Virus record (IMG/VR): IMGVR_UViG_3300044797_000185
Location: 1-64,000 of that record
Direction: 5' to 3' (one strand)
Source of the DNA: a virus
DNA: 64,000 bases
In this document: piece after piece, positions 1 through 64,000 of the stretch
How the letters are laid out: each line of letters opens with the position of its first letter
How positions within the stretch are numbered: position 1 is the first letter of the stretch
Notes under the pieces: model-generated
What the model saw: the letters and a program-made list of their open reading frames with translations, nothing else
What the model was told of the DNA's origin: nothing
Database searches by the model: none
Position numbers and translations under genes: made by a program

Positions 1-1
1 A

Positions 2-1015
2 GTACTTCGTAAAGCTTGGAGTGATTGTGATATTTACTGGCTTCAAGGGTCAATTCAATACGAGGGAAAAGATTATCCAAAACGTATTGTAGATTTGATG
101 CCTAAATCGGTTAAAGAAAAACTTTTTACTAATGATTTAAGTCTTCATTATGATAGTGTAGAATGTTATTCTGAAATTGAATGGAATACCCAATATGAGA
201 TGATATGGATGGAAGATATCAATCTTGTGTTATCAGGTGATCAGCAAAAAAAATTGGCTTCTGGACTTTTTGACATTCTTCTAAAAGGTCGTCCAGAAAT
301 GACAGAAAAATATTATTTCGGTCTCGATACAGCATCTGGAACTTTGATGCCTGGGCAGAAAGATTTAGACTGGACTGTGCTTACAATTTTAAGAAAAAAT
401 GGTGATAATACTAAAGATATAGTAGCTAAGTATATGTGGCAAGGTGATGTTGTTTCTCAGATGCAGGAAATACGAGATTTAGTGCATCCAATTGATGGTG
501 TGTTCCAATGTCACATGGGCCTCGCTGATTACTCCAACATTGCTATAGGTATTGTAGAGATGTTTAAAAAAGAGGGCATTCCCATAGCAGGAGTGACTTT
601 TGGTGCTACAGAACCTATCACAAAAAAGAATTATAAGAATGCTATGGTAGATCAATTTGTGTTTGAACTTGATAGTGGACGAGTTCAATATCCCAACATT
701 GAAACAATTAAAAAAAATAAAGTTTTTAAAGATGGCTATGAGCAATGGGGTCTTCTTGAAAGGCATCGTAAACTAGGTATCAATGATAAGATTTTCGTTG
801 ATCCTTCCGCAGGACATGATGACCATGTTTCTGCTGATATTCTCGCTGTTTGGTGTGCTGACCAAGAGAAGGCTTATGCAGGTAAGGTTGTGCGAACGAT
901 GAAGGGTATTCCTACTCCAATTGCTGGCCCAGCCAACCTTTCAGGGCATGGCTCACCAATGCCAGGGCAAGATGGTAATCCGAATGCTGGAAGATTCCTC
1001 AAAGATAGGGGTTGA
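2..1015 (+). CDS. terL: Terminase large subunit, C-terminal nuclease part (5'-truncated by the window)
   Basis: Frame is open from base 2 (VLRKAWSDCD...). Has RNase H-like motif YYFGLDTASG and C-terminal HDDHVSAD. Lies just upstream of the portal. Confidence 0.8.
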   Translation, partial: VLRKAWSDCDIYWLQGSIQYEGKDYPKRIVDLMPKSVKEKLFTNDLSLHYDSVECYSEIEWNTQYEMIWMEDINLVLSGDQQKKLASGLFDILLKGRPEMTEKYYFGLDTASGTLMPGQKDLDWTVLTILRKNGDNTKDIVAKYMWQGDVVSQMQEIRDLVHPIDGVFQCHMGLADYSNIAIGIVEMFKKEGIPIAGVTFGATEPITKKNYKNAMVDQFVFELDSGRVQYPNIETIKKNKVFKDGYEQWGLLERHRKLGINDKIFVDPSAGHDDHVSADILAVWCADQEKAYAGKVVRTMKGIPTPIAGPANLSGHGSPMPGQDGNPNAGRFLKDRG

Positions 1016-1019
1016 CATA

Positions 1020-1169
1020 ATGATTTCTGATAAAGATCTTAAACAGGAACTTAAAACCACAAAAGCTTTATTAAAATATTTAAATAAAGCACATAAAGAT
1101 GGGGATTTTCCCGAATTACAAGGTTATTTAGATGGACTTACTTTTGCTCTTAATGGCAAGTTAGATTAA
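1020..1169 (+). CDS. Small hypothetical protein
   Basis: ATG at 1020 (MISDKDLKQELK...) directly after the terL stop. The longer 921 start overlaps terL and is unlikely. Confidence 0.55.
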   Translation: MISDKDLKQELKTTKALLKYLNKAHKDGDFPELQGYLDGLTFALNGKLD

Positions 1170-1170
1170 T

Positions 1171-1395
1171 ATGATTGTAAAGTTAGATGATAAGTGTGAG
1201 ATCTGTGATCATGATTGGCGTTGGCATTATCCTAATTACCCAGTAGTAAGGCATTTGGTTGGCGGTTGGGAGTATGCTCCACTTTATTGTTATTGCCAAT
1301 TTAAAATACCTGAAACTAACCTAGAATATTTAGAATACATGGCCGCTGTCAATGGTATGAAGGGCTTAAAGAATGAACCCAAATTTCCCATGTAA
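1171..1395 (+). CDS. Small Cys/His protein, NLxYLE family, copy 1
   Basis: CEICDHDWRWH...CYC...TNLEYLEYM. Confidence 0.7.
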   Translation: MIVKLDDKCEICDHDWRWHYPNYPVVRHLVGGWEYAPLYCYCQFKIPETNLEYLEYMAAVNGMKGLKNEPKFPM

Positions 1396-1567
1396 GGACT
1401 GTACCCATGTATTTGAAGAACATGTTGAATGTTATATACCTTGTTCTTGTGGTGGTGATTGTGGTGGTAACGATAGTTGGTGTCAGGGCAGCGACAATTG
1501 TAATTGTTATGAATTTGTTCCAGACAATTTAGGTTATTTAGAAAAACTTTCAAAAAAGAAAAAATAG
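1373..1567 (+). CDS. Small Cys/His protein, NLxYLE family, copy 2
   Basis: FPCKDCTHVFEEH...CNCYEFVPDNLGYLEK. Confidence 0.7.
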   Translation: MNPNFPCKDCTHVFEEHVECYIPCSCGGDCGGNDSWCQGSDNCNCYEFVPDNLGYLEKLSKKKK

Positions 1568-1650
1568 TATGGGTAGAATTGGCAATAATGGTGTACACTT
1601 ATAATGGAAGAATCTTGCCAAACTCCAAATAGTTAACAACAATTAATATT

Positions 1651-1881
1651 ATGAAATCAACTAAAACTCTTACCGAAGCACATAATTATCTTGTTTATAT
1701 AGCCGATGCCCTGTACTCGGTATCGCAGCAATTTAGTGTTGACCGATCAGATAGAGTTATGCTAGAAAAATTTTCACAAGATCTCTTTGCTTATTCGAAA
1801 AGTCTTGAAATATTAAAAAATAATATTTTTAATAAAGAACAGATGAAGAAAAAAGAATTAGAAGAAATTCAGGAGAAATAA
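1651..1881 (+). CDS. Hypothetical protein
   Basis: 76-aa ORF ending 3 nt before the portal start. Confidence 0.6.
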   Translation: MKSTKTLTEAHNYLVYIADALYSVSQQFSVDRSDRVMLEKFSQDLFAYSKSLEILKNNIFNKEQMKKKELEEIQEK

Positions 1882-1884
1882 TTT

Positions 1885-3603
1885 ATGGCAAGAAAAGCAA
1901 AGTCAAGTAGCAATAAAAAAGGAACAGTTTCCAAGAAAGGAACTGGTCATACCTTACAAGATGGAAGTACCCCTTTTACTCTTGGAGTAGAGAAGACTGG
2001 TTCTTTGAATAAAACTGCAACTGGTGAATACCAAGTTACACAAACGCAATCATTTTTCTATTCACCTGAACTTACAAGTGATTCATGGGTTTTGCCTAAG
2101 TCCCGCCAAGAAATTCTAAAGTGGATTCGTATTTTCTTTAATCTTGAACCCTATATCCAACAGATTACGATGATGCACTCATTGTATCCCTTTTCTAAAT
2201 TTGATTTAGTTGTAGCTGATCCTACCATTAAAAAGTTCTATGAAGAAATGTCTTCAAATGGGAACTTTAATTTATTTGAATTCGTTTGTCAAGCCTCACT
2301 ATCTCGTGAGAAATTTGGAGAGGCTATTCCTTTCGGAAATATGATGCAGGATGAAGAACCTTCTAAAGATGGTAAGAAATATTTTCGATGGCATAATTTT
2401 ATTCTTCTGGAACCTGAGCTTGTGGAAATCAAGACAGATATGCTTAGTGGTAAGAAAACCTTTGAGATGGTTCCTACAGAAGAAATCAAAGCTCTTGTAT
2501 CTTCAACACGTCCAGAAGATCAGGAACGTGTGGATCAGCTTAAGAAGACTTCTCCAGAACTAGTTAATGCTGTTTTAGAACATAGAAACATTAAGCTTGA
2601 CGATAACTGTGTTTCTCAAATTGCCCGTATTACAGATCCCTCAGCTACTCGTGGTACATCAAGAATTCAATCATGTTTTAAGGCTCTTATTTTGCAGGAT
2701 TGGATTCGTCTTGCTCAATCTGCCTATGCAAAGAATTATGTGTTCCCAAAAGAATTATGGACAATCGGAGATTTGGCTTCTAATACAATGCCTTCAACTG
2801 ATGATTTGAATAACTGGAAACAATTGATTAATCAATCTATTCAAAGTCCTCCCTTTACAATTATTGCTCCTCCTATTGTTCACTATGAACCATTGAGCGT
2901 TATGGGTAAGCAATTCCCTCTCAATGCAGAGTATGATTACATTCAAGATCAGCTGCTTGTAGGTTTGGGTGTAAATAAGAACATTATTTTGGGTGAAGGT
3001 CCAAACTTTGGTAATAGTAAAACCATGGCTCTTCAGGCTTTGGTCATGCAATATAAAGCTGTACGTGATAAGTTTGAAGATTGGATGATCAATCATTTCT
3101 TTAGACCTATTGCTGAAAAGAATGAATTTTATACTATTGATCCTACAACAGGTAAAAAAGAACTTATTTTGCCACAAATTTCTTGGTATAAATCCTTGGA
3201 TATTGATGCTCAGGAACGTGAACAAGAACAATTTCTGAAATTTCATGAGATGGGTCTTATTTCTACTAAGACATTATTTAGCAAATACCCCAATCTTGAG
3301 TATGAAACCGAACGTAAACAACTTGAAGAAGAACGTGGAACAATCTTTGATAAGGGTTCAAAAGATAATCGATTGCCAGCCAAGATTTCTAGACCTAGTA
3401 GTGGAAGCGGTGGTGGAGCAGGTGGACTGGATCTTGGTGATGAAGGTGGTGGAGGGGGTCCAGAACCCATGGAACCTGTAGAACCCATAGAACCAGGACA
3501 AGAAGGAGCTGAAGGACTTCCTGAAGGTCAGGAGGGCACTCCTAATGTTGGCGGGGAAGGCAATGTTGGAGGAGCTGCTGATCTTGGTGCACCTGAGATA
3601 TAA
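1885..3603 (+). CDS. Portal protein
   Basis: 572 aa, located between terminase and protease/capsid genes. Mostly helical core with an acidic Gly/Pro-rich C-terminal tail. Call rests on synteny and size. Confidence 0.75.
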   Translation: MARKAKSSSNKKGTVSKKGTGHTLQDGSTPFTLGVEKTGSLNKTATGEYQVTQTQSFFYSPELTSDSWVLPKSRQEILKWIRIFFNLEPYIQQITMMHSLYPFSKFDLVVADPTIKKFYEEMSSNGNFNLFEFVCQASLSREKFGEAIPFGNMMQDEEPSKDGKKYFRWHNFILLEPELVEIKTDMLSGKKTFEMVPTEEIKALVSSTRPEDQERVDQLKKTSPELVNAVLEHRNIKLDDNCVSQIARITDPSATRGTSRIQSCFKALILQDWIRLAQSAYAKNYVFPKELWTIGDLASNTMPSTDDLNNWKQLINQSIQSPPFTIIAPPIVHYEPLSVMGKQFPLNAEYDYIQDQLLVGLGVNKNIILGEGPNFGNSKTMALQALVMQYKAVRDKFEDWMINHFFRPIAEKNEFYTIDPTTGKKELILPQISWYKSLDIDAQEREQEQFLKFHEMGLISTKTLFSKYPNLEYETERKQLEEERGTIFDKGSKDNRLPAKISRPSSGSGGGAGGLDLGDEGGGGGPEPMEPVEPIEPGQEGAEGLPEGQEGTPNVGGEGNVGGAADLGAPEI

Positions 3604-3604
3604 G

Positions 3605-3949
3605 ATGAATAATATAACAACAACTAACTCTAGTTATACATATACACCAACAGTTTATACAAGTACACTTGTACCTAATGGAACTTGGATTATTGATCCT
3701 GGTCATACCCACAATAATATAACCTGGAATGGTACAGGTACTTACACATCCACTACTATCACACCTCCTGTTGATCTAAAATTAAAAACATGTCGAATGT
3801 GTAATCATGCTCATATTGAAGCACAGAAAGGATGTATAGAACTTGTTGGTTATTCAGTACAGTTTATAATATGTCTTTGTGAAGAATATGTTCCTAAAGA
3901 TAATTTGGAATATCTAGAATGGTGTTACAACAAAAAGCAGCAACAATAA
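3605..3949 (+). CDS. NLxYLE family, copy 3, with Thr-rich N-terminal extension
   Basis: ATG at 3605. CRMCNHAH...CLCEEYVPKDNLEYLEWCY. Confidence 0.7.
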   Translation: MNNITTTNSSYTYTPTVYTSTLVPNGTWIIDPGHTHNNITWNGTGTYTSTTITPPVDLKLKTCRMCNHAHIEAQKGCIELVGYSVQFIICLCEEYVPKDNLEYLEWCYNKKQQQ

Positions 3950-3962
3950 AAGGGGCTCCTCT

Positions 3963-4613
3963 ATGAAACAATTCCTAGTCTTACTTCTCGCAGTCGTATT
4001 AATTTTGCCAGCTTGTGCATCTTCTTCCGAGTATCACGGAAGCGAAAAAGCTTTAAAAAACACTGTAAAGATTGTGATTAAGTTGGAAAATGAGAAGGGA
4101 AGACGTGGAGAAGCCCTTTGTTCTGGAGTTATTATCGGTCCTCATGAGATTTTAACTGCTGGGCATTGTGTAGCTGCTGGTAAATATAAGATTACTAATA
4201 TTTGGGTTCGAGATAATGATGGAATAAGTCAACCAGCCTTTGTTTTAAAAACTGAACCTGGAATTGATTTGGCACTTTTGGGCGTTATTGTTCCAGAATT
4301 GCATCACGCCACTATCTCTAATCATTTGCGCGTTGGAGATGCTGTAGAGGCTGTTGGGATGCCTTTAGGCTTGTTATGGACATGTACATTTGGGCATGTG
4401 AGTTTCCTAGGTAGAGATTTCATTGGTGATAATGGTTCCTATATTCAATTTGATGCTCCTGTAAATGGTGGTAATAGCGGTGGTGGTTTATGGGATAGTC
4501 GTGGAAGGCTTGTTGGTATTGTTACAGCTCATGTAACTCCTTGTTGGTTTGGAAGTTGGAGCGGGCTAAGTATGGCAGTTGATATGAAAACCATTCACGA
4601 GTTTTTAAAATAA
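3963..4613 (+). CDS. Trypsin-like (S1, HtrA-type) serine protease with signal/lipoprotein peptide
   Basis: Catalytic motifs ILTAGHCV, DLALL and GGNSGGGL. N-terminus MKQFLVLLLAVVLILPAC. Confidence 0.9.
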   Translation: MKQFLVLLLAVVLILPACASSSEYHGSEKALKNTVKIVIKLENEKGRRGEALCSGVIIGPHEILTAGHCVAAGKYKITNIWVRDNDGISQPAFVLKTEPGIDLALLGVIVPELHHATISNHLRVGDAVEAVGMPLGLLWTCTFGHVSFLGRDFIGDNGSYIQFDAPVNGGNSGGGLWDSRGRLVGIVTAHVTPCWFGSWSGLSMAVDMKTIHEFLK

Positions 4614-4628
4614 CAGAGGAGATAGGAA

Positions 4629-4982
4629 ATGGGACTTTACCCAATAGATTGTGTTTCTTGTAAAAAACCTTTTATGTGGTTCAGTGGTTGTTTAGATCAG
4701 CGTTGTGGAGATTGCCAAGTTAAAGAAGTTAACAAAGGAGAAGGTAAGAAAATGAAAAAAAGTGAGATGGAGACAAAGATAAAAGAATTGGAATTAAAGA
4801 TCGCAGCATTAGAAGCTCGTCCCCAAGTATTTTGCGCTGGTCATTCTTGCCATTGTAATATAACACATCCTACTTGGATTAACCCTTACAATCCTTGGGG
4901 TAGCGGGACTATTTGTAGTGTTGAAACTGGTGGGATACAATCAGTTCCTACTACTGTGACATTTGGTAAAATTAATTCCTAA
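4629..4982 (+). CDS. Hypothetical Cys-rich protein
   Basis: CxxC pairs (CVSC, CGDC) and a short coiled coil; GAGG upstream of the start. Confidence 0.6.
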   Translation: MGLYPIDCVSCKKPFMWFSGCLDQRCGDCQVKEVNKGEGKKMKKSEMETKIKELELKIAALEARPQVFCAGHSCHCNITHPTWINPYNPWGSGTICSVETGGIQSVPTTVTFGKINS

Positions 4983-4994
4983 AAGGCTAAAATT

Positions 4995-5231
4995 ATGGCT
5001 TTAAATAAACGTGGAAGTCCTACAAAGCTGAAAGTCGTTAAACAATCGGGTTTTGTAATCAATGTTAACTACTTGTCAGAGATGCTTCTTAAGCAATGGC
5101 CAGATAAAAAGATTTCAGTTGATCAATTGCATTCTGCCCTTAAAAGTATTGGAATTGATAACTATAGTTCAGAGGATATGTCTGAGCTTATGAATCGTCT
5201 TCAAGCAGTAGGATTTTCCATCTCAAAATAG
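4995..5231 (+). CDS. Hypothetical protein
   Basis: 78-aa ORF with AAGG upstream. Confidence 0.6.
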   Translation: MALNKRGSPTKLKVVKQSGFVINVNYLSEMLLKQWPDKKISVDQLHSALKSIGIDNYSSEDMSELMNRLQAVGFSISK

Positions 5232-5233
5232 TT

Positions 5234-5297
5234 AGTAAATAAGAATAAAGTAACATAAAAAGTATAATAAAATCACGTAGTATTAGAGATACTGCTT
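5234..5297 (+). repeat. 64-bp intergenic direct repeat, copy 1
   Basis: AGTAAATAAGAATAAAGTAAC(A/C)TAAAAAGTATAATAAAATCACGTAGTATTAGAGATACTGCTT; 63/64 identical to 36794-36857. Confidence 0.95.
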
Positions 5298-5352
5298 GTT
5301 AAGAGTAAAACTCACAAATTTTTAATTAAAAGGCTAGATCAGGAGCATTTAA

Positions 5353-5598
5353 ATGGAAGATAATAGATCAGATAAGAAAGAATTAAATTATGTAACAGAA
5401 GAGAATGAACTGAATGTTCCAATTCTTGTTGAAGCTCTTTTCGTTAAATTCATGGGTAAAGTTTTGGATTATTCCCGCATGAGTGGCATGTCAGATCGTA
5501 ATATGACACAATTTTGTCGTTCAGTTAAAGATGATTGTTATCAGCAAATTAAATTTGCAAAAACAATTTTGAAGGATTATGGCATAGAAGAAAAATAA
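5353..5598 (+). CDS. Hypothetical protein
   Basis: 81-aa ORF with AGGAG upstream. Confidence 0.65.
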   Translation: MEDNRSDKKELNYVTEENELNVPILVEALFVKFMGKVLDYSRMSGMSDRNMTQFCRSVKDDCYQQIKFAKTILKDYGIEEK

Positions 5599-5807
5599 TG
5601 TCTCTTCGAAAGATAAAGAATTTTAAAAGTTTTGAGAAATGTAGGACTTGTAGTCATAGCTACATATCTCATACTGATTATACGAATCAACCATATAGAT
5701 GTCAAAACATGGTATCTAAAGTTTGTAAATGCGAAGAATTTTTATCTAAAGATAATTTAGAATTTCTTGAGCAAATGTATGATAAATGCACCAATAAATC
5801 AGTGTAG
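5598..5807 (+). CDS. NLxYLE family, copy 4
   Basis: CRTCSHSYISH...CKCEEFLSKDNLEFLEQMY. Confidence 0.7.
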   Translation: MSLRKIKNFKSFEKCRTCSHSYISHTDYTNQPYRCQNMVSKVCKCEEFLSKDNLEFLEQMYDKCTNKSV

Positions 5808-5979
5808 ATTTTGTGGGCATCATCGCATAGCTCATTTGCATTGGTTATTAGAACCTTCTGAAGGACGATGGTTAGAAGGTAAATGTAATCAGGGAAATGA
5901 TACTTGCCCTTGTGAAGATTACGGGGATGTTGACAATCTTAAATTTTTAGAAGAAAAATATGAATCAAATTCCTTGTAA
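5779..5979 (+). CDS. NLxYLE family, copy 5
   Basis: CRFCGHHRIAH...CPCEDYGDVDNLKFLEEKY. Confidence 0.7.
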   Translation: MINAPINQCRFCGHHRIAHLHWLLEPSEGRWLEGKCNQGNDTCPCEDYGDVDNLKFLEEKYESNSL

Positions 5980-6151
5980 TTGTGGTCATTCAAGAGAAGA
6001 TCATAAAGACTTAGGAAGTCATAAGCAATCTTTTCCTACTTGGTGTATTTACTCTGAGACAGGAAATTGCGCCTGTGATTATTTTACAGTTATGACCAAC
6101 ATAGAATATTTGGACTGGAAATATGCAACGAGATATCCCAATAAGAAATAA
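5960..6151 (+). CDS. NLxYLE family, copy 6
   Basis: MNQIPCNCGHSREDH...CACDYFTVMTNIEYLDWKY. Confidence 0.7.
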   Translation: MNQIPCNCGHSREDHKDLGSHKQSFPTWCIYSETGNCACDYFTVMTNIEYLDWKYATRYPNKK

Positions 6152-6404
6152 CAGTGCCTTTAAAATTCTATCAAATGAAAAATGCAGAAATTGTGGTTTT
6201 ATAATAGATTCTCATGAGATGATTTGGCGTGATGGTAGTAGTTTCCCAATGGCAAAAGCAACTCAATTTGAATCTGAACTAAATATAAATTTATTTTGTA
6301 AAGAGTTTATTCCGAACGATAATTTGCAGTATCTTGAGTGGAAATATGGACAATTGGCTATCAAATCTAGCGATAAAAGCCTTAAGGATATGCCGCTTAA
6401 ATAA
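6123..6404 (+). CDS. NLxYLE family, copy 7
   Basis: CRNCGFIIDSH...FCKEFIPNDNLQYLEWKY. Confidence 0.65.
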   Translation: MQRDIPIRNNSAFKILSNEKCRNCGFIIDSHEMIWRDGSSFPMAKATQFESELNINLFCKEFIPNDNLQYLEWKYGQLAIKSSDKSLKDMPLK

Positions 6405-7044
6405 AGAGGCAGCAGGAAATCATCGTCAAGATATGACGGGACCTGTGCTAGAGCAGTTAAAACAAGATGGCTATACACAAGTAACTTGGAATTCAAATGG
6501 TTCTCGTCATGCTCCCTGTCGTGATCTTAATAGACAAGTGTGGGATTTGGAAGATTTTTTAAATACAACAGAGTATGATGCCCCCCTATTTTCAAGAAGT
6601 CATCCTGGGGATGAAAGTTGTACTCTAACGGTTAGTGGTTCTGGAATGCTTCCTGTTGAAGTTGATAGTTATGGGGAAACCGATGAAGGTATTGGAGTGG
6701 GCCGTCCCGTTCGAGAAGAACCTAAACCAAAAGTAAAACCTTTAGCTCCAAAAGTTCAACCTCAAGTGGTTGAAAAACCAATTCCTCCTAAGCAAAAGAA
6801 GATTGTTTATATTCCTGAAGAGGTTCATAAACAGATTAAAGATCCCTTTGAAAAGCAGCAACTTAGTGATGAGGAAAAAGAAGATTGGCTTAAAGATTTA
6901 GATAAAGAAAACGTTGAAGAAGAATTACCTCCATTGCCACCTAAGAAAGAATTAACTGAAGAAGAGTGGGATGAGATTCGTGATTTTAACGTTGAAACTT
7001 CTAAGAAAATTCCACATTGGATAACCGGATTATTTAAAAAGTAA
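6346..7044 (+). CDS. Putative head morphogenesis (Mu gpF / SPP1 gp7-like) protein with Pro/Glu/Lys-rich tail
   Basis: VTWNSNGSRHAPCRDLN...PLFSRSHPGDESC resembles the C...HP.C motif of gpF-like proteins. Lies between portal and protease. Confidence 0.5.
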   Translation: MDNWLSNLAIKALRICRLNKEAAGNHRQDMTGPVLEQLKQDGYTQVTWNSNGSRHAPCRDLNRQVWDLEDFLNTTEYDAPLFSRSHPGDESCTLTVSGSGMLPVEVDSYGETDEGIGVGRPVREEPKPKVKPLAPKVQPQVVEKPIPPKQKKIVYIPEEVHKQIKDPFEKQQLSDEEKEDWLKDLDKENVEEELPPLPPKKELTEEEWDEIRDFNVETSKKIPHWITGLFKK

Positions 7045-7052
7045 GGAAAGAG

Positions 7053-7754
7053 ATGAAAGATAACACTAGTACAAAAATGGGAATTTATAAGTGGATTAAT
7101 TTATCCAACAATAAAATTTATATTGGGTCTGCCCTTAATTTTAAAAGTCGTAAAAGTGCTCATTTACGAGAACTTCGAAGAAAGGTACATCATTCTGAGC
7201 ATTTGCAATCAGCCTTTAATATGTATGGAGAGAATCAATTCGTTTTTATAGTTTTAGAAGAAATTACGGATAGAAATTTATTGAAAGAAAGAGAACAGTA
7301 TTATTTAGATTTATATAAAAGCTATGACCCCAGTGTCGGCTATAATATGGCTCATTATGCAGATAGACCTGGGATTGGTTTAGTTCCTTGGAATAAAGAT
7401 TCATGGAAAAAGAGAGTATCTGAAGAACAAATTATTTCTGATTATCTTAGTGGATTATCTACAGCTGATTTGTCTTCAAAGTACCACATAAATTTGGTAA
7501 TTATTGGCAAAGTACTTAATGCTGCTGGTGTTATGAGATCTATAAGTGAAGCAGGTCGTATTTACAGAGAAAAAAATCCTACAGTTAAGACCTATGATAA
7601 AAAGAAGGCAGATAAAGAATATTATGATGTGCATAGGGATATAATTGTACAAAGAGCTATAGATTGGAATAAGGCACATAAAGATATTGTCAGAGCACGG
7701 GCTAAAAAACAATATGAACATACTAAAAAATTAATTGGGACTAAAAATGATTAA
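7053..7754 (+). CDS. GIY-YIG homing endonuclease
   Basis: GIYKWINLSNNKIYIGSA...R...L...HHSEHLQSAFNMYG...REQYYLD. Its 3' end overlaps the protease start. Confidence 0.9.
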   Translation: MKDNTSTKMGIYKWINLSNNKIYIGSALNFKSRKSAHLRELRRKVHHSEHLQSAFNMYGENQFVFIVLEEITDRNLLKEREQYYLDLYKSYDPSVGYNMAHYADRPGIGLVPWNKDSWKKRVSEEQIISDYLSGLSTADLSSKYHINLVIIGKVLNAAGVMRSISEAGRIYREKNPTVKTYDKKKADKEYYDVHRDIIVQRAIDWNKAHKDIVRARAKKQYEHTKKLIGTKND

Positions 7755-10700
7755 TAAAATTGGGTCTACTTTAAAAATTTTAAAAACTGCTTCTTCTGCT
7801 ACAGATCTATTGATGGATGCACCAATGACTGAGAAACTTCCAAATTCTTCTACAATAATTGAACCAAAGCACTCGGATTTTCTTTATTATCGAGCCCGAG
7901 CCATAAGTTCTGGGGATTTTGGGCCAATGGGCAAAGATGGATCTCGTGGTTGGAATTACAATGGTAATTTTGACTACTTTCCTCGTAAAGAATTAGAAGC
8001 TTCCTATGAAACTTTCGTTGGAAGAAATATATTTTTAGATCATAATTCTGAAAGTTCTTTATATTCTATTGGTAAGATTATTGATGCTGTTCCTGTAGAT
8101 GATCCTGAAACTGGTGAATTTTATATTGAGTTGGTTGGAAAGATTGATCGAACCCTTCACCCAGAAATTTGTCGTAAGATTGAAACAGGCGAACTTAATA
8201 GTACTTCAATGGGATGCTCTGTCGATGATTCTATGTGCTCAGTTTGTGGCAATGTTCTGCATTCTGATGCAGATGAGAAATGTGACCATATGGGAATGAA
8301 TCTTGGTAAGAAGTTTCCCGCTGAGATTGATCTTCCTCAGTACAACATCCATAAAGGTGATATGGTTCCTTGTTTTTCAATTAACTCTGGCATTGTCTTT
8401 AATGAGGATAGTATTGTAGGCGTTCCTGCTGATCCTTCAGCTGTCATTAAAACCGTTTTGTCAAATATGAAAAGTCGTTTAACTAAAAAAGCTTCTCTTT
8501 CAAAAGAAGAGCAATTAGATTTAACTTCACAGATGGAAAAACTATTTGAAAAATTAGATGAGAATACAAAAGTCTCATTGAGAGCTGAATTTTGTGGCGT
8601 TTGTCCACCAGTTGAAAAGGAGTCGTCCATGGCTGATAAGAATGTTATACCTAATGATGAACAAAAAAAGATTTTATCTAAGCTTTCTGCTTTAGAGATG
8701 GAGCAACTTGAGTCTTATGTTCAGCATAAAACCAAGAAAGCTAATGAAGTAATCAATAAAGAAGTAGTTGCTGATGCTGCTTCTAAAGAAGAAACATTCC
8801 TATCTAAGATCGTTGCCAAAGTTAAAAATAGTTTTGCCGCCGAATTGTTAGAAAAAAAGATTGAAACAGTTGCTAAAGAAGAGATGAAAAAAGCTCCACA
8901 TTCAAAAGAATGTAATGATGCTAATGATAAGCATGTCGGTGAGAAAGAACTTTGTATTTGTGAAGCTAAAAAAGTTTCAGCTAAATTTCAAGAAGATAAA
9001 AATAACGTTTTAGATTCAACATGGTCAGTCAATGAAGGCGATAAATGTGTACTCGAAGCTTCCCTTAAAGATATTTGGGGTGCACAATTTGCTCTTCTTT
9101 CTTTCTCCGATCAAAAATGGGCAACTAGTGAAGCCTATGGTAAAGAAGTAATTTCTCGTTATACAAAAGAGGGTCTTGCAAAGCTTGCAGATCTTTGGGA
9201 CGTATCACATAAGCTTTCAAAAACAGCTAGTGAGCCAAAGCTTGGTCCTTCAGGGACTTATGCAACTCCTACAACTGGTACAGATAATAAGAAACATAGT
9301 TATCCTACTGAGCCTAAGTTTGTCATGCCTGGACAAGATGCAGGTCAAAAAGGCCCCGCTGCTCCAGCACATCAGGATATGAAGACTGATCCTAAATTTA
9401 AAATGTCTGGACAGGAAAAAGGCCAAACAGGTCCTGCTGCTCCTAAGCCAATGGCAGTAAAAACAGATTATTCAGAACCAAAGCCAGAAGCAGAAGGTAA
9501 AGAAGTTAAAACTACTCCTAAGAATCCAGAGGAAAAAGATGCAAAAAAATCTGAAAAAGAAGTTGAGACTTCTTATGTAGCTAAGGGTACTGAAGTAATG
9601 GAATCTGAAGAAAAAGAGAATAAAAAAGAGGAAAAGAAAGCCTCTATTGCTATTAAAGCTGAAAATTGGAAAGTTCGTTATTATGATAAAGATGATAAAG
9701 TAATTTCTTCCCATGTAATTAAAGATCGAACTGAACATGAAGCTTCTAAAGAAGCAGAAGGTGATATGCCTTCAGGATGTGAAGATTGGAGCATGATGCC
9801 TGTTAAAGAGGAAAAGAAAGCCTCTCTAATTAGCTGGACTTCCTTAACACCAAAGGCACAAGATTTTATTAAAACTGCTGCAAAGAAACATATTGCAAGT
9901 GGCATGAAGAATGCTGAAGCCGTAGCAAAGGCACACAGCGAATTTACAGCTCAGGAGACTATTATGGAAAAGAAAGCAGCCGATAAACCAGTAGAAAGCG
10001 TTGATGGATCTACTTTACCAGATGGTACGAAAAAATTTGATGCCAAACCAGAAGAAGCAGTTAAAGGTACAACCGTTCCTGGTGGTGCTGCTCCAACTAG
10101 TGCTCCTGAAACAAGTGCTCAAGGTGATAAAGAGCATAAAATTACAGATTTAACGAAAAAACCCGATGAAGCAGTAGATGGAACTACTCTTCCAAAAGAT
10201 CATATTTCTAATACTGAGAAGAGTGATGAAAGTTCAAAAAGCACCACTTTCCCAGATAGTAAGAAAGAAATAGGAGATGAAGCAGACTCAGCAGTTAAGA
10301 AAGCTGCTAAATCTGAAAGTTCTGCTCCAATTGAAGCAGTACAGGATAAACCAGCACTTTCTAAAGCAACAGTGGGTGATACTCCCGAAAGCGCACGAGA
10401 AGGTGGGGATTTAAAGAAAGATCCAAAAGATATTGAATCAGTTAATAAAAAAGCCGCAACTGAAATGCCTACTCCTCCTGAACATGCAGATCCTTTAGTT
10501 GATGATGTTAAACCAGAACATGAGATGGAAAATATGTCTCTCGATCCTATGGCCCCTAAAATGGATGCACCTAAAGAAGAAGTATCTGCATTTGATTCTA
10601 CCGAAACCCTTGATATTGGTGAAGGTTATTCTGCTTCCAAAGATAAAGAAACAAAAGAAATTATCGTTTCTAAAGATGGCAAAGAAGTAAAACGTCTCCC

Positions 10701-11370
10701 AGATGGATTTGGTAAAGAAGCTGGTGAAGTTCTTAAGCTTATGAAGGCAGTTCTTGGTCTTCCAGCTGAAGATGCAAAAATGCCATCTGCTGGTCCTGAT
10801 GTCATGGCCCCTAAAATGGATGATAAGAAAGAAGAGCCAAAAGTTGAAGAACATCCAGCTCTTGAAGAAGCCCATGAAGACGAACTTGGCATTAAGGAAT
10901 CTGCTCTTAAGGTTAAAGAAGCTGAGCTTATTAAGAAAGAAGCAGCTCTAAAGGCCAAAGAAGTTTCCGCAGCTAAAGAAGAAGCTTCTAAGAAATTCGC
11001 AGCCATTCTTCAAACACGTTCTGAACGTTGCCGCAAGATTGTTGCTGAGCTTGTTGAGAAAGAACAACTTTCTTATGATAAGACTGTTTATGAAGCAGAA
11101 CTTAAGAGTGGAGCACATCTCTTAGACGCACGTAAAAAGGCTTTCGAAGCTGCTATTACGGCTAAGATGAAAGAATTTATTGCACTTAATGATGAAGGAC
11201 TAAACGTTATGGAAGCAACAGTAAAAAGTCTCCATACTCCAACATCCACTACAAATACCAAGAGAGCAAGTCGCCTATTTGTTTCTCCTCAGTATAATGA
11301 GCAGATGTCTGAAGATGAAGAAATTGCAAAAATCTTCAAAAGCATGGGAACAAATAATAAGCCACAATAA
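7747..11370 (+). CDS. Prohead protease fused to a long scaffold/internal-protein region
   Basis: N-terminal capsid-maturation-protease-like motifs (IFLDHN...IGKIIDA...STSMGC...CSVCGN). Followed by about 900 aa of K/E/A/P-rich sequence ending in a coiled coil. Upstream of decoration and MCP genes. Confidence 0.75.
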   Translation: MINKIGSTLKILKTASSATDLLMDAPMTEKLPNSSTIIEPKHSDFLYYRARAISSGDFGPMGKDGSRGWNYNGNFDYFPRKELEASYETFVGRNIFLDHNSESSLYSIGKIIDAVPVDDPETGEFYIELVGKIDRTLHPEICRKIETGELNSTSMGCSVDDSMCSVCGNVLHSDADEKCDHMGMNLGKKFPAEIDLPQYNIHKGDMVPCFSINSGIVFNEDSIVGVPADPSAVIKTVLSNMKSRLTKKASLSKEEQLDLTSQMEKLFEKLDENTKVSLRAEFCGVCPPVEKESSMADKNVIPNDEQKKILSKLSALEMEQLESYVQHKTKKANEVINKEVVADAASKEETFLSKIVAKVKNSFAAELLEKKIETVAKEEMKKAPHSKECNDANDKHVGEKELCICEAKKVSAKFQEDKNNVLDSTWSVNEGDKCVLEASLKDIWGAQFALLSFSDQKWATSEAYGKEVISRYTKEGLAKLADLWDVSHKLSKTASEPKLGPSGTYATPTTGTDNKKHSYPTEPKFVMPGQDAGQKGPAAPAHQDMKTDPKFKMSGQEKGQTGPAAPKPMAVKTDYSEPKPEAEGKEVKTTPKNPEEKDAKKSEKEVETSYVAKGTEVMESEEKENKKEEKKASIAIKAENWKVRYYDKDDKVISSHVIKDRTEHEASKEAEGDMPSGCEDWSMMPVKEEKKASLISWTSLTPKAQDFIKTAAKKHIASGMKNAEAVAKAHSEFTAQETIMEKKAADKPVESVDGSTLPDGTKKFDAKPEEAVKGTTVPGGAAPTSAPETSAQGDKEHKITDLTKKPDEAVDGTTLPKDHISNTEKSDESSKSTTFPDSKKEIGDEADSAVKKAAKSESSAPIEAVQDKPALSKATVGDTPESAREGGDLKKDPKDIESVNKKAATEMPTPPEHADPLVDDVKPEHEMENMSLDPMAPKMDAPKEEVSAFDSTETLDIGEGYSASKDKETKEIIVSKDGKEVKRLPDGFGKEAGEVLKLMKAVLGLPAEDAKMPSAGPDVMAPKMDDKKEEPKVEEHPALEEAHEDELGIKESALKVKEAELIKKEAALKAKEVSAAKEEASKKFAAILQTRSERCRKIVAELVEKEQLSYDKTVYEAELKSGAHLLDARKKAFEAAITAKMKEFIALNDEGLNVMEATVKSLHTPTSTTNTKRASRLFVSPQYNEQMSEDEEIAKIFKSMGTNNKPQ

Positions 11371-11576
11371 AATTTGATAAAACCTAGGTCAAACTTGGTT
11401 GTATGTGGGAATACATCCTCGTAAATGTTTCAGTCTTACCGATTAGTTTAAAAGAATAAAAGAACCCGATTTCCCACAAATAAATTGTGGGCCTTTAAAA
11501 AGCCTAACAACTAGAGAAGATTAGAATCGCCCATCAAAAAACACAAACAAAAATAAATTAATTAAGGAGTTCTAAG

Positions 11577-12047
11577 ATGGCAATTCGAATCGTTAAAGAA
11601 GTCAATCGTTCCGTCTCATACCCAATCGCCTCTGGGAATATCGTTGGTGGAAATCTATTGCAGTTAAACGCAAGTGCACAGCTCTTGCCCTGGGTTCACA
11701 CTCAGACAGCAGGACAGCCTTTCGGTCTCGCAATCGAATCCAACATCTTCTTCCCTCTTCAGCCAGCAAACGGTGAAGTCGCAGGTCAAGGTTTCGACTA
11801 TACCAACTTCAATCGTGGCGGTCTTGAATCCGTGTTCAACAACGGTGGAGATTTCGTTCTTTATGATGATGGTCGTGGTTTACCTTATGATTTGGGCACA
11901 TATGCTGTTAATCAGCCTGTGTATGCCTCTGCAACAGTTGATGGAAACATCACATCTGCTGCTACAAGCGGAGTTCTTGTTGGTTACGTCGTAAGTTTCG
12001 ACGTTGCAACAAATCCAACTCAGCTCGAAATCAAATCAATTATCTAA
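11577..12047 (+). CDS. Head decoration (cement) protein, putative
   Basis: 156 aa, beta-rich, strong AAGGAG SD, in the canonical slot between scaffold and MCP. Confidence 0.6.
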   Translation: MAIRIVKEVNRSVSYPIASGNIVGGNLLQLNASAQLLPWVHTQTAGQPFGLAIESNIFFPLQPANGEVAGQGFDYTNFNRGGLESVFNNGGDFVLYDDGRGLPYDLGTYAVNQPVYASATVDGNITSAATSGVLVGYVVSFDVATNPTQLEIKSII

Positions 12048-12118
12048 GTAATTAGGTAAAAATCTAGTTGTAAACAAGATTGGCCGTGAGGCTGACTTGT
12101 AATTTAAAGGAGAAATTT

Positions 12119-13075
12119 ATGAACGACAAACTAAATGTCGAAGCCTCACAAGAAATTCTCTCAGGCGCACAGGTAGAGGAAAAGCTCTCCCGTTTGATGA
12201 ATTCTCCAGGTGGACTTCAAAAAATCGCACAGCAAATGCTCTCGCCCTTAAAGCGCGAACTTTTGTACGAAGGCCGTATTCGCCAACTCTTCCAGACCTA
12301 TAAACTAGCTCTTGGAGAAGAAGCAGTATTCGATGCCGATGTTGATGTACCAGCCGCAAGCATCTCAGTCGAAGGTCTTCCTCAGCAACTCGAAGTTCTC
12401 GCAGATCGTATTCGCGTAGAAACGTCCCCTATTTCTACACGTCCTATGATTCGTTGGAATGAATCGAACTTCCGTAAATATGACGTTCTAAACAGAACAC
12501 AGGAACGCGCAAAAGCAAGCATCATGCTTCAAGAAGATACTCGTGGTTATAATTTGATCAACTTCGCAAGCGGTTTGACAAATCAGACACCCGCAGCATC
12601 ACTTGCTGGCACGACAGCTGCAACCAACAATCCTTCCGTTATTGCTAACGGATCAACAGGATTGTCGATGTATACCTTGGCTACCGCAATCGTAACTCTA
12701 AGCTCAAAGCTTTTAGTTGCCAGCAAGCTATATATCAACCCACTAACACGCAGAGACTTGTTGCTCTTTAACAATGCTCCCAGCGGTAACGGCGGGCTTG
12801 GTATCTTCGCTCCTAACTTCCAGGACATGGCTCTCAAAGCAGGTCGCGTAGGTGGAATCATGGGCGTTGACGTTCTTGAATCAATCGTAGTCCCAACATC
12901 TGCATGTTTCGTCTTGGCTCCAGCTGATTACCTAGGCGTATTGGCAATCCGCACAGACCTAAGCGTTGAAACCATGAAGGATGTAAACAAGATGGCAGAC
13001 GTGTTTGCTATCTGGGAGGATGTCGGGTTTCTTATCCGCTACGCAAAGGGAATTGTAAAAATAACCCTCCCCTAA
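12119..13075 (+). CDS. Major capsid protein (HK97-like fold, inferred)
   Basis: ATG at 12119 with AAGGAG SD, 318 aa. Codon usage is shifted toward highly expressed codons. Syntenic position fits. Confidence 0.8.
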   Translation: MNDKLNVEASQEILSGAQVEEKLSRLMNSPGGLQKIAQQMLSPLKRELLYEGRIRQLFQTYKLALGEEAVFDADVDVPAASISVEGLPQQLEVLADRIRVETSPISTRPMIRWNESNFRKYDVLNRTQERAKASIMLQEDTRGYNLINFASGLTNQTPAASLAGTTAATNNPSVIANGSTGLSMYTLATAIVTLSSKLLVASKLYINPLTRRDLLLFNNAPSGNGGLGIFAPNFQDMALKAGRVGGIMGVDVLESIVVPTSACFVLAPADYLGVLAIRTDLSVETMKDVNKMADVFAIWEDVGFLIRYAKGIVKITLP

Positions 13076-13111
13076 GTAATTGTTAGGGTCTGTATCGCAG
13101 TGTTTTTACTG

Positions 13112-13133
13112 GGGGGAATGTAAAAATTCCCCC
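13112..13133 (+). terminator. Hairpin after the MCP gene (possible weak terminator)
   Basis: GGGGGAAT-gtaaaa-ATTCCCCC, 8-bp stem, only a short T run after it. Confidence 0.4.
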
Positions 13134-13162
13134 TTGATAAAAACATAAAAATATGTTATACT
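13134..13162 (+). promoter_or_regulatory. Sigma70-type promoter, probably giving leaderless mRNA
   Basis: TTGATA-17 nt-TATACT with extended -10 TG; ATG follows after a 5-nt gap. Confidence 0.7.
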
Positions 13163-13167
13163 AATAT

Positions 13168-13806
13168 ATGGAAAAGATTAGCGGTGTCTATTTAATTACT
13201 CATATTGAAAGTAAAAAAATATATGTAGGTTCATCTATTGATATTTCACGTAGATGGAAAGAACATATAAATCATCTTAATTTAAATAAGCATGAAAATC
13301 CTAAACTTCAAAATGCTTGGAATAAATATGGAGAAGATGCTTTTAGATTTGAAATTTTAGAAAAAGTAGAACCTATCAAAGAAAAAATATTATCAATAGA
13401 ACAAATTTATTTAGATAGATATCAAAGTTACAAAAGAGAATTGGGATTTAATCTTTATAAAACTGCTGGAAGTCCTCAAGGAACCCAATGGGATGAGGAA
13501 CAAAAAGCAAGATTGTCAGAAACACGTAAAAATCAATTTAAAGTAGAAGAAGGTCATTTTAAAGGTAAAAAACATAGTCTTGGAACACGAGAAGCTATGC
13601 ATAAAGTTCATGAAGAGAGATATAAAAAACTTCAAGAAGAAGGAAAAGTACCTCCTCAAACTGGTTACAAACATACAATAGCAGCACGTAATAAAATGAT
13701 AGAAGCTAATAAAGATAGAGTTCTACCTAAAAATTTCGCAGAAAATGTTCGTAAACGTAGATTAGAAACTAAGCTAGTTAATGGTCATTGGGTTCATCCT
13801 ATATAA
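13168..13806 (+). CDS. GIY-YIG homing endonuclease with NUMOD3-like repeats
   Basis: SGVYLITHIESKKIYVGSS...RRWKEH...LQNAWNKYG; later KHSLGTR and KHTIAAR motifs. Confidence 0.9.
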   Translation: MEKISGVYLITHIESKKIYVGSSIDISRRWKEHINHLNLNKHENPKLQNAWNKYGEDAFRFEILEKVEPIKEKILSIEQIYLDRYQSYKRELGFNLYKTAGSPQGTQWDEEQKARLSETRKNQFKVEEGHFKGKKHSLGTREAMHKVHEERYKKLQEEGKVPPQTGYKHTIAARNKMIEANKDRVLPKNFAENVRKRRLETKLVNGHWVHPI

Positions 13807-13821
13807 GATATAAGAAAACCC

Positions 13822-13850
13822 TTGACAAATAGATAAAGATCTGATATACT
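13822..13850 (+). promoter_or_regulatory. Sigma70-type promoter for the small ORF and tRNA cluster
   Basis: TTGACA-17 nt-TATACT with TG extension; ATG follows after a 6-nt gap. Confidence 0.8.
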
Positions 13851-13856
13851 TAATAT

Positions 13857-13985
13857 ATGAAAGATTGCTTAAAAAGAAACCATTCTTATTGCGACCTTGA
13901 GAAATTAGATGACAAAACTGTTTGTCCTAAGTGTAAAGGATTAGTTTCCTATCGTGATTGTAAGGAATTTGTTAAAGTAGTATAG
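13857..13985 (+). CDS. 42-aa Cys-rich (Zn-ribbon-like) protein, absent from the ORF track
   Basis: MKDCLKRNHSYCDLEKLDDKTVCPKCKGLVSYRDCKEFVKVV; starts at the predicted transcription start. Confidence 0.55.
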   Translation: MKDCLKRNHSYCDLEKLDDKTVCPKCKGLVSYRDCKEFVKVV

Positions 13986-13997
13986 AGTTTGTTTAGT

Positions 13998-14070
13998 GGG
14001 CTTGTAGCTCAATTAGGAGAGCGCGTCGTTTGCAACGATGAGGTAGCAGGGGCAGAACCTGTCGGGTCCA
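13998..14070 (+). tRNA. tRNA-Ala(UGC)
   Basis: Cloverleaf; anticodon loop TT-TGC-AA; G3:U70 pair; discriminator A. CCA is not encoded (CTA follows). T-loop is atypical (GGCAGAA). Confidence 0.85.
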
Positions 14071-14093
14071 CTAAACAAATTAGTTTGTTTTGT

Positions 14094-14168
14094 TGTCTTG
14101 TAGCTCAATGGTGGAGCAAGGAGCTGTTAACTCCAAGGCTACAGGTTCGAGTCCTGTCGAGACAGCCA
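14094..14168 (+). tRNA. tRNA-Asn(GUU)
   Basis: TGTCTTG/CGAGACA acceptor stem, CT-GTT-AA loop, GGTTCGAGTCC T-arm, encoded CCA. Confidence 0.95.
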
Positions 14169-14176
14169 AATAAATT

Positions 14177-14347
14177 ATGATTGATAAAGCTTGGATGAAT
14201 GAATATGCTTACCAAGTAAAGACTTGCCCTAGATGTCATAAAAATTCATTTTGTTTAATTTTTGAATGCAACGAATTTGGGCAAGAATGGGAATGTGCGG
14301 AAAGCACTTGTGGATACAATCCAAAGTGTGCCCATTGTAATAAATAA
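14177..14347 (+). CDS. 56-aa Cys-rich protein, absent from the ORF track
   Basis: MIDKAWMNEYAYQVKTCPRCHKNSFC...WECAESTCGYNPKCAHCNK. Confidence 0.55.
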   Translation: MIDKAWMNEYAYQVKTCPRCHKNSFCLIFECNEFGQEWECAESTCGYNPKCAHCNK

Positions 14348-14617
14348 GATTTTGCCTCATGTACCATGTTGTACACTGAGATTAGCCCAGGTGCAGGGCC
14401 GTGGGCAGTTATAATCCACAAGTAATGTACCACAATTTAGTCTAGAAAAAGTAACATGCTCAACGAGAAGAAGAAAAATGTAGTGCTATCTACGATGGGA
14501 TTGATCACCTTGAAGAGTCCTCTTCCCCGATCATAGCTGTGAGCCTAGACCTATATTCCCCCTGTTATTCGTAGCAGGGCGCAGGGCTGCAAAGCTCTTG
14601 CATTATTCTCAAAAGTA

Positions 14618-14690
14618 CCCTATTGAATACTGAGAAAGCCTTTGGTAGATGAGGATTAAGTGTCATTGGAATATGACCGCTTCAATAGGG
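14618..14690 (+). ncRNA. Candidate structured RNA upstream of the tRNA-fMet
   Basis: Perfect 10-bp closing stem CCCTATTGAA/TTCAATAGGG enclosing two small hairpins. Confidence 0.3.
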
Positions 14691-14698
14691 ATCAATTT

Positions 14699-14774
14699 CG
14701 CGGGTTAAAGTTCTGGTGAACTTATCGGTCTCATAAGCCGATTTAGAGTAGTTCGATTCTACTATCCGCAACCA
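14699..14774 (+). tRNA. tRNA-Met(CAU), initiator (fMet)-like
   Basis: CT-CAT-AA loop, C1:A72 mismatch, encoded CCA; anticodon stem TCGGT/GCCGA. Confidence 0.9.
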
Positions 14775-14775
14775 T

Positions 14776-14873
14776 TTGGTGAACCTATTGTTCATGTGCT
14801 GGAGACTAGGATGCCTCGCAAGGGCTTAAAGGTATTCACAGGTTTTGCAACCTGGAAGTGCATGATCCACCAA
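14776..14873 (+). ncRNA. Candidate multibranched RNA downstream of the tRNA-fMet
   Basis: Nested stems TTGGTG/CACCAA and TCATGTGCT/AGTGCATGA, a GCAA-loop hairpin and a CAGGTT/AACCTG hairpin. Confidence 0.35.
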
Positions 14874-14985
14874 TAATTTAAAAGAAGAAGTTCATACCTT
14901 AATGTACTGCACAGAAAAATAAAGACTTTCACCTCGCTTAGATTAGAGTTTCAAAAATCTAATACTTCTAAGGAGACACACAATA

Positions 14986-15576
14986 ATGGCTATAATGACA
15001 CGTTCAGTTACAAATACAAGTTCGTTAAATCCTATAACTTTGTTCGTTCCAGGATTTGATCCTGAAAATCCACTCGTAATTGCCCCTAGCACAACCGTTG
15101 ATCTTTTATCAATGATGCCCGCAGAGGCACTTCATGCAATGCAGGGAAATCTTTCCCAACTCATCGCTGCTGGTGAATTGGTACTCCCTGATCCAGTTAA
15201 TGCTACAGTTGACTCATCTGTAATATATCCTGGTGCAATGTTGAGTTGGATTTCAGCTAATGATACACAGATCGTATTTAATCCTACAGCTTCAAGTGGT
15301 GGACATGTTGCTGGTGCCGCTACCGCTCTTCAGTTAACAAACGCAGCAGGAGCAATTGATTCTTGGGATAATAGTACAACAGTAGTTGTTTCTGTTGCTT
15401 CTGGTGGAACAGCCCCTCTTATTAATGGACATGCTTCTCCAGTTACTATTACAATGAGTATGGGACAGGCTGCAATTGTTGTTACTGATTCAGCTTCAGG
15501 AAGTGTGCATTTGGCACTTTCAGCTCCTAGCCGTTCATTAACAGTTAGCTCCACATACATTGCAACACTAAGCTAA
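14986..15576 (+). CDS. Putative virion structural protein (beta-rich)
   Basis: AAGGAG SD; Ser/Thr/Ala/Val-rich, Ig-like C-terminal half. Confidence 0.55.
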   Translation: MAIMTRSVTNTSSLNPITLFVPGFDPENPLVIAPSTTVDLLSMMPAEALHAMQGNLSQLIAAGELVLPDPVNATVDSSVIYPGAMLSWISANDTQIVFNPTASSGGHVAGAATALQLTNAAGAIDSWDNSTTVVVSVASGGTAPLINGHASPVTITMSMGQAAIVVTDSASGSVHLALSAPSRSLTVSSTYIATLS

Positions 15577-15588
15577 ATGTAAAAAGAT

Positions 15589-15632
15589 TACATTAGAGAG
15601 ATCTGAAATATGGTCTCTCTGAATGTAGTTTT
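15589..15632 (+). terminator. Hairpin followed by GTTTT (possible terminator)
   Basis: TACATT-AGAGAGA ... TCTCTCT-g-AATGTA. Confidence 0.45.
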
Positions 15633-15787
15633 CGCAAATAAGTCCTATGCAGTAATGTGTGTGCAAGATAGCCTGTATAGGCGTTGCACAGATTTCGTAT
15701 CCTCGCCTAAACGTCTCGAATAGAAAATTAAACCGAGTTGTATTAGATAAGAATATGTAAAAATATTAAATCACAAGGAGTTACACA

Positions 15788-16717
15788 ATGACAAATATTT
15801 ACATTCTTAAAGGTAACAATATTATAGAATCAGTCGTACCAGACTTTAAAGCACCAGTTATTAATAGTGTCCCAGTTGTTTATGTGAGCCTTAATAATCC
15901 TGTTCTTGCTTCTGCATCTACCTATGCTGTTCTAGGAGATACAGCAGTAACCAATACAGGAAATACAGTCCTAACTGGAGATCTTGGTATTTCCCCAGGT
16001 AATACCATCACTGGTTTTCCTCCTGGTACATATACAGGTACTCTTCATCAAGGTGATGCAGCAGCAGCTCAGGCTCATGCCGATGCAACAGCAGCCGCAA
16101 CAGCATTGAAAGCACTTACTCCTACCACAGATATTTCTTCAACAGATCTTGGTGGAGCAACACTTACTCCTGGTAATTACCATGCAACATCAACTGGTAC
16201 GTGGAGTGCAGGTCCTTTGACATTAAATGGTGCAGGACAATATGTGTTTGTATTTGGTACAGGACTTACTATGCCAGCAAGTGCAACAGTGGTATTGGAG
16301 AATGGTGCAACAGCCGATAACGTTTATTTCGTAACTGGAACAACTTTCACCTTTGGTGCAAATTGCACAGTCAACGGAAACATTCTTGCAGGTACATCTA
16401 TTACATTCGCAGCTTCTAGCGTACTTAATGGAAGAGCCTTAACATATGGTCCCTCTGGGACAACCGTAACATTCCCAAGTGCAGGAACAGTAACGGTTCC
16501 TTCTAATTCTAGTACTTCCTTTAGTTACACTATCACAGCTTTAAATTCACCTTCAGCATTCTATGCAACGTATTTGCCATGGGATTTGGTTATTAATCAT
16601 AGTACTGGAGTAATTTCTGGAACTATTTTTCCTAATAGTGTTGGTGAATTTCGTATTCCATTAGAGGCTGTTAATGATGCTGGTGTAGGTTCAATGGTAT
16701 TAACAATCCAAATCTAA
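15788..16717 (+). CDS. Ice-binding-like (DUF3494) domain protein with C-terminal putative Ig domain
   Basis: YAVLGDTAVTNTG..GDLGISPG..ITGFPPG..DLGGATLTPG.Y..ADNVYF..NGNILAGTSIT; then FSYTITA...GVISGT. Confidence 0.85.
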   Translation: MTNIYILKGNNIIESVVPDFKAPVINSVPVVYVSLNNPVLASASTYAVLGDTAVTNTGNTVLTGDLGISPGNTITGFPPGTYTGTLHQGDAAAAQAHADATAAATALKALTPTTDISSTDLGGATLTPGNYHATSTGTWSAGPLTLNGAGQYVFVFGTGLTMPASATVVLENGATADNVYFVTGTTFTFGANCTVNGNILAGTSITFAASSVLNGRALTYGPSGTTVTFPSAGTVTVPSNSSTSFSYTITALNSPSAFYATYLPWDLVINHSTGVISGTIFPNSVGEFRIPLEAVNDAGVGSMVLTIQI

Positions 16718-16747
16718 ACCAATAGAATAGTTTAAAAGTTATATTAG

Positions 16748-16769
16748 ACAGGGTTCGCAAGAGCCCTGT
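16748..16769 (+). terminator. GNRA-capped hairpin after the ice-binding-domain gene
   Basis: ACAGGGTTC-GCAA-GAGCCCTGT. Confidence 0.55.
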
Positions 16770-16817
16770 TGTATATAACTTATAGAGAATATAATTTTAA
16801 AAAGAAAAGGATAAGAA

Positions 16818-17426
16818 ATGAAAAGATATAGAGTTTGCATTAAAAATGCAAAAGAGTGCAGAATTGAACTTACTTTTGCTGATTTATGTGTAAAATATAC
16901 TAATGGATTTTCTCCTACTTTAAAAATTAAAGAAGGCGAAGAAATTCCTTTAGATGTATGTGATCCAGAAGATATTAGAAAATCTTGGCTCGTAGGATCA
17001 TTACGAGGTTATTTAGAGAATAAGTGGATAGAAGAAATTCAAGATGATAAAGTAAAAACTGAACCAGCTATTATTTTATCCCAATTTATTAGTGAACAAT
17101 CCGTTTTAAATTCTTTAGTAGAAAAAACTAATAAGCAGGAAGTTGCACCCATTTTGCCAGCCGAAGTTCCTCCTCAATCAATTTTACCTGTAGCTCCACC
17201 TGTCGTTGAGCAAAAATCTGTTTCTGTTCAATCGAATGAAGCAATCACCGATTTAAATTTAGTACGTTCATATGAAGATTTTTCCAAGTTAACTCATATT
17301 TTAAAACTTCGATTTATTAAGGAAACTGAAAATTTAGATCTATTACGAGATATTACAGGTAAAACCACATCTAGTCAACTTAAAAATAATATAGCTCTTC
17401 GATTATCTCTACTAAAGGTTCCATAA
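16818..17426 (+). CDS. Hypothetical protein
   Basis: 202 aa with a Pro-rich linker; AAGGA SD. Confidence 0.65.
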   Translation: MKRYRVCIKNAKECRIELTFADLCVKYTNGFSPTLKIKEGEEIPLDVCDPEDIRKSWLVGSLRGYLENKWIEEIQDDKVKTEPAIILSQFISEQSVLNSLVEKTNKQEVAPILPAEVPPQSILPVAPPVVEQKSVSVQSNEAITDLNLVRSYEDFSKLTHILKLRFIKETENLDLLRDITGKTTSSQLKNNIALRLSLLKVP

Positions 17427-17522
17427 ATTTTCTTTTAAAATATAGAATCCAAAAAATTAGGATAAAGAAGATGGCCAATAAAAATTTATTAAACTCTTTT
17501 TATATAGGGATGGGGGTCTTGA

Positions 17523-18278
17523 ATGGCTACTAATCCCCCAGATCCACAATTTGGAGTATCACTTACTCCTCCTCAACTAAATTCAGAACTGCCTTTTAAC
17601 GTTATATACGGTGTTACTCCTCTTGATGAGTATATTCCAATTCAGGTTAATGAGGCAGGGCAGCTTTCAGTTGGAAATGTTACTATTACAGGTCCAGTTA
17701 CTATTACAGGAGCCATTATACAAGGTGTTGATCCTGATAATGGTAATACACCAGAAGATATTTCTGTTGTAAATCTGGGTGGTGGAACTGCATATGCTCT
17801 TAGAACTTCTCTATATGATGGAGCTAATGAGCTTACCATTAATTCTGATGGAAGTATTGATACTCGTATTACTGCTGGTGGAAATTCCCTATTAGTTAAT
17901 CCAGATGGAAGTATAGATGTTAATATTACAAATCCTGGGACTCTTAATACAAATTTAAATGCTTATGCAGAAAATTTGGCAGTTCCTGGTGGTGGGGCAA
18001 CTACAACTCTTTTTACATATTCTGTTCTTGCTTCTACAACCTATCTTTTGAATGGTTTTATTGGTTGGGGAACTTATGATGCAGAGTTTCTTGTATTAAA
18101 AAATAGTGCTCGTATAGGTGGTGGTTGGAGTTCTCCAACTAACCGAACATTATCAATAGATTATGGAGCTACCCCCATTATTGCTAATGCAGGAGATGTT
18201 ATAAATATCACAGTAACTTGTTATGCATCATCAACACAAACTTTTAGATTAAATGTATTAGCAGAATTGATGAGTTAA
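17523..18278 (+). CDS. Putative virion structural/fibre protein
   Basis: Gly/Thr/Asn-rich; repeated L.INxDGSID motif. Confidence 0.55.
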   Translation: MATNPPDPQFGVSLTPPQLNSELPFNVIYGVTPLDEYIPIQVNEAGQLSVGNVTITGPVTITGAIIQGVDPDNGNTPEDISVVNLGGGTAYALRTSLYDGANELTINSDGSIDTRITAGGNSLLVNPDGSIDVNITNPGTLNTNLNAYAENLAVPGGGATTTLFTYSVLASTTYLLNGFIGWGTYDAEFLVLKNSARIGGGWSSPTNRTLSIDYGATPIIANAGDVINITVTCYASSTQTFRLNVLAELMS

Positions 18279-18289
18279 GGAGAATTACA

Positions 18290-18490
18290 ATGGCAGACTT
18301 AGGACCTAATAAAGATTTGCAGCGAAAGCGTTTGAGCGTCCATATTACAGAAATGAGACTTCAACTTGAACGTATGGATCTTCGTAAGCTTGAACTTGCG
18401 GAAGAACTTCGAAAAATAGAAGAAAATATTACAGCAACGAATTTAGATATTAGTAACACACAAGATTCTATAGATAAAATTGGAAAATAA
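18290..18490 (+). CDS. Small coiled-coil protein
   Basis: Heptad-like Leu/Glu/Arg pattern; AAGGAG SD. Confidence 0.65.
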   Translation: MADLGPNKDLQRKRLSVHITEMRLQLERMDLRKLELAEELRKIEENITATNLDISNTQDSIDKIGK

Positions 18491-18508
18491 TTTTTAAGGA
18501 GATATATC

Positions 18509-19915
18509 ATGGCAGATTTTGACGCACAGCAGCCCGTCAGAGCTTTAGCAACAGAATTTACAACTGAGGTAGCTAACTCAGCAGGAACAACAATTAATCC
18601 AGCAGAAGATTATGCACAAGGTTCAACGACTTCAGGTGAAAATAATATTCTAGCAGGTGGTGCAACTACTACTGCTGCACCAACATATGTTACAGGAACT
18701 ACAAATCCATTATCTCTGGATACATTAGGTAATTTAAGGGTTACAAGTTCTGCTGTTGCATTACAAAATGTTAATTTGACTGAGATAGGTGGTGCTGCAA
18801 TAACTCTTGGGCAAACAACAGAAGCTGGTTCTATTCCTGTCACTATTGCTTCAAATCAATCCCCATTAACAGTTTCTGGTAATCTAACAAATAATAATGC
18901 TGCACCTATTGCAGATAACTTTGGAGTATTACCCGCACTTGCTAATGCTGCTCATCCAACATGGACAGAAGGTGATCAAGTTCTTTTGTCTGAAGATTTA
19001 TCTGGTAATCTTCGTGTAATTACAGGTACGGGTTCAACTACTGTTGTAACAGGAACTGTTGCTGTTACACAAAGTACATCTCCTTGGGTAACTGATGTAA
19101 CTCAATGGGCCAATGTCGCTTTAGGTTCTCCTTCAAATTACGGAACTTCACCAGGAGCTGTTGAAGTTATTGGTGTTAATGCTTTTATTACCAATACTGT
19201 ACCAGTTACCGTAGCAACATTACCATTGCCTACTGGTGCTGCTACATCTGCAAATCAAACTACAGAAATTGGTTTATTAACGACTATTGCATCTGAATCT
19301 TTGGCTCAAGGTTCATCCACTTCTGGACAACTTGGAAACTTAGTAATGGGAGCTGCTACTACTGCTGCACCAACATATACAACTGGAGATACATATCCAT
19401 TATCTCTAAATACATCAGGTAATTTACGAGTAATTGATACGGCTGCTGGACCAGTTACTCCTGGAACAGTAGCAACAAATTCTGAATTAGCTGGTGGTCA
19501 GTATAATTCTACTCCCCCCACTCTTACAACAGGACAGCAAGTTGCTTTACAGGTTGACGCTAATGGTCGCTTATTAGTTGATACAAATACTTCTGCTTCT
19601 ATAGTTCCAGTTCTTACTTATTTTACCGATGCAGCTGTTGCAACAAGTGGTACAGTTACACACTCACTTGCTGGTCCAGTTACATTAGATAAGATTGATG
19701 CTACGGGATCTGGAGAAATTAAGTTTACTGTTGCTATCGGTACTACAGGTAGTGAAGTAACTTACTGGAATGGTTTTAGTAGTGCATCGAACCAAGATAT
19801 TGAATTTGCATTGCCTTATGGTTATGTAATTCCTACTGGTAGTTCTGTAAAAGTTACACTTAAAAACAGAGATACGGCTGCTCAAGACTTGTACGTTACT
19901 TTCTTTAGTCATTAA
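18509..19915 (+). CDS. Fibre-like repeat protein A
   Basis: Internal repeats (AQGSTTSG...TTAAPTY...PLSL...GNLRV) shared with 19948-21663. Confidence 0.65.
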   Translation: MADFDAQQPVRALATEFTTEVANSAGTTINPAEDYAQGSTTSGENNILAGGATTTAAPTYVTGTTNPLSLDTLGNLRVTSSAVALQNVNLTEIGGAAITLGQTTEAGSIPVTIASNQSPLTVSGNLTNNNAAPIADNFGVLPALANAAHPTWTEGDQVLLSEDLSGNLRVITGTGSTTVVTGTVAVTQSTSPWVTDVTQWANVALGSPSNYGTSPGAVEVIGVNAFITNTVPVTVATLPLPTGAATSANQTTEIGLLTTIASESLAQGSSTSGQLGNLVMGAATTAAPTYTTGDTYPLSLNTSGNLRVIDTAAGPVTPGTVATNSELAGGQYNSTPPTLTTGQQVALQVDANGRLLVDTNTSASIVPVLTYFTDAAVATSGTVTHSLAGPVTLDKIDATGSGEIKFTVAIGTTGSEVTYWNGFSSASNQDIEFALPYGYVIPTGSSVKVTLKNRDTAAQDLYVTFFSH

Positions 19916-19947
19916 TAGATAAATAAGTTGTAAGAAAAGGATAAGAC

Positions 19948-21663
19948 ATGGCTGATTTACCAATCACATCAGATGAGGGTGCAACCCCTGTTGTAATTAA
20001 TGACCCTACTACTACAGCGAATGTTGCTAATGTTAAAGCAGCATCTACTGCTTCTGTTGCAGGAGATAGTTCTTTAGTAGTTGCTCTTTCACCAAATTCA
20101 CCACTTCCTACTGGTACTAATAATATTGGTGTGACAGGTGTAGCTCAGGGATCAACTACTTCTGGTGAGCATGGAGATTTAATTCAAGGAGCTGTTACAA
20201 CTGCTGCTCCTGCATATACTACAGCGCAGACTAGTCCATTATCTTTAACTACGGCGGGGGCACTAAGAACAGATAGTAGTGCTACTACACAGCCAATTTC
20301 TGGTACTGTAGCAGTAACTCAATCCACTTCTCCATGGGTTATAAGTGGTGCGGTAACAAATACTCCTCCTGCTAATCAAAGTGTCAATCTTACTCAGTTG
20401 AATAGTGTTGCTCTTGGTTCTCCTTCAAATTACGGAACTTCTCCTGGAGCTGTTGAAGTACAAGGTGTTAATGCCTTTATTACAAATACAGTACCTGTTA
20501 CTTTAGCAAGTACAACTATTACAGGAACAGTGGCTGTAACACAGTCAACATCCCCTTGGGTTGTCAGCCTTGCAAGTACAACAATCACTGGCACAGTGAC
20601 AACTGCTGGTAATCTTACTAATAATAATGCAGCACCTATTGGTGACAATTTAGGTGTTCTTCCAGCTCTTGCTGAAGGTACATTAAGTGCATCACGTTAT
20701 ACTACTGGAGATCAGGTACTTTTAGTTACTGATTTAGCTGGTAATACTAATGTTGATCTTCAATATTATTTAGGGGCCGCAGTTAGTAAAACAAATCCAA
20801 TAGCAACAACAATTTCTGATGGTACTAATGTAATTACTGCTGCTATTTCTGCTTATGGTACTGCTCCTACTGGAACGGAAGTTATGGGTGTTAATGCCTT
20901 TATAACTAATACTCCAGCAGTTACTGGTAATAAGACAAATAATAATGCTGCTCCAGGTGCTACTAATTTAGGTGTTCTTCCAGCTCTTGCTAATGCAGCT
21001 TCTCCTACTTGGACAGAAGGAGATTTAGTATTAGAATCTGTTGATCTTACAGGTAGACAGAGAATACGTGGTACTCTTTCTGGTAATAGTGCTGCTCCTG
21101 ATACTGATGGTATAATGACTTTAACAGCTGTAGCCGCAGCAGCCGCTCCTACTTGGACATCGGGTGATTTAGTTCTGCTATCAGAGGATCTATCTGGAAA
21201 TCTTCGAGTAAAAGATACTTCCGCTGGTCCAGTTACTCCTGGAACAGTAGCAACAAATTCTGAATTAGCTGGTGGTCAGTATAATTCTACATTACCTACT
21301 CTTACAACGGGTCAGCAAGGAGCTTTGCAAACCGATTCAAGTGGAAGATTACTAGTAAATGCACAACAAACTGGATTATCTAGCGTAATTACTACAGGAT
21401 CACTTAGTACTGTTGGAACAACAGCTGTACAGATGCATAGTGGGTCTATTCTCGCTTTAACTGGTGTAACTGTTAGATCATCTCCATCTAATACTGCTAT
21501 GATATATGTTGGTCCTTCAACTGTAACAGCCAATACAGCTGCCGCAACAGATGGTATTCCATTAAAAATAGGGGAAAGCATTACTTTAGCAATAACTAAT
21601 ATTAATTTAATTTATTTAATTGCAACCGCAGCTGCTCAGGAAGTATTTTGGGTGGTTCTCTAA
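19948..21663 (+). CDS. Fibre-like repeat protein B (paralogue of A)
   Basis: Same modules in a different order and number; 62 bp identical to A (21229-21290 = 19451-19512). Confidence 0.65.
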   Translation: MADLPITSDEGATPVVINDPTTTANVANVKAASTASVAGDSSLVVALSPNSPLPTGTNNIGVTGVAQGSTTSGEHGDLIQGAVTTAAPAYTTAQTSPLSLTTAGALRTDSSATTQPISGTVAVTQSTSPWVISGAVTNTPPANQSVNLTQLNSVALGSPSNYGTSPGAVEVQGVNAFITNTVPVTLASTTITGTVAVTQSTSPWVVSLASTTITGTVTTAGNLTNNNAAPIGDNLGVLPALAEGTLSASRYTTGDQVLLVTDLAGNTNVDLQYYLGAAVSKTNPIATTISDGTNVITAAISAYGTAPTGTEVMGVNAFITNTPAVTGNKTNNNAAPGATNLGVLPALANAASPTWTEGDLVLESVDLTGRQRIRGTLSGNSAAPDTDGIMTLTAVAAAAAPTWTSGDLVLLSEDLSGNLRVKDTSAGPVTPGTVATNSELAGGQYNSTLPTLTTGQQGALQTDSSGRLLVNAQQTGLSSVITTGSLSTVGTTAVQMHSGSILALTGVTVRSSPSNTAMIYVGPSTVTANTAAATDGIPLKIGESITLAITNINLIYLIATAAAQEVFWVVL

Positions 21664-22220
21664 TGTCTATTATTTCTCCTAATTCATCGCAAACATTTAA
21701 TACACAAACCTTTATAGCAAGTGGTACTTTTACACTTCCTTCAGGTGTTGGACTTGTCACAGCCAATGTTTTAATTATCGGTGGTGGTGGTGGCGGTGGT
21801 GGGAGTGGAAACTCGACAACGCATGGTGGTACTGGTGGAACTGGTGGAACAACGAGTTTTGGATCAACAAATGCTACAGGGGGAACTGGTGGAACTGGTG
21901 GTTCTGGTGGTGTTGCTGCTGCACCAGGAGGTACTGGATACAATGCGGGTCAATCAGCGTTCTCATCATCTGCTGATGTAGCTGGAGGTACTGGTGGTGT
22001 AGGTGCATATGGATTTGGATCAGGTGGTGCTGGTGGTCCTTCTGGTATCAGTCCAGGCGGTGGTGGTGGTAGCGGAAATTTAGCAGTTTTTAGTGGAACC
22101 ATTACTACAAGTCAAACAGTAACTATTGGTGCTGGAGGTACTGCTGGAACGGCTGGTGGTGCTAGTTTTGCTGGAAATGCTGGATCAGATGGTGTAGTTA
22201 TTGTTTCTTACTGGTATTAA
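21663..22220 (+). CDS. Glycine-rich tail-fibre-associated protein
   Basis: TFIASGTFTLPSGV...IIGGGGGGG...GSDGVVIV pattern of glycine-rich domains. Confidence 0.7.
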   Translation: MSIISPNSSQTFNTQTFIASGTFTLPSGVGLVTANVLIIGGGGGGGGSGNSTTHGGTGGTGGTTSFGSTNATGGTGGTGGSGGVAAAPGGTGYNAGQSAFSSSADVAGGTGGVGAYGFGSGGAGGPSGISPGGGGGSGNLAVFSGTITTSQTVTIGAGGTAGTAGGASFAGNAGSDGVVIVSYWY

Positions 22221-22222
22221 TT

Positions 22223-22681
22223 ATGGAATTATTGGCATTAATTCTTAATGGTGTTGTTGTAAATATAGTATCTTGGGACGGTGTATCCTCTTGGACTCCT
22301 GATCCTTCATATACTGTTGTTAACATTACTTCCCAACCCCAAGTTGCAATAGGGTGGAGTTATGATGGGACAAATTTTACAGCACCTATTGCACCACCTT
22401 CCCCACCACCATTGCCTTTAAATCAGCAATATACAGAGTCGGAATATGGGCAATACTTAATCAGTCAGTTTACCACAATAAATACACAAAGAAATTTGAC
22501 GAGCACAGAACTTTTTGCACTGGCTTCAAATTTGGGTCCTTTTTATATTCTTTTACAGTGTGGCAGTTTACAAGCTTTTTTAGATAACTTATCGAATATA
22601 CCAGTTGATGGAACAGTGATTACAACTGCTATAGTCACTCAATTTCAAAATGCTATTCAAGCATATCTAGCAGGAGATTAA
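22223..22681 (+). CDS. Fibre assembly/chaperone-like protein
   Basis: VVNIVSWDG...VAIGWSYDGTNFTAP motif, commonly found next to Gly-rich fibre genes. Confidence 0.5.
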   Translation: MELLALILNGVVVNIVSWDGVSSWTPDPSYTVVNITSQPQVAIGWSYDGTNFTAPIAPPSPPPLPLNQQYTESEYGQYLISQFTTINTQRNLTSTELFALASNLGPFYILLQCGSLQAFLDNLSNIPVDGTVITTAIVTQFQNAIQAYLAGD

Positions 22682-22765
22682 CGTGTCATATGATAATATT
22701 CTATTGTTTGAGGTTGTGCCAAACAGTCCATAGCATGATAAATTGGTTGCCTTTGGAGAAAAATA

Positions 22766-23278
22766 ATGCCTTCTAAGAGACGCAATATACTTCATCCTGG
22801 AGATATTTTACTTTTTAAGCCAAGAGGTAATGTTTCATTTTCTGATACCCTGATTATATGGGGTCAAAAATTATTTCGTCAAGTTCCCAGAAAAGATAAA
22901 TATGTTCATGTAGCTCTTGTTGATAGGGATACTCGATTTATTTTAGAAGCAAAATGGCCTAAGACTCGAAGATCTAATTTAATTACTACAAAATCTAATT
23001 CAAAGTATAAAATTGAAGTATATCGTGTACGTGGTATTACAGAAGAACAGATTAAGTTTGCTTTAGATTGGGCTCATGAACATTTAGATGAATGGTATGA
23101 TGTTCCTCTATTTTTAACTGGATTTTTATATATAAAGCATACACAAATTTGTTCTACGTATGTTTCTAATTCTTTTAAAGCCGCTAAGTTAGATATACCC
23201 TATGGATGCGGAAATAAAAAATTTATTGTTCCTGATGATTACGCTATCGATAATGCGAGGTTAGAACGAATTATGTAA
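22766..23278 (+). CDS. Permuted papain-like (YiiX/YaeF, NlpC/P60 superfamily) amidase
   Basis: LHPGDILLF, YVHVAL (His before Cys), WYD...CSTYVSNSF. Confidence 0.75.
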   Translation: MPSKRRNILHPGDILLFKPRGNVSFSDTLIIWGQKLFRQVPRKDKYVHVALVDRDTRFILEAKWPKTRRSNLITTKSNSKYKIEVYRVRGITEEQIKFALDWAHEHLDEWYDVPLFLTGFLYIKHTQICSTYVSNSFKAAKLDIPYGCGNKKFIVPDDYAIDNARLERIM

Positions 23279-23291
23279 AAATGGAGTTAAT

Positions 23292-23465
23292 ATGCCTTGT
23301 CCTGAATGCTCACGAAAAAGATTTAGAGAAAAAGTAATTAAAAAAAGCAAACGTAACTTTATGGTGCGCGAATGTCTGGGTTGTAATACTCAGTATGAAT
23401 TGAAAGAAGTTAGAAAATCACGACTTACCAATGAGTGGGTCGAAAAAGAGTCAGAAGATAAATAA
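23292..23465 (+). CDS. 57-aa Zn-ribbon-like protein, absent from the ORF track
   Basis: MPCPECSRK...RECLGCNTQY; GGAG SD. Confidence 0.6.
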   Translation: MPCPECSRKRFREKVIKKSKRNFMVRECLGCNTQYELKEVRKSRLTNEWVEKESEDK

Positions 23466-23482
23466 ATTTAAGGAGTCTTACT

Positions 23483-24133
23483 ATGAGTTTTATTCAAAAT
23501 GTGGAAGTTGATTGGACAAATTTTAAGGTATTGAAAGCAGGACATCTCAGCACGAATATTATTTATTACTTGCTAACTGATCTCCAGTATGTTGCTTTCA
23601 TGGTTTATAGTGTTGGAACTCCAGGTTCTCCTGAATCTGTTTACTTTGTAAACATTAATAGAGATCCTTCTTCAAGTGGCCCTTATGCCGCTCTTTCTTC
23701 TGGAGTTAAAGCTCATGTAACAATCCAGGATATTACTTATACTGCAAATCTATATGGAACAGCGGGAAATAGTATTACAGTTCAATATACAAATGATGCT
23801 ACTTCTGTTGGTCAAGAGTATGTCACTGTTTCTGGCACTGCAATTACCGTTCATATTGTTAGTGGAAGTAGCACAGCTCAGCAAGTTCTCACAGCAGTAG
23901 CAGGATGGAATGCTTATAATGGTCAAATTAACAAATCACAAGCTTCCGCAGAATTACTTTCAGCCGTCATATCAGGAGCTTCAGGTAATGCACAAACAAC
24001 TCAAGGACCTACATCTTTAGCAAGTGGAACAGCAGCAACAACAGTGTTAGCTGATTGGACCGCTAACTATTTAGGTTCCGCTACTTTAGCCACAAGTTTT
24101 GCCAATGCCATTGCAGATGAATTAGCCGCATAA
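23483..24133 (+). CDS. Putative virion structural protein
   Basis: Shares the TIQDITY...VTVSGTAITVHI module with 27764-30466. Confidence 0.6.
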   Translation: MSFIQNVEVDWTNFKVLKAGHLSTNIIYYLLTDLQYVAFMVYSVGTPGSPESVYFVNINRDPSSSGPYAALSSGVKAHVTIQDITYTANLYGTAGNSITVQYTNDATSVGQEYVTVSGTAITVHIVSGSSTAQQVLTAVAGWNAYNGQINKSQASAELLSAVISGASGNAQTTQGPTSLASGTAATTVLADWTANYLGSATLATSFANAIADELAA

Positions 24134-24142
24134 GGATAAAAT

Positions 24143-24958
24143 ATGGCCTTAGTAATACCTCAACCACCAGTACTTACAAATATTGGATCTAACTTCTTTA
24201 CAGTTAACGTATTACCAAATAATCCAGTTGGTACGTTTTATGCTATCCAAGTTATTTTTAATGGGACGGGTGGATTTCTTAATGCTCAGGGTGTAATTCA
24301 ACCAGTTCAGATGTGGATTAATACAACATTGATTCAGGTTACTGGTCTTACTCCTGGTAACAATTACTCCGTTCGTTTGAGTGCAGCCGATGATGCTATC
24401 GGCACTAATCAAACAGCATTTGGAACTTTAGCTAGTACCACGACCTTAACAGGAGTAACAAGTCCTTTTGCTACAACTTTTACAAGTGCGGAACAAATTG
24501 TTATTCAACAAAGTCGAAAACTTATGCCAGAAATTTTTTCTCGTAATACAAGAGATGAAAAAATCTTGGCTTATGCTAATTTGATTCTTACAGATATTAA
24601 CTTCTTTCCTCCATTCACCAACTTCACGATCACTGATGTTGTTAACAACCCTAACTTGGCCAATTTGCTATATTTCGGTATCTCTCTTATGACTGAATTG
24701 TTCCTACAGGCAAGGGCAACTTTGGAAGATTTTCAGTATAATGATAATGGGCTTTCTTTGAACGTTGATCAGGTTGGAAAAATTTCTCAATCTTATGCTA
24801 ATATGCTTCAATTCTATCAACAGATGATCATTAATTTTAAGAAAACTCAGATTTTTGCAGTAGGAGCTGTTGGTTTAGGGACTCCCCGTTATCAGAGCCA
24901 AATTGGACAATTTCTAAAAATTAGTTTAGGAAGTGCTTTCTCATGGAATGTACCCTAA
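24143..24958 (+). CDS. Putative neck/head-tail adaptor with N-terminal FN3-like domain
   Basis: N-terminal ~100 aa align by eye with the N-terminus of 26591. C-terminal helical domain. Position fits a neck protein. Confidence 0.5.
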   Translation: MALVIPQPPVLTNIGSNFFTVNVLPNNPVGTFYAIQVIFNGTGGFLNAQGVIQPVQMWINTTLIQVTGLTPGNNYSVRLSAADDAIGTNQTAFGTLASTTTLTGVTSPFATTFTSAEQIVIQQSRKLMPEIFSRNTRDEKILAYANLILTDINFFPPFTNFTITDVVNNPNLANLLYFGISLMTELFLQARATLEDFQYNDNGLSLNVDQVGKISQSYANMLQFYQQMIINFKKTQIFAVGAVGLGTPRYQSQIGQFLKISLGSAFSWNVP

Positions 24959-25000
24959 TAGATAACAATACAAATAATAGTAGCAGATTTGTTATTAATG

Positions 25001-25009
25001 TGCTATACT
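25001..25009 (+). promoter_or_regulatory. Extended -10 promoter
   Basis: TGcTATACT, 7-nt gap, then ATG at 25017; weak -35. Confidence 0.55.
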
Positions 25010-25016
25010 AATAGAT

Positions 25017-25241
25017 ATGAAAAAGAAAAGTACATTTGATAAAAAGCTTTATGAGTGTCAATGGCAAGCTTCATTGAAAGCAGTAAATTTTTATTTCAAT
25101 AATGAAGTTAAAAGTATTCTTTGGATGCAAATAAAAAATCCGTTACTTGGGAATGTATCTCCAGAAACTATGCTTAAAGCAGGACGATTTGACAAATTGA
25201 TGAAGTTTATTTATACACAGTTAGAAAAGGATAAGATATGA
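25017..25241 (+). CDS. Xre/MbcA/ParS-type antitoxin C-terminal (DUF2384)-like protein
   Basis: LWMQIKNPLLGNVSPETMLKAGRFDKL matches the W...N..LG...P..+L..G pattern. Confidence 0.65.
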   Translation: MKKKSTFDKKLYECQWQASLKAVNFYFNNEVKSILWMQIKNPLLGNVSPETMLKAGRFDKLMKFIYTQLEKDKI

Positions 25242-25534
25242 TAAAGAATTTTATAGATAAAATATATCCTAAGTTGCTTGAGAAAATTTTGAGTGTGTTT
25301 GATATTTCTTCAGGACCAATTGTTGGTCTTTGGAGTCTTGTTCTTCTTATTGGATGTATGTATTCAATTTATCAAACAAAAACGGTTACTACACCAGTAG
25401 CTATGATTTTTTCAACAATTATTAGCGCGTTTGCTGGGCATAAGATTGTAAAGGTATGGAAAGGAACAGATAGTCAAGATCAGAGTAGTACAGGAGACGA
25501 CAATGGAAATGATTCTACAAAGCCTCAAAGCTAA
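25238..25534 (+). CDS. Holin-like membrane protein
   Basis: 98 aa, two hydrophobic segments, hydrophilic C-terminal tail. Confidence 0.5.
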   Translation: MIKNFIDKIYPKLLEKILSVFDISSGPIVGLWSLVLLIGCMYSIYQTKTVTTPVAMIFSTIISAFAGHKIVKVWKGTDSQDQSSTGDDNGNDSTKPQS

Positions 25535-26051
25535 TTTGAAGAAATGGGCTATTCTAGCCCTTATTGTTATCGGTGGACTATTCGGCTTCAAAGCTTGCAG
25601 AAAAGTGCAGCAGAAGCAAGATAAACAGGCTACAAGCCCTGTTCTAGGCCCTAATCAACAGGAGAAAATCACTGTTGACCCAACAAAACACACAATTACA
25701 GTAGTAACTAAGAATGGAACTACTACTACATACTTACCTGATAGACCTACTCAGATTATTGAATCAAAAGATGGTAAACTTTCAGTTATTGATCACAAGT
25801 ATGGGACTGAAGTTAAGCCATTTTTAGGATTTGGAACAGATTTAGAAGGTTCCCCACGAGTACATATCGGAGCAGATTTATTCTATTGGAATAAATTTGA
25901 CTTAGGAACTGGACTTGCTTTTAATGCAACACACCTGAAAGATACACGATTAGCTCTTAACTTGTCATACAATTTTTATAGTAACACGAGTATTGCTTTC
26001 TCATTTGACAACCATAAAACACCTGGACTCTTCCTTAAAGTTCGTTTCTAA
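25503..26051 (+). CDS. Membrane-anchored protein with beta-strand C-terminus (possible spanin or outer-membrane protein)
   Basis: N-terminal TM segment (WAILALIVIGGLFGF); C-terminal alternating strands ending LFLKVRF. Confidence 0.4.
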   Translation: MEMILQSLKANLKKWAILALIVIGGLFGFKACRKVQQKQDKQATSPVLGPNQQEKITVDPTKHTITVVTKNGTTTTYLPDRPTQIIESKDGKLSVIDHKYGTEVKPFLGFGTDLEGSPRVHIGADLFYWNKFDLGTGLAFNATHLKDTRLALNLSYNFYSNTSIAFSFDNHKTPGLFLKVRF

Positions 26052-26086
26052 ATCGTAAAATCTAACTCCTGTACACAGAGGTCCCA

Positions 26087-26590
26087 ATGAAAGATGAAAA
26101 CTTAACTGGTATCTATAAAATTTCATTTAATATAGAAATTGAATCCCAAGACGAACTCGCCTTGTCGGATCTTTCTTTTCTATTGACAGAGGGAGTTGGG
26201 GAAGCTCTTGCCGCAAAAGTTTCTTATTTAGCAGTAGAGAAGGTTGAGAAGACAGGGCATATCGAACCCAAAGTATTTAAAATTGGCGATAAAGTTCAAT
26301 TGAGGGATTCACTTACAATAAAAGCAAATATTTATTCTGATGATGGGTATCATTTTATTGGTCAACCAAGTGATATTTCCGAAATTGTCACAGAAGAACC
26401 AATATCTCTTGATATCGAAGCAGGAAGTATTGGATATGTTAATAGCATATTAAATGGAAAAATAGAAATTACAGATTTAGATAGACCCATTACAAGTTAT
26501 CAAGCTATCGGAATTGAAGCTGTGAATGTCGATCTTATTACAGTAGACGCAGAACAATTAGAAAAACTTGATTCAAATGAGGTAAAGTAA
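26087..26590 (+). CDS. Hypothetical acidic protein
   Basis: 167-aa ORF with GAGG SD. Confidence 0.6.
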   Translation: MKDENLTGIYKISFNIEIESQDELALSDLSFLLTEGVGEALAAKVSYLAVEKVEKTGHIEPKVFKIGDKVQLRDSLTIKANIYSDDGYHFIGQPSDISEIVTEEPISLDIEAGSIGYVNSILNGKIEITDLDRPITSYQAIGIEAVNVDLITVDAEQLEKLDSNEVK

Positions 26591-27754
26591 ATGCCTTTTA
26601 CACCTGTCACTCCTATAATCTCAAGCGTTACAGATCATACAGCTATAATTACCAAAGGTTCTGATGGCAATGGAGCTGGTACATATTATTCTTTCCAAGT
26701 TACGTATAATGTAGGTTTAGTCACTCAGGTAAAGTATTTATTTTCCGATGGAACTTTTAGTGATATTCCAGTTTGGATGAATGTTACTTCCATAACTGCT
26801 ACCGCTTTGATTCCTAATACCTTATTTAGTGTTGCATTAGCAGCTGCAACGGATGCTCTTGGTACAGGGAATACGGGGTATGGACCTCCAGCTACTTTTA
26901 CAACGGCATCTTCGATCCCATTGTTTCAGCCCTTCAGTGCAATTTATTCCACTCAAGTAACTGCTAATTGGTTGCCAAATTTTAATAATGATGAAACACA
27001 ATATTTCGTTCAGCTTTCTACAGATCCCGCATTTAACTTTAATGTAATTAATAGTGGATGGGTTACAGATAATTCTTATGTTTTTAACAATCTTCTACCT
27101 AATACAATTTATTATGGGGAAGTAAAGTCACGTAACAGTGTACTTGCAGAAACGGCATATACTACTTTAGGATCAGTTACTCTTCCAGCTGGTCCCGCTA
27201 CGGTTATGGGAACTCGTTCGACGAATCTCTTGGCCAACCGTGGCTTTCTTATTCAATGGGCAGCAAATGTTGAGCCTAATATCTTTGTTTACAGAGTATA
27301 TAGAAGCAGCAGCCCAACTGATAACAGTAGTTTTCAAGTTATTGGTACAACTCCAGCAAATGTAACTTCTTTTGTTGATAATGTTCCATTTACGTTTGGA
27401 ATTTCTTGGTATTATAAGGTAACTGCTTTAGATAATGGGAATAACGAAAGTAGTTTAAGTTTAACTTCTCCTGTACAAGACATGAGCTTTAGCCAGTTTG
27501 TCGAACAACCTTTCCCAACTCAAGTTGAAGTTAATGATTTGATTAATGGTGAAATTCCAAGTGGTTCATTGAATGGTACGAATGTGTTATTTACAACTAC
27601 CTATCCATTTAAGGCTAGTACGCTTTCTGTATTTTTAAATGGTGTAAAATTGATGAGAAATGTCGATTATACTTTGAATATTCCACAGCAATTTACTTTG
27701 GTTAGTGCACCACTTTCAACTGATTACCTACGTGTCGATTACTTGAAATTCTAA
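26591..27754 (+). CDS. FN3-repeat virion protein
   Basis: Three FN3-like domains (LLPNTIYYGEVKS; YRVYRS...YYKVTALD) and a C-terminal GEIPSG..NGTN.LF...VFLNGV...DY module. Confidence 0.75.
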   Translation: MPFTPVTPIISSVTDHTAIITKGSDGNGAGTYYSFQVTYNVGLVTQVKYLFSDGTFSDIPVWMNVTSITATALIPNTLFSVALAAATDALGTGNTGYGPPATFTTASSIPLFQPFSAIYSTQVTANWLPNFNNDETQYFVQLSTDPAFNFNVINSGWVTDNSYVFNNLLPNTIYYGEVKSRNSVLAETAYTTLGSVTLPAGPATVMGTRSTNLLANRGFLIQWAANVEPNIFVYRVYRSSSPTDNSSFQVIGTTPANVTSFVDNVPFTFGISWYYKVTALDNGNNESSLSLTSPVQDMSFSQFVEQPFPTQVEVNDLINGEIPSGSLNGTNVLFTTTYPFKASTLSVFLNGVKLMRNVDYTLNIPQQFTLVSAPLSTDYLRVDYLKF

Positions 27755-27763
27755 GGAAAATAT

Positions 27764-30466
27764 ATGCCATTAAACTTTAAACACATTAATGCTGGTGAAC
27801 AGATATTTGATGGATCTTTTACTACTCCACTTTTTGCAGATGGCGTAGTTACTGCTAATAAACTGGGAGTTGCAGCTGGTTTGACAATCCAGGATATTAC
27901 TTATGCAGCAGTAAATGGTGGAGCTGGTGGAAATGCTATCACAATTCAGTATGTAGAAGATGGAATAGCTGGACTAGAAACTGTTACCGTTTCTGGCACA
28001 GCCATCACTGTTCATATTGGAAATCATACTGTTCTTGGTTCTACAGCCACACAAGTTCAAGCCGCTATTTTAACTTCAGCTGCTGCATCTTTGTTAGTTA
28101 CACCCGTTATAACAGGAACTCCAAGTAATATTCAGTTGGGAACGGGTGTAACATCTTTGACAGGTGGAATAACAGGTGGGACAGGAGTTTCTTCAATTCA
28201 TGCTGACAGCTTTCCAGATTTAGTGGGGGCTGTTCAACTGGTATCTGGTACTAACATTACTCTTTCTCAAACAGGTCAAGCCATTACGATTAATTCTAGC
28301 GGATCTGGTAGTGCAGTTTGGGGCACCATAACAGGAACACTTTCGAATCAAACAGATTTGGAAACAGCCTTAAATAGTAAACAAAATACATTAACTATAG
28401 GAAATTTAACGGATACTGGAACTGATGGTATTACTATCACTAGTGGAACAGGATCAGTTATAGGAAGTGGAACGTCTATTGCACAACATGTTGCTGACAC
28501 TACTCATTCTGGATATCTTTCCTCTTCAGATTGGAATACCTTTAATAGTAAACAGCCCAGTGGTAATTATTTAACAACTACCTTAGCCGATGCAAATATA
28601 TTTATTGGTAATGTTAGCAATATAGCCACTGCTGTACCCTTGTCAGGAGATGTTTCTATTTCTGTCAGTGGAGTTGTCCATGTAAATAGTGTACAAAATA
28701 ACTCTATTATTAGTAGTTCTATCGCTTCTGGTCAAGTTGTTAAAAGTGTTAATTCATTAACTGATGCAGTTGTATTGGCCGCTGGAACAAATATCACAAT
28801 TACTCCTTCTGGTAATACACTAACATTTGCTTCAACAGGAAGTGGAAGCGGAACAATTAATACTGGATCTCAATATGATTTGGCTTATTATGCTGCTAAT
28901 GGAACAACCTTGTCTCCTCTTCCTCGATTGGGGGCTAATGGAGTTGTTGTAACGGATAGTAATGGTCTTCCAATTTCTAGTGGAGCTTTACCTTACAATT
29001 ATATCTTTTTTGATGGTTCTCTCCAAAATAGCAATTTTAGTGCTGCTGCAAATATAAATATTTCTGCACTTTCTTCTGGTGCACCTAATCAGTTATTGGG
29101 TGTATCAGCGGGGGCAAATACTTGGGCTGCTACTGAGAGTTTAATTCATGCTGTAAATACGCAAACACAAACATTGTTACCAAACGGCACTGTGTTATCT
29201 GCTGGTGGTGGTAATACCTCTGTTTGGACAAATTTTGCTGAAATATATACCCCCTCTTCTGGTACTTGGGTTGAAACTGGCAATTTAAATCATGGCAGAG
29301 ATGGTCATTGTGCTGTTCTTCTATTAGATGGACAGGTATTACTTGGTGGTGGAGATGATGGCAGTAATATTTTAAATGTATGCGAACTCTACAATCCCGC
29401 CACTGGACTTTGGACTCTGACAGGTAGTTTTAATACAGCTAGATATTTTACATCTTTCACTCTACTACCTAACGGAATGGTATTATGTGCAGGTGGTGTC
29501 GGAACTGTAGGAGCACTTACTTCCTGTGAACTCTACAATCCCGCCACTGGACTTTGGACAGTTACTGGTAGTATGGCCAATGCTCGAAATTCTAATGGTG
29601 GAACGATGGCTGTCTTGCTTCAGAACGGCACCGTATTAATAGCAGGTGGAGATGACACAGTTAATCCCACTGCTTCAGCTGAAATTTATAACCCAGTAAC
29701 TGGCACTTGGTCAGCTACAGGTAGTTTAAATACAGCTAGAACTTCTCAAGGTATGAATTTATTTCCAAATGGGACTGTATTAGTAAATGGTGGCTTTGGT
29801 CCTGGTTTTACAGCAACCAATACTTCTGAAATTTATAATCCTGTTACAGGAACATGGTCTACAACAGGGAATTTAAATACGGCTAGAGCCGCACATATTT
29901 CTGTATTATTGCCTAGTGGAATGGTATTAGTAAATGGAGGAGGTTTTCCAATCACTAATACTTCTGAACTCTACAATCCCGCCACTGGTACATGGGCTTT
30001 GGTAGGGAATTCATCTGTTTCAGTATATAATCAAGCAGCAACTTTATTGCCTACAGGCGAAGTATTAATGGCTGGTGGTTATAATGGCACTTCTACTACG
30101 GCTGTCGCTGAATTATTTTCCTCTTTAACTAATGAATGGAAAACATTAACAGGTACTTCAAATCAGATTGTAGTAACTAATACGGCGGGAGTAATTACTT
30201 TATCAACCCCTCAAAATATTGGTATAACTTCTACTCCTACTTTTGCATCTTTAACTCTTACAAGTCCTCTAGCAGTAGCCGAAGGTGGAACTGGAACAAC
30301 TACTCCTAGTCTTATTGCAGGAACAAATGTAACAATAACTGGTTCTTGGCCAGATCAAACAATTAATGCAACAGGTGGTGGAGGTAGTTTTGATGTTGAT
30401 ACTATTTTGACATCATTAGCAGGAGAAGTTTTAGTAAATTCAAGTGGCAATGTTTTAGTTGCCTAA
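27764..30466 (+). CDS. Tail fibre with Kelch beta-propeller
   Basis: About six Kelch blades (LxNGxVLxxGG...ELYNPxTGxWxxTGxxNxAR) at roughly 29140-30130, flanked by fibre repeats. Confidence 0.8.
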   Translation: MPLNFKHINAGEQIFDGSFTTPLFADGVVTANKLGVAAGLTIQDITYAAVNGGAGGNAITIQYVEDGIAGLETVTVSGTAITVHIGNHTVLGSTATQVQAAILTSAAASLLVTPVITGTPSNIQLGTGVTSLTGGITGGTGVSSIHADSFPDLVGAVQLVSGTNITLSQTGQAITINSSGSGSAVWGTITGTLSNQTDLETALNSKQNTLTIGNLTDTGTDGITITSGTGSVIGSGTSIAQHVADTTHSGYLSSSDWNTFNSKQPSGNYLTTTLADANIFIGNVSNIATAVPLSGDVSISVSGVVHVNSVQNNSIISSSIASGQVVKSVNSLTDAVVLAAGTNITITPSGNTLTFASTGSGSGTINTGSQYDLAYYAANGTTLSPLPRLGANGVVVTDSNGLPISSGALPYNYIFFDGSLQNSNFSAAANINISALSSGAPNQLLGVSAGANTWAATESLIHAVNTQTQTLLPNGTVLSAGGGNTSVWTNFAEIYTPSSGTWVETGNLNHGRDGHCAVLLLDGQVLLGGGDDGSNILNVCELYNPATGLWTLTGSFNTARYFTSFTLLPNGMVLCAGGVGTVGALTSCELYNPATGLWTVTGSMANARNSNGGTMAVLLQNGTVLIAGGDDTVNPTASAEIYNPVTGTWSATGSLNTARTSQGMNLFPNGTVLVNGGFGPGFTATNTSEIYNPVTGTWSTTGNLNTARAAHISVLLPSGMVLVNGGGFPITNTSELYNPATGTWALVGNSSVSVYNQAATLLPTGEVLMAGGYNGTSTTAVAELFSSLTNEWKTLTGTSNQIVVTNTAGVITLSTPQNIGITSTPTFASLTLTSPLAVAEGGTGTTTPSLIAGTNVTITGSWPDQTINATGGGGSFDVDTILTSLAGEVLVNSSGNVLVA

Positions 30467-30481
30467 TTTTAAGGAGCCAAT

Positions 30482-31090
30482 ATGTCATTTCATAACGCAG
30501 AAGTCGGATATTCAATACATACATCAAATGCATTCACCTATGCAAATGCAGCCGCTAGAACAGGAGCTTCTGGATTAGTACTTGCTGATAATGGTAAAAT
30601 TGCATTACAATCAGATACCATGGATTATTATATTTTAACTGATTACACTGGTCCAACTTGGAAAGAAATTACAGGTGGCGGCGGTGGTAGTTCTCCAGTT
30701 GTCGTTTCAAATTTTCAAAATGGCACTTTCGTTACAAATGCTAGTACTTCTACTTTTGTAAGTACGGGCTTAACTGTTACTACTACTGCTTCTTCTTCGA
30801 TAAGTCCAATTATGATTAGTGCCGTTGTCGAAACAGAAGCTAACAATAGTACTTATATAAAATTTCAGATTTATAGAGATGCTACGATTATTTATGGACC
30901 TATTACGGCTGCTTTTCTTACAAGTGGCGGTGGACAAAGTATTCCTCTTCAATATGTAGATGTTCCAGGAGATACATCTCCTCATACCTATACAATTGGT
31001 TTTGCTCCAGAAGCGGGGGGAGTTACTGCTTATGTGCTCAATAATAGTACTCCAGGTGGACAAGGTACATTGATTGCCATTGCTTTCTAA
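30482..31090 (+). CDS. Short fibre/receptor-binding-like protein
   Basis: C-terminal lectin-like beta domain (…VDVPGDTSPHTYTI…), similar to the end of 31487. Confidence 0.55.
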   Translation: MSFHNAEVGYSIHTSNAFTYANAAARTGASGLVLADNGKIALQSDTMDYYILTDYTGPTWKEITGGGGGSSPVVVSNFQNGTFVTNASTSTFVSTGLTVTTTASSSISPIMISAVVETEANNSTYIKFQIYRDATIIYGPITAAFLTSGGGQSIPLQYVDVPGDTSPHTYTIGFAPEAGGVTAYVLNNSTPGGQGTLIAIAF

Positions 31091-31101
31091 TAAAATAGTA
31101 G

Positions 31102-31131
31102 TTGTAAATAATTGAAAAGATATGCTATACT
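31102..31131 (+). promoter_or_regulatory. Sigma70-type promoter
   Basis: TTGTAA-18 nt-TATACT with TG extension. Confidence 0.5.
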
Positions 31132-31165
31132 AAAAAAGAGAAGTTTATATAAAGGAGAAAAGAAA

Positions 31166-31396
31166 ATGAATGATAAGACAGCCGTTGTAGACGCACAAGT
31201 TGTAGACGCTTCCGTTGTTAACCCTAGTCTTGAAGCAATCAATGTTCAAAAAGCAGATTTTACTGCTCAACTTGCTCAAGTACGTAAGGATATGGCACAG
31301 CATCAGCAAAGTTTCGAATCCCTTAAACTAAAAGGTCTTAAGCTTGAAGGTGCATTAGAATCTCTAGAATTACTTTTGAAGTCTCTCCAGAAGTAA
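31166..31396 (+). CDS. Small coiled-coil protein
   Basis: ATG at 31166 with AAGGAG SD; heptad pattern. Confidence 0.7.
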   Translation: MNDKTAVVDAQVVDASVVNPSLEAINVQKADFTAQLAQVRKDMAQHQQSFESLKLKGLKLEGALESLELLLKSLQK

Positions 31397-31416
31397 AAAA
31401 AATCTAACAAAAATTA

Positions 31417-31462
31417 AATAGTAGATTCTTATTGTGGTAATACACAATAAGAATCTACTATT
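31417..31462. repeat. Perfect 20-bp inverted repeat with 6-nt loop
   Basis: AATAGTAGATTCTTATTGTG-gtaata-CACAATAAGAATCTACTATT. Confidence 0.9.
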
Positions 31463-31486
31463 ATGTATAAAATAAGGAATTAATTT

Positions 31487-34075
31487 ATGGGCACTTTTTG
31501 GTCTGTCGATACTAGTGGGGATCTTAACACAGCAGGAAGTATTATTGCTGCTGGTGGAATTACATCAACCAGCATTACAGAAGGGTTTTTACCTCCTCAG
31601 CTTACTACCACACAACGAAATGCTATTCCTACACCCACTACTGGACTTGAGGTATTTAATACCACTACAGGTCAACTTGAATTTTGGAATGGCTCAGCTT
31701 GGGTTGCAGTAGGGAGTACTACTGGTGTTACTTCATTAAATTCTTTAACAGGAGCTTTGTTAATTGTTGGCACTACCAATGAAATTACAGTAACTCCTGC
31801 TGGTTCAAGCATAACTCTTGCCACACCTCAAGCCATTAATACAGGAGCAAGTGTTACTTTTGCACATTTAGCTCTTACAGGTTTAACAAATAGTACCGTT
31901 GTAGTTACAGACGGATCAGACAATTTAGTTTCTAGTTCAACAACAACTACTGAACTTGGATATGTTCATGGTGTAACCTCAGCTATTCAAACACAATTAA
32001 GTTTACTTGCACCTCTAGCTTCCCCCACATTTACAGGTACTGTTACCATCCCAACTTTAACTCTCACTTCTCCTCTTACAGTAGCTAATGGTGGTACAGG
32101 ACAAACCACAGCTGCTGCAGCTTTCAATGCTTTAACTCCAATGACCACCACTGGGGATTTAGAGTATGAATCGGCTTCAAATGTAGCATCAAGATTAGCT
32201 ATTGGATCTTCAGGACAAGTACTTACAGTTGTTTCAGGTGTTCCAGCATGGGCTGCAGCAACAGGAACAACATATACTGCAGGAACAGGTTTAACATTAA
32301 CTGGAACAGTTTTCAGTCTTACAAATCCAGTTACAGTTGCATTAGGTGGTACAGGACTTGCTACTCTTACAGCGCATAATGTTATGTTGGGTGAAGGAAC
32401 AAGCAATGTAGCCTTTGCTGCACCTGGAACTTCAGGTCAATTATTTATATCTCAAGGTGCTTCATCAGATCCAGCATTTGAAGCAATGTCAGGAGATGCT
32501 ACAATCTTATCTACTGGTGTATTAACATTAGCAACGGTTAATAGCAATGTAGGATCATTTGGATCAAGTACATCAATTCCCTCTTTCACAGTAAATGCTA
32601 AAGGATTAATAACAGCTGCATCTGGTAACGTGGTTATTGCTCCAGCAGGAACTCTTTCAGGTACAACCCTAAATAGCACAGTTGTTTCAAGTTCTCTTAC
32701 TTCAGTAGGAACAATCACTTCTGGTACTTGGACTGGAACAACCATAGCTATTGCTAACGGTGGAACAGGTGACACATCTTTAACAGCATATGCAGTTCTT
32801 TGTGGTGGTACTACATCAACTGCAGCAATTCAATCTATTGCTTCTGTAGGTACATCTGGTCAAGTATTAACCAGTAATGGTGCAGGAGCACTTCCAACTT
32901 TTCAAACTTCTACTGGTGGTGTTACATCGATTACTGGAACAACCAATGAAGTTATTGCATCAGCTTCTACTGGTGCTGTAACATTGTCTCTTCCACAAGC
33001 TATAGCGACAACTTCCAGTGTTACTTTTGGTGAAATAACTATAGGAAGTTTGGGCCAGGGACAGATAAGTACTGGTGGTGCTGGTAGTCCTCTTCAAATA
33101 GCAGCAGCTAATACTTTAACACTAGTCGCTGGAAGTGGATCAGGCCAAATAGTATGTAATGCAAATGCTGTAGTACCTATCACATCCAATGGTGTGACTC
33201 TTGGTACAACCTCGTTACCTTTTTCAAATATTTTTACAAAACAAGAAATAGTATTTCAAGAAACAGGTGCTGGCACCAACAATATCGAACTATCGGCACC
33301 TGCTTCAATAGGAACATCTTATTCCTTAGTTTTACCATCTGCTCAAGGTGGAGCTTCCACGTTTTTACAGAATGATGGTAGTGGTAATTTAAGTTGGACT
33401 GCTGGTGGTAGTGGAACAGTAAATAGTGGAACAGCTACTCATCTTTCCTACTATGCCACATCAACTAATGCTGTTTCTGATGCTGCAAGTAATACAATAT
33501 CTGGTTCTTATACATTCAGTGGTGGAGCTGGAGCACTTACAATGTCTAGTTCTACTATAGCTATGGGTTCCAACAAGATTACAGGTCTTGCTAATGGAAC
33601 AGCAGCAAGTGATGCTGTTGCTTTTGCTCAAGTTCTAGGCTTCAGGGTTTTACAGGTGGTATCAAATAACACGTCAACTACCACCACATCCTCTACTACA
33701 ACTTATGCAGATGCGACGAATTTGAATGTTACGATCACGCCCACCTTATCCACAAGTACTATCTGGATTATTGCATCCGTAAATTGTCTAGCGAATAATT
33801 CTGCGACTCAAATATGCTCTGTTGGTTTGAGGATTGTTCGTGGATCATCTACTGTTATAAGCACGTATGAAGGCGTTTGCTCACTCGGTGGTGGATCTGC
33901 TACTTCTGGAAGAAATACGAGCCAGGTCTTACTTTTTAAACCAGATTCTCCTGCTACTACATCAGCCACTACTTATAAAATCCAGATGAATAGTGGCAAT
34001 GGAACGGCTACCGCTTCCGTGAATGACCAAAATATCGCAACTGGGTCGTTCATATATGCCATTGAGATAGGATAA
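31487..34075 (+). CDS. Long tail fibre protein
   Basis: 862 aa, G/T/S/A-rich with V.NGGTG and GQVLT repeats. Confidence 0.8.
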   Translation: MGTFWSVDTSGDLNTAGSIIAAGGITSTSITEGFLPPQLTTTQRNAIPTPTTGLEVFNTTTGQLEFWNGSAWVAVGSTTGVTSLNSLTGALLIVGTTNEITVTPAGSSITLATPQAINTGASVTFAHLALTGLTNSTVVVTDGSDNLVSSSTTTTELGYVHGVTSAIQTQLSLLAPLASPTFTGTVTIPTLTLTSPLTVANGGTGQTTAAAAFNALTPMTTTGDLEYESASNVASRLAIGSSGQVLTVVSGVPAWAAATGTTYTAGTGLTLTGTVFSLTNPVTVALGGTGLATLTAHNVMLGEGTSNVAFAAPGTSGQLFISQGASSDPAFEAMSGDATILSTGVLTLATVNSNVGSFGSSTSIPSFTVNAKGLITAASGNVVIAPAGTLSGTTLNSTVVSSSLTSVGTITSGTWTGTTIAIANGGTGDTSLTAYAVLCGGTTSTAAIQSIASVGTSGQVLTSNGAGALPTFQTSTGGVTSITGTTNEVIASASTGAVTLSLPQAIATTSSVTFGEITIGSLGQGQISTGGAGSPLQIAAANTLTLVAGSGSGQIVCNANAVVPITSNGVTLGTTSLPFSNIFTKQEIVFQETGAGTNNIELSAPASIGTSYSLVLPSAQGGASTFLQNDGSGNLSWTAGGSGTVNSGTATHLSYYATSTNAVSDAASNTISGSYTFSGGAGALTMSSSTIAMGSNKITGLANGTAASDAVAFAQVLGFRVLQVVSNNTSTTTTSSTTTYADATNLNVTITPTLSTSTIWIIASVNCLANNSATQICSVGLRIVRGSSTVISTYEGVCSLGGGSATSGRNTSQVLLFKPDSPATTSATTYKIQMNSGNGTATASVNDQNIATGSFIYAIEIG

Positions 34076-34078
34076 TTT

Positions 34079-34240
34079 ATGAAAAATCAAGATATTGTTA
34101 AAGCATTACTAGTGCTAACCCCAGGAGCACAGTGGGTTATTCATGGTGATACATTGGACGGCATTGAATGGCTTGATACCATCCAAACCAGACCAACTGA
34201 TGATGAAATCATTGCACAAATAGCAGCACAAGGAAAATAA
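34079..34240 (+). CDS. 53-aa fibre-associated protein (XkdW-like), absent from the ORF track
   Basis: MKNQDIVKALLVLTPGAQWVIHGD...IEWLD...RPTDDEI. Confidence 0.6.
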   Translation: MKNQDIVKALLVLTPGAQWVIHGDTLDGIEWLDTIQTRPTDDEIIAQIAAQGK

Positions 34241-34242
34241 TC

Positions 34243-34839
34243 ATGGGTGATTCAACTGAATCTGGAGTCTATCAGATTCTTAATAAAGTTAATGGAAAAC
34301 GATATATTGGTTCTGCTGTTAATTTTATGAAACGTTGGTCTGATCATAGGACTCATTTGACTAAAAATATTCATCCAAATGATTACTTACAAAAATCAGT
34401 TAATAAGTATGGTCTTGATTCATTTAATTTTGAGATTGTTGAGAAAGTTACAGATCTTACACAATTGTTACAACGTGAACAATATTGGATGGATTATTAT
34501 AAGAGTTCTGATGATTTGTTTGGATATAATATTCGTTTAAATGCTCAAAATAATAAGGGACTTAAACATTCAGATGAGACTAAGCAAAAAATGAGATTAG
34601 CTCATCTCGGTAAAAAGCAATCTCTTGATCATATTAAAAATGCTGCTGATTCTCATAGAGGTAAAAAACGTACTGAAGAACAAGCTAAACGATGCGCTCG
34701 TACTTGGTCAGATGAACAAAGACAGCAACGTAGTGAACAACAAAAACAAATTTTTAAACGTGATGGTATGTCAGAAGAAACACGTCAAAAATGTAGAGAC
34801 GCTGCTTTAAAGCAGTGGGAATTAAAAAAACAAATCTAA
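34243..34839 (+). CDS. GIY-YIG homing endonuclease with NUMOD3-like repeats
   Basis: SGVYQILNKVNGKRYIGSA...HPNDYLQKSVNKYG; KHSDETKQKM. Confidence 0.9.
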   Translation: MGDSTESGVYQILNKVNGKRYIGSAVNFMKRWSDHRTHLTKNIHPNDYLQKSVNKYGLDSFNFEIVEKVTDLTQLLQREQYWMDYYKSSDDLFGYNIRLNAQNNKGLKHSDETKQKMRLAHLGKKQSLDHIKNAADSHRGKKRTEEQAKRCARTWSDEQRQQRSEQQKQIFKRDGMSEETRQKCRDAALKQWELKKQI

Positions 34840-34857
34840 ACAGCGAGGTACACTACA

Positions 34858-35421
34858 ATCGGAGACTCCTTTCAGATACTTCCTGATCAAAGTCAATTCG
34901 GTCCAGATTCTTTGGAATGGTATTTTATGTCCATTCGTGAGAAAGATAAATGGATTTTGAACATGAGTGGCGAACGCATTCTTCTTTATAAACGTCGCTA
35001 TGAAGGTCAACGTTGTCCTAAATTTGACACTGTTCGCCATACAAGTGCACAACATGAGGATACAATTTGTTATGGCACAGGATGGATTGCGCCTGATGCT
35101 AATATGACTGGAGATAATGCAGGTGGTCCTTACTATGGATTTTTTCAACCTATTGAAATTGTTGTGAGTTTGCTTTCAAGTGGACCAGAAGATTTAGCAC
35201 TTACAGATTACGGGCAACAACGAATTTTTAAACCTCATTCTTGGACACTCTATGAGCCACTTTTAACTCCTGGAGATATGCTTGTTCGTCGAAATAATGA
35301 AAGATTTCTTGTTACTGAAGTATTTCTCCGACGTTGGAAGCATTATGTTTTACACCAAGATTTTAATTTAGCTGAAGTGGAACGTGGAAGCATCCTTTAT
35401 CAATTACCTAGTGGGTTATAA
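34858..35421 (+). CDS. Putative head-closure/neck protein (start codon uncertain)
   Basis: GERILLYKRR...C...CYGTGW...LTPGDMLVRR. The frame is open from 34840. Candidate starts: ATC 34858 (SD GAGGT), TTG 34912, ATG 34927. Confidence 0.55.
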   Translation: MGDSFQILPDQSQFGPDSLEWYFMSIREKDKWILNMSGERILLYKRRYEGQRCPKFDTVRHTSAQHEDTICYGTGWIAPDANMTGDNAGGPYYGFFQPIEIVVSLLSSGPEDLALTDYGQQRIFKPHSWTLYEPLLTPGDMLVRRNNERFLVTEVFLRRWKHYVLHQDFNLAEVERGSILYQLPSGL

Positions 35422-35423
35422 AA

Positions 35424-36794
35424 ATGGCTAATGCTAATCCTTACTTAGTTTTAACTAGAGTACGAGATGCTGTCATTCTTGAACTTAGAGAAATCTTTGC
35501 CCCAAGGCATAATACAGCTGTAGTACCTGCCTTTGAATATAATTATATTGAAACATCTTCATCTGGGAACATTCAATTTTATGGTAATCCTTCAAATGGA
35601 AATACCGTTATAATTGGTGTAAATACAATTACGTTCGTAACTGGAACCCCATCAGGACTTCAAGTTAGAATTGGAGCAACGCAGCAAATTACTTTAGCAA
35701 ATTTAGTTGCTTTTATAAATGCAAATAGCAGTACTTTGCTGGTAACAGCCACTACAAATAGTGTTCCAAATATAGTTAATTTGATTGCAACAGCCCAAGG
35801 GGTTTCAGGAAATTTAATTACATTAGCTGTGAGTTCTACTGTGCTACGAGTTTCTTCCCCCACCCTTACTCAGGGGGGTTTGTTTGATTTTGATAATTCT
35901 GAAATTTTTATTTCTGATGCTATCCCTCAAGATTACCAGGATTGGCCATGCCTTATTGTTAATACTGCAATGGCAACTGAAACCCGATATCTTGGTCCAG
36001 AAGATAGCTTTGAAACAAAGAATAATTTTAACGTAGTAACACAATCAGAGATATTTTCTAGTTTAGTTGTGACTGTAACGATCACTCTTTACGTTATTGA
36101 CGATACACTTGCTCGTGATAAAATTATTGATTTAATTTATAATAATATGTCTGAAATACGACATCAACTCGCTTCAAATGGTATTGAAATGATTGACCGT
36201 ACAATGCCTACTGAAAATAGACAGTTTCAGGATCAGAGACAATATATTACTAATAATTTTATTTTACGAGTTTATTGTGAATGGAGTGATAACCAAGAAA
36301 TTACAAATATATCAAGTGTGTCTGTTTCTGTTCCTGTGACCCCAAATGCTGTTCCTATTATTAATAGCCCAATAAGTGCTTCCTATACTCATGGAATGCA
36401 ATTTGTTGTTGATAGTGTAGTTGATGCCACACATCTAACAGTAGAAAGTTCATTTGGTATGTCTTCTGGAAATACAATTACGCAAGGAACTCACACAACT
36501 ACAATCACTACAGTAGTAGATAATAATCATTTAACAGTAGGTTCCACAACAGGATGGATTCCTGGAAATGCTTCAAATACTTCAGTTAATTTACCCTTTT
36601 CATACATTATAACAGCTTCTGGTAATCCCACTTCCTATGGTGCTATTGGGTTGCCTTCAGGATTGACTGTGGATGCAGGTAATGGGCTTATTAGTGGAAT
36701 TCCTACTTCAGTCGGTAGTCCTTTTTATATTACTCTAAATGCTACGAATGCTACAGGTCAAGGAACACAGTCTTTGACTCTCACAGTTTCTTAA
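35424..36794 (+). CDS. Putative tail terminator/completion protein with inserted and appended beta modules
   Basis: Core IFISDAIP...WPCLIVN...ARDKIIDLI; Thr-rich module at ~36396-36585; C-terminal putative Ig (He_PIG-like) domain. Confidence 0.5.
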   Translation: MANANPYLVLTRVRDAVILELREIFAPRHNTAVVPAFEYNYIETSSSGNIQFYGNPSNGNTVIIGVNTITFVTGTPSGLQVRIGATQQITLANLVAFINANSSTLLVTATTNSVPNIVNLIATAQGVSGNLITLAVSSTVLRVSSPTLTQGGLFDFDNSEIFISDAIPQDYQDWPCLIVNTAMATETRYLGPEDSFETKNNFNVVTQSEIFSSLVVTVTITLYVIDDTLARDKIIDLIYNNMSEIRHQLASNGIEMIDRTMPTENRQFQDQRQYITNNFILRVYCEWSDNQEITNISSVSVSVPVTPNAVPIINSPISASYTHGMQFVVDSVVDATHLTVESSFGMSSGNTITQGTHTTTITTVVDNNHLTVGSTTGWIPGNASNTSVNLPFSYIITASGNPTSYGAIGLPSGLTVDAGNGLISGIPTSVGSPFYITLNATNATGQGTQSLTLTVS

Positions 36795-36857
36795 GTAAAT
36801 AAGAATAAAGTAACCTAAAAAGTATAATAAAATCACGTAGTATTAGAGATACTGCTT
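36794..36857 (+). repeat. 64-bp intergenic direct repeat, copy 2
   Basis: One mismatch relative to 5234-5297; lies upstream of the sheath gene. Confidence 0.95.
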
Positions 36858-36937
36858 TGCTTCGTAGAAAGATAGTTATTTACCAACAATTTTTGTAACC
36901 AAATAGATTTTAAATCTTTGTCAAGGAGATTCATCCA

Positions 36938-39436
36938 ATGCCTTCAATTAATAATCAGCCAGTTCTTCCAGGCGTATTTTCCCAGGTCCAACAGCAATTG
37001 CTTCCTTCTGTAACAGGTGGAATCAGAGTTGCTGCTTATATTGGAACTGGTCGTTTGACCAATTTAGTTGTTGGTGAAGCAGTCATTCGTGGTTCAGGAA
37101 ATCTTGATGCTCTCTTGCATCCAGCAGTTGCTCTTGATGGGACTTCAATTTCTGATGCCAACTTTGCAACTTATGAATTAGGTGTTGATTATTCTCTTAG
37201 TGGACCTTTTATTATTACTTCTGTTACTGATGGAACTCATTTGGTTGTTTCTTCAACAACAGGTATGTCTTCTGGAAATACAATTACGCAAGGAACTGCT
37301 TCTACAGATATCGTAACAGTTACTGATGGAACTCATTTGGTTGTTTCTTCAACAACAGGATTTGTTGCAGGTACTGCTTTAAATACTTCTATCGATGGAA
37401 TTAATTGGCTTACTGGTGCTATTTCCTTAACAGGAACAGCAAGTGATCCTTATGCAGGTCTTAGTGGAAAAACTTTCCAACTTTCAGTTGCAGGTGGACC
37501 AATTCAAACAGTTACTTTTTCAACAGAAACATCTGCTGATCAAGTTGTTGCTACTTTGAATGGTGCATTAACTGGGGCTGTCGCTTCTACTCCAGAAGTT
37601 CCAGTGCCAACTCTTGGTTCAGCATCTACTTATGCTGTTATCGCAAGTTCTACTATTACAAATACTGGTTCTACCACTCTCACAGGAAATGTTGCACTTA
37701 GTCCAGCAGGTTCTATCACAGGTTCCCCAACAGTTGTTGGAACAACTCATAATGGTGATGGTACAGCTGCGACAGCTTTAGCTGATGCTAACACAGCTTA
37801 TACTGCTTTTGCAGCTCTTCCAGGTGCAACTGATTTATCAGGAATGGTATTAGGAACAGGTGGAACAGTACCTACTCTTACTCCAGGCGTTTATAAATTT
37901 ACTTCTTCAGCACAGCTTACTGGTGCTTTAACACTCGATGCTGCTGGCAATCCAAATGCACAGTGGGTTTTCCAGATTGGTTCTACATTAACAACAGCAT
38001 CTGCTTCTTCAGTATTGTTAATTAATGGAGCTTCCGCTGGTAACATCTATTGGCAAGTTGGTAGCTCCGCTACCCTTGGAACAACAACAGCATTTAAAGG
38101 AACTATCATTGCTCAAGCAAGTGTAACAGATACTACAGGCGCAACAGTTCAGGGTCGCTTATTTGCCCTTACTGGAGCAGTAACATTAGACACAAATACA
38201 GTAACAGTTGTTCCAGGAACAACCCCAGGCGGTTCTTCAGTTACAATTACAACAACTGCTACATCTAATTCTTCTCTTACAATTGAAAATGGAACAGCAA
38301 ATAGTATTCTTGGTTTTACTGCTGGTTCATTAGTTTCTACTCCTTCTCGTCCAGTACTTGGCGTTACTTATTATGTCAATTATGAGTGGGCAAAGGCATT
38401 AAATGATGGACAGAGTAGCTTTCAACCTCAGTTTTTCTTCTTGCAGAATTTTAGTACAATTACAAATGCAATGGGAACTGTTGGTGGTGGCGATTCACAA
38501 ACTGCTAATATGTCAGGCGCATGGACTCTTCCAATTGCAGCACAACTCGCACAACAGAATGGTGCAAGCATTGTTTGTTTAATGCAGATGAATCCAGCAG
38601 ATGGCTCTAATGCATCGCAGGTTCGCGCAGCATTACAAAAGCTTTTCATTCCAAATATCAACATCGTTGTTTCACTCGATGCTGCTGATAATGCAATGCT
38701 AATTCCAGACATCACAAATCACGTTGAAACTGCTTCTAGCACGATTAACCGATTAGAGAGAACAGCATTCATTGGATTCTCCGCTCTTTCAAATCCTAGC
38801 GATGCAACAATGCTTGGATATGCAACCGCTGCTTCCAGTAATCGTGTAGTTGTAGTTAACCAGACCAATACAACATACACAATGTTTATTGGAACTAACC
38901 AAACAGCTTCTACGGTTGATGGAACAATGGCCGCAGCAGCACTTGCTGCCATTCGAACAGATCCCGCATTTGACGTTGCACAGCCATTAACACGCGAAGT
39001 ATTATCAGGTATTGCTACAACAAATACATTGGCACAATCTGAAAAAACAATCTTTGTTAATAATGGTGTATTAGTTATTGATAATGTATCTGGTTCACCA
39101 AAGGTATTGTTTGGAACTACAACAGAATTTGACACAATTCTTAACCAATTGTATCAAGTCACTGAAATTACAGATTATGTAGCACAAACATTGCGTGGAT
39201 TGCTCGATCCAATTTTCATTGGACAGAAATTGCTTACAAATACTCCTTCACAGGTTGAAACAGTTTCAGGTGCAATTCTTACAACGATTGAAGCTTCAAA
39301 CATCATTGAGTCATTTACACAGCCTTCCGCAACAGTAAATCCTCAACAGCCAACTCAGATTTTGCTTCAGGTAGGCATACAACCCGTCTTAGAACTGGAT
39401 ACCATCCTAATCACATTGGGATTGAACTTAGTATAA
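36938..39436 (+). CDS. Tail sheath protein with inserted Thr-rich module and DUF3494 ice-binding-like domain
   Basis: N-terminal PGVFSQVQ motif; C-terminal sheath core (QPLTREVLSG...NNGVLVI...VTEITDYVAQ...IQPVLELDTI); DUF3494 motifs at ~37604-38214; followed by the tube gene. Confidence 0.85.
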   Translation: MPSINNQPVLPGVFSQVQQQLLPSVTGGIRVAAYIGTGRLTNLVVGEAVIRGSGNLDALLHPAVALDGTSISDANFATYELGVDYSLSGPFIITSVTDGTHLVVSSTTGMSSGNTITQGTASTDIVTVTDGTHLVVSSTTGFVAGTALNTSIDGINWLTGAISLTGTASDPYAGLSGKTFQLSVAGGPIQTVTFSTETSADQVVATLNGALTGAVASTPEVPVPTLGSASTYAVIASSTITNTGSTTLTGNVALSPAGSITGSPTVVGTTHNGDGTAATALADANTAYTAFAALPGATDLSGMVLGTGGTVPTLTPGVYKFTSSAQLTGALTLDAAGNPNAQWVFQIGSTLTTASASSVLLINGASAGNIYWQVGSSATLGTTTAFKGTIIAQASVTDTTGATVQGRLFALTGAVTLDTNTVTVVPGTTPGGSSVTITTTATSNSSLTIENGTANSILGFTAGSLVSTPSRPVLGVTYYVNYEWAKALNDGQSSFQPQFFFLQNFSTITNAMGTVGGGDSQTANMSGAWTLPIAAQLAQQNGASIVCLMQMNPADGSNASQVRAALQKLFIPNINIVVSLDAADNAMLIPDITNHVETASSTINRLERTAFIGFSALSNPSDATMLGYATAASSNRVVVVNQTNTTYTMFIGTNQTASTVDGTMAAAALAAIRTDPAFDVAQPLTREVLSGIATTNTLAQSEKTIFVNNGVLVIDNVSGSPKVLFGTTTEFDTILNQLYQVTEITDYVAQTLRGLLDPIFIGQKLLTNTPSQVETVSGAILTTIEASNIIESFTQPSATVNPQQPTQILLQVGIQPVLELDTILITLGLNLV

Positions 39437-39486
39437 AATAGAAAAGAAAAAATTTAAAAAAAGATATTTCGTAAAGGAGAATCACG

Positions 39487-40017
39487 ATGGCCGAATTAGG
39501 GAATACGATTGCTCGACTTAGTACTAGCGTTTCACTTTTTGTACTTCCAAAAACTTTGGATGCTACCACATTAAATAACCCAGCAGCTCTTTTAGCTCTT
39601 GCACAACAGAGCACAAAGATTGGTGCTGTACAATCCTTTACCCAAACTCAAAGACGAAATACAGATTTTCGATTTGAATTGGATTCTGATTCTCAGGGAA
39701 AGCCAGTTGAAAGACTTCCTCGCACAGTTGATGAGTATTCTATTCGTGCTCAGCGCGTAATGCTTTACATTTCTGATGCTTTAGAAATCCTTGGTATTAG
39801 CGGTGATGATATTGTTAATAACAATGCCCCAATTGGTATTCTTAAGCAAGAAATTGCTCCAGCAGGTTCAGGCGTTCCTACAAAGAGCACAATCTTTACA
39901 GGAGTTTGGATTCACTCAGTTGGTGCAACGTATAATATTTCTGGTGGCGATTTGCGCGTAATGGAAGATGTCGATTTTGGTTATACAGGATCTACAGTAA
40001 TTGGTGAACCAGCCTAA
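39487..40017 (+). CDS. Tail tube protein
   Basis: 176 aa directly after the sheath gene; AAGGAG SD. Confidence 0.75.
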   Translation: MAELGNTIARLSTSVSLFVLPKTLDATTLNNPAALLALAQQSTKIGAVQSFTQTQRRNTDFRFELDSDSQGKPVERLPRTVDEYSIRAQRVMLYISDALEILGISGDDIVNNNAPIGILKQEIAPAGSGVPTKSTIFTGVWIHSVGATYNISGGDLRVMEDVDFGYTGSTVIGEPA

Positions 40018-40047
40018 CTTAGTTGATTTCTAGCTTCAAAATAGTAC

Positions 40048-40076
40048 TTGACAAAGTTCCCTTTATATGTTATACT
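40048..40076 (+). promoter_or_regulatory. Sigma70-type promoter
   Basis: TTGACA-17 nt-TATACT with TG extension; GGAGGT SD before ATG 40108. Confidence 0.85.
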
Positions 40077-40107
40077 TAAGTAGAGACAAATAAGGGAGGT
40101 AACAAAT

Positions 40108-40356
40108 ATGTTACATTTATTTTGGGGCACATACTTAGTTTTGGGATTTGTGTTTCTCTTGCTTGTTAAGACTTTTGTAGATATTGTAAGATACATTTCC
40201 AATCCTCATAAAGTAGATGGAAAGTTTGTGAATGATTTATTTGTTGGACTTGGCACAGTTACTGTCATTGGCTTAGGTGCCTATTCTATTAATAAGTTAA
40301 ATCAAGTTCAAAATGAGCTTAGAGATTTAAAAGAACAGATTAAGTATCAAAGATAA
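40108..40356 (+). CDS. Small two-TM membrane protein with its own promoter (moron-like)
   Basis: Two hydrophobic segments and a C-terminal coiled coil. Confidence 0.65.
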   Translation: MLHLFWGTYLVLGFVFLLLVKTFVDIVRYISNPHKVDGKFVNDLFVGLGTVTVIGLGAYSINKLNQVQNELRDLKEQIKYQR

Positions 40357-40373
40357 GTAAAAGGAGCAGTACA

Positions 40374-40715
40374 ATGGATTTGAAAAGCATTAAAAGCTTA
40401 GGAAGAGTTGAAAAGAAATTTGAATTGCTTAAGGGTTACACATTAACTCTCCATACACTTTCTTCTTCTGAAATGCAGGATTGTATTTCGGAGATTCCAA
40501 ATGGTCTTTCAGATGCCCATTGGCTTTCTGCTATGAATTTGGCATTATTATCTTACAGTACTTCTCATATTAATGATGAAGTTATTACATTAGAACAAGC
40601 TAAAGAATTTTATAAGAATCTTCAGATCACGTTACTTAATGATGCTGCTTTGTTTCTTGGAACGCTTAAAACAGAACAAGATGCAGTGTTAGAAGAACTC
40701 AAAAAAAAAGTTTAA
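40374..40715 (+). CDS. Tail assembly chaperone (short, G form)
   Basis: Located between tube and tape-measure genes; ends ELKKKV on a run of nine A. Confidence 0.75.
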   Translation: MDLKSIKSLGRVEKKFELLKGYTLTLHTLSSSEMQDCISEIPNGLSDAHWLSAMNLALLSYSTSHINDEVITLEQAKEFYKNLQITLLNDAALFLGTLKTEQDAVLEELKKKV

Positions 40716-41083
40716 CAACCTCCCCTGACTCCCTCCCATTCAGACACCTCTGGATTGTAAGTCGTGCCCTCAATGTTTCCCCTTTTTCTGATACCATTAG
40801 AAATCTTTCTGAACCTGAAATCCTCTGGACTCTTCAAAATTATTATGCTGATCAAAATGAGGATATGGATAAATATAAACTATTACTCCGATTTATTAAT
40901 CCAGATGGCGCAAAAAAACTCTTTGATGAAAATAGATCTGAGATGACAGTAAGTACTGAAGATTTTATGCTTGAACAGATGTCAAAAGATCTTAAAGGTA
41001 AGTATACACCTGAAGAATTGGCTGAGATTATGGAAGATCCCGCCCATTTTGCAAACCTTGATAGAATAGAAAAGGCTGATTAA
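40700..41083 (+). other. Predicted -1 ribosomal frameshift site and extension (G-T form of the chaperone)
   Basis: C AAA AAA AAA G. The -1 frame is open from 40703 (KKSLTTSPDSLPFRHLWIVSRALN...) and runs into the 40865-41083 ORF. Confidence 0.8.
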
Positions 41084-41085
41084 CA

Positions 41086-41994
41086 ATGAAACAGCGATTA
41101 AATTTAGAAGGGCAAAAATTTGGATTGTGGTTTGTAGTTAAGTATTTCCATCAGGATAAATGGAGAACTGCTTTATGGGAATGTCTATGTGATTGTGGCA
41201 GTATAAGATTTCTTAAAACAGATACTTTGATAAAAGGTAAGTCTTCTTCATGTGGGTGTTTCCGAAGTAAACGAATGGCACACCAAAATAAGAAACTTTT
41301 TACAACACATGGATTTTCTTCTAGAAATAATAAAATATCCCGTAAATTTTACAGAGCATGGCAAGGAATGCTAGATAGATGTTTAAATAAAAATGGTGAA
41401 TTTTATTATAGATATGGAGGTCGTGGCATTAAGGTTTGTGATGAATGGTTAACATTTGAAGGTTTTAAAGAAGATATGTATGAATCATATTTAAAACATG
41501 GTAAAGATTTTGGTTTTGGAAGAAGTACAACCTTAGATCGTATCGAAGTAAATGGTAATTATTGTAGAGAAAATTGTAGATGGCTTACACAGGCAGAACA
41601 AATGCTTAATACTTCTGTTACAGCCAATGTTAAAGATCATGTTTCCTTTATAAAATTTAGACTTTCTTTAGAACGATTTATTCTCTATATTTTATTTGAA
41701 AATAGAGATTTTTTTAAAGCAACAATTAAAAAATGTGTTGATCTTACAGGATGTACTCCAATTGAACTTAAAGAGTATATTGCTTCTCAATTTAAAGATG
41801 GTATGACTTGGGATAATCATGGTCTTTATTCAAAACAATATCCAAAAGTATGGAATATTGATCATATTATACCTGTAAAAGATTTTGATCTTTCCTTAGA
41901 ATTAGAGCGTAAACTTTGTTTTAACTATAAAAATTTACGACCTTTATGGGGTAAAGATAACAATGTTAAAAGATGCCACACATCAAAAGTTTAA
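41086..41994 (+). CDS. HNH-type homing endonuclease with two nuclease-like domains
   Basis: GQKFG...WECLCDCG; LDRIEVNGNYCRENCRW; WNIDHIIP...NLRPLW..DN. Confidence 0.8.
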   Translation: MKQRLNLEGQKFGLWFVVKYFHQDKWRTALWECLCDCGSIRFLKTDTLIKGKSSSCGCFRSKRMAHQNKKLFTTHGFSSRNNKISRKFYRAWQGMLDRCLNKNGEFYYRYGGRGIKVCDEWLTFEGFKEDMYESYLKHGKDFGFGRSTTLDRIEVNGNYCRENCRWLTQAEQMLNTSVTANVKDHVSFIKFRLSLERFILYILFENRDFFKATIKKCVDLTGCTPIELKEYIASQFKDGMTWDNHGLYSKQYPKVWNIDHIIPVKDFDLSLELERKLCFNYKNLRPLWGKDNNVKRCHTSKV

Positions 41995-41996
41995 AA

Positions 41997-42158
41997 ATGA
42001 ATCAAATTCCTTGTAAGAATTGCTATAAAAATATTGAAGAGCATTCGCAAGGTCTTAATTGTCTATTAAAATATGAATATGGTTGGGCATTGAAAGGCAC
42101 ACCATATGAACCATTTTCAAATCTCGATTATTTAGAATTTAAATATTTAAACAAGTAG
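41997..42158 (+). CDS. NLxYLE family, copy 8
   Basis: MNQIPCKNCYKNIEEH...YEPFSNLDYLEFKY; first 20 nt identical to copy 6. Confidence 0.7.
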   Translation: MNQIPCKNCYKNIEEHSQGLNCLLKYEYGWALKGTPYEPFSNLDYLEFKYLNK

Positions 42159-42196
42159 TTCCAACCTAAGTAGTAAATTCCAAGAGGTAAATTCCA

Positions 42197-43954
42197 TTGG
42201 CAGATCTATTAGGCCCTTCTGGGCAACCATTGCAACCTAATCCATTTCAAACAGGACAATCTTCTCTTCCTTTAAATACAACCCAGGCTCAAAGAGCTAT
42301 GGCTGACTTACAGAAGAGTATGGATGGTCTTCTTGGATCATTTAAGACTAATTGGGATAAGGCTACTCAGGAACGTCTTCATGCAGAAGAAACGTTTTTT
42401 CGTTCCGTTGATAAACTTTCTAAATCCAATCACGCTAACCTATTGCGTCAAAAAGATGAATATATATCCAAAATTAAACAAGAAGCAAGTGCCCAATTAG
42501 ATGCCTATCAAAAAGAAGTATCTGAAGGTAAAAGATCTGCTGAAGAATTAGCTTCATTTCGAACAGCTAAAGCGGTTGAAGTAAATAAAAAAGTTGTTGA
42601 AGCTGAACGAGATGTTAATAGAAAGCGTACTGAGGAACTTAAAAAAAGTGGTTTTCTATCCCAGTCAGGACAATTTTTAGGTCAAGTTGGTGGTCATATT
42701 GGTGGTGTATCTGGAGCTGCCATTTCTGGTGTTGGAAGTGCTCTTGGACTTCTAGCCAATCCTGCTTTTGATGTAGCTGCCATCATAGGTTTAGCTGTAG
42801 CAGCAGCTTTTAAAATAGGTGAGCAAGAGGCCCAAAAGGTACGAATAGGGGCTTCCTTGGCTTCTGGAGGCTTTGGAATAGGGGCTGGAGGAAGAGCAGC
42901 TGCTGGAATAGAGGGTGGAGGGTTATTCGGTCCCCTTTTTGGTAGTGCTTTAAGTGCCAAAGATCAAGAACGTCTTGTTGGAACAATGGCAACTTCTCCT
43001 CAATTATTGCAGGGGGCTACTTCCTCAAATAAAGATTTTTTGGATACTATGGGATTATTCGCTAATGTAATGCCAGATTCCACCGAAATTATAAAAGAAA
43101 TGGTTCGAGAGTCTAATTCCTTGGGCATGTCTTTTAAACAAATGCAACAGACTTTTACGAGTGTTCGTGTAAATCAGCATACACTTAATAGTAGCTTTTC
43201 AGACACTATAAATACACAGCTTGCTATGCAGAAATCATTACGTAATCTTACTAATGATACAGGTGTAGCAGCAAGTCTTATTAATAATCTTGGAACCTAT
43301 TTTGATAAGATTAAAGCTAATCCTGAAGAACGTCAAAGAATGGCTTCTGGTTTTGCCGCTGGCATTGCTAATCTTTCTCTTTCTCAAATCGTTGGTATGG
43401 CTGGATTTATTGGAGGCGGTAAACTTCCAACTCATGATCAATTGTTTGGAGGATCTAATCCTTTAGTTGGTGCAGGAACTCCTGCTTTGTTAGGTAATTT
43501 TCTATCTAAAGTAGGAGCACAGGCTGGCCCAAGAGGAACTATACAATCTGATTTAGTTGCAGATCAGTTAAGACAACAATTCTTACAAGGATCTCGTCTA
43601 CAAGATGTAGGAAGTTTCTTTCAAGCAGTAGATGCATTAAAAGCAGGTAAGATTACCTCTGCACAATTTGGTAAAAAGTTTGAAACTTTGGAAAAGAATA
43701 CCCCTCAAGGACTTATGGCTGAGGGTATTCAAAAACTTGGAGCTGTTTTAGGACCAGAAGGGCAATTTGAAAAATTTCTAAGTGCCTTTTTTACTAAGAT
43801 GATTGAAGACTTGGAAATTATTGCAGGTAAAAGAGATGGTCCTGGGGTTAGCAGAGTTAAGCATATTGTTTCTGAAGTAACAGGGGCTCATTCTAAGAAA
43901 GATTTAGCTAAAAAAATTATAGGAACTACGTTACATATCGCTTCAAATGTATAA
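42197..43954 (+). CDS. Tape measure protein
   Basis: TTG start with GAGGT SD; helical, Ala/Gly-rich; located between chaperone and baseplate genes. Confidence 0.7.
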   Translation: MADLLGPSGQPLQPNPFQTGQSSLPLNTTQAQRAMADLQKSMDGLLGSFKTNWDKATQERLHAEETFFRSVDKLSKSNHANLLRQKDEYISKIKQEASAQLDAYQKEVSEGKRSAEELASFRTAKAVEVNKKVVEAERDVNRKRTEELKKSGFLSQSGQFLGQVGGHIGGVSGAAISGVGSALGLLANPAFDVAAIIGLAVAAAFKIGEQEAQKVRIGASLASGGFGIGAGGRAAAGIEGGGLFGPLFGSALSAKDQERLVGTMATSPQLLQGATSSNKDFLDTMGLFANVMPDSTEIIKEMVRESNSLGMSFKQMQQTFTSVRVNQHTLNSSFSDTINTQLAMQKSLRNLTNDTGVAASLINNLGTYFDKIKANPEERQRMASGFAAGIANLSLSQIVGMAGFIGGGKLPTHDQLFGGSNPLVGAGTPALLGNFLSKVGAQAGPRGTIQSDLVADQLRQQFLQGSRLQDVGSFFQAVDALKAGKITSAQFGKKFETLEKNTPQGLMAEGIQKLGAVLGPEGQFEKFLSAFFTKMIEDLEIIAGKRDGPGVSRVKHIVSEVTGAHSKKDLAKKIIGTTLHIASNV

Positions 43955-43970
43955 TAAAAGGTAAAAATAA

Positions 43971-44468
43971 ATGGCAACAATTTATCCATTACAGCTTAAT
44001 GGTCTTAATTTCTTCGTAAATCCTCGCAATATGAAGATTTCAAAATCAGTAGCATTTTCTCCTCTACCTACGCAGAGCGGAGTACAATATCAAGTTTGGT
44101 ACAACGCTCCCGAAATGCTTTCTATTAGTGGAGCTTCTGCTGGTCAAACTGCTTACCAAGAACTTCTTTTCTTAAAACAGAATTTTGAAAAGAATGATAA
44201 GCTTAGTACTCTTTTTTATAAGACTCAGCTTTATCAAGGTTTTATAACGTTGCTAGATGTTGAGGCTTCCACAAGCCATTTAAATGAATTTACCTATCAA
44301 TTAAATTTTCAATTATTGACAGGTCAACAGTTTGCCATTGAAGATTTTTCGATTTCTACAACTAATAACGGATTAGTATTAGGAGCAATTGCTAATTTAC
44401 AAAAAGTTTTAAATATCCCACTTAATCAGGCAAACGCAAAGATTAACAGTCTTTTACAGAAATTTTAA
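43971..44468 (+). CDS. Baseplate/tube-initiator-like protein
   Basis: Follows the tape-measure gene; F.VNP.NMKISKS motif typical of this slot. Confidence 0.55.
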   Translation: MATIYPLQLNGLNFFVNPRNMKISKSVAFSPLPTQSGVQYQVWYNAPEMLSISGASAGQTAYQELLFLKQNFEKNDKLSTLFYKTQLYQGFITLLDVEASTSHLNEFTYQLNFQLLTGQQFAIEDFSISTTNNGLVLGAIANLQKVLNIPLNQANAKINSLLQKF

Positions 44469-44662
44469 TGATTGGTTTTCCTTGTGATTGTGGACATATA
44501 AAAAAAGATCACGAAGCTTCTCTAATAGAACCTGAATATTGGCAATGGCCAAGAAAAAATCTTTGTGGGGAATGTAATTGTATTGGATATATAATTATGT
44601 CTAATTTAAAATATTTAGCGCAACGATACGAAGAGAGTATAAAAAATGGCAACTCCAGATAA
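44468..44662 (+). CDS. NLxYLE family, copy 9
   Basis: FPCDCGHIKKDH...CNCIGYIIMSNLKYLAQRY. Confidence 0.7.
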   Translation: MIGFPCDCGHIKKDHEASLIEPEYWQWPRKNLCGECNCIGYIIMSNLKYLAQRYEESIKNGNSR

Positions 44663-46823
44663 TAATCAAACTAATATTGAAGCACTTCAAGCAAAAGTGT
44701 TTCTCTATAAATATACAAGTCCTCTTGTACAACAAACTTCGCAGATATCTACTTTATCTGCTTTTACACCATATACAACTGTGTTAGATGATACACAATT
44801 TTATACTAAGTATGATATTACTGATTTCCTTGTGTCTTATTCCTTTGAACAAGATATCAATCAGACAACATATGCATGGACAATAGAATTACAAGATTTA
44901 GCTTTAAGTTATGGTACTATTGATAATAAGCTTAAGGTAAAAGCTCCTAATGGTTCTGTAGGTAGTAATACAACGGGATTAGCCTTTTCCACGGATACCA
45001 ATTCCCTTACACGTCTTGCCCAGTATGAGTTAAATGCTTCTTCCGATACTACAATAGACTTAAATATTGTAGAATCTGCAAAGAAGGCTAGAGGTATGGC
45101 TCCAGCAAGTCTTACAGTTCAGAGTAGTAATTTAAATACGGTACTTTCCACTGTTCCTGGTTTAAGACTTAGTGATTTGATTCAAGAATATGATTTTATT
45201 TCTGTGTATTTGTATAAAAATACAACACCACTTGATGAATTAACTGGTGCAGTAATTGTTCAAAATGGATTTCCTATTTTTGTTCCCGCATTATCAGGTA
45301 GAGCTTTAAGTCCTACAGATTTACAGAATGAAACAGTTTTGCTATCCGTTGGATCGAATGGTAATCCCTTATTTTCTAACGAATTGAATGGTTATGTAAT
45401 GCATAAGTCCATAGCTAGTGCAATAAATTCTGTGGATCGTCTCGTCTTAACAGGTAATGGATGGACTCGATTATTTGGTGCAAGTAGACGAGCCATAAAA
45501 CCTTCTCTATTCCAGGGGTCATTGTATACACAAGGGCAGCTTCTTTCTCTTGGTGATATTTCAGCTACTCAATCAGTCTATGCTGGGCAACCAATTTTTA
45601 TAATTTTAAGAGATTTATTTGATTTGCTTTATAGAATTGACTTTCAATCTACAAATTTTAGTGAAACAACTGAACTTGGGAATAGCTTTTTTAATATTTC
45701 TTCTATACTTGTGGCTAATTCTACTCAATTAGGTCCTTCTAATTTATTTAATATACCACAGTACTTGTTAGCATCTGTAATGAAAAGACGTAATTTTACT
45801 TATGCACAACCACAAGATCTTGAATCCTTTACAGATGATATTGTAACACAATTTCCAGCTGGAATGCAGATTCCTCCTGACCAATATCAACAAGCTGTCG
45901 TAAATGAAGCAGGTCAAACAAGAAATACTACAGGGTTTATTCCAGTGGTTATTAATCCTGATATTCAGCAGCTTCAAACATATTTTCAATTTTTAGATTC
46001 TGCTTATAGAAATTTTAGTCCTGACACAAAGACACCCTATGAAATTATTGATGAGATTCGCAATCTTAGTTTTATAGAATTATTTGAAGCCCCAACGGGT
46101 CAATTTTTTATCCGTTCCCCACAGTATAATAATACCACTATTTATGACCCCACAAAGCCTACTACTGCTTTAAATCGATATGATATAAATATGGTTCGAA
46201 GTAGCAGTTTAAATATTATTTCTTCTAACTACTCAGAAGAGGTTGAAAACTTAATTTCCAAAGTGTTTACTGGGTATGCTGCTAATTTTTTACCTGAAGG
46301 AACATTGCAGGGAATGGAACAATTCGCTTATTGTGATGGGAAACTTCTTTCACAATTTGGACTTATGGAAACAACAACTCAAGCTAATCCAAATATTAAT
46401 TTACAGTCTTCAACAAATGATACTGTAAATAATACAAAAACCAATGGGCTGTTCGAATATTCTCAATATATCCTAAGATTAATGAATGCTAAATTAAAAG
46501 TAGGAACTATACTTTGTGATTTAGATCCCACTATTCAAGTAGGTTATACATTTTTTGATGAAGTAAAGTATAAATTTGGTTATATAAATCATATTTCAAA
46601 ACATGTATCCGTAACTGGAACTGCTACAATGTCTCTTTCATTAACTTATGTTCGAGATGCAATTCCGACTTCAGCTAATGCAACACAGGGAAGTGGTTCC
46701 TCCAATCAAGGTATTTCAGCAGGACAACTCTCAATCATTACTTCTGGTAATTTTGGTGTTCAGGTTGAACAATTGCCAGTTTTAACGGATATTGAAAATG
46801 CGTTTAATACCACAGGATCTTAA
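44646..46823 (+). CDS. Baseplate hub protein (putative)
   Basis: 725 aa; IELFEAPTGQFFIRSP and late YINHISKHV motifs; syntenic position. Confidence 0.6.
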   Translation: MATPDNNQTNIEALQAKVFLYKYTSPLVQQTSQISTLSAFTPYTTVLDDTQFYTKYDITDFLVSYSFEQDINQTTYAWTIELQDLALSYGTIDNKLKVKAPNGSVGSNTTGLAFSTDTNSLTRLAQYELNASSDTTIDLNIVESAKKARGMAPASLTVQSSNLNTVLSTVPGLRLSDLIQEYDFISVYLYKNTTPLDELTGAVIVQNGFPIFVPALSGRALSPTDLQNETVLLSVGSNGNPLFSNELNGYVMHKSIASAINSVDRLVLTGNGWTRLFGASRRAIKPSLFQGSLYTQGQLLSLGDISATQSVYAGQPIFIILRDLFDLLYRIDFQSTNFSETTELGNSFFNISSILVANSTQLGPSNLFNIPQYLLASVMKRRNFTYAQPQDLESFTDDIVTQFPAGMQIPPDQYQQAVVNEAGQTRNTTGFIPVVINPDIQQLQTYFQFLDSAYRNFSPDTKTPYEIIDEIRNLSFIELFEAPTGQFFIRSPQYNNTTIYDPTKPTTALNRYDINMVRSSSLNIISSNYSEEVENLISKVFTGYAANFLPEGTLQGMEQFAYCDGKLLSQFGLMETTTQANPNINLQSSTNDTVNNTKTNGLFEYSQYILRLMNAKLKVGTILCDLDPTIQVGYTFFDEVKYKFGYINHISKHVSVTGTATMSLSLTYVRDAIPTSANATQGSGSSNQGISAGQLSIITSGNFGVQVEQLPVLTDIENAFNTTGS

Positions 46824-46825
46824 TC

Positions 46826-47890
46826 ATGTCTGGAAATGATTACAAAATTTTTCAAGCACAAGTTTTAAATAAAGATCCAATTAATCCTAGGCAATATACA
46901 GTTGTTCAAATTCCTGATGGGTATAAATTGGTTGGTGTTCAGTTGCCAAGTGCCCTCAAAGATCAAAGTGCTCCATTGCTTGGTAGTGTGGTATTAGTAA
47001 TTCAATTAGATGCATACAGAGCTTATATTCTTTCTGTTTTACGTGAACCCTTCAATTTTTTAGATTCTAATAATCAATTTCGCGGATTTATTCCAGACAT
47101 AGATGCTCAAAGTGCTAATCCAATTCAAGATGGTGAAATATACATGGAAGCTACAGGTCCTGCATCCCCAACAGGAGAAGGAATCCCAGGATTTGGTGCT
47201 GCTTTATACTTAGGCAATAATGGATGTGCTCAGATTCAATCAGGCTCAATGGGGGAACAGTTAATTGTTGGTGGCACAGCATCTGATGACGATCATGAAG
47301 TAATTCTTTCCGCAGATAATGGATTCGTAGAATCAAATCCTAATGAAGTAACAAATATACGAAGTACTTATAATTGGGATGATCTAAATAACATTGAGTT
47401 TGGAAATGTACTTACAAATCCAGCAACCATTGCTACAATTCCCATAGCTGAGATGACGATTGATAGTGTTGGCAATATAAATTTGTTTAATACGGCCTTT
47501 GGTACTGGATTGAAACTTGCTTCCTTAACAATGGATGCTACTGGTGGTGTATCTATTTCTTCAGGCGTGGCAGGAGTTCCAAAGGCAACAATTACTTTAG
47601 AACCTGTTGGAACAATAGCTCTTAATGGTGGAAATGCTGGAGCTGCTGGAGTGGCAAGATTAAATGATTTAGTTACTTCAAATATTTCTATCGATCCTAT
47701 TTTTTGGCCAATGATTACGGCTCTTCAAACATTTTTCATAGCTTTATCTGGATTTCAAGGAAGTAGTCCTGTTTTGCAATCTCAACTTGGAATTTTAGGA
47801 GCAGCATTTTTAACACAAGTGCCAGCAGCTCCTACTTCACTTACATCTAAGATATCTTCATCATCTCTTTCTGTAACGGCGGGTAATTAA
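46826..47890 (+). CDS. Baseplate central spike (gpV/gp5-like, putative)
   Basis: N-terminal OB-fold-like region, beta-repeat stalk, GVARLND motif near the C-terminus. Confidence 0.6.
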   Translation: MSGNDYKIFQAQVLNKDPINPRQYTVVQIPDGYKLVGVQLPSALKDQSAPLLGSVVLVIQLDAYRAYILSVLREPFNFLDSNNQFRGFIPDIDAQSANPIQDGEIYMEATGPASPTGEGIPGFGAALYLGNNGCAQIQSGSMGEQLIVGGTASDDDHEVILSADNGFVESNPNEVTNIRSTYNWDDLNNIEFGNVLTNPATIATIPIAEMTIDSVGNINLFNTAFGTGLKLASLTMDATGGVSISSGVAGVPKATITLEPVGTIALNGGNAGAAGVARLNDLVTSNISIDPIFWPMITALQTFFIALSGFQGSSPVLQSQLGILGAAFLTQVPAAPTSLTSKISSSSLSVTAGN

Positions 47891-47891
47891 C

Positions 47892-48362
47892 ATGGCTTCT
47901 TTATCTCAATGTGTAATTACATTCATTAAAAATATACTTTGTGCTAATCCTATCCTTAAGAGTACATTTAAAACTTTTTTGAATAGCCAAATTTTATTAG
48001 CCCAAGAACAGATTTCGCTTATTTCGGCTCAAATTCTTAGACTTGATATTTTAAATTCTTTTGCTCAATTAGAAATTCAAACTCTTAAAACTGTACAGAA
48101 TCAAATACAAGCAGATCTTAATGTTGTATTCGGACCTATGAGTGGTTATGCATCCTGCCCTGAAATAGGTCAAATTCTTGCTCAGGCGCAGAGTGGGTCT
48201 ACTGCCAAAGCCCTCGCCGCCCTACAAAATTTGATATATACTTATAATCGCAGACAATACGTTGCTAATGCTCTTACTGCTGAGCAAAAACAGTTACAAA
48301 ATTATGTACAAACCGCGCAGAACATTTTGAATAACATCGATAATGTTTGTGCAAACTCTTAA
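47892..48362 (+). CDS. Hypothetical helical baseplate-region protein
   Basis: 156 aa, Gln/Leu-rich. Confidence 0.6.
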   Translation: MASLSQCVITFIKNILCANPILKSTFKTFLNSQILLAQEQISLISAQILRLDILNSFAQLEIQTLKTVQNQIQADLNVVFGPMSGYASCPEIGQILAQAQSGSTAKALAALQNLIYTYNRRQYVANALTAEQKQLQNYVQTAQNILNNIDNVCANS

Positions 48363-48373
48363 GGAGAATTACT

Positions 48374-48850
48374 TTGTCCGATCTACAGTTGGCCGTAAAA
48401 AATCAACCTGGAGTAGTACAATATCCTCCACAACAAGGCAACCCCAATTTCTATTTCGGAGAACAGACAAATGATCTTCAGATAGGTAGCAATAATGATT
48501 TTACTTTGGTGATGGGTCTTACTGAAACGATTCAAGACGTACAAAAGATTCTTCTCACAGAACAAGGTGCAAATACTAGCTTTCCTTTGTATGGTACAAC
48601 TCTTCAAAATTTAATTGGTAACAAGATGAATTTAAATACTATAAGTGGATCAGTTCAAGATCAGATCACAACTGCTTTACAAATTTTATTTTTACTTACG
48701 CAAAATAGATCAAATCCAGCAGAAGTTGTACAAACATTGTATTCATTAAGCACGACTATTCAGGGTGAAACAAATATCTCTTCCCTTCTTACCGTAATTG
48801 CTGCATCAGGACAGGAAATTACGACAGGTGTGAACATAGGTAGTATTTAA
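48374..48850 (+). CDS. gp25/gpW-like baseplate wedge protein
   Basis: TTG start after AAGGAG; QDVQKILLTEQG...FPLYGTTLQNLIG motif. Confidence 0.7.
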   Translation: MSDLQLAVKNQPGVVQYPPQQGNPNFYFGEQTNDLQIGSNNDFTLVMGLTETIQDVQKILLTEQGANTSFPLYGTTLQNLIGNKMNLNTISGSVQDQITTALQILFLLTQNRSNPAEVVQTLYSLSTTIQGETNISSLLTVIAASGQEITTGVNIGSI

Positions 48851-48861
48851 AGGATTAAATT

Positions 48862-50730
48862 ATGGCCCTTCCCAATTTTTCACAAATTGTTTCTAGCATG
48901 ATAGCCTTTTTACAAGGTTCTAGACCTGACATAGCAACTCAAGTCGGGAGTGTCACCAATGATGTAGTTATATCTACGGTTGCCAACCAATTGTCGGCTG
49001 AGGATGGAACTGATCCAAGTGTATACTCTTCAATTCAGTATACTCAAAATCTTCAAGCTTTCGTAGAGAATGCAGCAACAATTCTTCCCGCAGATTTAGA
49101 TGCTATTGGTAATAATTATGGAATGGTTCGAAATCCAGGCACACAATCTGTTGGAACTATAACCTTTCGTATTCGTAATTATACAACCACAAGTCCAATT
49201 GTCATAGTTCCTTCTGGAACAGTTGTTTCTACGTTAGCTACTACTCAATCTCCTGCAATTGCATTTGCAACAACTGCAACAGTTACTTTCTCTCCTTCTC
49301 TTGCTCCAAGTTACTTTAATCCCGTAACTGGTTTTTATGAGCAATCTACTACAATTGTTTGTCAGACTATAGGAGCTATTGGTAATGTTGGTGCACAAAC
49401 GATTACCTCACTTGTGTCTTCAGTTTCTGGCATTGATGCTGTAACTAATAATACGGCTGCTACTGGTGGTACAGATATTGAAAGCAATACGGCTTTTGCT
49501 GACCGCATCCAGATTAAACTTGAAGGAAATAACGTGGGCACTCCCAATGGAATCATTAGTCTTATGGAGACTAATCCAAACGTTATTCAAGCACTTATTG
49601 TTGGACCAAATGATCCTAATCCTCCAGCCCGAAATCAATATGGTGGAAGCGTTAATGTTTATATTAGAGGACAAATTCCCGTAACGGTATTAAATGAATC
49701 CTTTACTTATTCTACAACAGGAAGTCAACAATATATTTTGTTGAATCAACCAGCCCTATCAGTTGGTTCTGTGACAGGCATTGTCGATGGCAGTCCTTAT
49801 ACCTTCGTTCCTGGTGTTGATTATAATTTTATAGAAAATCCAAATAGTTTATATGCAGGAAGTATTAACGCTGGTAGCTATATTAATTTTAATGTTCTAA
49901 CATTTTTTAATATTGTAGTAGTTGGTCTTCCTTTTACAGTTACCACTGTTACTGATGCAATTCACCTAGTAGTTAATAGTACAGCTGGTATGACAGCAGG
50001 TGATACAATCGTACAGGGAGTAAATACAACCACAATTGCAGTTGGTGGTGTGGTAGATGCTACACATTTGACAGTAGGTTCTACAACGGGTTGGCTTGGT
50101 AGTGGAACTCCAGCCGCTGATACATCAGTACCACAACTAACAGTAAATACAACAAGTGGTATGAATCCTGGGGATACAATCGTACAAGGATCTTTCTCTA
50201 CTACAGTTACTACTGTTACTGATTCTACACATTTAGTTGTTGGTAGTATATCTGGATTAGGGACTGGGAGTGCTCAATTTTCAGGATTTAGACCAGATAA
50301 TAATACAGTTGTTTCTATCAATTATACGTATGATAGTCTGATTGCCACACTTCAAGCTCTTTTGGATAATAATTCTAATCATATTGTTGGTTCCGATATT
50401 TTGGTATTTGAGGCAATTGAAGCTTTTATTAATGTAACGATGGGTCTTTTGATAGTACCAGGATATGTTCCCGCTACAGTTGTTGCAAATGTGCAAACTG
50501 CCTTGACAGATTATATAAATGCCCTTGGCCTTGGGGCTGTCGTTGTTTTGAGTGAACTAGTTGCTATTGCCCAAGATGTACCTGGAGTATCAGAAGTTGA
50601 TCTCAGCAGTCTCATTCTTCAATCAGTAGAAAATGGTATTACCACAACAATTCCACCTGGGCAACAAATTTCTGTCGGTAATGAAGCGTATACTGTAACA
50701 AATACCTTAAATATTTCAGTAGAAGCGTAA
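48862..50730 (+). CDS. Baseplate J-like wedge protein with inserted Thr-rich modules
   Basis: DLDAIGNNYG, GNVGA..IT, GGTDIES...F..RI motifs; insertion at ~49930-50270. Confidence 0.85.
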   Translation: MALPNFSQIVSSMIAFLQGSRPDIATQVGSVTNDVVISTVANQLSAEDGTDPSVYSSIQYTQNLQAFVENAATILPADLDAIGNNYGMVRNPGTQSVGTITFRIRNYTTTSPIVIVPSGTVVSTLATTQSPAIAFATTATVTFSPSLAPSYFNPVTGFYEQSTTIVCQTIGAIGNVGAQTITSLVSSVSGIDAVTNNTAATGGTDIESNTAFADRIQIKLEGNNVGTPNGIISLMETNPNVIQALIVGPNDPNPPARNQYGGSVNVYIRGQIPVTVLNESFTYSTTGSQQYILLNQPALSVGSVTGIVDGSPYTFVPGVDYNFIENPNSLYAGSINAGSYINFNVLTFFNIVVVGLPFTVTTVTDAIHLVVNSTAGMTAGDTIVQGVNTTTIAVGGVVDATHLTVGSTTGWLGSGTPAADTSVPQLTVNTTSGMNPGDTIVQGSFSTTVTTVTDSTHLVVGSISGLGTGSAQFSGFRPDNNTVVSINYTYDSLIATLQALLDNNSNHIVGSDILVFEAIEAFINVTMGLLIVPGYVPATVVANVQTALTDYINALGLGAVVVLSELVAIAQDVPGVSEVDLSSLILQSVENGITTTIPPGQQISVGNEAYTVTNTLNISVEA

Positions 50731-50742
50731 GAGGATAAAAAT

Positions 50743-53193
50743 ATGCCAATTAATTATACGTTGAAAGTAAATGAAAGAGCAATACCTCAAGCAATAACTA
50801 ATGAAGCACATACAGTTGGAATTGTAGGTGTCTTCACAGTCGCTTCAGGAGAAATTCGCTTAATTGAGGTTCCTCAAGGGCCAGCTCCAGCTGTAACCAT
50901 AACTGGTTCTGGTGGCCCCTATAATGAAATTACAAGCGGGTCCCCTACTGGGGGTCAATTTTTAGTTAATTATTCTACAGGAGTTGTTACTTTTTCTACA
51001 GCTCAAAATGGGAATAGCGTTTTAGCTTCTTATACGGGACTTGGTTCTGAAATTGCAGCAGAAGATATCAATGAGCTTGAAATACCTGTTGGAATTGCCT
51101 TAAATGCTGATGGTTCTCTATCTGCTGGCATTGTTACAACCTCTAGTATTTCTAATTCAGCCGTTATTTCTCTAACAAATCTACAAACTTTAAATCCTTC
51201 CATTGTCCCCGTAACTAATGGTTCTGGTGTATTAACATCTTCTTCTACTACAGCAACGGAACTTGGTTATGTCCATGGTGTAACTTCTAATATTCAAACA
51301 CAGATTAATGCTCTTTCTTCGGGTACGGTATCTTCAATAACAGGAACAGCTAATGAAGTTATTGCTTCTTCCTCTACAGGAGCCATTACTCTTTCTCTAC
51401 CTCAACCTATAGCTACTACTTCTTCTCCAACATTTGCTTCACTCACACTCACTTCTCCTCTTACAGTAGCTAATGGTGGTACAGGAGATGCAACATTAAC
51501 AGCATACTCAGTACTTACTGGTGGTACTACTTCTACAGGAGCAGTTCAATCAGTATCAGGTGTAGGAACTACAGGACAAGTATTAACGAGTAATGGAGCA
51601 AGTACACTTCCTACATGGCAGACCCCTTCTGCTACAGGCATTACTGCTTTAACAGGCGATGTAGTTACTAATCCCGCTACTTTACTTGGCTCAGCTGGTT
51701 CTTTTGCAGTTCTAGGAGACACAGCAGTTACAAATACAGGAAGCACTGTTCTTACTGGTGATTTAGGTATCTATCCAGGAACATCTATTACAGGATTCCC
51801 TCCAGGAACATTTACAGGCACAGAACATATTGCTGATGCTACAGCAGCACAAGCACATACTGATGCTACTTCAGCCGCTACAACATTAAAAGCAATGGGA
51901 CCTGGAACAAACATTAGTTCTACAGATCTCAATGGTTTTACGGCTGTTCCAGGTGTTTATTCAGCAACAGCAGCAGGTACATGGACAGCAACAGGTAATT
52001 TAACCTTAAATGGTGCAGGAACTTATGTATTTTTGTTTGGAACTTCTCTTACTATAGGTTCAAACTGTAATGTAGTTTTAACTGGTGGAGCTACAGCTAA
52101 TAACGTTTACTTCGTAACTGGTACATTCTTTACTTTCGGAGCTAATGATACTATTAATGGTAATATCTTAGCTGGAACATCCATCACCTTTGCAGCTTCT
52201 AGCGTACTTAATGGTTGTGCTCTTATTTATGGTCCCTCTGGGACAACCGTAACATTCCCAAGTGCAGGAACAGTAACAGCTTCTGGTGGTACTAGTGGAA
52301 CAGCAGTTACTACTGTAGAAAGTGTTGGTGGATCTTCAGCAGCTAATATTCATAGTGCAGAACTTCTTGCTAATGCTGCTACATCTTTAGATACCCCATC
52401 AACTATAGTAAAACGTGATGCAAGTGGTAATTTTGCAGCTGGAACGATTACTCTTGACGATCAGGGAGCAATTGTATTTGAAGATTTGGCAGGTACAGCA
52501 TCCGTTACTTTAGAGGCTCCTACTACTGTTACAACAAGTTACACTTTAAATTTACCAATAGCACAAGGAAGTAGTGGTCAAACATTGAGTAATGATGGTA
52601 CTGGAATTTTAAGTTGGGTTACACCTGCTGGTGCAACGTATACAGCTGGAACGGGTATTACTTTAACAGGATCTTCTTTTTCACTTACGGCTCCAGTTAC
52701 TATTGCTTTAGGTGGAACAAATAGTACAACAGCTTTAACAAATAATAAAGTAATGATTTCAAGTTCTGGAGCTATTATAGAATCTGGAACTACTACAACT
52801 GAATTAGGTTTCGTCGATGCCACTAGCTCTATTCAGACACAATTAAACAGTAAACAATCAGCTACTTTGGCAGATGCAAATATTTGGGTTGGTAACGGCT
52901 TTAATACAGCAACAGCAGTTTCCTTAAGTGGGGATGCTACTTTGTCGGACACAGGAGTATTAACTCTTTCCACTGTAAATTCTAATGTTGGTTCTTTCAC
53001 TAATGCTAATATTACTGTAAATGCTAAAGGATTAATTACTGCTGCTTCTGATGGAAGTGCTAGTAGTACAGCAACATCATTTCAGATTTTAGCTAGTGAC
53101 CCAGGAAGTCCTACTACTGCTGAAGTTTGGTTTAACTCAACTGATTTTCAATTTAAGGGATATAACGGCACATCAACAGTAATTCTTGGTTAA
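50743..53193 (+). CDS. Tail fibre-like protein with internal DUF3494 ice-binding-like domain
   Basis: Fibre repeats shared with 27764 and 31487; DUF3494 motifs at ~51670-52277. Confidence 0.8.
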   Translation: MPINYTLKVNERAIPQAITNEAHTVGIVGVFTVASGEIRLIEVPQGPAPAVTITGSGGPYNEITSGSPTGGQFLVNYSTGVVTFSTAQNGNSVLASYTGLGSEIAAEDINELEIPVGIALNADGSLSAGIVTTSSISNSAVISLTNLQTLNPSIVPVTNGSGVLTSSSTTATELGYVHGVTSNIQTQINALSSGTVSSITGTANEVIASSSTGAITLSLPQPIATTSSPTFASLTLTSPLTVANGGTGDATLTAYSVLTGGTTSTGAVQSVSGVGTTGQVLTSNGASTLPTWQTPSATGITALTGDVVTNPATLLGSAGSFAVLGDTAVTNTGSTVLTGDLGIYPGTSITGFPPGTFTGTEHIADATAAQAHTDATSAATTLKAMGPGTNISSTDLNGFTAVPGVYSATAAGTWTATGNLTLNGAGTYVFLFGTSLTIGSNCNVVLTGGATANNVYFVTGTFFTFGANDTINGNILAGTSITFAASSVLNGCALIYGPSGTTVTFPSAGTVTASGGTSGTAVTTVESVGGSSAANIHSAELLANAATSLDTPSTIVKRDASGNFAAGTITLDDQGAIVFEDLAGTASVTLEAPTTVTTSYTLNLPIAQGSSGQTLSNDGTGILSWVTPAGATYTAGTGITLTGSSFSLTAPVTIALGGTNSTTALTNNKVMISSSGAIIESGTTTTELGFVDATSSIQTQLNSKQSATLADANIWVGNGFNTATAVSLSGDATLSDTGVLTLSTVNSNVGSFTNANITVNAKGLITAASDGSASSTATSFQILASDPGSPTTAEVWFNSTDFQFKGYNGTSTVILG

Positions 53194-53207
53194 AAAGGTA
53201 AATAATA

Positions 53208-62020: not shown

Positions 62021-62741
62021 AGCTAGACAATTTTGCCCACTGGGGCATAATAAAATTATTGAAGGCAAATTTGAGAATGGACATTGTATAGCTTGTTCTA
62101 AGCTTCCTAAAAAACAGATTTGCATACATGGGATTGATACATTCATTTGTGGAAGAACTGGCAGGGCATGTAATGAATGCAGAAGAATTGCTGATAGAAA
62201 AACTAGGCAGTTTTGCCCCAGAGGACATGATACTTTTGTAACTGGAAGAAATAAGAGAAATAGAAGATGTCTTGCCTGTGCGAATTTTCCAGGTAAACAA
62301 TTTTGTGTTCATGGGCATAATACTTGGGTAACAGGTCGTTATGGAAAACATTGTAAAGTTTGTATAGATATAAAGAATAGAAAGTATGAAAGAATTCAAA
62401 GAAAAATAAATATTAATTTTAGAGTAGCTTGTGCTTTGAGAAATCGTCTTTATTCTGCTTTAAGAGGAAATTGGAAAACTGGTTCTGCAATTAAGGATTT
62501 AGGCTGCTCTATGGATTTTTTGATCGCTTATTTGCAGGAGCAATTCTATGCTGATATGACATGGGACAATTGGGGAACTTATTGGGAGATTGATCATATT
62601 GGAGAATTAGCTGATTTTGACTTATCTAAACGAAGCCAATTGTTAAAGGCAGTTAATTATACAAATTTAAGACCCTTAACAAAACCAGATCATTGGAAGA
62701 AGTCAGCCCAAGCTAAAAGAGATCGGAAAAATAAGTCTTGA
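62007..62741 (+). CDS. HNH endonuclease with four tandem CxxG[HI]...CxxC repeats
   Basis: Four QxCxxG[HI]x[KT] repeats, then MTWDNWG..WEIDHI...NYTNLRPL. Confidence 0.85.
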   Translation: MAVYKARQFCPLGHNKIIEGKFENGHCIACSKLPKKQICIHGIDTFICGRTGRACNECRRIADRKTRQFCPRGHDTFVTGRNKRNRRCLACANFPGKQFCVHGHNTWVTGRYGKHCKVCIDIKNRKYERIQRKININFRVACALRNRLYSALRGNWKTGSAIKDLGCSMDFLIAYLQEQFYADMTWDNWGTYWEIDHIGELADFDLSKRSQLLKAVNYTNLRPLTKPDHWKKSAQAKRDRKNKS

Positions 62742-62766
62742 CAAAGTTATCTACTTGTGTTATAAT
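62738..62766 (+). promoter_or_regulatory. Consensus sigma70 promoter
   Basis: TTGACA-17 nt-TATAAT with TG extension. Confidence 0.9.
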
Positions 62767-62800
62767 AATAGTGTAGCAAATGAAATTAAGGGAGATTATA

Positions 62801-63451
62801 ATGGAACTTTCAAGATTTTACTTTCGCTGTACTTGGTGTGAACGTGTAGTATCTGTAAATTGTTCTTCTGAAGAAGTTAACGCAGTTATTAAGGCTCCTT
62901 GTCCTCTTTGCAATGAAGTGGCATTACGAGTAATGGGTCGTGTTGAGAAATCTAATATTGTTCGAACATCTGTTAAATCTGCATGTGACGAGAGGTGTAC
63001 AAACGCTCAGGGACCGCATTGTTCCTGCGAGTGCAGCCAAGTCAACCACGGAACAAAAAAGCTTATTTCGTTTGACAAAATTGTAGGTAAGCTTTCAGTT
63101 GTGAATGCTGAAATGCTTAATAATAACGAGGCATATCTTCAGAGGATTAAGAGAATGGCTGAAGCTAAAAATAAAATTAAAGTTAATGTCATTGCCTTTT
63201 TGACTTGGAAAAATAAGAAGATTTTAGATTGGTTAAAACAACCTGGAAATTCTTCTTGGCGACTTGCTTATGAAGAATATCATGCATATCAGGTGTATAA
63301 GAAAACTCTTGAAAGAATAGATAAAATTGAAGATTTAAAAAGTATTCAAAAGAAGATTAATTCCCTTACAGGTCTTATTAAAAAAATTGGGTCCAATCTG
63401 GAATATTTAGAAGCTATTTTTGATAAGAAACAGGAACAGGTAAAAGTATAA
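62801..63451 (+). CDS. Cys-rich hypothetical protein
   Basis: GGGAG SD before ATG 62801; CTWC, CPLC, CDERC...CSCEC..VNHG motifs. Confidence 0.7.
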   Translation: MELSRFYFRCTWCERVVSVNCSSEEVNAVIKAPCPLCNEVALRVMGRVEKSNIVRTSVKSACDERCTNAQGPHCSCECSQVNHGTKKLISFDKIVGKLSVVNAEMLNNNEAYLQRIKRMAEAKNKIKVNVIAFLTWKNKKILDWLKQPGNSSWRLAYEEYHAYQVYKKTLERIDKIEDLKSIQKKINSLTGLIKKIGSNLEYLEAIFDKKQEQVKV

Positions 63452-63555
63452 TAAAAATTGGTTCTATTGAAAGTACTCTTACAGCCTATTTATAAAGTAG
63501 ATAAGTATAAATAAAATAAATAGGCTTAAAAAGCATAATTTCAAGGAGAATTAAA

Positions 63556-64000
63556 ATGAAAATAGATTTTATGGAAATACCTTTAAAAAATAATAAAAAA
63601 GCAATTGTAGATGCAGAAGATTATCCACGTCTTATTAAATTTAGATGGTGGTTATTTAAAAATAACTGTATTGCTACAGGTATTGGTAGTAAAAAATTAA
63701 AAACAAGAAAAAATGTTCCTCTATCTCATATGGTATTGAATCTTGTTGGAGGATCAAAAAAAGATGTTTCTTACATTGATGGAAATTTCCTAAATAATAG
63801 AAAATCAAATTTAATTGTAAAAAGTTCTCGAACAAAGCTTATTGGAAAAAAATTTGGCAGATTATTGGTTATTTCATTTCATCATTATGATTCAAAATAT
63901 AGAGTTCTTCATTGGGAATGTAAATGTGATTGTGGAAATACAACAGTAGTTCCTACTACAAGTCTTCAACGTAAGGAAAGACCAAGTATCTCTTGTGGGT
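63556..64000 (+). CDS. HNH-family endonuclease-like protein (3'-truncated by the window)
   Basis: AAGGAG SD; AIVDAEDY, YIDGNFLNNRKSNL (first HNH His replaced by Tyr), GKKFGRLLV...WECKCDCG. Confidence 0.7.
   Translation, partial: MKIDFMEIPLKNNKKAIVDAEDYPRLIKFRWWLFKNNCIATGIGSKKLKTRKNVPLSHMVLNLVGGSKKDVSYIDGNFLNNRKSNLIVKSSRTKLIGKKFGRLLVISFHHYDSKYRVLHWECKCDCGNTTVVPTTSLQRKERPSISCG

What the first reader, a model, noticed from the sequence alone, without database searches (positions are those of the whole stretch)
37604..38214. Ice-binding-like domain inserted within the contractile sheath subunit
Seen: about 200 aa of DUF3494-type sequence lies between the sheath N-terminal arm and its conserved core. 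Established: sheaths tolerate extra outward-facing domains and are present in many copies per tail. Inference: a helical array of binding faces whose spacing would change on contraction. This copy has the highest avidity potential.
Basis: partly seen in the sequence, partly recalled or inferred. Interest (0 to 1): 0.8.

Follow-up and report, generated by a model that had tools for sequence, protein, structure and literature searches.

The report
Ice-binding-fold domain displayed on phage sheath
The tail-sheath protein of a large uncultured phage carries a complete copy of the fold that cold-adapted microbes use to grip ice, spliced into a loop of its outer part. The tail is therefore probably studded with over a hundred copies of one flat, threonine-lined binding face, but whether that face binds ice or something else is untested.

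Summary
ORF 36938-39436 (+, 832 aa) is one uninterrupted gene. Its N-terminal part (aa 28-85) and C-terminal part (aa 471-818) form a contractile-sheath core (Z 20-25 to the sheaths of phage 812, pyocin R2, T4 gp18 and others). Residues 222-428 are a full, canonical-order DUF3494/Ice_binding beta-solenoid (Pfam E 2.4e-56; Z 34.6, rmsd 0.9 A, 44% identity to AnpIBP).

The domain sits in a hairpin turn of a small outer domain, at the topological position where T4 and phage G sheaths carry their outermost domains.

It is not an assembly artefact. Fourteen of 65 orthologue clusters from independent sources have the insert, including one complete 192-kb genome. The other clusters lack it.

The insert is an exchangeable cassette. 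Two deep domain classes occupy the same site. Between two of the sheaths the domain is 91% identical while the core is 54% identical.

The face that binds ice in AnpIBP is 93% Thr/Ser/Ala/Gly here and free of aromatic residues. It keeps the hexapeptide that holds AnpIBP's two essential residues, and it is more conserved than the rest of the domain.

Ice binding, habitat and the orientation of the face could not be tested. The scan has already reported this architecture in at least 7 other genomes. Verdict: a real new variant of sheath decoration with an open function.

The parts
36938..39436 (+). Tail sheath gene, 832 aa, a single open frame
   Evidence: Sheath fold: Z 25.0 to phage 812 8q1i_I; Z 24.2 and rmsd 2.4 A over 227 aa to 8r5g_N; Z 20-21 to pyocin R2 3j9q and T4 gp18 3j2m. 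tblastn to annotated sheaths.
36938..37018 (+). N-terminal arm (aa 1-27), unstructured in the monomer model
   Evidence: pLDDT below 50 for residues 1-27. Phage G gp178 likewise has its first 26 residues disordered in AlphaFold (PMC8570332).
37019..37192 (+). Conserved N-terminal part of the sheath core (aa 28-85)
   Evidence: DNA homology to insert-less orthologues covers gene nt 1-255. Sheath structural alignments start at model residue 28.
37193..38262 (+). Variable outer cassette (aa 86-442). Insert-less orthologues have only ~90 aa here.
   Evidence: blastn homology to L013, L010 and L009 stops at gene nt 255 and resumes at nt 1326; alignment A1.
37199..37393 (+). Two ~33-aa Thr-rich 'TDGTHLVV.STTG' repeats (aa 88-152)
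   Evidence: The same module sits at three different sites in different orthologues.
37394..37600 (+). First half of the small outer domain (strand-strand-helix-strand, aa 153-221)
   Evidence: DSSP of the model: E179-184, E190-193, H200-210, E214-217. These equal E118-123, E129-132, H140-151, E156-159 in the insert-less orthologue model.
37601..38221 (+). DUF3494 / Ice_binding beta-solenoid (aa 222-428), canonical strand order
   Evidence: Pfam E 2.4e-56, 1-208/208; Z 34.6 and rmsd 0.9 A to 7bwy; pLDDT mostly 84-96.
38063..38080 (+). Hexapeptide SSATLG (aa 376-381) on the predicted flat B-face, identical to AnpIBP S153-G158
   Evidence: Alignment. S153Y and T156Y cut AnpIBP activity to 17% (PMC7277481). 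The other B-face segments are aa 238-243, 258-261, 323-328, 349-354, 394-399 and 413-418.
38222..38347 (+). Second half of the small outer domain (aa 429-470)
   Evidence: E436-439 and E446-449 correspond to E162-166 and E179-182 of the insert-less model.
38348..39391 (+). Conserved C-terminal sheath core (aa 471-818)
   Evidence: 78-92% identical among close orthologues; hits to Tunturi_5 and phage G sheaths; weak Phage_sheath_1C match at aa 740-826.
39392..39433 (+). C-terminal arm (aa 819-832), unstructured in the monomer model
   Evidence: pLDDT below 50 for residues 819-832.
39487..40017 (+). Probable tail tube gene (176 aa) directly downstream
   Evidence: Nearest named Atlas cluster carries Phi812_tail_tube, score 0.97 (a lead only). 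It follows the sheath gene in all 20 related loci searched, at 83-93% identity.
53208..55406 (+). Baseplate-region protein (732 aa) whose ice-binding-fold domain is the closest paralogue of the sheath copy (65% aa, 71% nt)
   Evidence: Same class I in the domain tree.
50743..53193 (+). 816-aa tail protein with a class II ice-binding-fold domain
   Evidence: Pfam E 1.7e-34, model positions 1-194; tree.
15788..16717 (+). 309-aa protein with a class II ice-binding-fold domain
   Evidence: Pfam E 2.6e-40, model positions 1-195; tree.

Best explanation
The gene encodes the contractile tail sheath subunit of a ~190-kb-class uncultured myovirus. A complete DUF3494 beta-solenoid has been spliced into a hairpin turn of a small outer domain. 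The chain runs arm, core, outer domain, solenoid, outer domain, core, arm. When subunits polymerise around the tube through their terminal arms, every subunit should project one solenoid away from the tube, six per ring and on the order of 100 or more per tail. The solenoid's flat, aromatic-free, Thr/Ser/Ala/Gly-lined B-face is the working surface. The many copies give a weak binder high avidity, so the tail acts as a multivalent adhesin. The ligand I consider most likely is ice, or the ordered water layer at an ice surface. This would hold virions at ice/brine-film boundaries in seasonally frozen habitats, or protect them during freeze-thaw. The domain is an accessory cassette that related phages gain, lose and trade. 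Shown here: gene identity, both folds, the insertion point, the presence/absence polymorphism, cassette exchange, and conservation of the B-face. Inferred: outward display, copy number, binding and ligand.
For: Sheath identity: and (relatives P0073, P0071 and P0215 pass the Pfam sheath cut-offs). Domain identity and canonical order.

Loop insertion: the secondary-structure elements of the small domain match one for one between the 832-aa model and the 565-aa insert-less model. The solenoid falls in the turn between its strands 3 and 4.

Outward position: the cassette (aa 86-442) lies where T4 gp18 has its exposed domains I/II (88-345), given that model 28..819 aligns to gp18 21..634. Phage G has its outermost domain (120-218) in the same place. 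Extra sheath domains generally lie away from the tube (PMC9230969).

Binding face: 25 of 27 outward positions homologous to the AnpIBP ice-binding site are T/S/A/G (93%, against 57% for the whole domain), with one Gln and no aromatic residue. The SSATLG segment holding AnpIBP's essential S153 and T156 is identical. These exposed positions are as conserved as buried ones and more conserved than the rest (entropy 0.45 vs 0.75, p 0.008).

Nearest solved relatives are all experimentally ice-active proteins at 43-50% identity.

Accessory, selected trait: related records hold 0 to 5 copies and 14 of 65 sheath clusters carry it. GC3 of the insert (0.15) matches the rest of the gene, so it is long resident in AT-rich phages.
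Against: No habitat or temperature data could be obtained, so a link to freezing is untested. DUF3494 proteins also occur outside ice habitats and are described as putative substrate-binding or adhesive proteins (PMC12337378). The closest cellular homologues (56-66% identity, thousands of clusters) are named from Gemmatimonadota, Rhodanobacter, Sulfuriferula and Planctomycetota MAGs, groups not specific to ice, and many carry PEP-CTERM anchors. The other add-on modules of this sheath are also Thr/Ser-rich (57-65%), so part of the composition signal is a property of the gene. The orientation of the B-face in the assembled lattice is unknown; it could pack against a neighbour. The conservation test uses related, non-independent sequences.
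Confidence: 0.45

Rival explanations
1. The display architecture is the same, but the ligand is not ice. The solenoid array binds host-associated or environmental polymers (exopolysaccharide, capsule, biofilm matrix, plant or mineral surfaces). It would keep virions where hosts are, as proposed for Ig-like decorations on phage sheaths and capsids.
For: DUF3494 is described as occurring in substrate-binding and adhesive proteins from many environments. The closest cellular homologues are surface-anchored (PEP-CTERM, IPTL-CTERM) proteins of common soil and freshwater bacteria. The same domain also sits on baseplate-region and fibre-like proteins, where receptor or matrix binding is the usual role. 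Adhesion is the function generally proposed for extra sheath domains (PMC9230969).
Against: The predicted binding face has no aromatic residue and almost no charge, unlike typical carbohydrate-binding surfaces (general knowledge). The residues essential for ice binding in AnpIBP are retained exactly. Every solved close relative is an ice binder.
Confidence: 0.3
2. The domain has no external ligand. It acts as a structural decoration that cements neighbouring sheath subunits and stabilises the long extended tail, as proposed for domain II of the phage 812 sheath.
For: Stabilisation by extra domains is an accepted hypothesis. Flat hydrophobic DUF3494 faces tend to pack face to face in crystals (PMC7277481).
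Against: About 78% of close orthologue clusters do without it while keeping near-identical cores. Two unrelated domain classes occupy the same site, and the same domain occurs on non-sheath proteins that have no lattice. Lateral exchange between sheaths only 54% identical is hard to reconcile with co-adapted lattice contacts.
Confidence: 0.12
3. The junction is an artefact (chimeric assembly), or the insert is a neutral passenger or is removed before assembly.
For: The window comes from a metagenomic record that is only 61% complete. No expression or proteomic data could be obtained.
Against: The same architecture appears in 14 clusters from JGI, ENA, NCBI and Logan assemblies and in a complete genome with terminal repeats. 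The reading frame is uninterrupted. The codon composition of the insert matches the gene. The exposed face is under stronger conservation than the rest of the domain. The insert is internal, so excising it would cut the N-terminal arm from the core.
Confidence: 0.03

Closest known systems
AnpIBP (PDB 7BWX/7BWY, Antarctomyces psychrotrophicus) and EfcIBP (PDB 6EIO): single-domain DUF3494 ice-binding proteins
   Same: Same fold at rmsd 0.9-1.6 A over 200-210 residues and 44-49% identity. Same strand order, the helix alongside the solenoid, and a flat B-face. The SSATLG segment with AnpIBP's essential S153 and T156 is identical.
   Different: Those are free, secreted, single-domain proteins acting in solution. 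Here the domain has no signal peptide, is internal to an 832-aa structural protein, and would be immobilised in a helical lattice. Its ice activity is untested.
SfIBP_1 of Shewanella frigidimarina (PDB 6BG8): DUF3494 plus tandem Ig-like domains, proposed ice adhesin
   Same: A DUF3494 domain held on a surface by beta-rich stalk domains and proposed to attach a particle (there a cell) to ice. Structural match Z 30.3. Its role is described in PMC11645318.
   Different: It is a cell-surface protein of a bacterium, monomeric on a stalk. It is not a repeated element of a viral contractile machine.
Multi-domain phage tail sheath proteins (T4 gp18, phage 812 gp103, phage G gp178; 'type 3' sheaths of Evseev et al. 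2022)
   Same: A conserved core built from the N- and C-terminal parts. Extra domains are nested in the N-terminal third and point away from the tube. The terminal arms are disordered in the monomer.
   Different: Known extra domains are mostly Ig-like sandwiches or helical. The 112-sheath survey does not mention an ice-binding fold (0 occurrences). No GenBank phage among 50,697 records matched the insert by tblastn. Here the extra region is also a hot spot with several interchangeable modules.
PF11999 'ice-binding-like' genes reported on Arctic viral contigs as auxiliary metabolic genes (PMC11515562)
   Same: The same Pfam family, encoded by phages.
   Different: There it was read as a free host-cryoprotection gene. 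Here it is part of virion structural proteins, which implies a role for the particle itself.

Membership tests
Contractile tail sheath proteins (Pfam Phage_sheath_1 PF04984 / Phage_sheath_1C PF17482) | [quoted passage not shown] | tested here: met
   VIA-align Z 25.0 (8q1i_I), 24.2 with rmsd 2.4 A over 227 aa (8r5g_N), 21.3 (3j9q pyocin R2) and 20.0 (3j2m T4 gp18), spanning model residues 28..817. Foldseek E 1e-13 to 1e-8.
Contractile tail sheath proteins (Pfam Phage_sheath_1 PF04984 / Phage_sheath_1C PF17482) | Sequence homology to recognised sheath proteins | tested here: met
   tblastn to annotated sheaths of Tunturi_5 (1e-7) and phage G (6e-7). Relatives found with the core pass the Pfam cut-offs (P0073 PF04984 47.3 bits; P0071 and P0215 PF17482 29-41 bits). 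The protein's own PF17482 match is below the cut-off (16.3 vs 26.9 bits).
Contractile tail sheath proteins (Pfam Phage_sheath_1 PF04984 / Phage_sheath_1C PF17482) | Flexible N- and C-terminal arms used to link subunits | tested here: met
   Residues 1-27 and 819-832 have pLDDT below 50. [quoted passage not shown] That they form the inter-subunit mesh is inferred.
Contractile tail sheath proteins (Pfam Phage_sheath_1 PF04984 / Phage_sheath_1C PF17482) | Gene context: next to the tube gene and upstream of tape measure and baseplate genes | tested here: met
   A tube-like 176-aa gene follows (a lead) and is syntenic in 20 loci. A gp25-like sheath initiator, Baseplate_J and a tail-collar fibre lie downstream. 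The tape measure is only a weak lead.
Contractile tail sheath proteins (Pfam Phage_sheath_1 PF04984 / Phage_sheath_1C PF17482) | Assembles as a six-start helix on the tube and contracts | not testable with these tools
   Needs virions or polysheaths and electron microscopy.
DUF3494 / type-1 microbial ice-binding proteins (Pfam PF11999) | Full-length match to the family profile above the curated cut-off | tested here: met
   191.1 bits vs a 28.7 cut-off, model positions 1-208 of 208; 196 bits in the genome scan.
DUF3494 / type-1 microbial ice-binding proteins (Pfam PF11999) | Discontinuous beta-solenoid of triangular section braced by one long helix, in canonical order | tested here: met
   Z 34.6 and rmsd 0.9 A over 200 of 203 residues to 7bwy, colinear ranges 222..428 vs 1..203. 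Helix 275-292 in the model.
DUF3494 / type-1 microbial ice-binding proteins (Pfam PF11999) | Flat B-face lined by small residues with spaced hydroxyls, including positions shown by mutation to be needed for ice binding | tested here: met
   The seven segments homologous to the AnpIBP site have 93% T/S/A/G at outward positions. S153 and T156 equivalents are retained in an identical hexapeptide. Mapping is by sequence alignment, not by coordinates.
DUF3494 / type-1 microbial ice-binding proteins (Pfam PF11999) | Measured ice activity (thermal hysteresis, recrystallisation inhibition, ice shaping) | not testable with these tools
   Needs recombinant protein.
DUF3494 / type-1 microbial ice-binding proteins (Pfam PF11999) | Origin in an ice-associated or freezing habitat | not testable with these tools
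The IMG dataset numbers in the contig names were not found in any paper.

The most novel reading that the evidence does not exclude
The virion itself is an ice-binding particle. A phage uses its contractile sheath, together with its baseplate and fibre proteins, as a multivalent ice adhesin, so that it is retained and protected in, and meets hosts at, the ice/liquid-film interfaces of frozen soils. This would be the first structural virus protein with ice-binding activity. It would also be a trait that related phages swap as a cassette according to habitat.
Probability: 0.4. Interest if true: 0.8.

Novelty: new variant of a known kind. Interest (0 to 1): 0.6.

Why it matters
Extra domains on phage sheaths are common, but their function is almost never known. 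Here the extra domain belongs to a family with a well-defined, easily assayed activity, and with point mutants known to abolish it. The question 'what are sheath decorations for?' therefore becomes directly testable.

If the domain binds ice, it would show that viruses, not only cells, adapt their particles to freezing. That bears on virus survival and virus-host encounter in permafrost, seasonally frozen soils and ice.

The natural presence/absence series in near-identical sheaths (565 aa versus 832 aa) is a ready-made control set.

A self-assembling tube that displays about a hundred ice-binding domains in a regular lattice is also of interest as a material for controlling ice growth.

Tried and rejected
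- **Assembly artefact:** rejected. The same junction recurs in 14 clusters from four data sources and in a complete genome.
- **Circular permutation of the fold** (a lead from earlier notes on other genomes): this copy is colinear with the Pfam model and with 7bwy, so it is not permuted. The class II copies in this window match only model positions 1-195 and were not examined for permutation.
- **Kinship with Myxococcus phage Mx1** (a lead from earlier notes on other genomes): not seen here. The portal and baseplate wedge hit Bacillus phage G, Tunturi_5 and actinophage myoviruses at 23-30% identity.
- **Recent capture from a high-GC bacterium:** rejected. GC3 of the insert (0.15) is like the rest of the gene.
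- **Habitat:** A paper search for six IMG dataset numbers found nothing, and the listing of cluster members gave no sample names.
- **Host:** the genome-contig scan with the sheath alignment found no relative in 185,579 species genomes.
- **Structure jobs:** the first job, with the 74-row alignment, failed. It was repeated with the 31-row alignment.
- **Radial position:** The radial position of the domain in a sheath lattice could not be computed, so the outward position rests on topology and literature.
- **Family scans:** PHROGs gave no family for the sheath and none for the presumed tape measure.
- **Transcription signals:** the promoter and terminator scan around the gene was at or below shuffled expectation.
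Full report
**What is there**

The window is a one-strand, AT-rich (GC 0.37) block of phage structural genes from a 117,836-bp IMG/VR record estimated to be 61% complete. ORF 36938-39436 encodes 832 residues without interruption.

Pfam Ice_binding (PF11999, the DUF3494 family) matches residues 234-423 over its whole length at E 2.4e-56. A profile scan of the record finds the same place at 3.5e-59 in an open frame with no stops. Three other genes of the window carry the same domain: 15788-16717, 50743-53193 and 53208-55406.

**Is the carrier a sheath?**

Direct Pfam evidence is weak (Phage_sheath_1C, 16.3 bits, below the cut-off), so I tested it in other ways.

- Residues 470-831 hit the annotated tail sheaths of Tunturiibacter phage Tunturi_5 and Bacillus phage G by tblastn.
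- A search with the C-terminal part found 73 relatives. The most distant of them pass the Pfam sheath cut-offs.
- An AlphaFold2 model (mean pLDDT 81.3) aligns to solved contractile sheaths: phage 812, phiCD508, a Streptomyces injection system, pyocin R2, T4 gp18, Mu and Milano. Z is 20-25 over model residues 28 to about 817.
- The next gene (39487-40017) resembles phage 812-type tube proteins (a lead). It follows the sheath gene in all 20 related loci.
- A gp25-like sheath initiator, a Baseplate_J protein and a tail-collar fibre lie downstream. The portal (1885-3603) is 30% identical to that of phage G.

The gene is a sheath.

**The inserted domain**

In the model, residues 222-428 superpose on AnpIBP (7bwy) with Z 34.6, rmsd 0.9 A over 200 of 203 residues and 44% identity. 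They superpose on EfcIBP (6eio) at 49% identity. The ranges are colinear, so this copy has the canonical strand order.

A model of a 565-aa orthologue without the insert shows a small strand-strand-helix-strand-strand-strand domain at residues 118-182. The same elements are present in the 832-aa protein (179-217 and 436-449), with the solenoid in the turn between its third and fourth strands. The domain is therefore a clean loop insertion into an existing outer domain. This is feasible because the first and last coils of a DUF3494 solenoid lie next to each other (PMC11645318, abstract).

**Inside or outside?**

I could not compute this, because model coordinates are not exposed to the script machine. 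The argument rests on topology.

- DNA and protein homology to insert-less orthologues covers residues 1-85 and 442-832. Everything between is variable.
- T4 gp18 aligns as model 28..819 to gp18 21..634. Its residues 88-345 form domains I and II, the most exposed ones. Phage G has its outermost domain at 120-218.
- A survey of 112 sheaths concluded that extra domains lie away from the tube-contacting part (PMC9230969).

Outward display is therefore very likely, but inferred. The orientation of the flat face is unknown.

**Distribution and origin**

- Among 65 full-length orthologue clusters, 14 carry PF11999 (forms of about 754-838 and 976 aa). The rest do not (mostly 561-570 aa), although the cores are 78-92% identical within the close clade.
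- Related records hold 0, 2, 3, 4 and 5 copies of the domain. The record with 4 copies is a complete 192,085-bp genome with terminal repeats and has the sheath copy.
- A tree of 31 domains splits into two classes with full support. Most sheath copies group with the 732-aa baseplate-region protein. The sheath copies of P0010 and G002 group with the fibre-like and small proteins. The same site was therefore filled at least twice.
- P0005 and P0064 are 90.6% identical in the domain but 54% in the core. P0001 and P0010 are 86% identical in the core but 39% in the domain. This is cassette exchange.
- GC3 of the insert (0.15) is like the rest of the gene, so the domain has long resided in AT-rich phages.
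- At the 50%-identity level, further and more divergent sheath clusters also combine PF11999 with Phage_sheath_1C (P0215, P0256).
- No record among 50,697 GenBank phages matched the insert.

**Does it look able to bind ice?**

In AnpIBP the ice-binding site is the B-face, built from seven listed segments. The substitutions S153Y and T156Y reduce activity to 17% (PMC7277481). By the HMMER alignment, the equivalent segments here are residues 238-243, 258-261, 323-328, 349-354, 376-381, 394-399 and 413-418.

- The segment with S153 and T156 is identical (SSATLG).
- Of the 27 outward-pointing positions, 25 are Thr, Ser, Ala or Gly (93%). The whole domain is 57% and the AnpIBP site is reported as 70%. 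There is one Gln, one Asp and no aromatic residue.
- Across 17 class I copies, these exposed positions are as conserved as the inward ones and more conserved than the rest (mean entropy 0.45, 0.39 and 0.75; one-sided Mann-Whitney p 0.008). The sequences are related and not independent, so this is only indicative.
- Class II copies show regular T-x-x-T arrays at the same places.

This is what an ice-binding face looks like. The lack of aromatics argues against a classical carbohydrate site (general knowledge). None of this is a measurement.

**What speaks for another ligand**

- The family is described as including putative substrate-binding and adhesive proteins from many environments (PMC12337378).
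- The nearest cellular homologues (56-66% identity; at least 7,933 clusters at E below 1e-20) include PEP-CTERM and IPTL-CTERM anchored proteins of Gemmatimonadota, Rhodanobacter, Sulfuriferula and Planctomycetota MAGs.
- The other add-on modules of the sheath are also Thr/Ser-rich.
- Habitat data were not obtainable.

**Copy number and contraction**

A sheath has six subunits per ring. If the 585-aa protein at 42197-43954 is the tape measure (a weak lead), then at about 1.5 A per residue the tail would be about 88 nm long. That gives roughly 20-odd rings, or about 130 copies. This is an inference. In phage G the contracted sheath occupies about half the tail length, so the axial spacing of any displayed domain would roughly halve. 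Whether that matters functionally is unknown.

**Comparison and novelty**

Extra outer sheath domains are well known. DUF3494 ice binders are well known. PF11999 has been noted on Arctic viral contigs as a presumed host-protecting gene (PMC11515562). I found no paper that places the fold in a sheath or in any virion protein. Within this scan, however, the same architecture has already been reported and followed up in at least 7 other genomes and noted on this genome.

I class it as a new variant of a known kind: a sheath decoration with an unusual, assayable fold.

**Verdict**

| Claim | Status | Odds |
|---|---|---|
| Observation (insert present at these coordinates) | confirmed | - |
| Carrier is a sheath; insert is a loop insertion | shown | - |
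| Outward multivalent display | very likely, inferred | about 0.85 |
| Ligand is ice | plausible | about 0.45 |
| Ligand is another surface | plausible | about 0.3 |
| Purely structural role | less likely | about 0.1 |

Noticed in passing
window 37199-37393; also 36384-36590, 50134-50274, 54078-54254: A ~33-aa Thr-rich repeat ('TDGTHLVV.STTG') occurs in the sheath, in the 456-aa protein upstream, in Baseplate_J and in the 732-aa protein. In sheath orthologues the same module sits at three different insertion sites (after aa ~53, ~87 or ~170). It is therefore a second mobile module, of unknown fold.
   Followed up: partly
window 15899-16435 and 51685-52188; sheaths P0010, P0072, L027: Class II ice-binding-fold copies match only positions 1-195 of the 208-position Pfam model (the last coil is missing). 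Earlier notes on other genomes describe re-ordered (circularly permuted) copies. I did not check whether these are permuted.
   Followed up: no
protein P0010 (976 aa; locus L027), alignment A1 columns ~400-600: One sheath orthologue has a further ~2 x 100-aa repeat ahead of its ice-binding-fold domain. Related single units occur in P0051 and P0061. This is a third kind of add-on at the same hot spot.
   Followed up: no
window 34243-34839, 41086-41994, 13168-13806: Three free-standing homing-endonuclease genes (GIY-YIG, HNH, GIY-YIG) lie among the structural genes. Two of them bracket the neck-sheath-tube block. They may promote the observed exchange of gene segments between related phages.
   Followed up: no
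window 27764-30466: A 900-aa protein in the structural block carries a Kelch-repeat beta-propeller (Kelch_6 E 3.7e-34), an unusual domain for a phage particle protein.
   Followed up: no
proteins P0215 (763 aa) and P0256 (1053 aa): Two more divergent sheath clusters (36-42% identical to this one) also combine PF11999 with Phage_sheath_1C. In P0215 the domain lies much nearer the N-terminus (aa 59-238), either at a different insertion site or because the N-terminus is truncated.
   Followed up: partly
related record G001 (151,359 bp, holds L013): This relative has an insert-less sheath and no PF11999 copy anywhere in 151 kb. IMG/VR classes it as a provirus, so its ends might reveal the host.
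   Followed up: no
window 1885-3603: The portal protein is 30% identical to the Bacillus phage G portal over 85% of its length. The nearest cultured relatives of this phage are phage G, Tunturi_5 and large actinophage myoviruses, all distant.
   Followed up: partly
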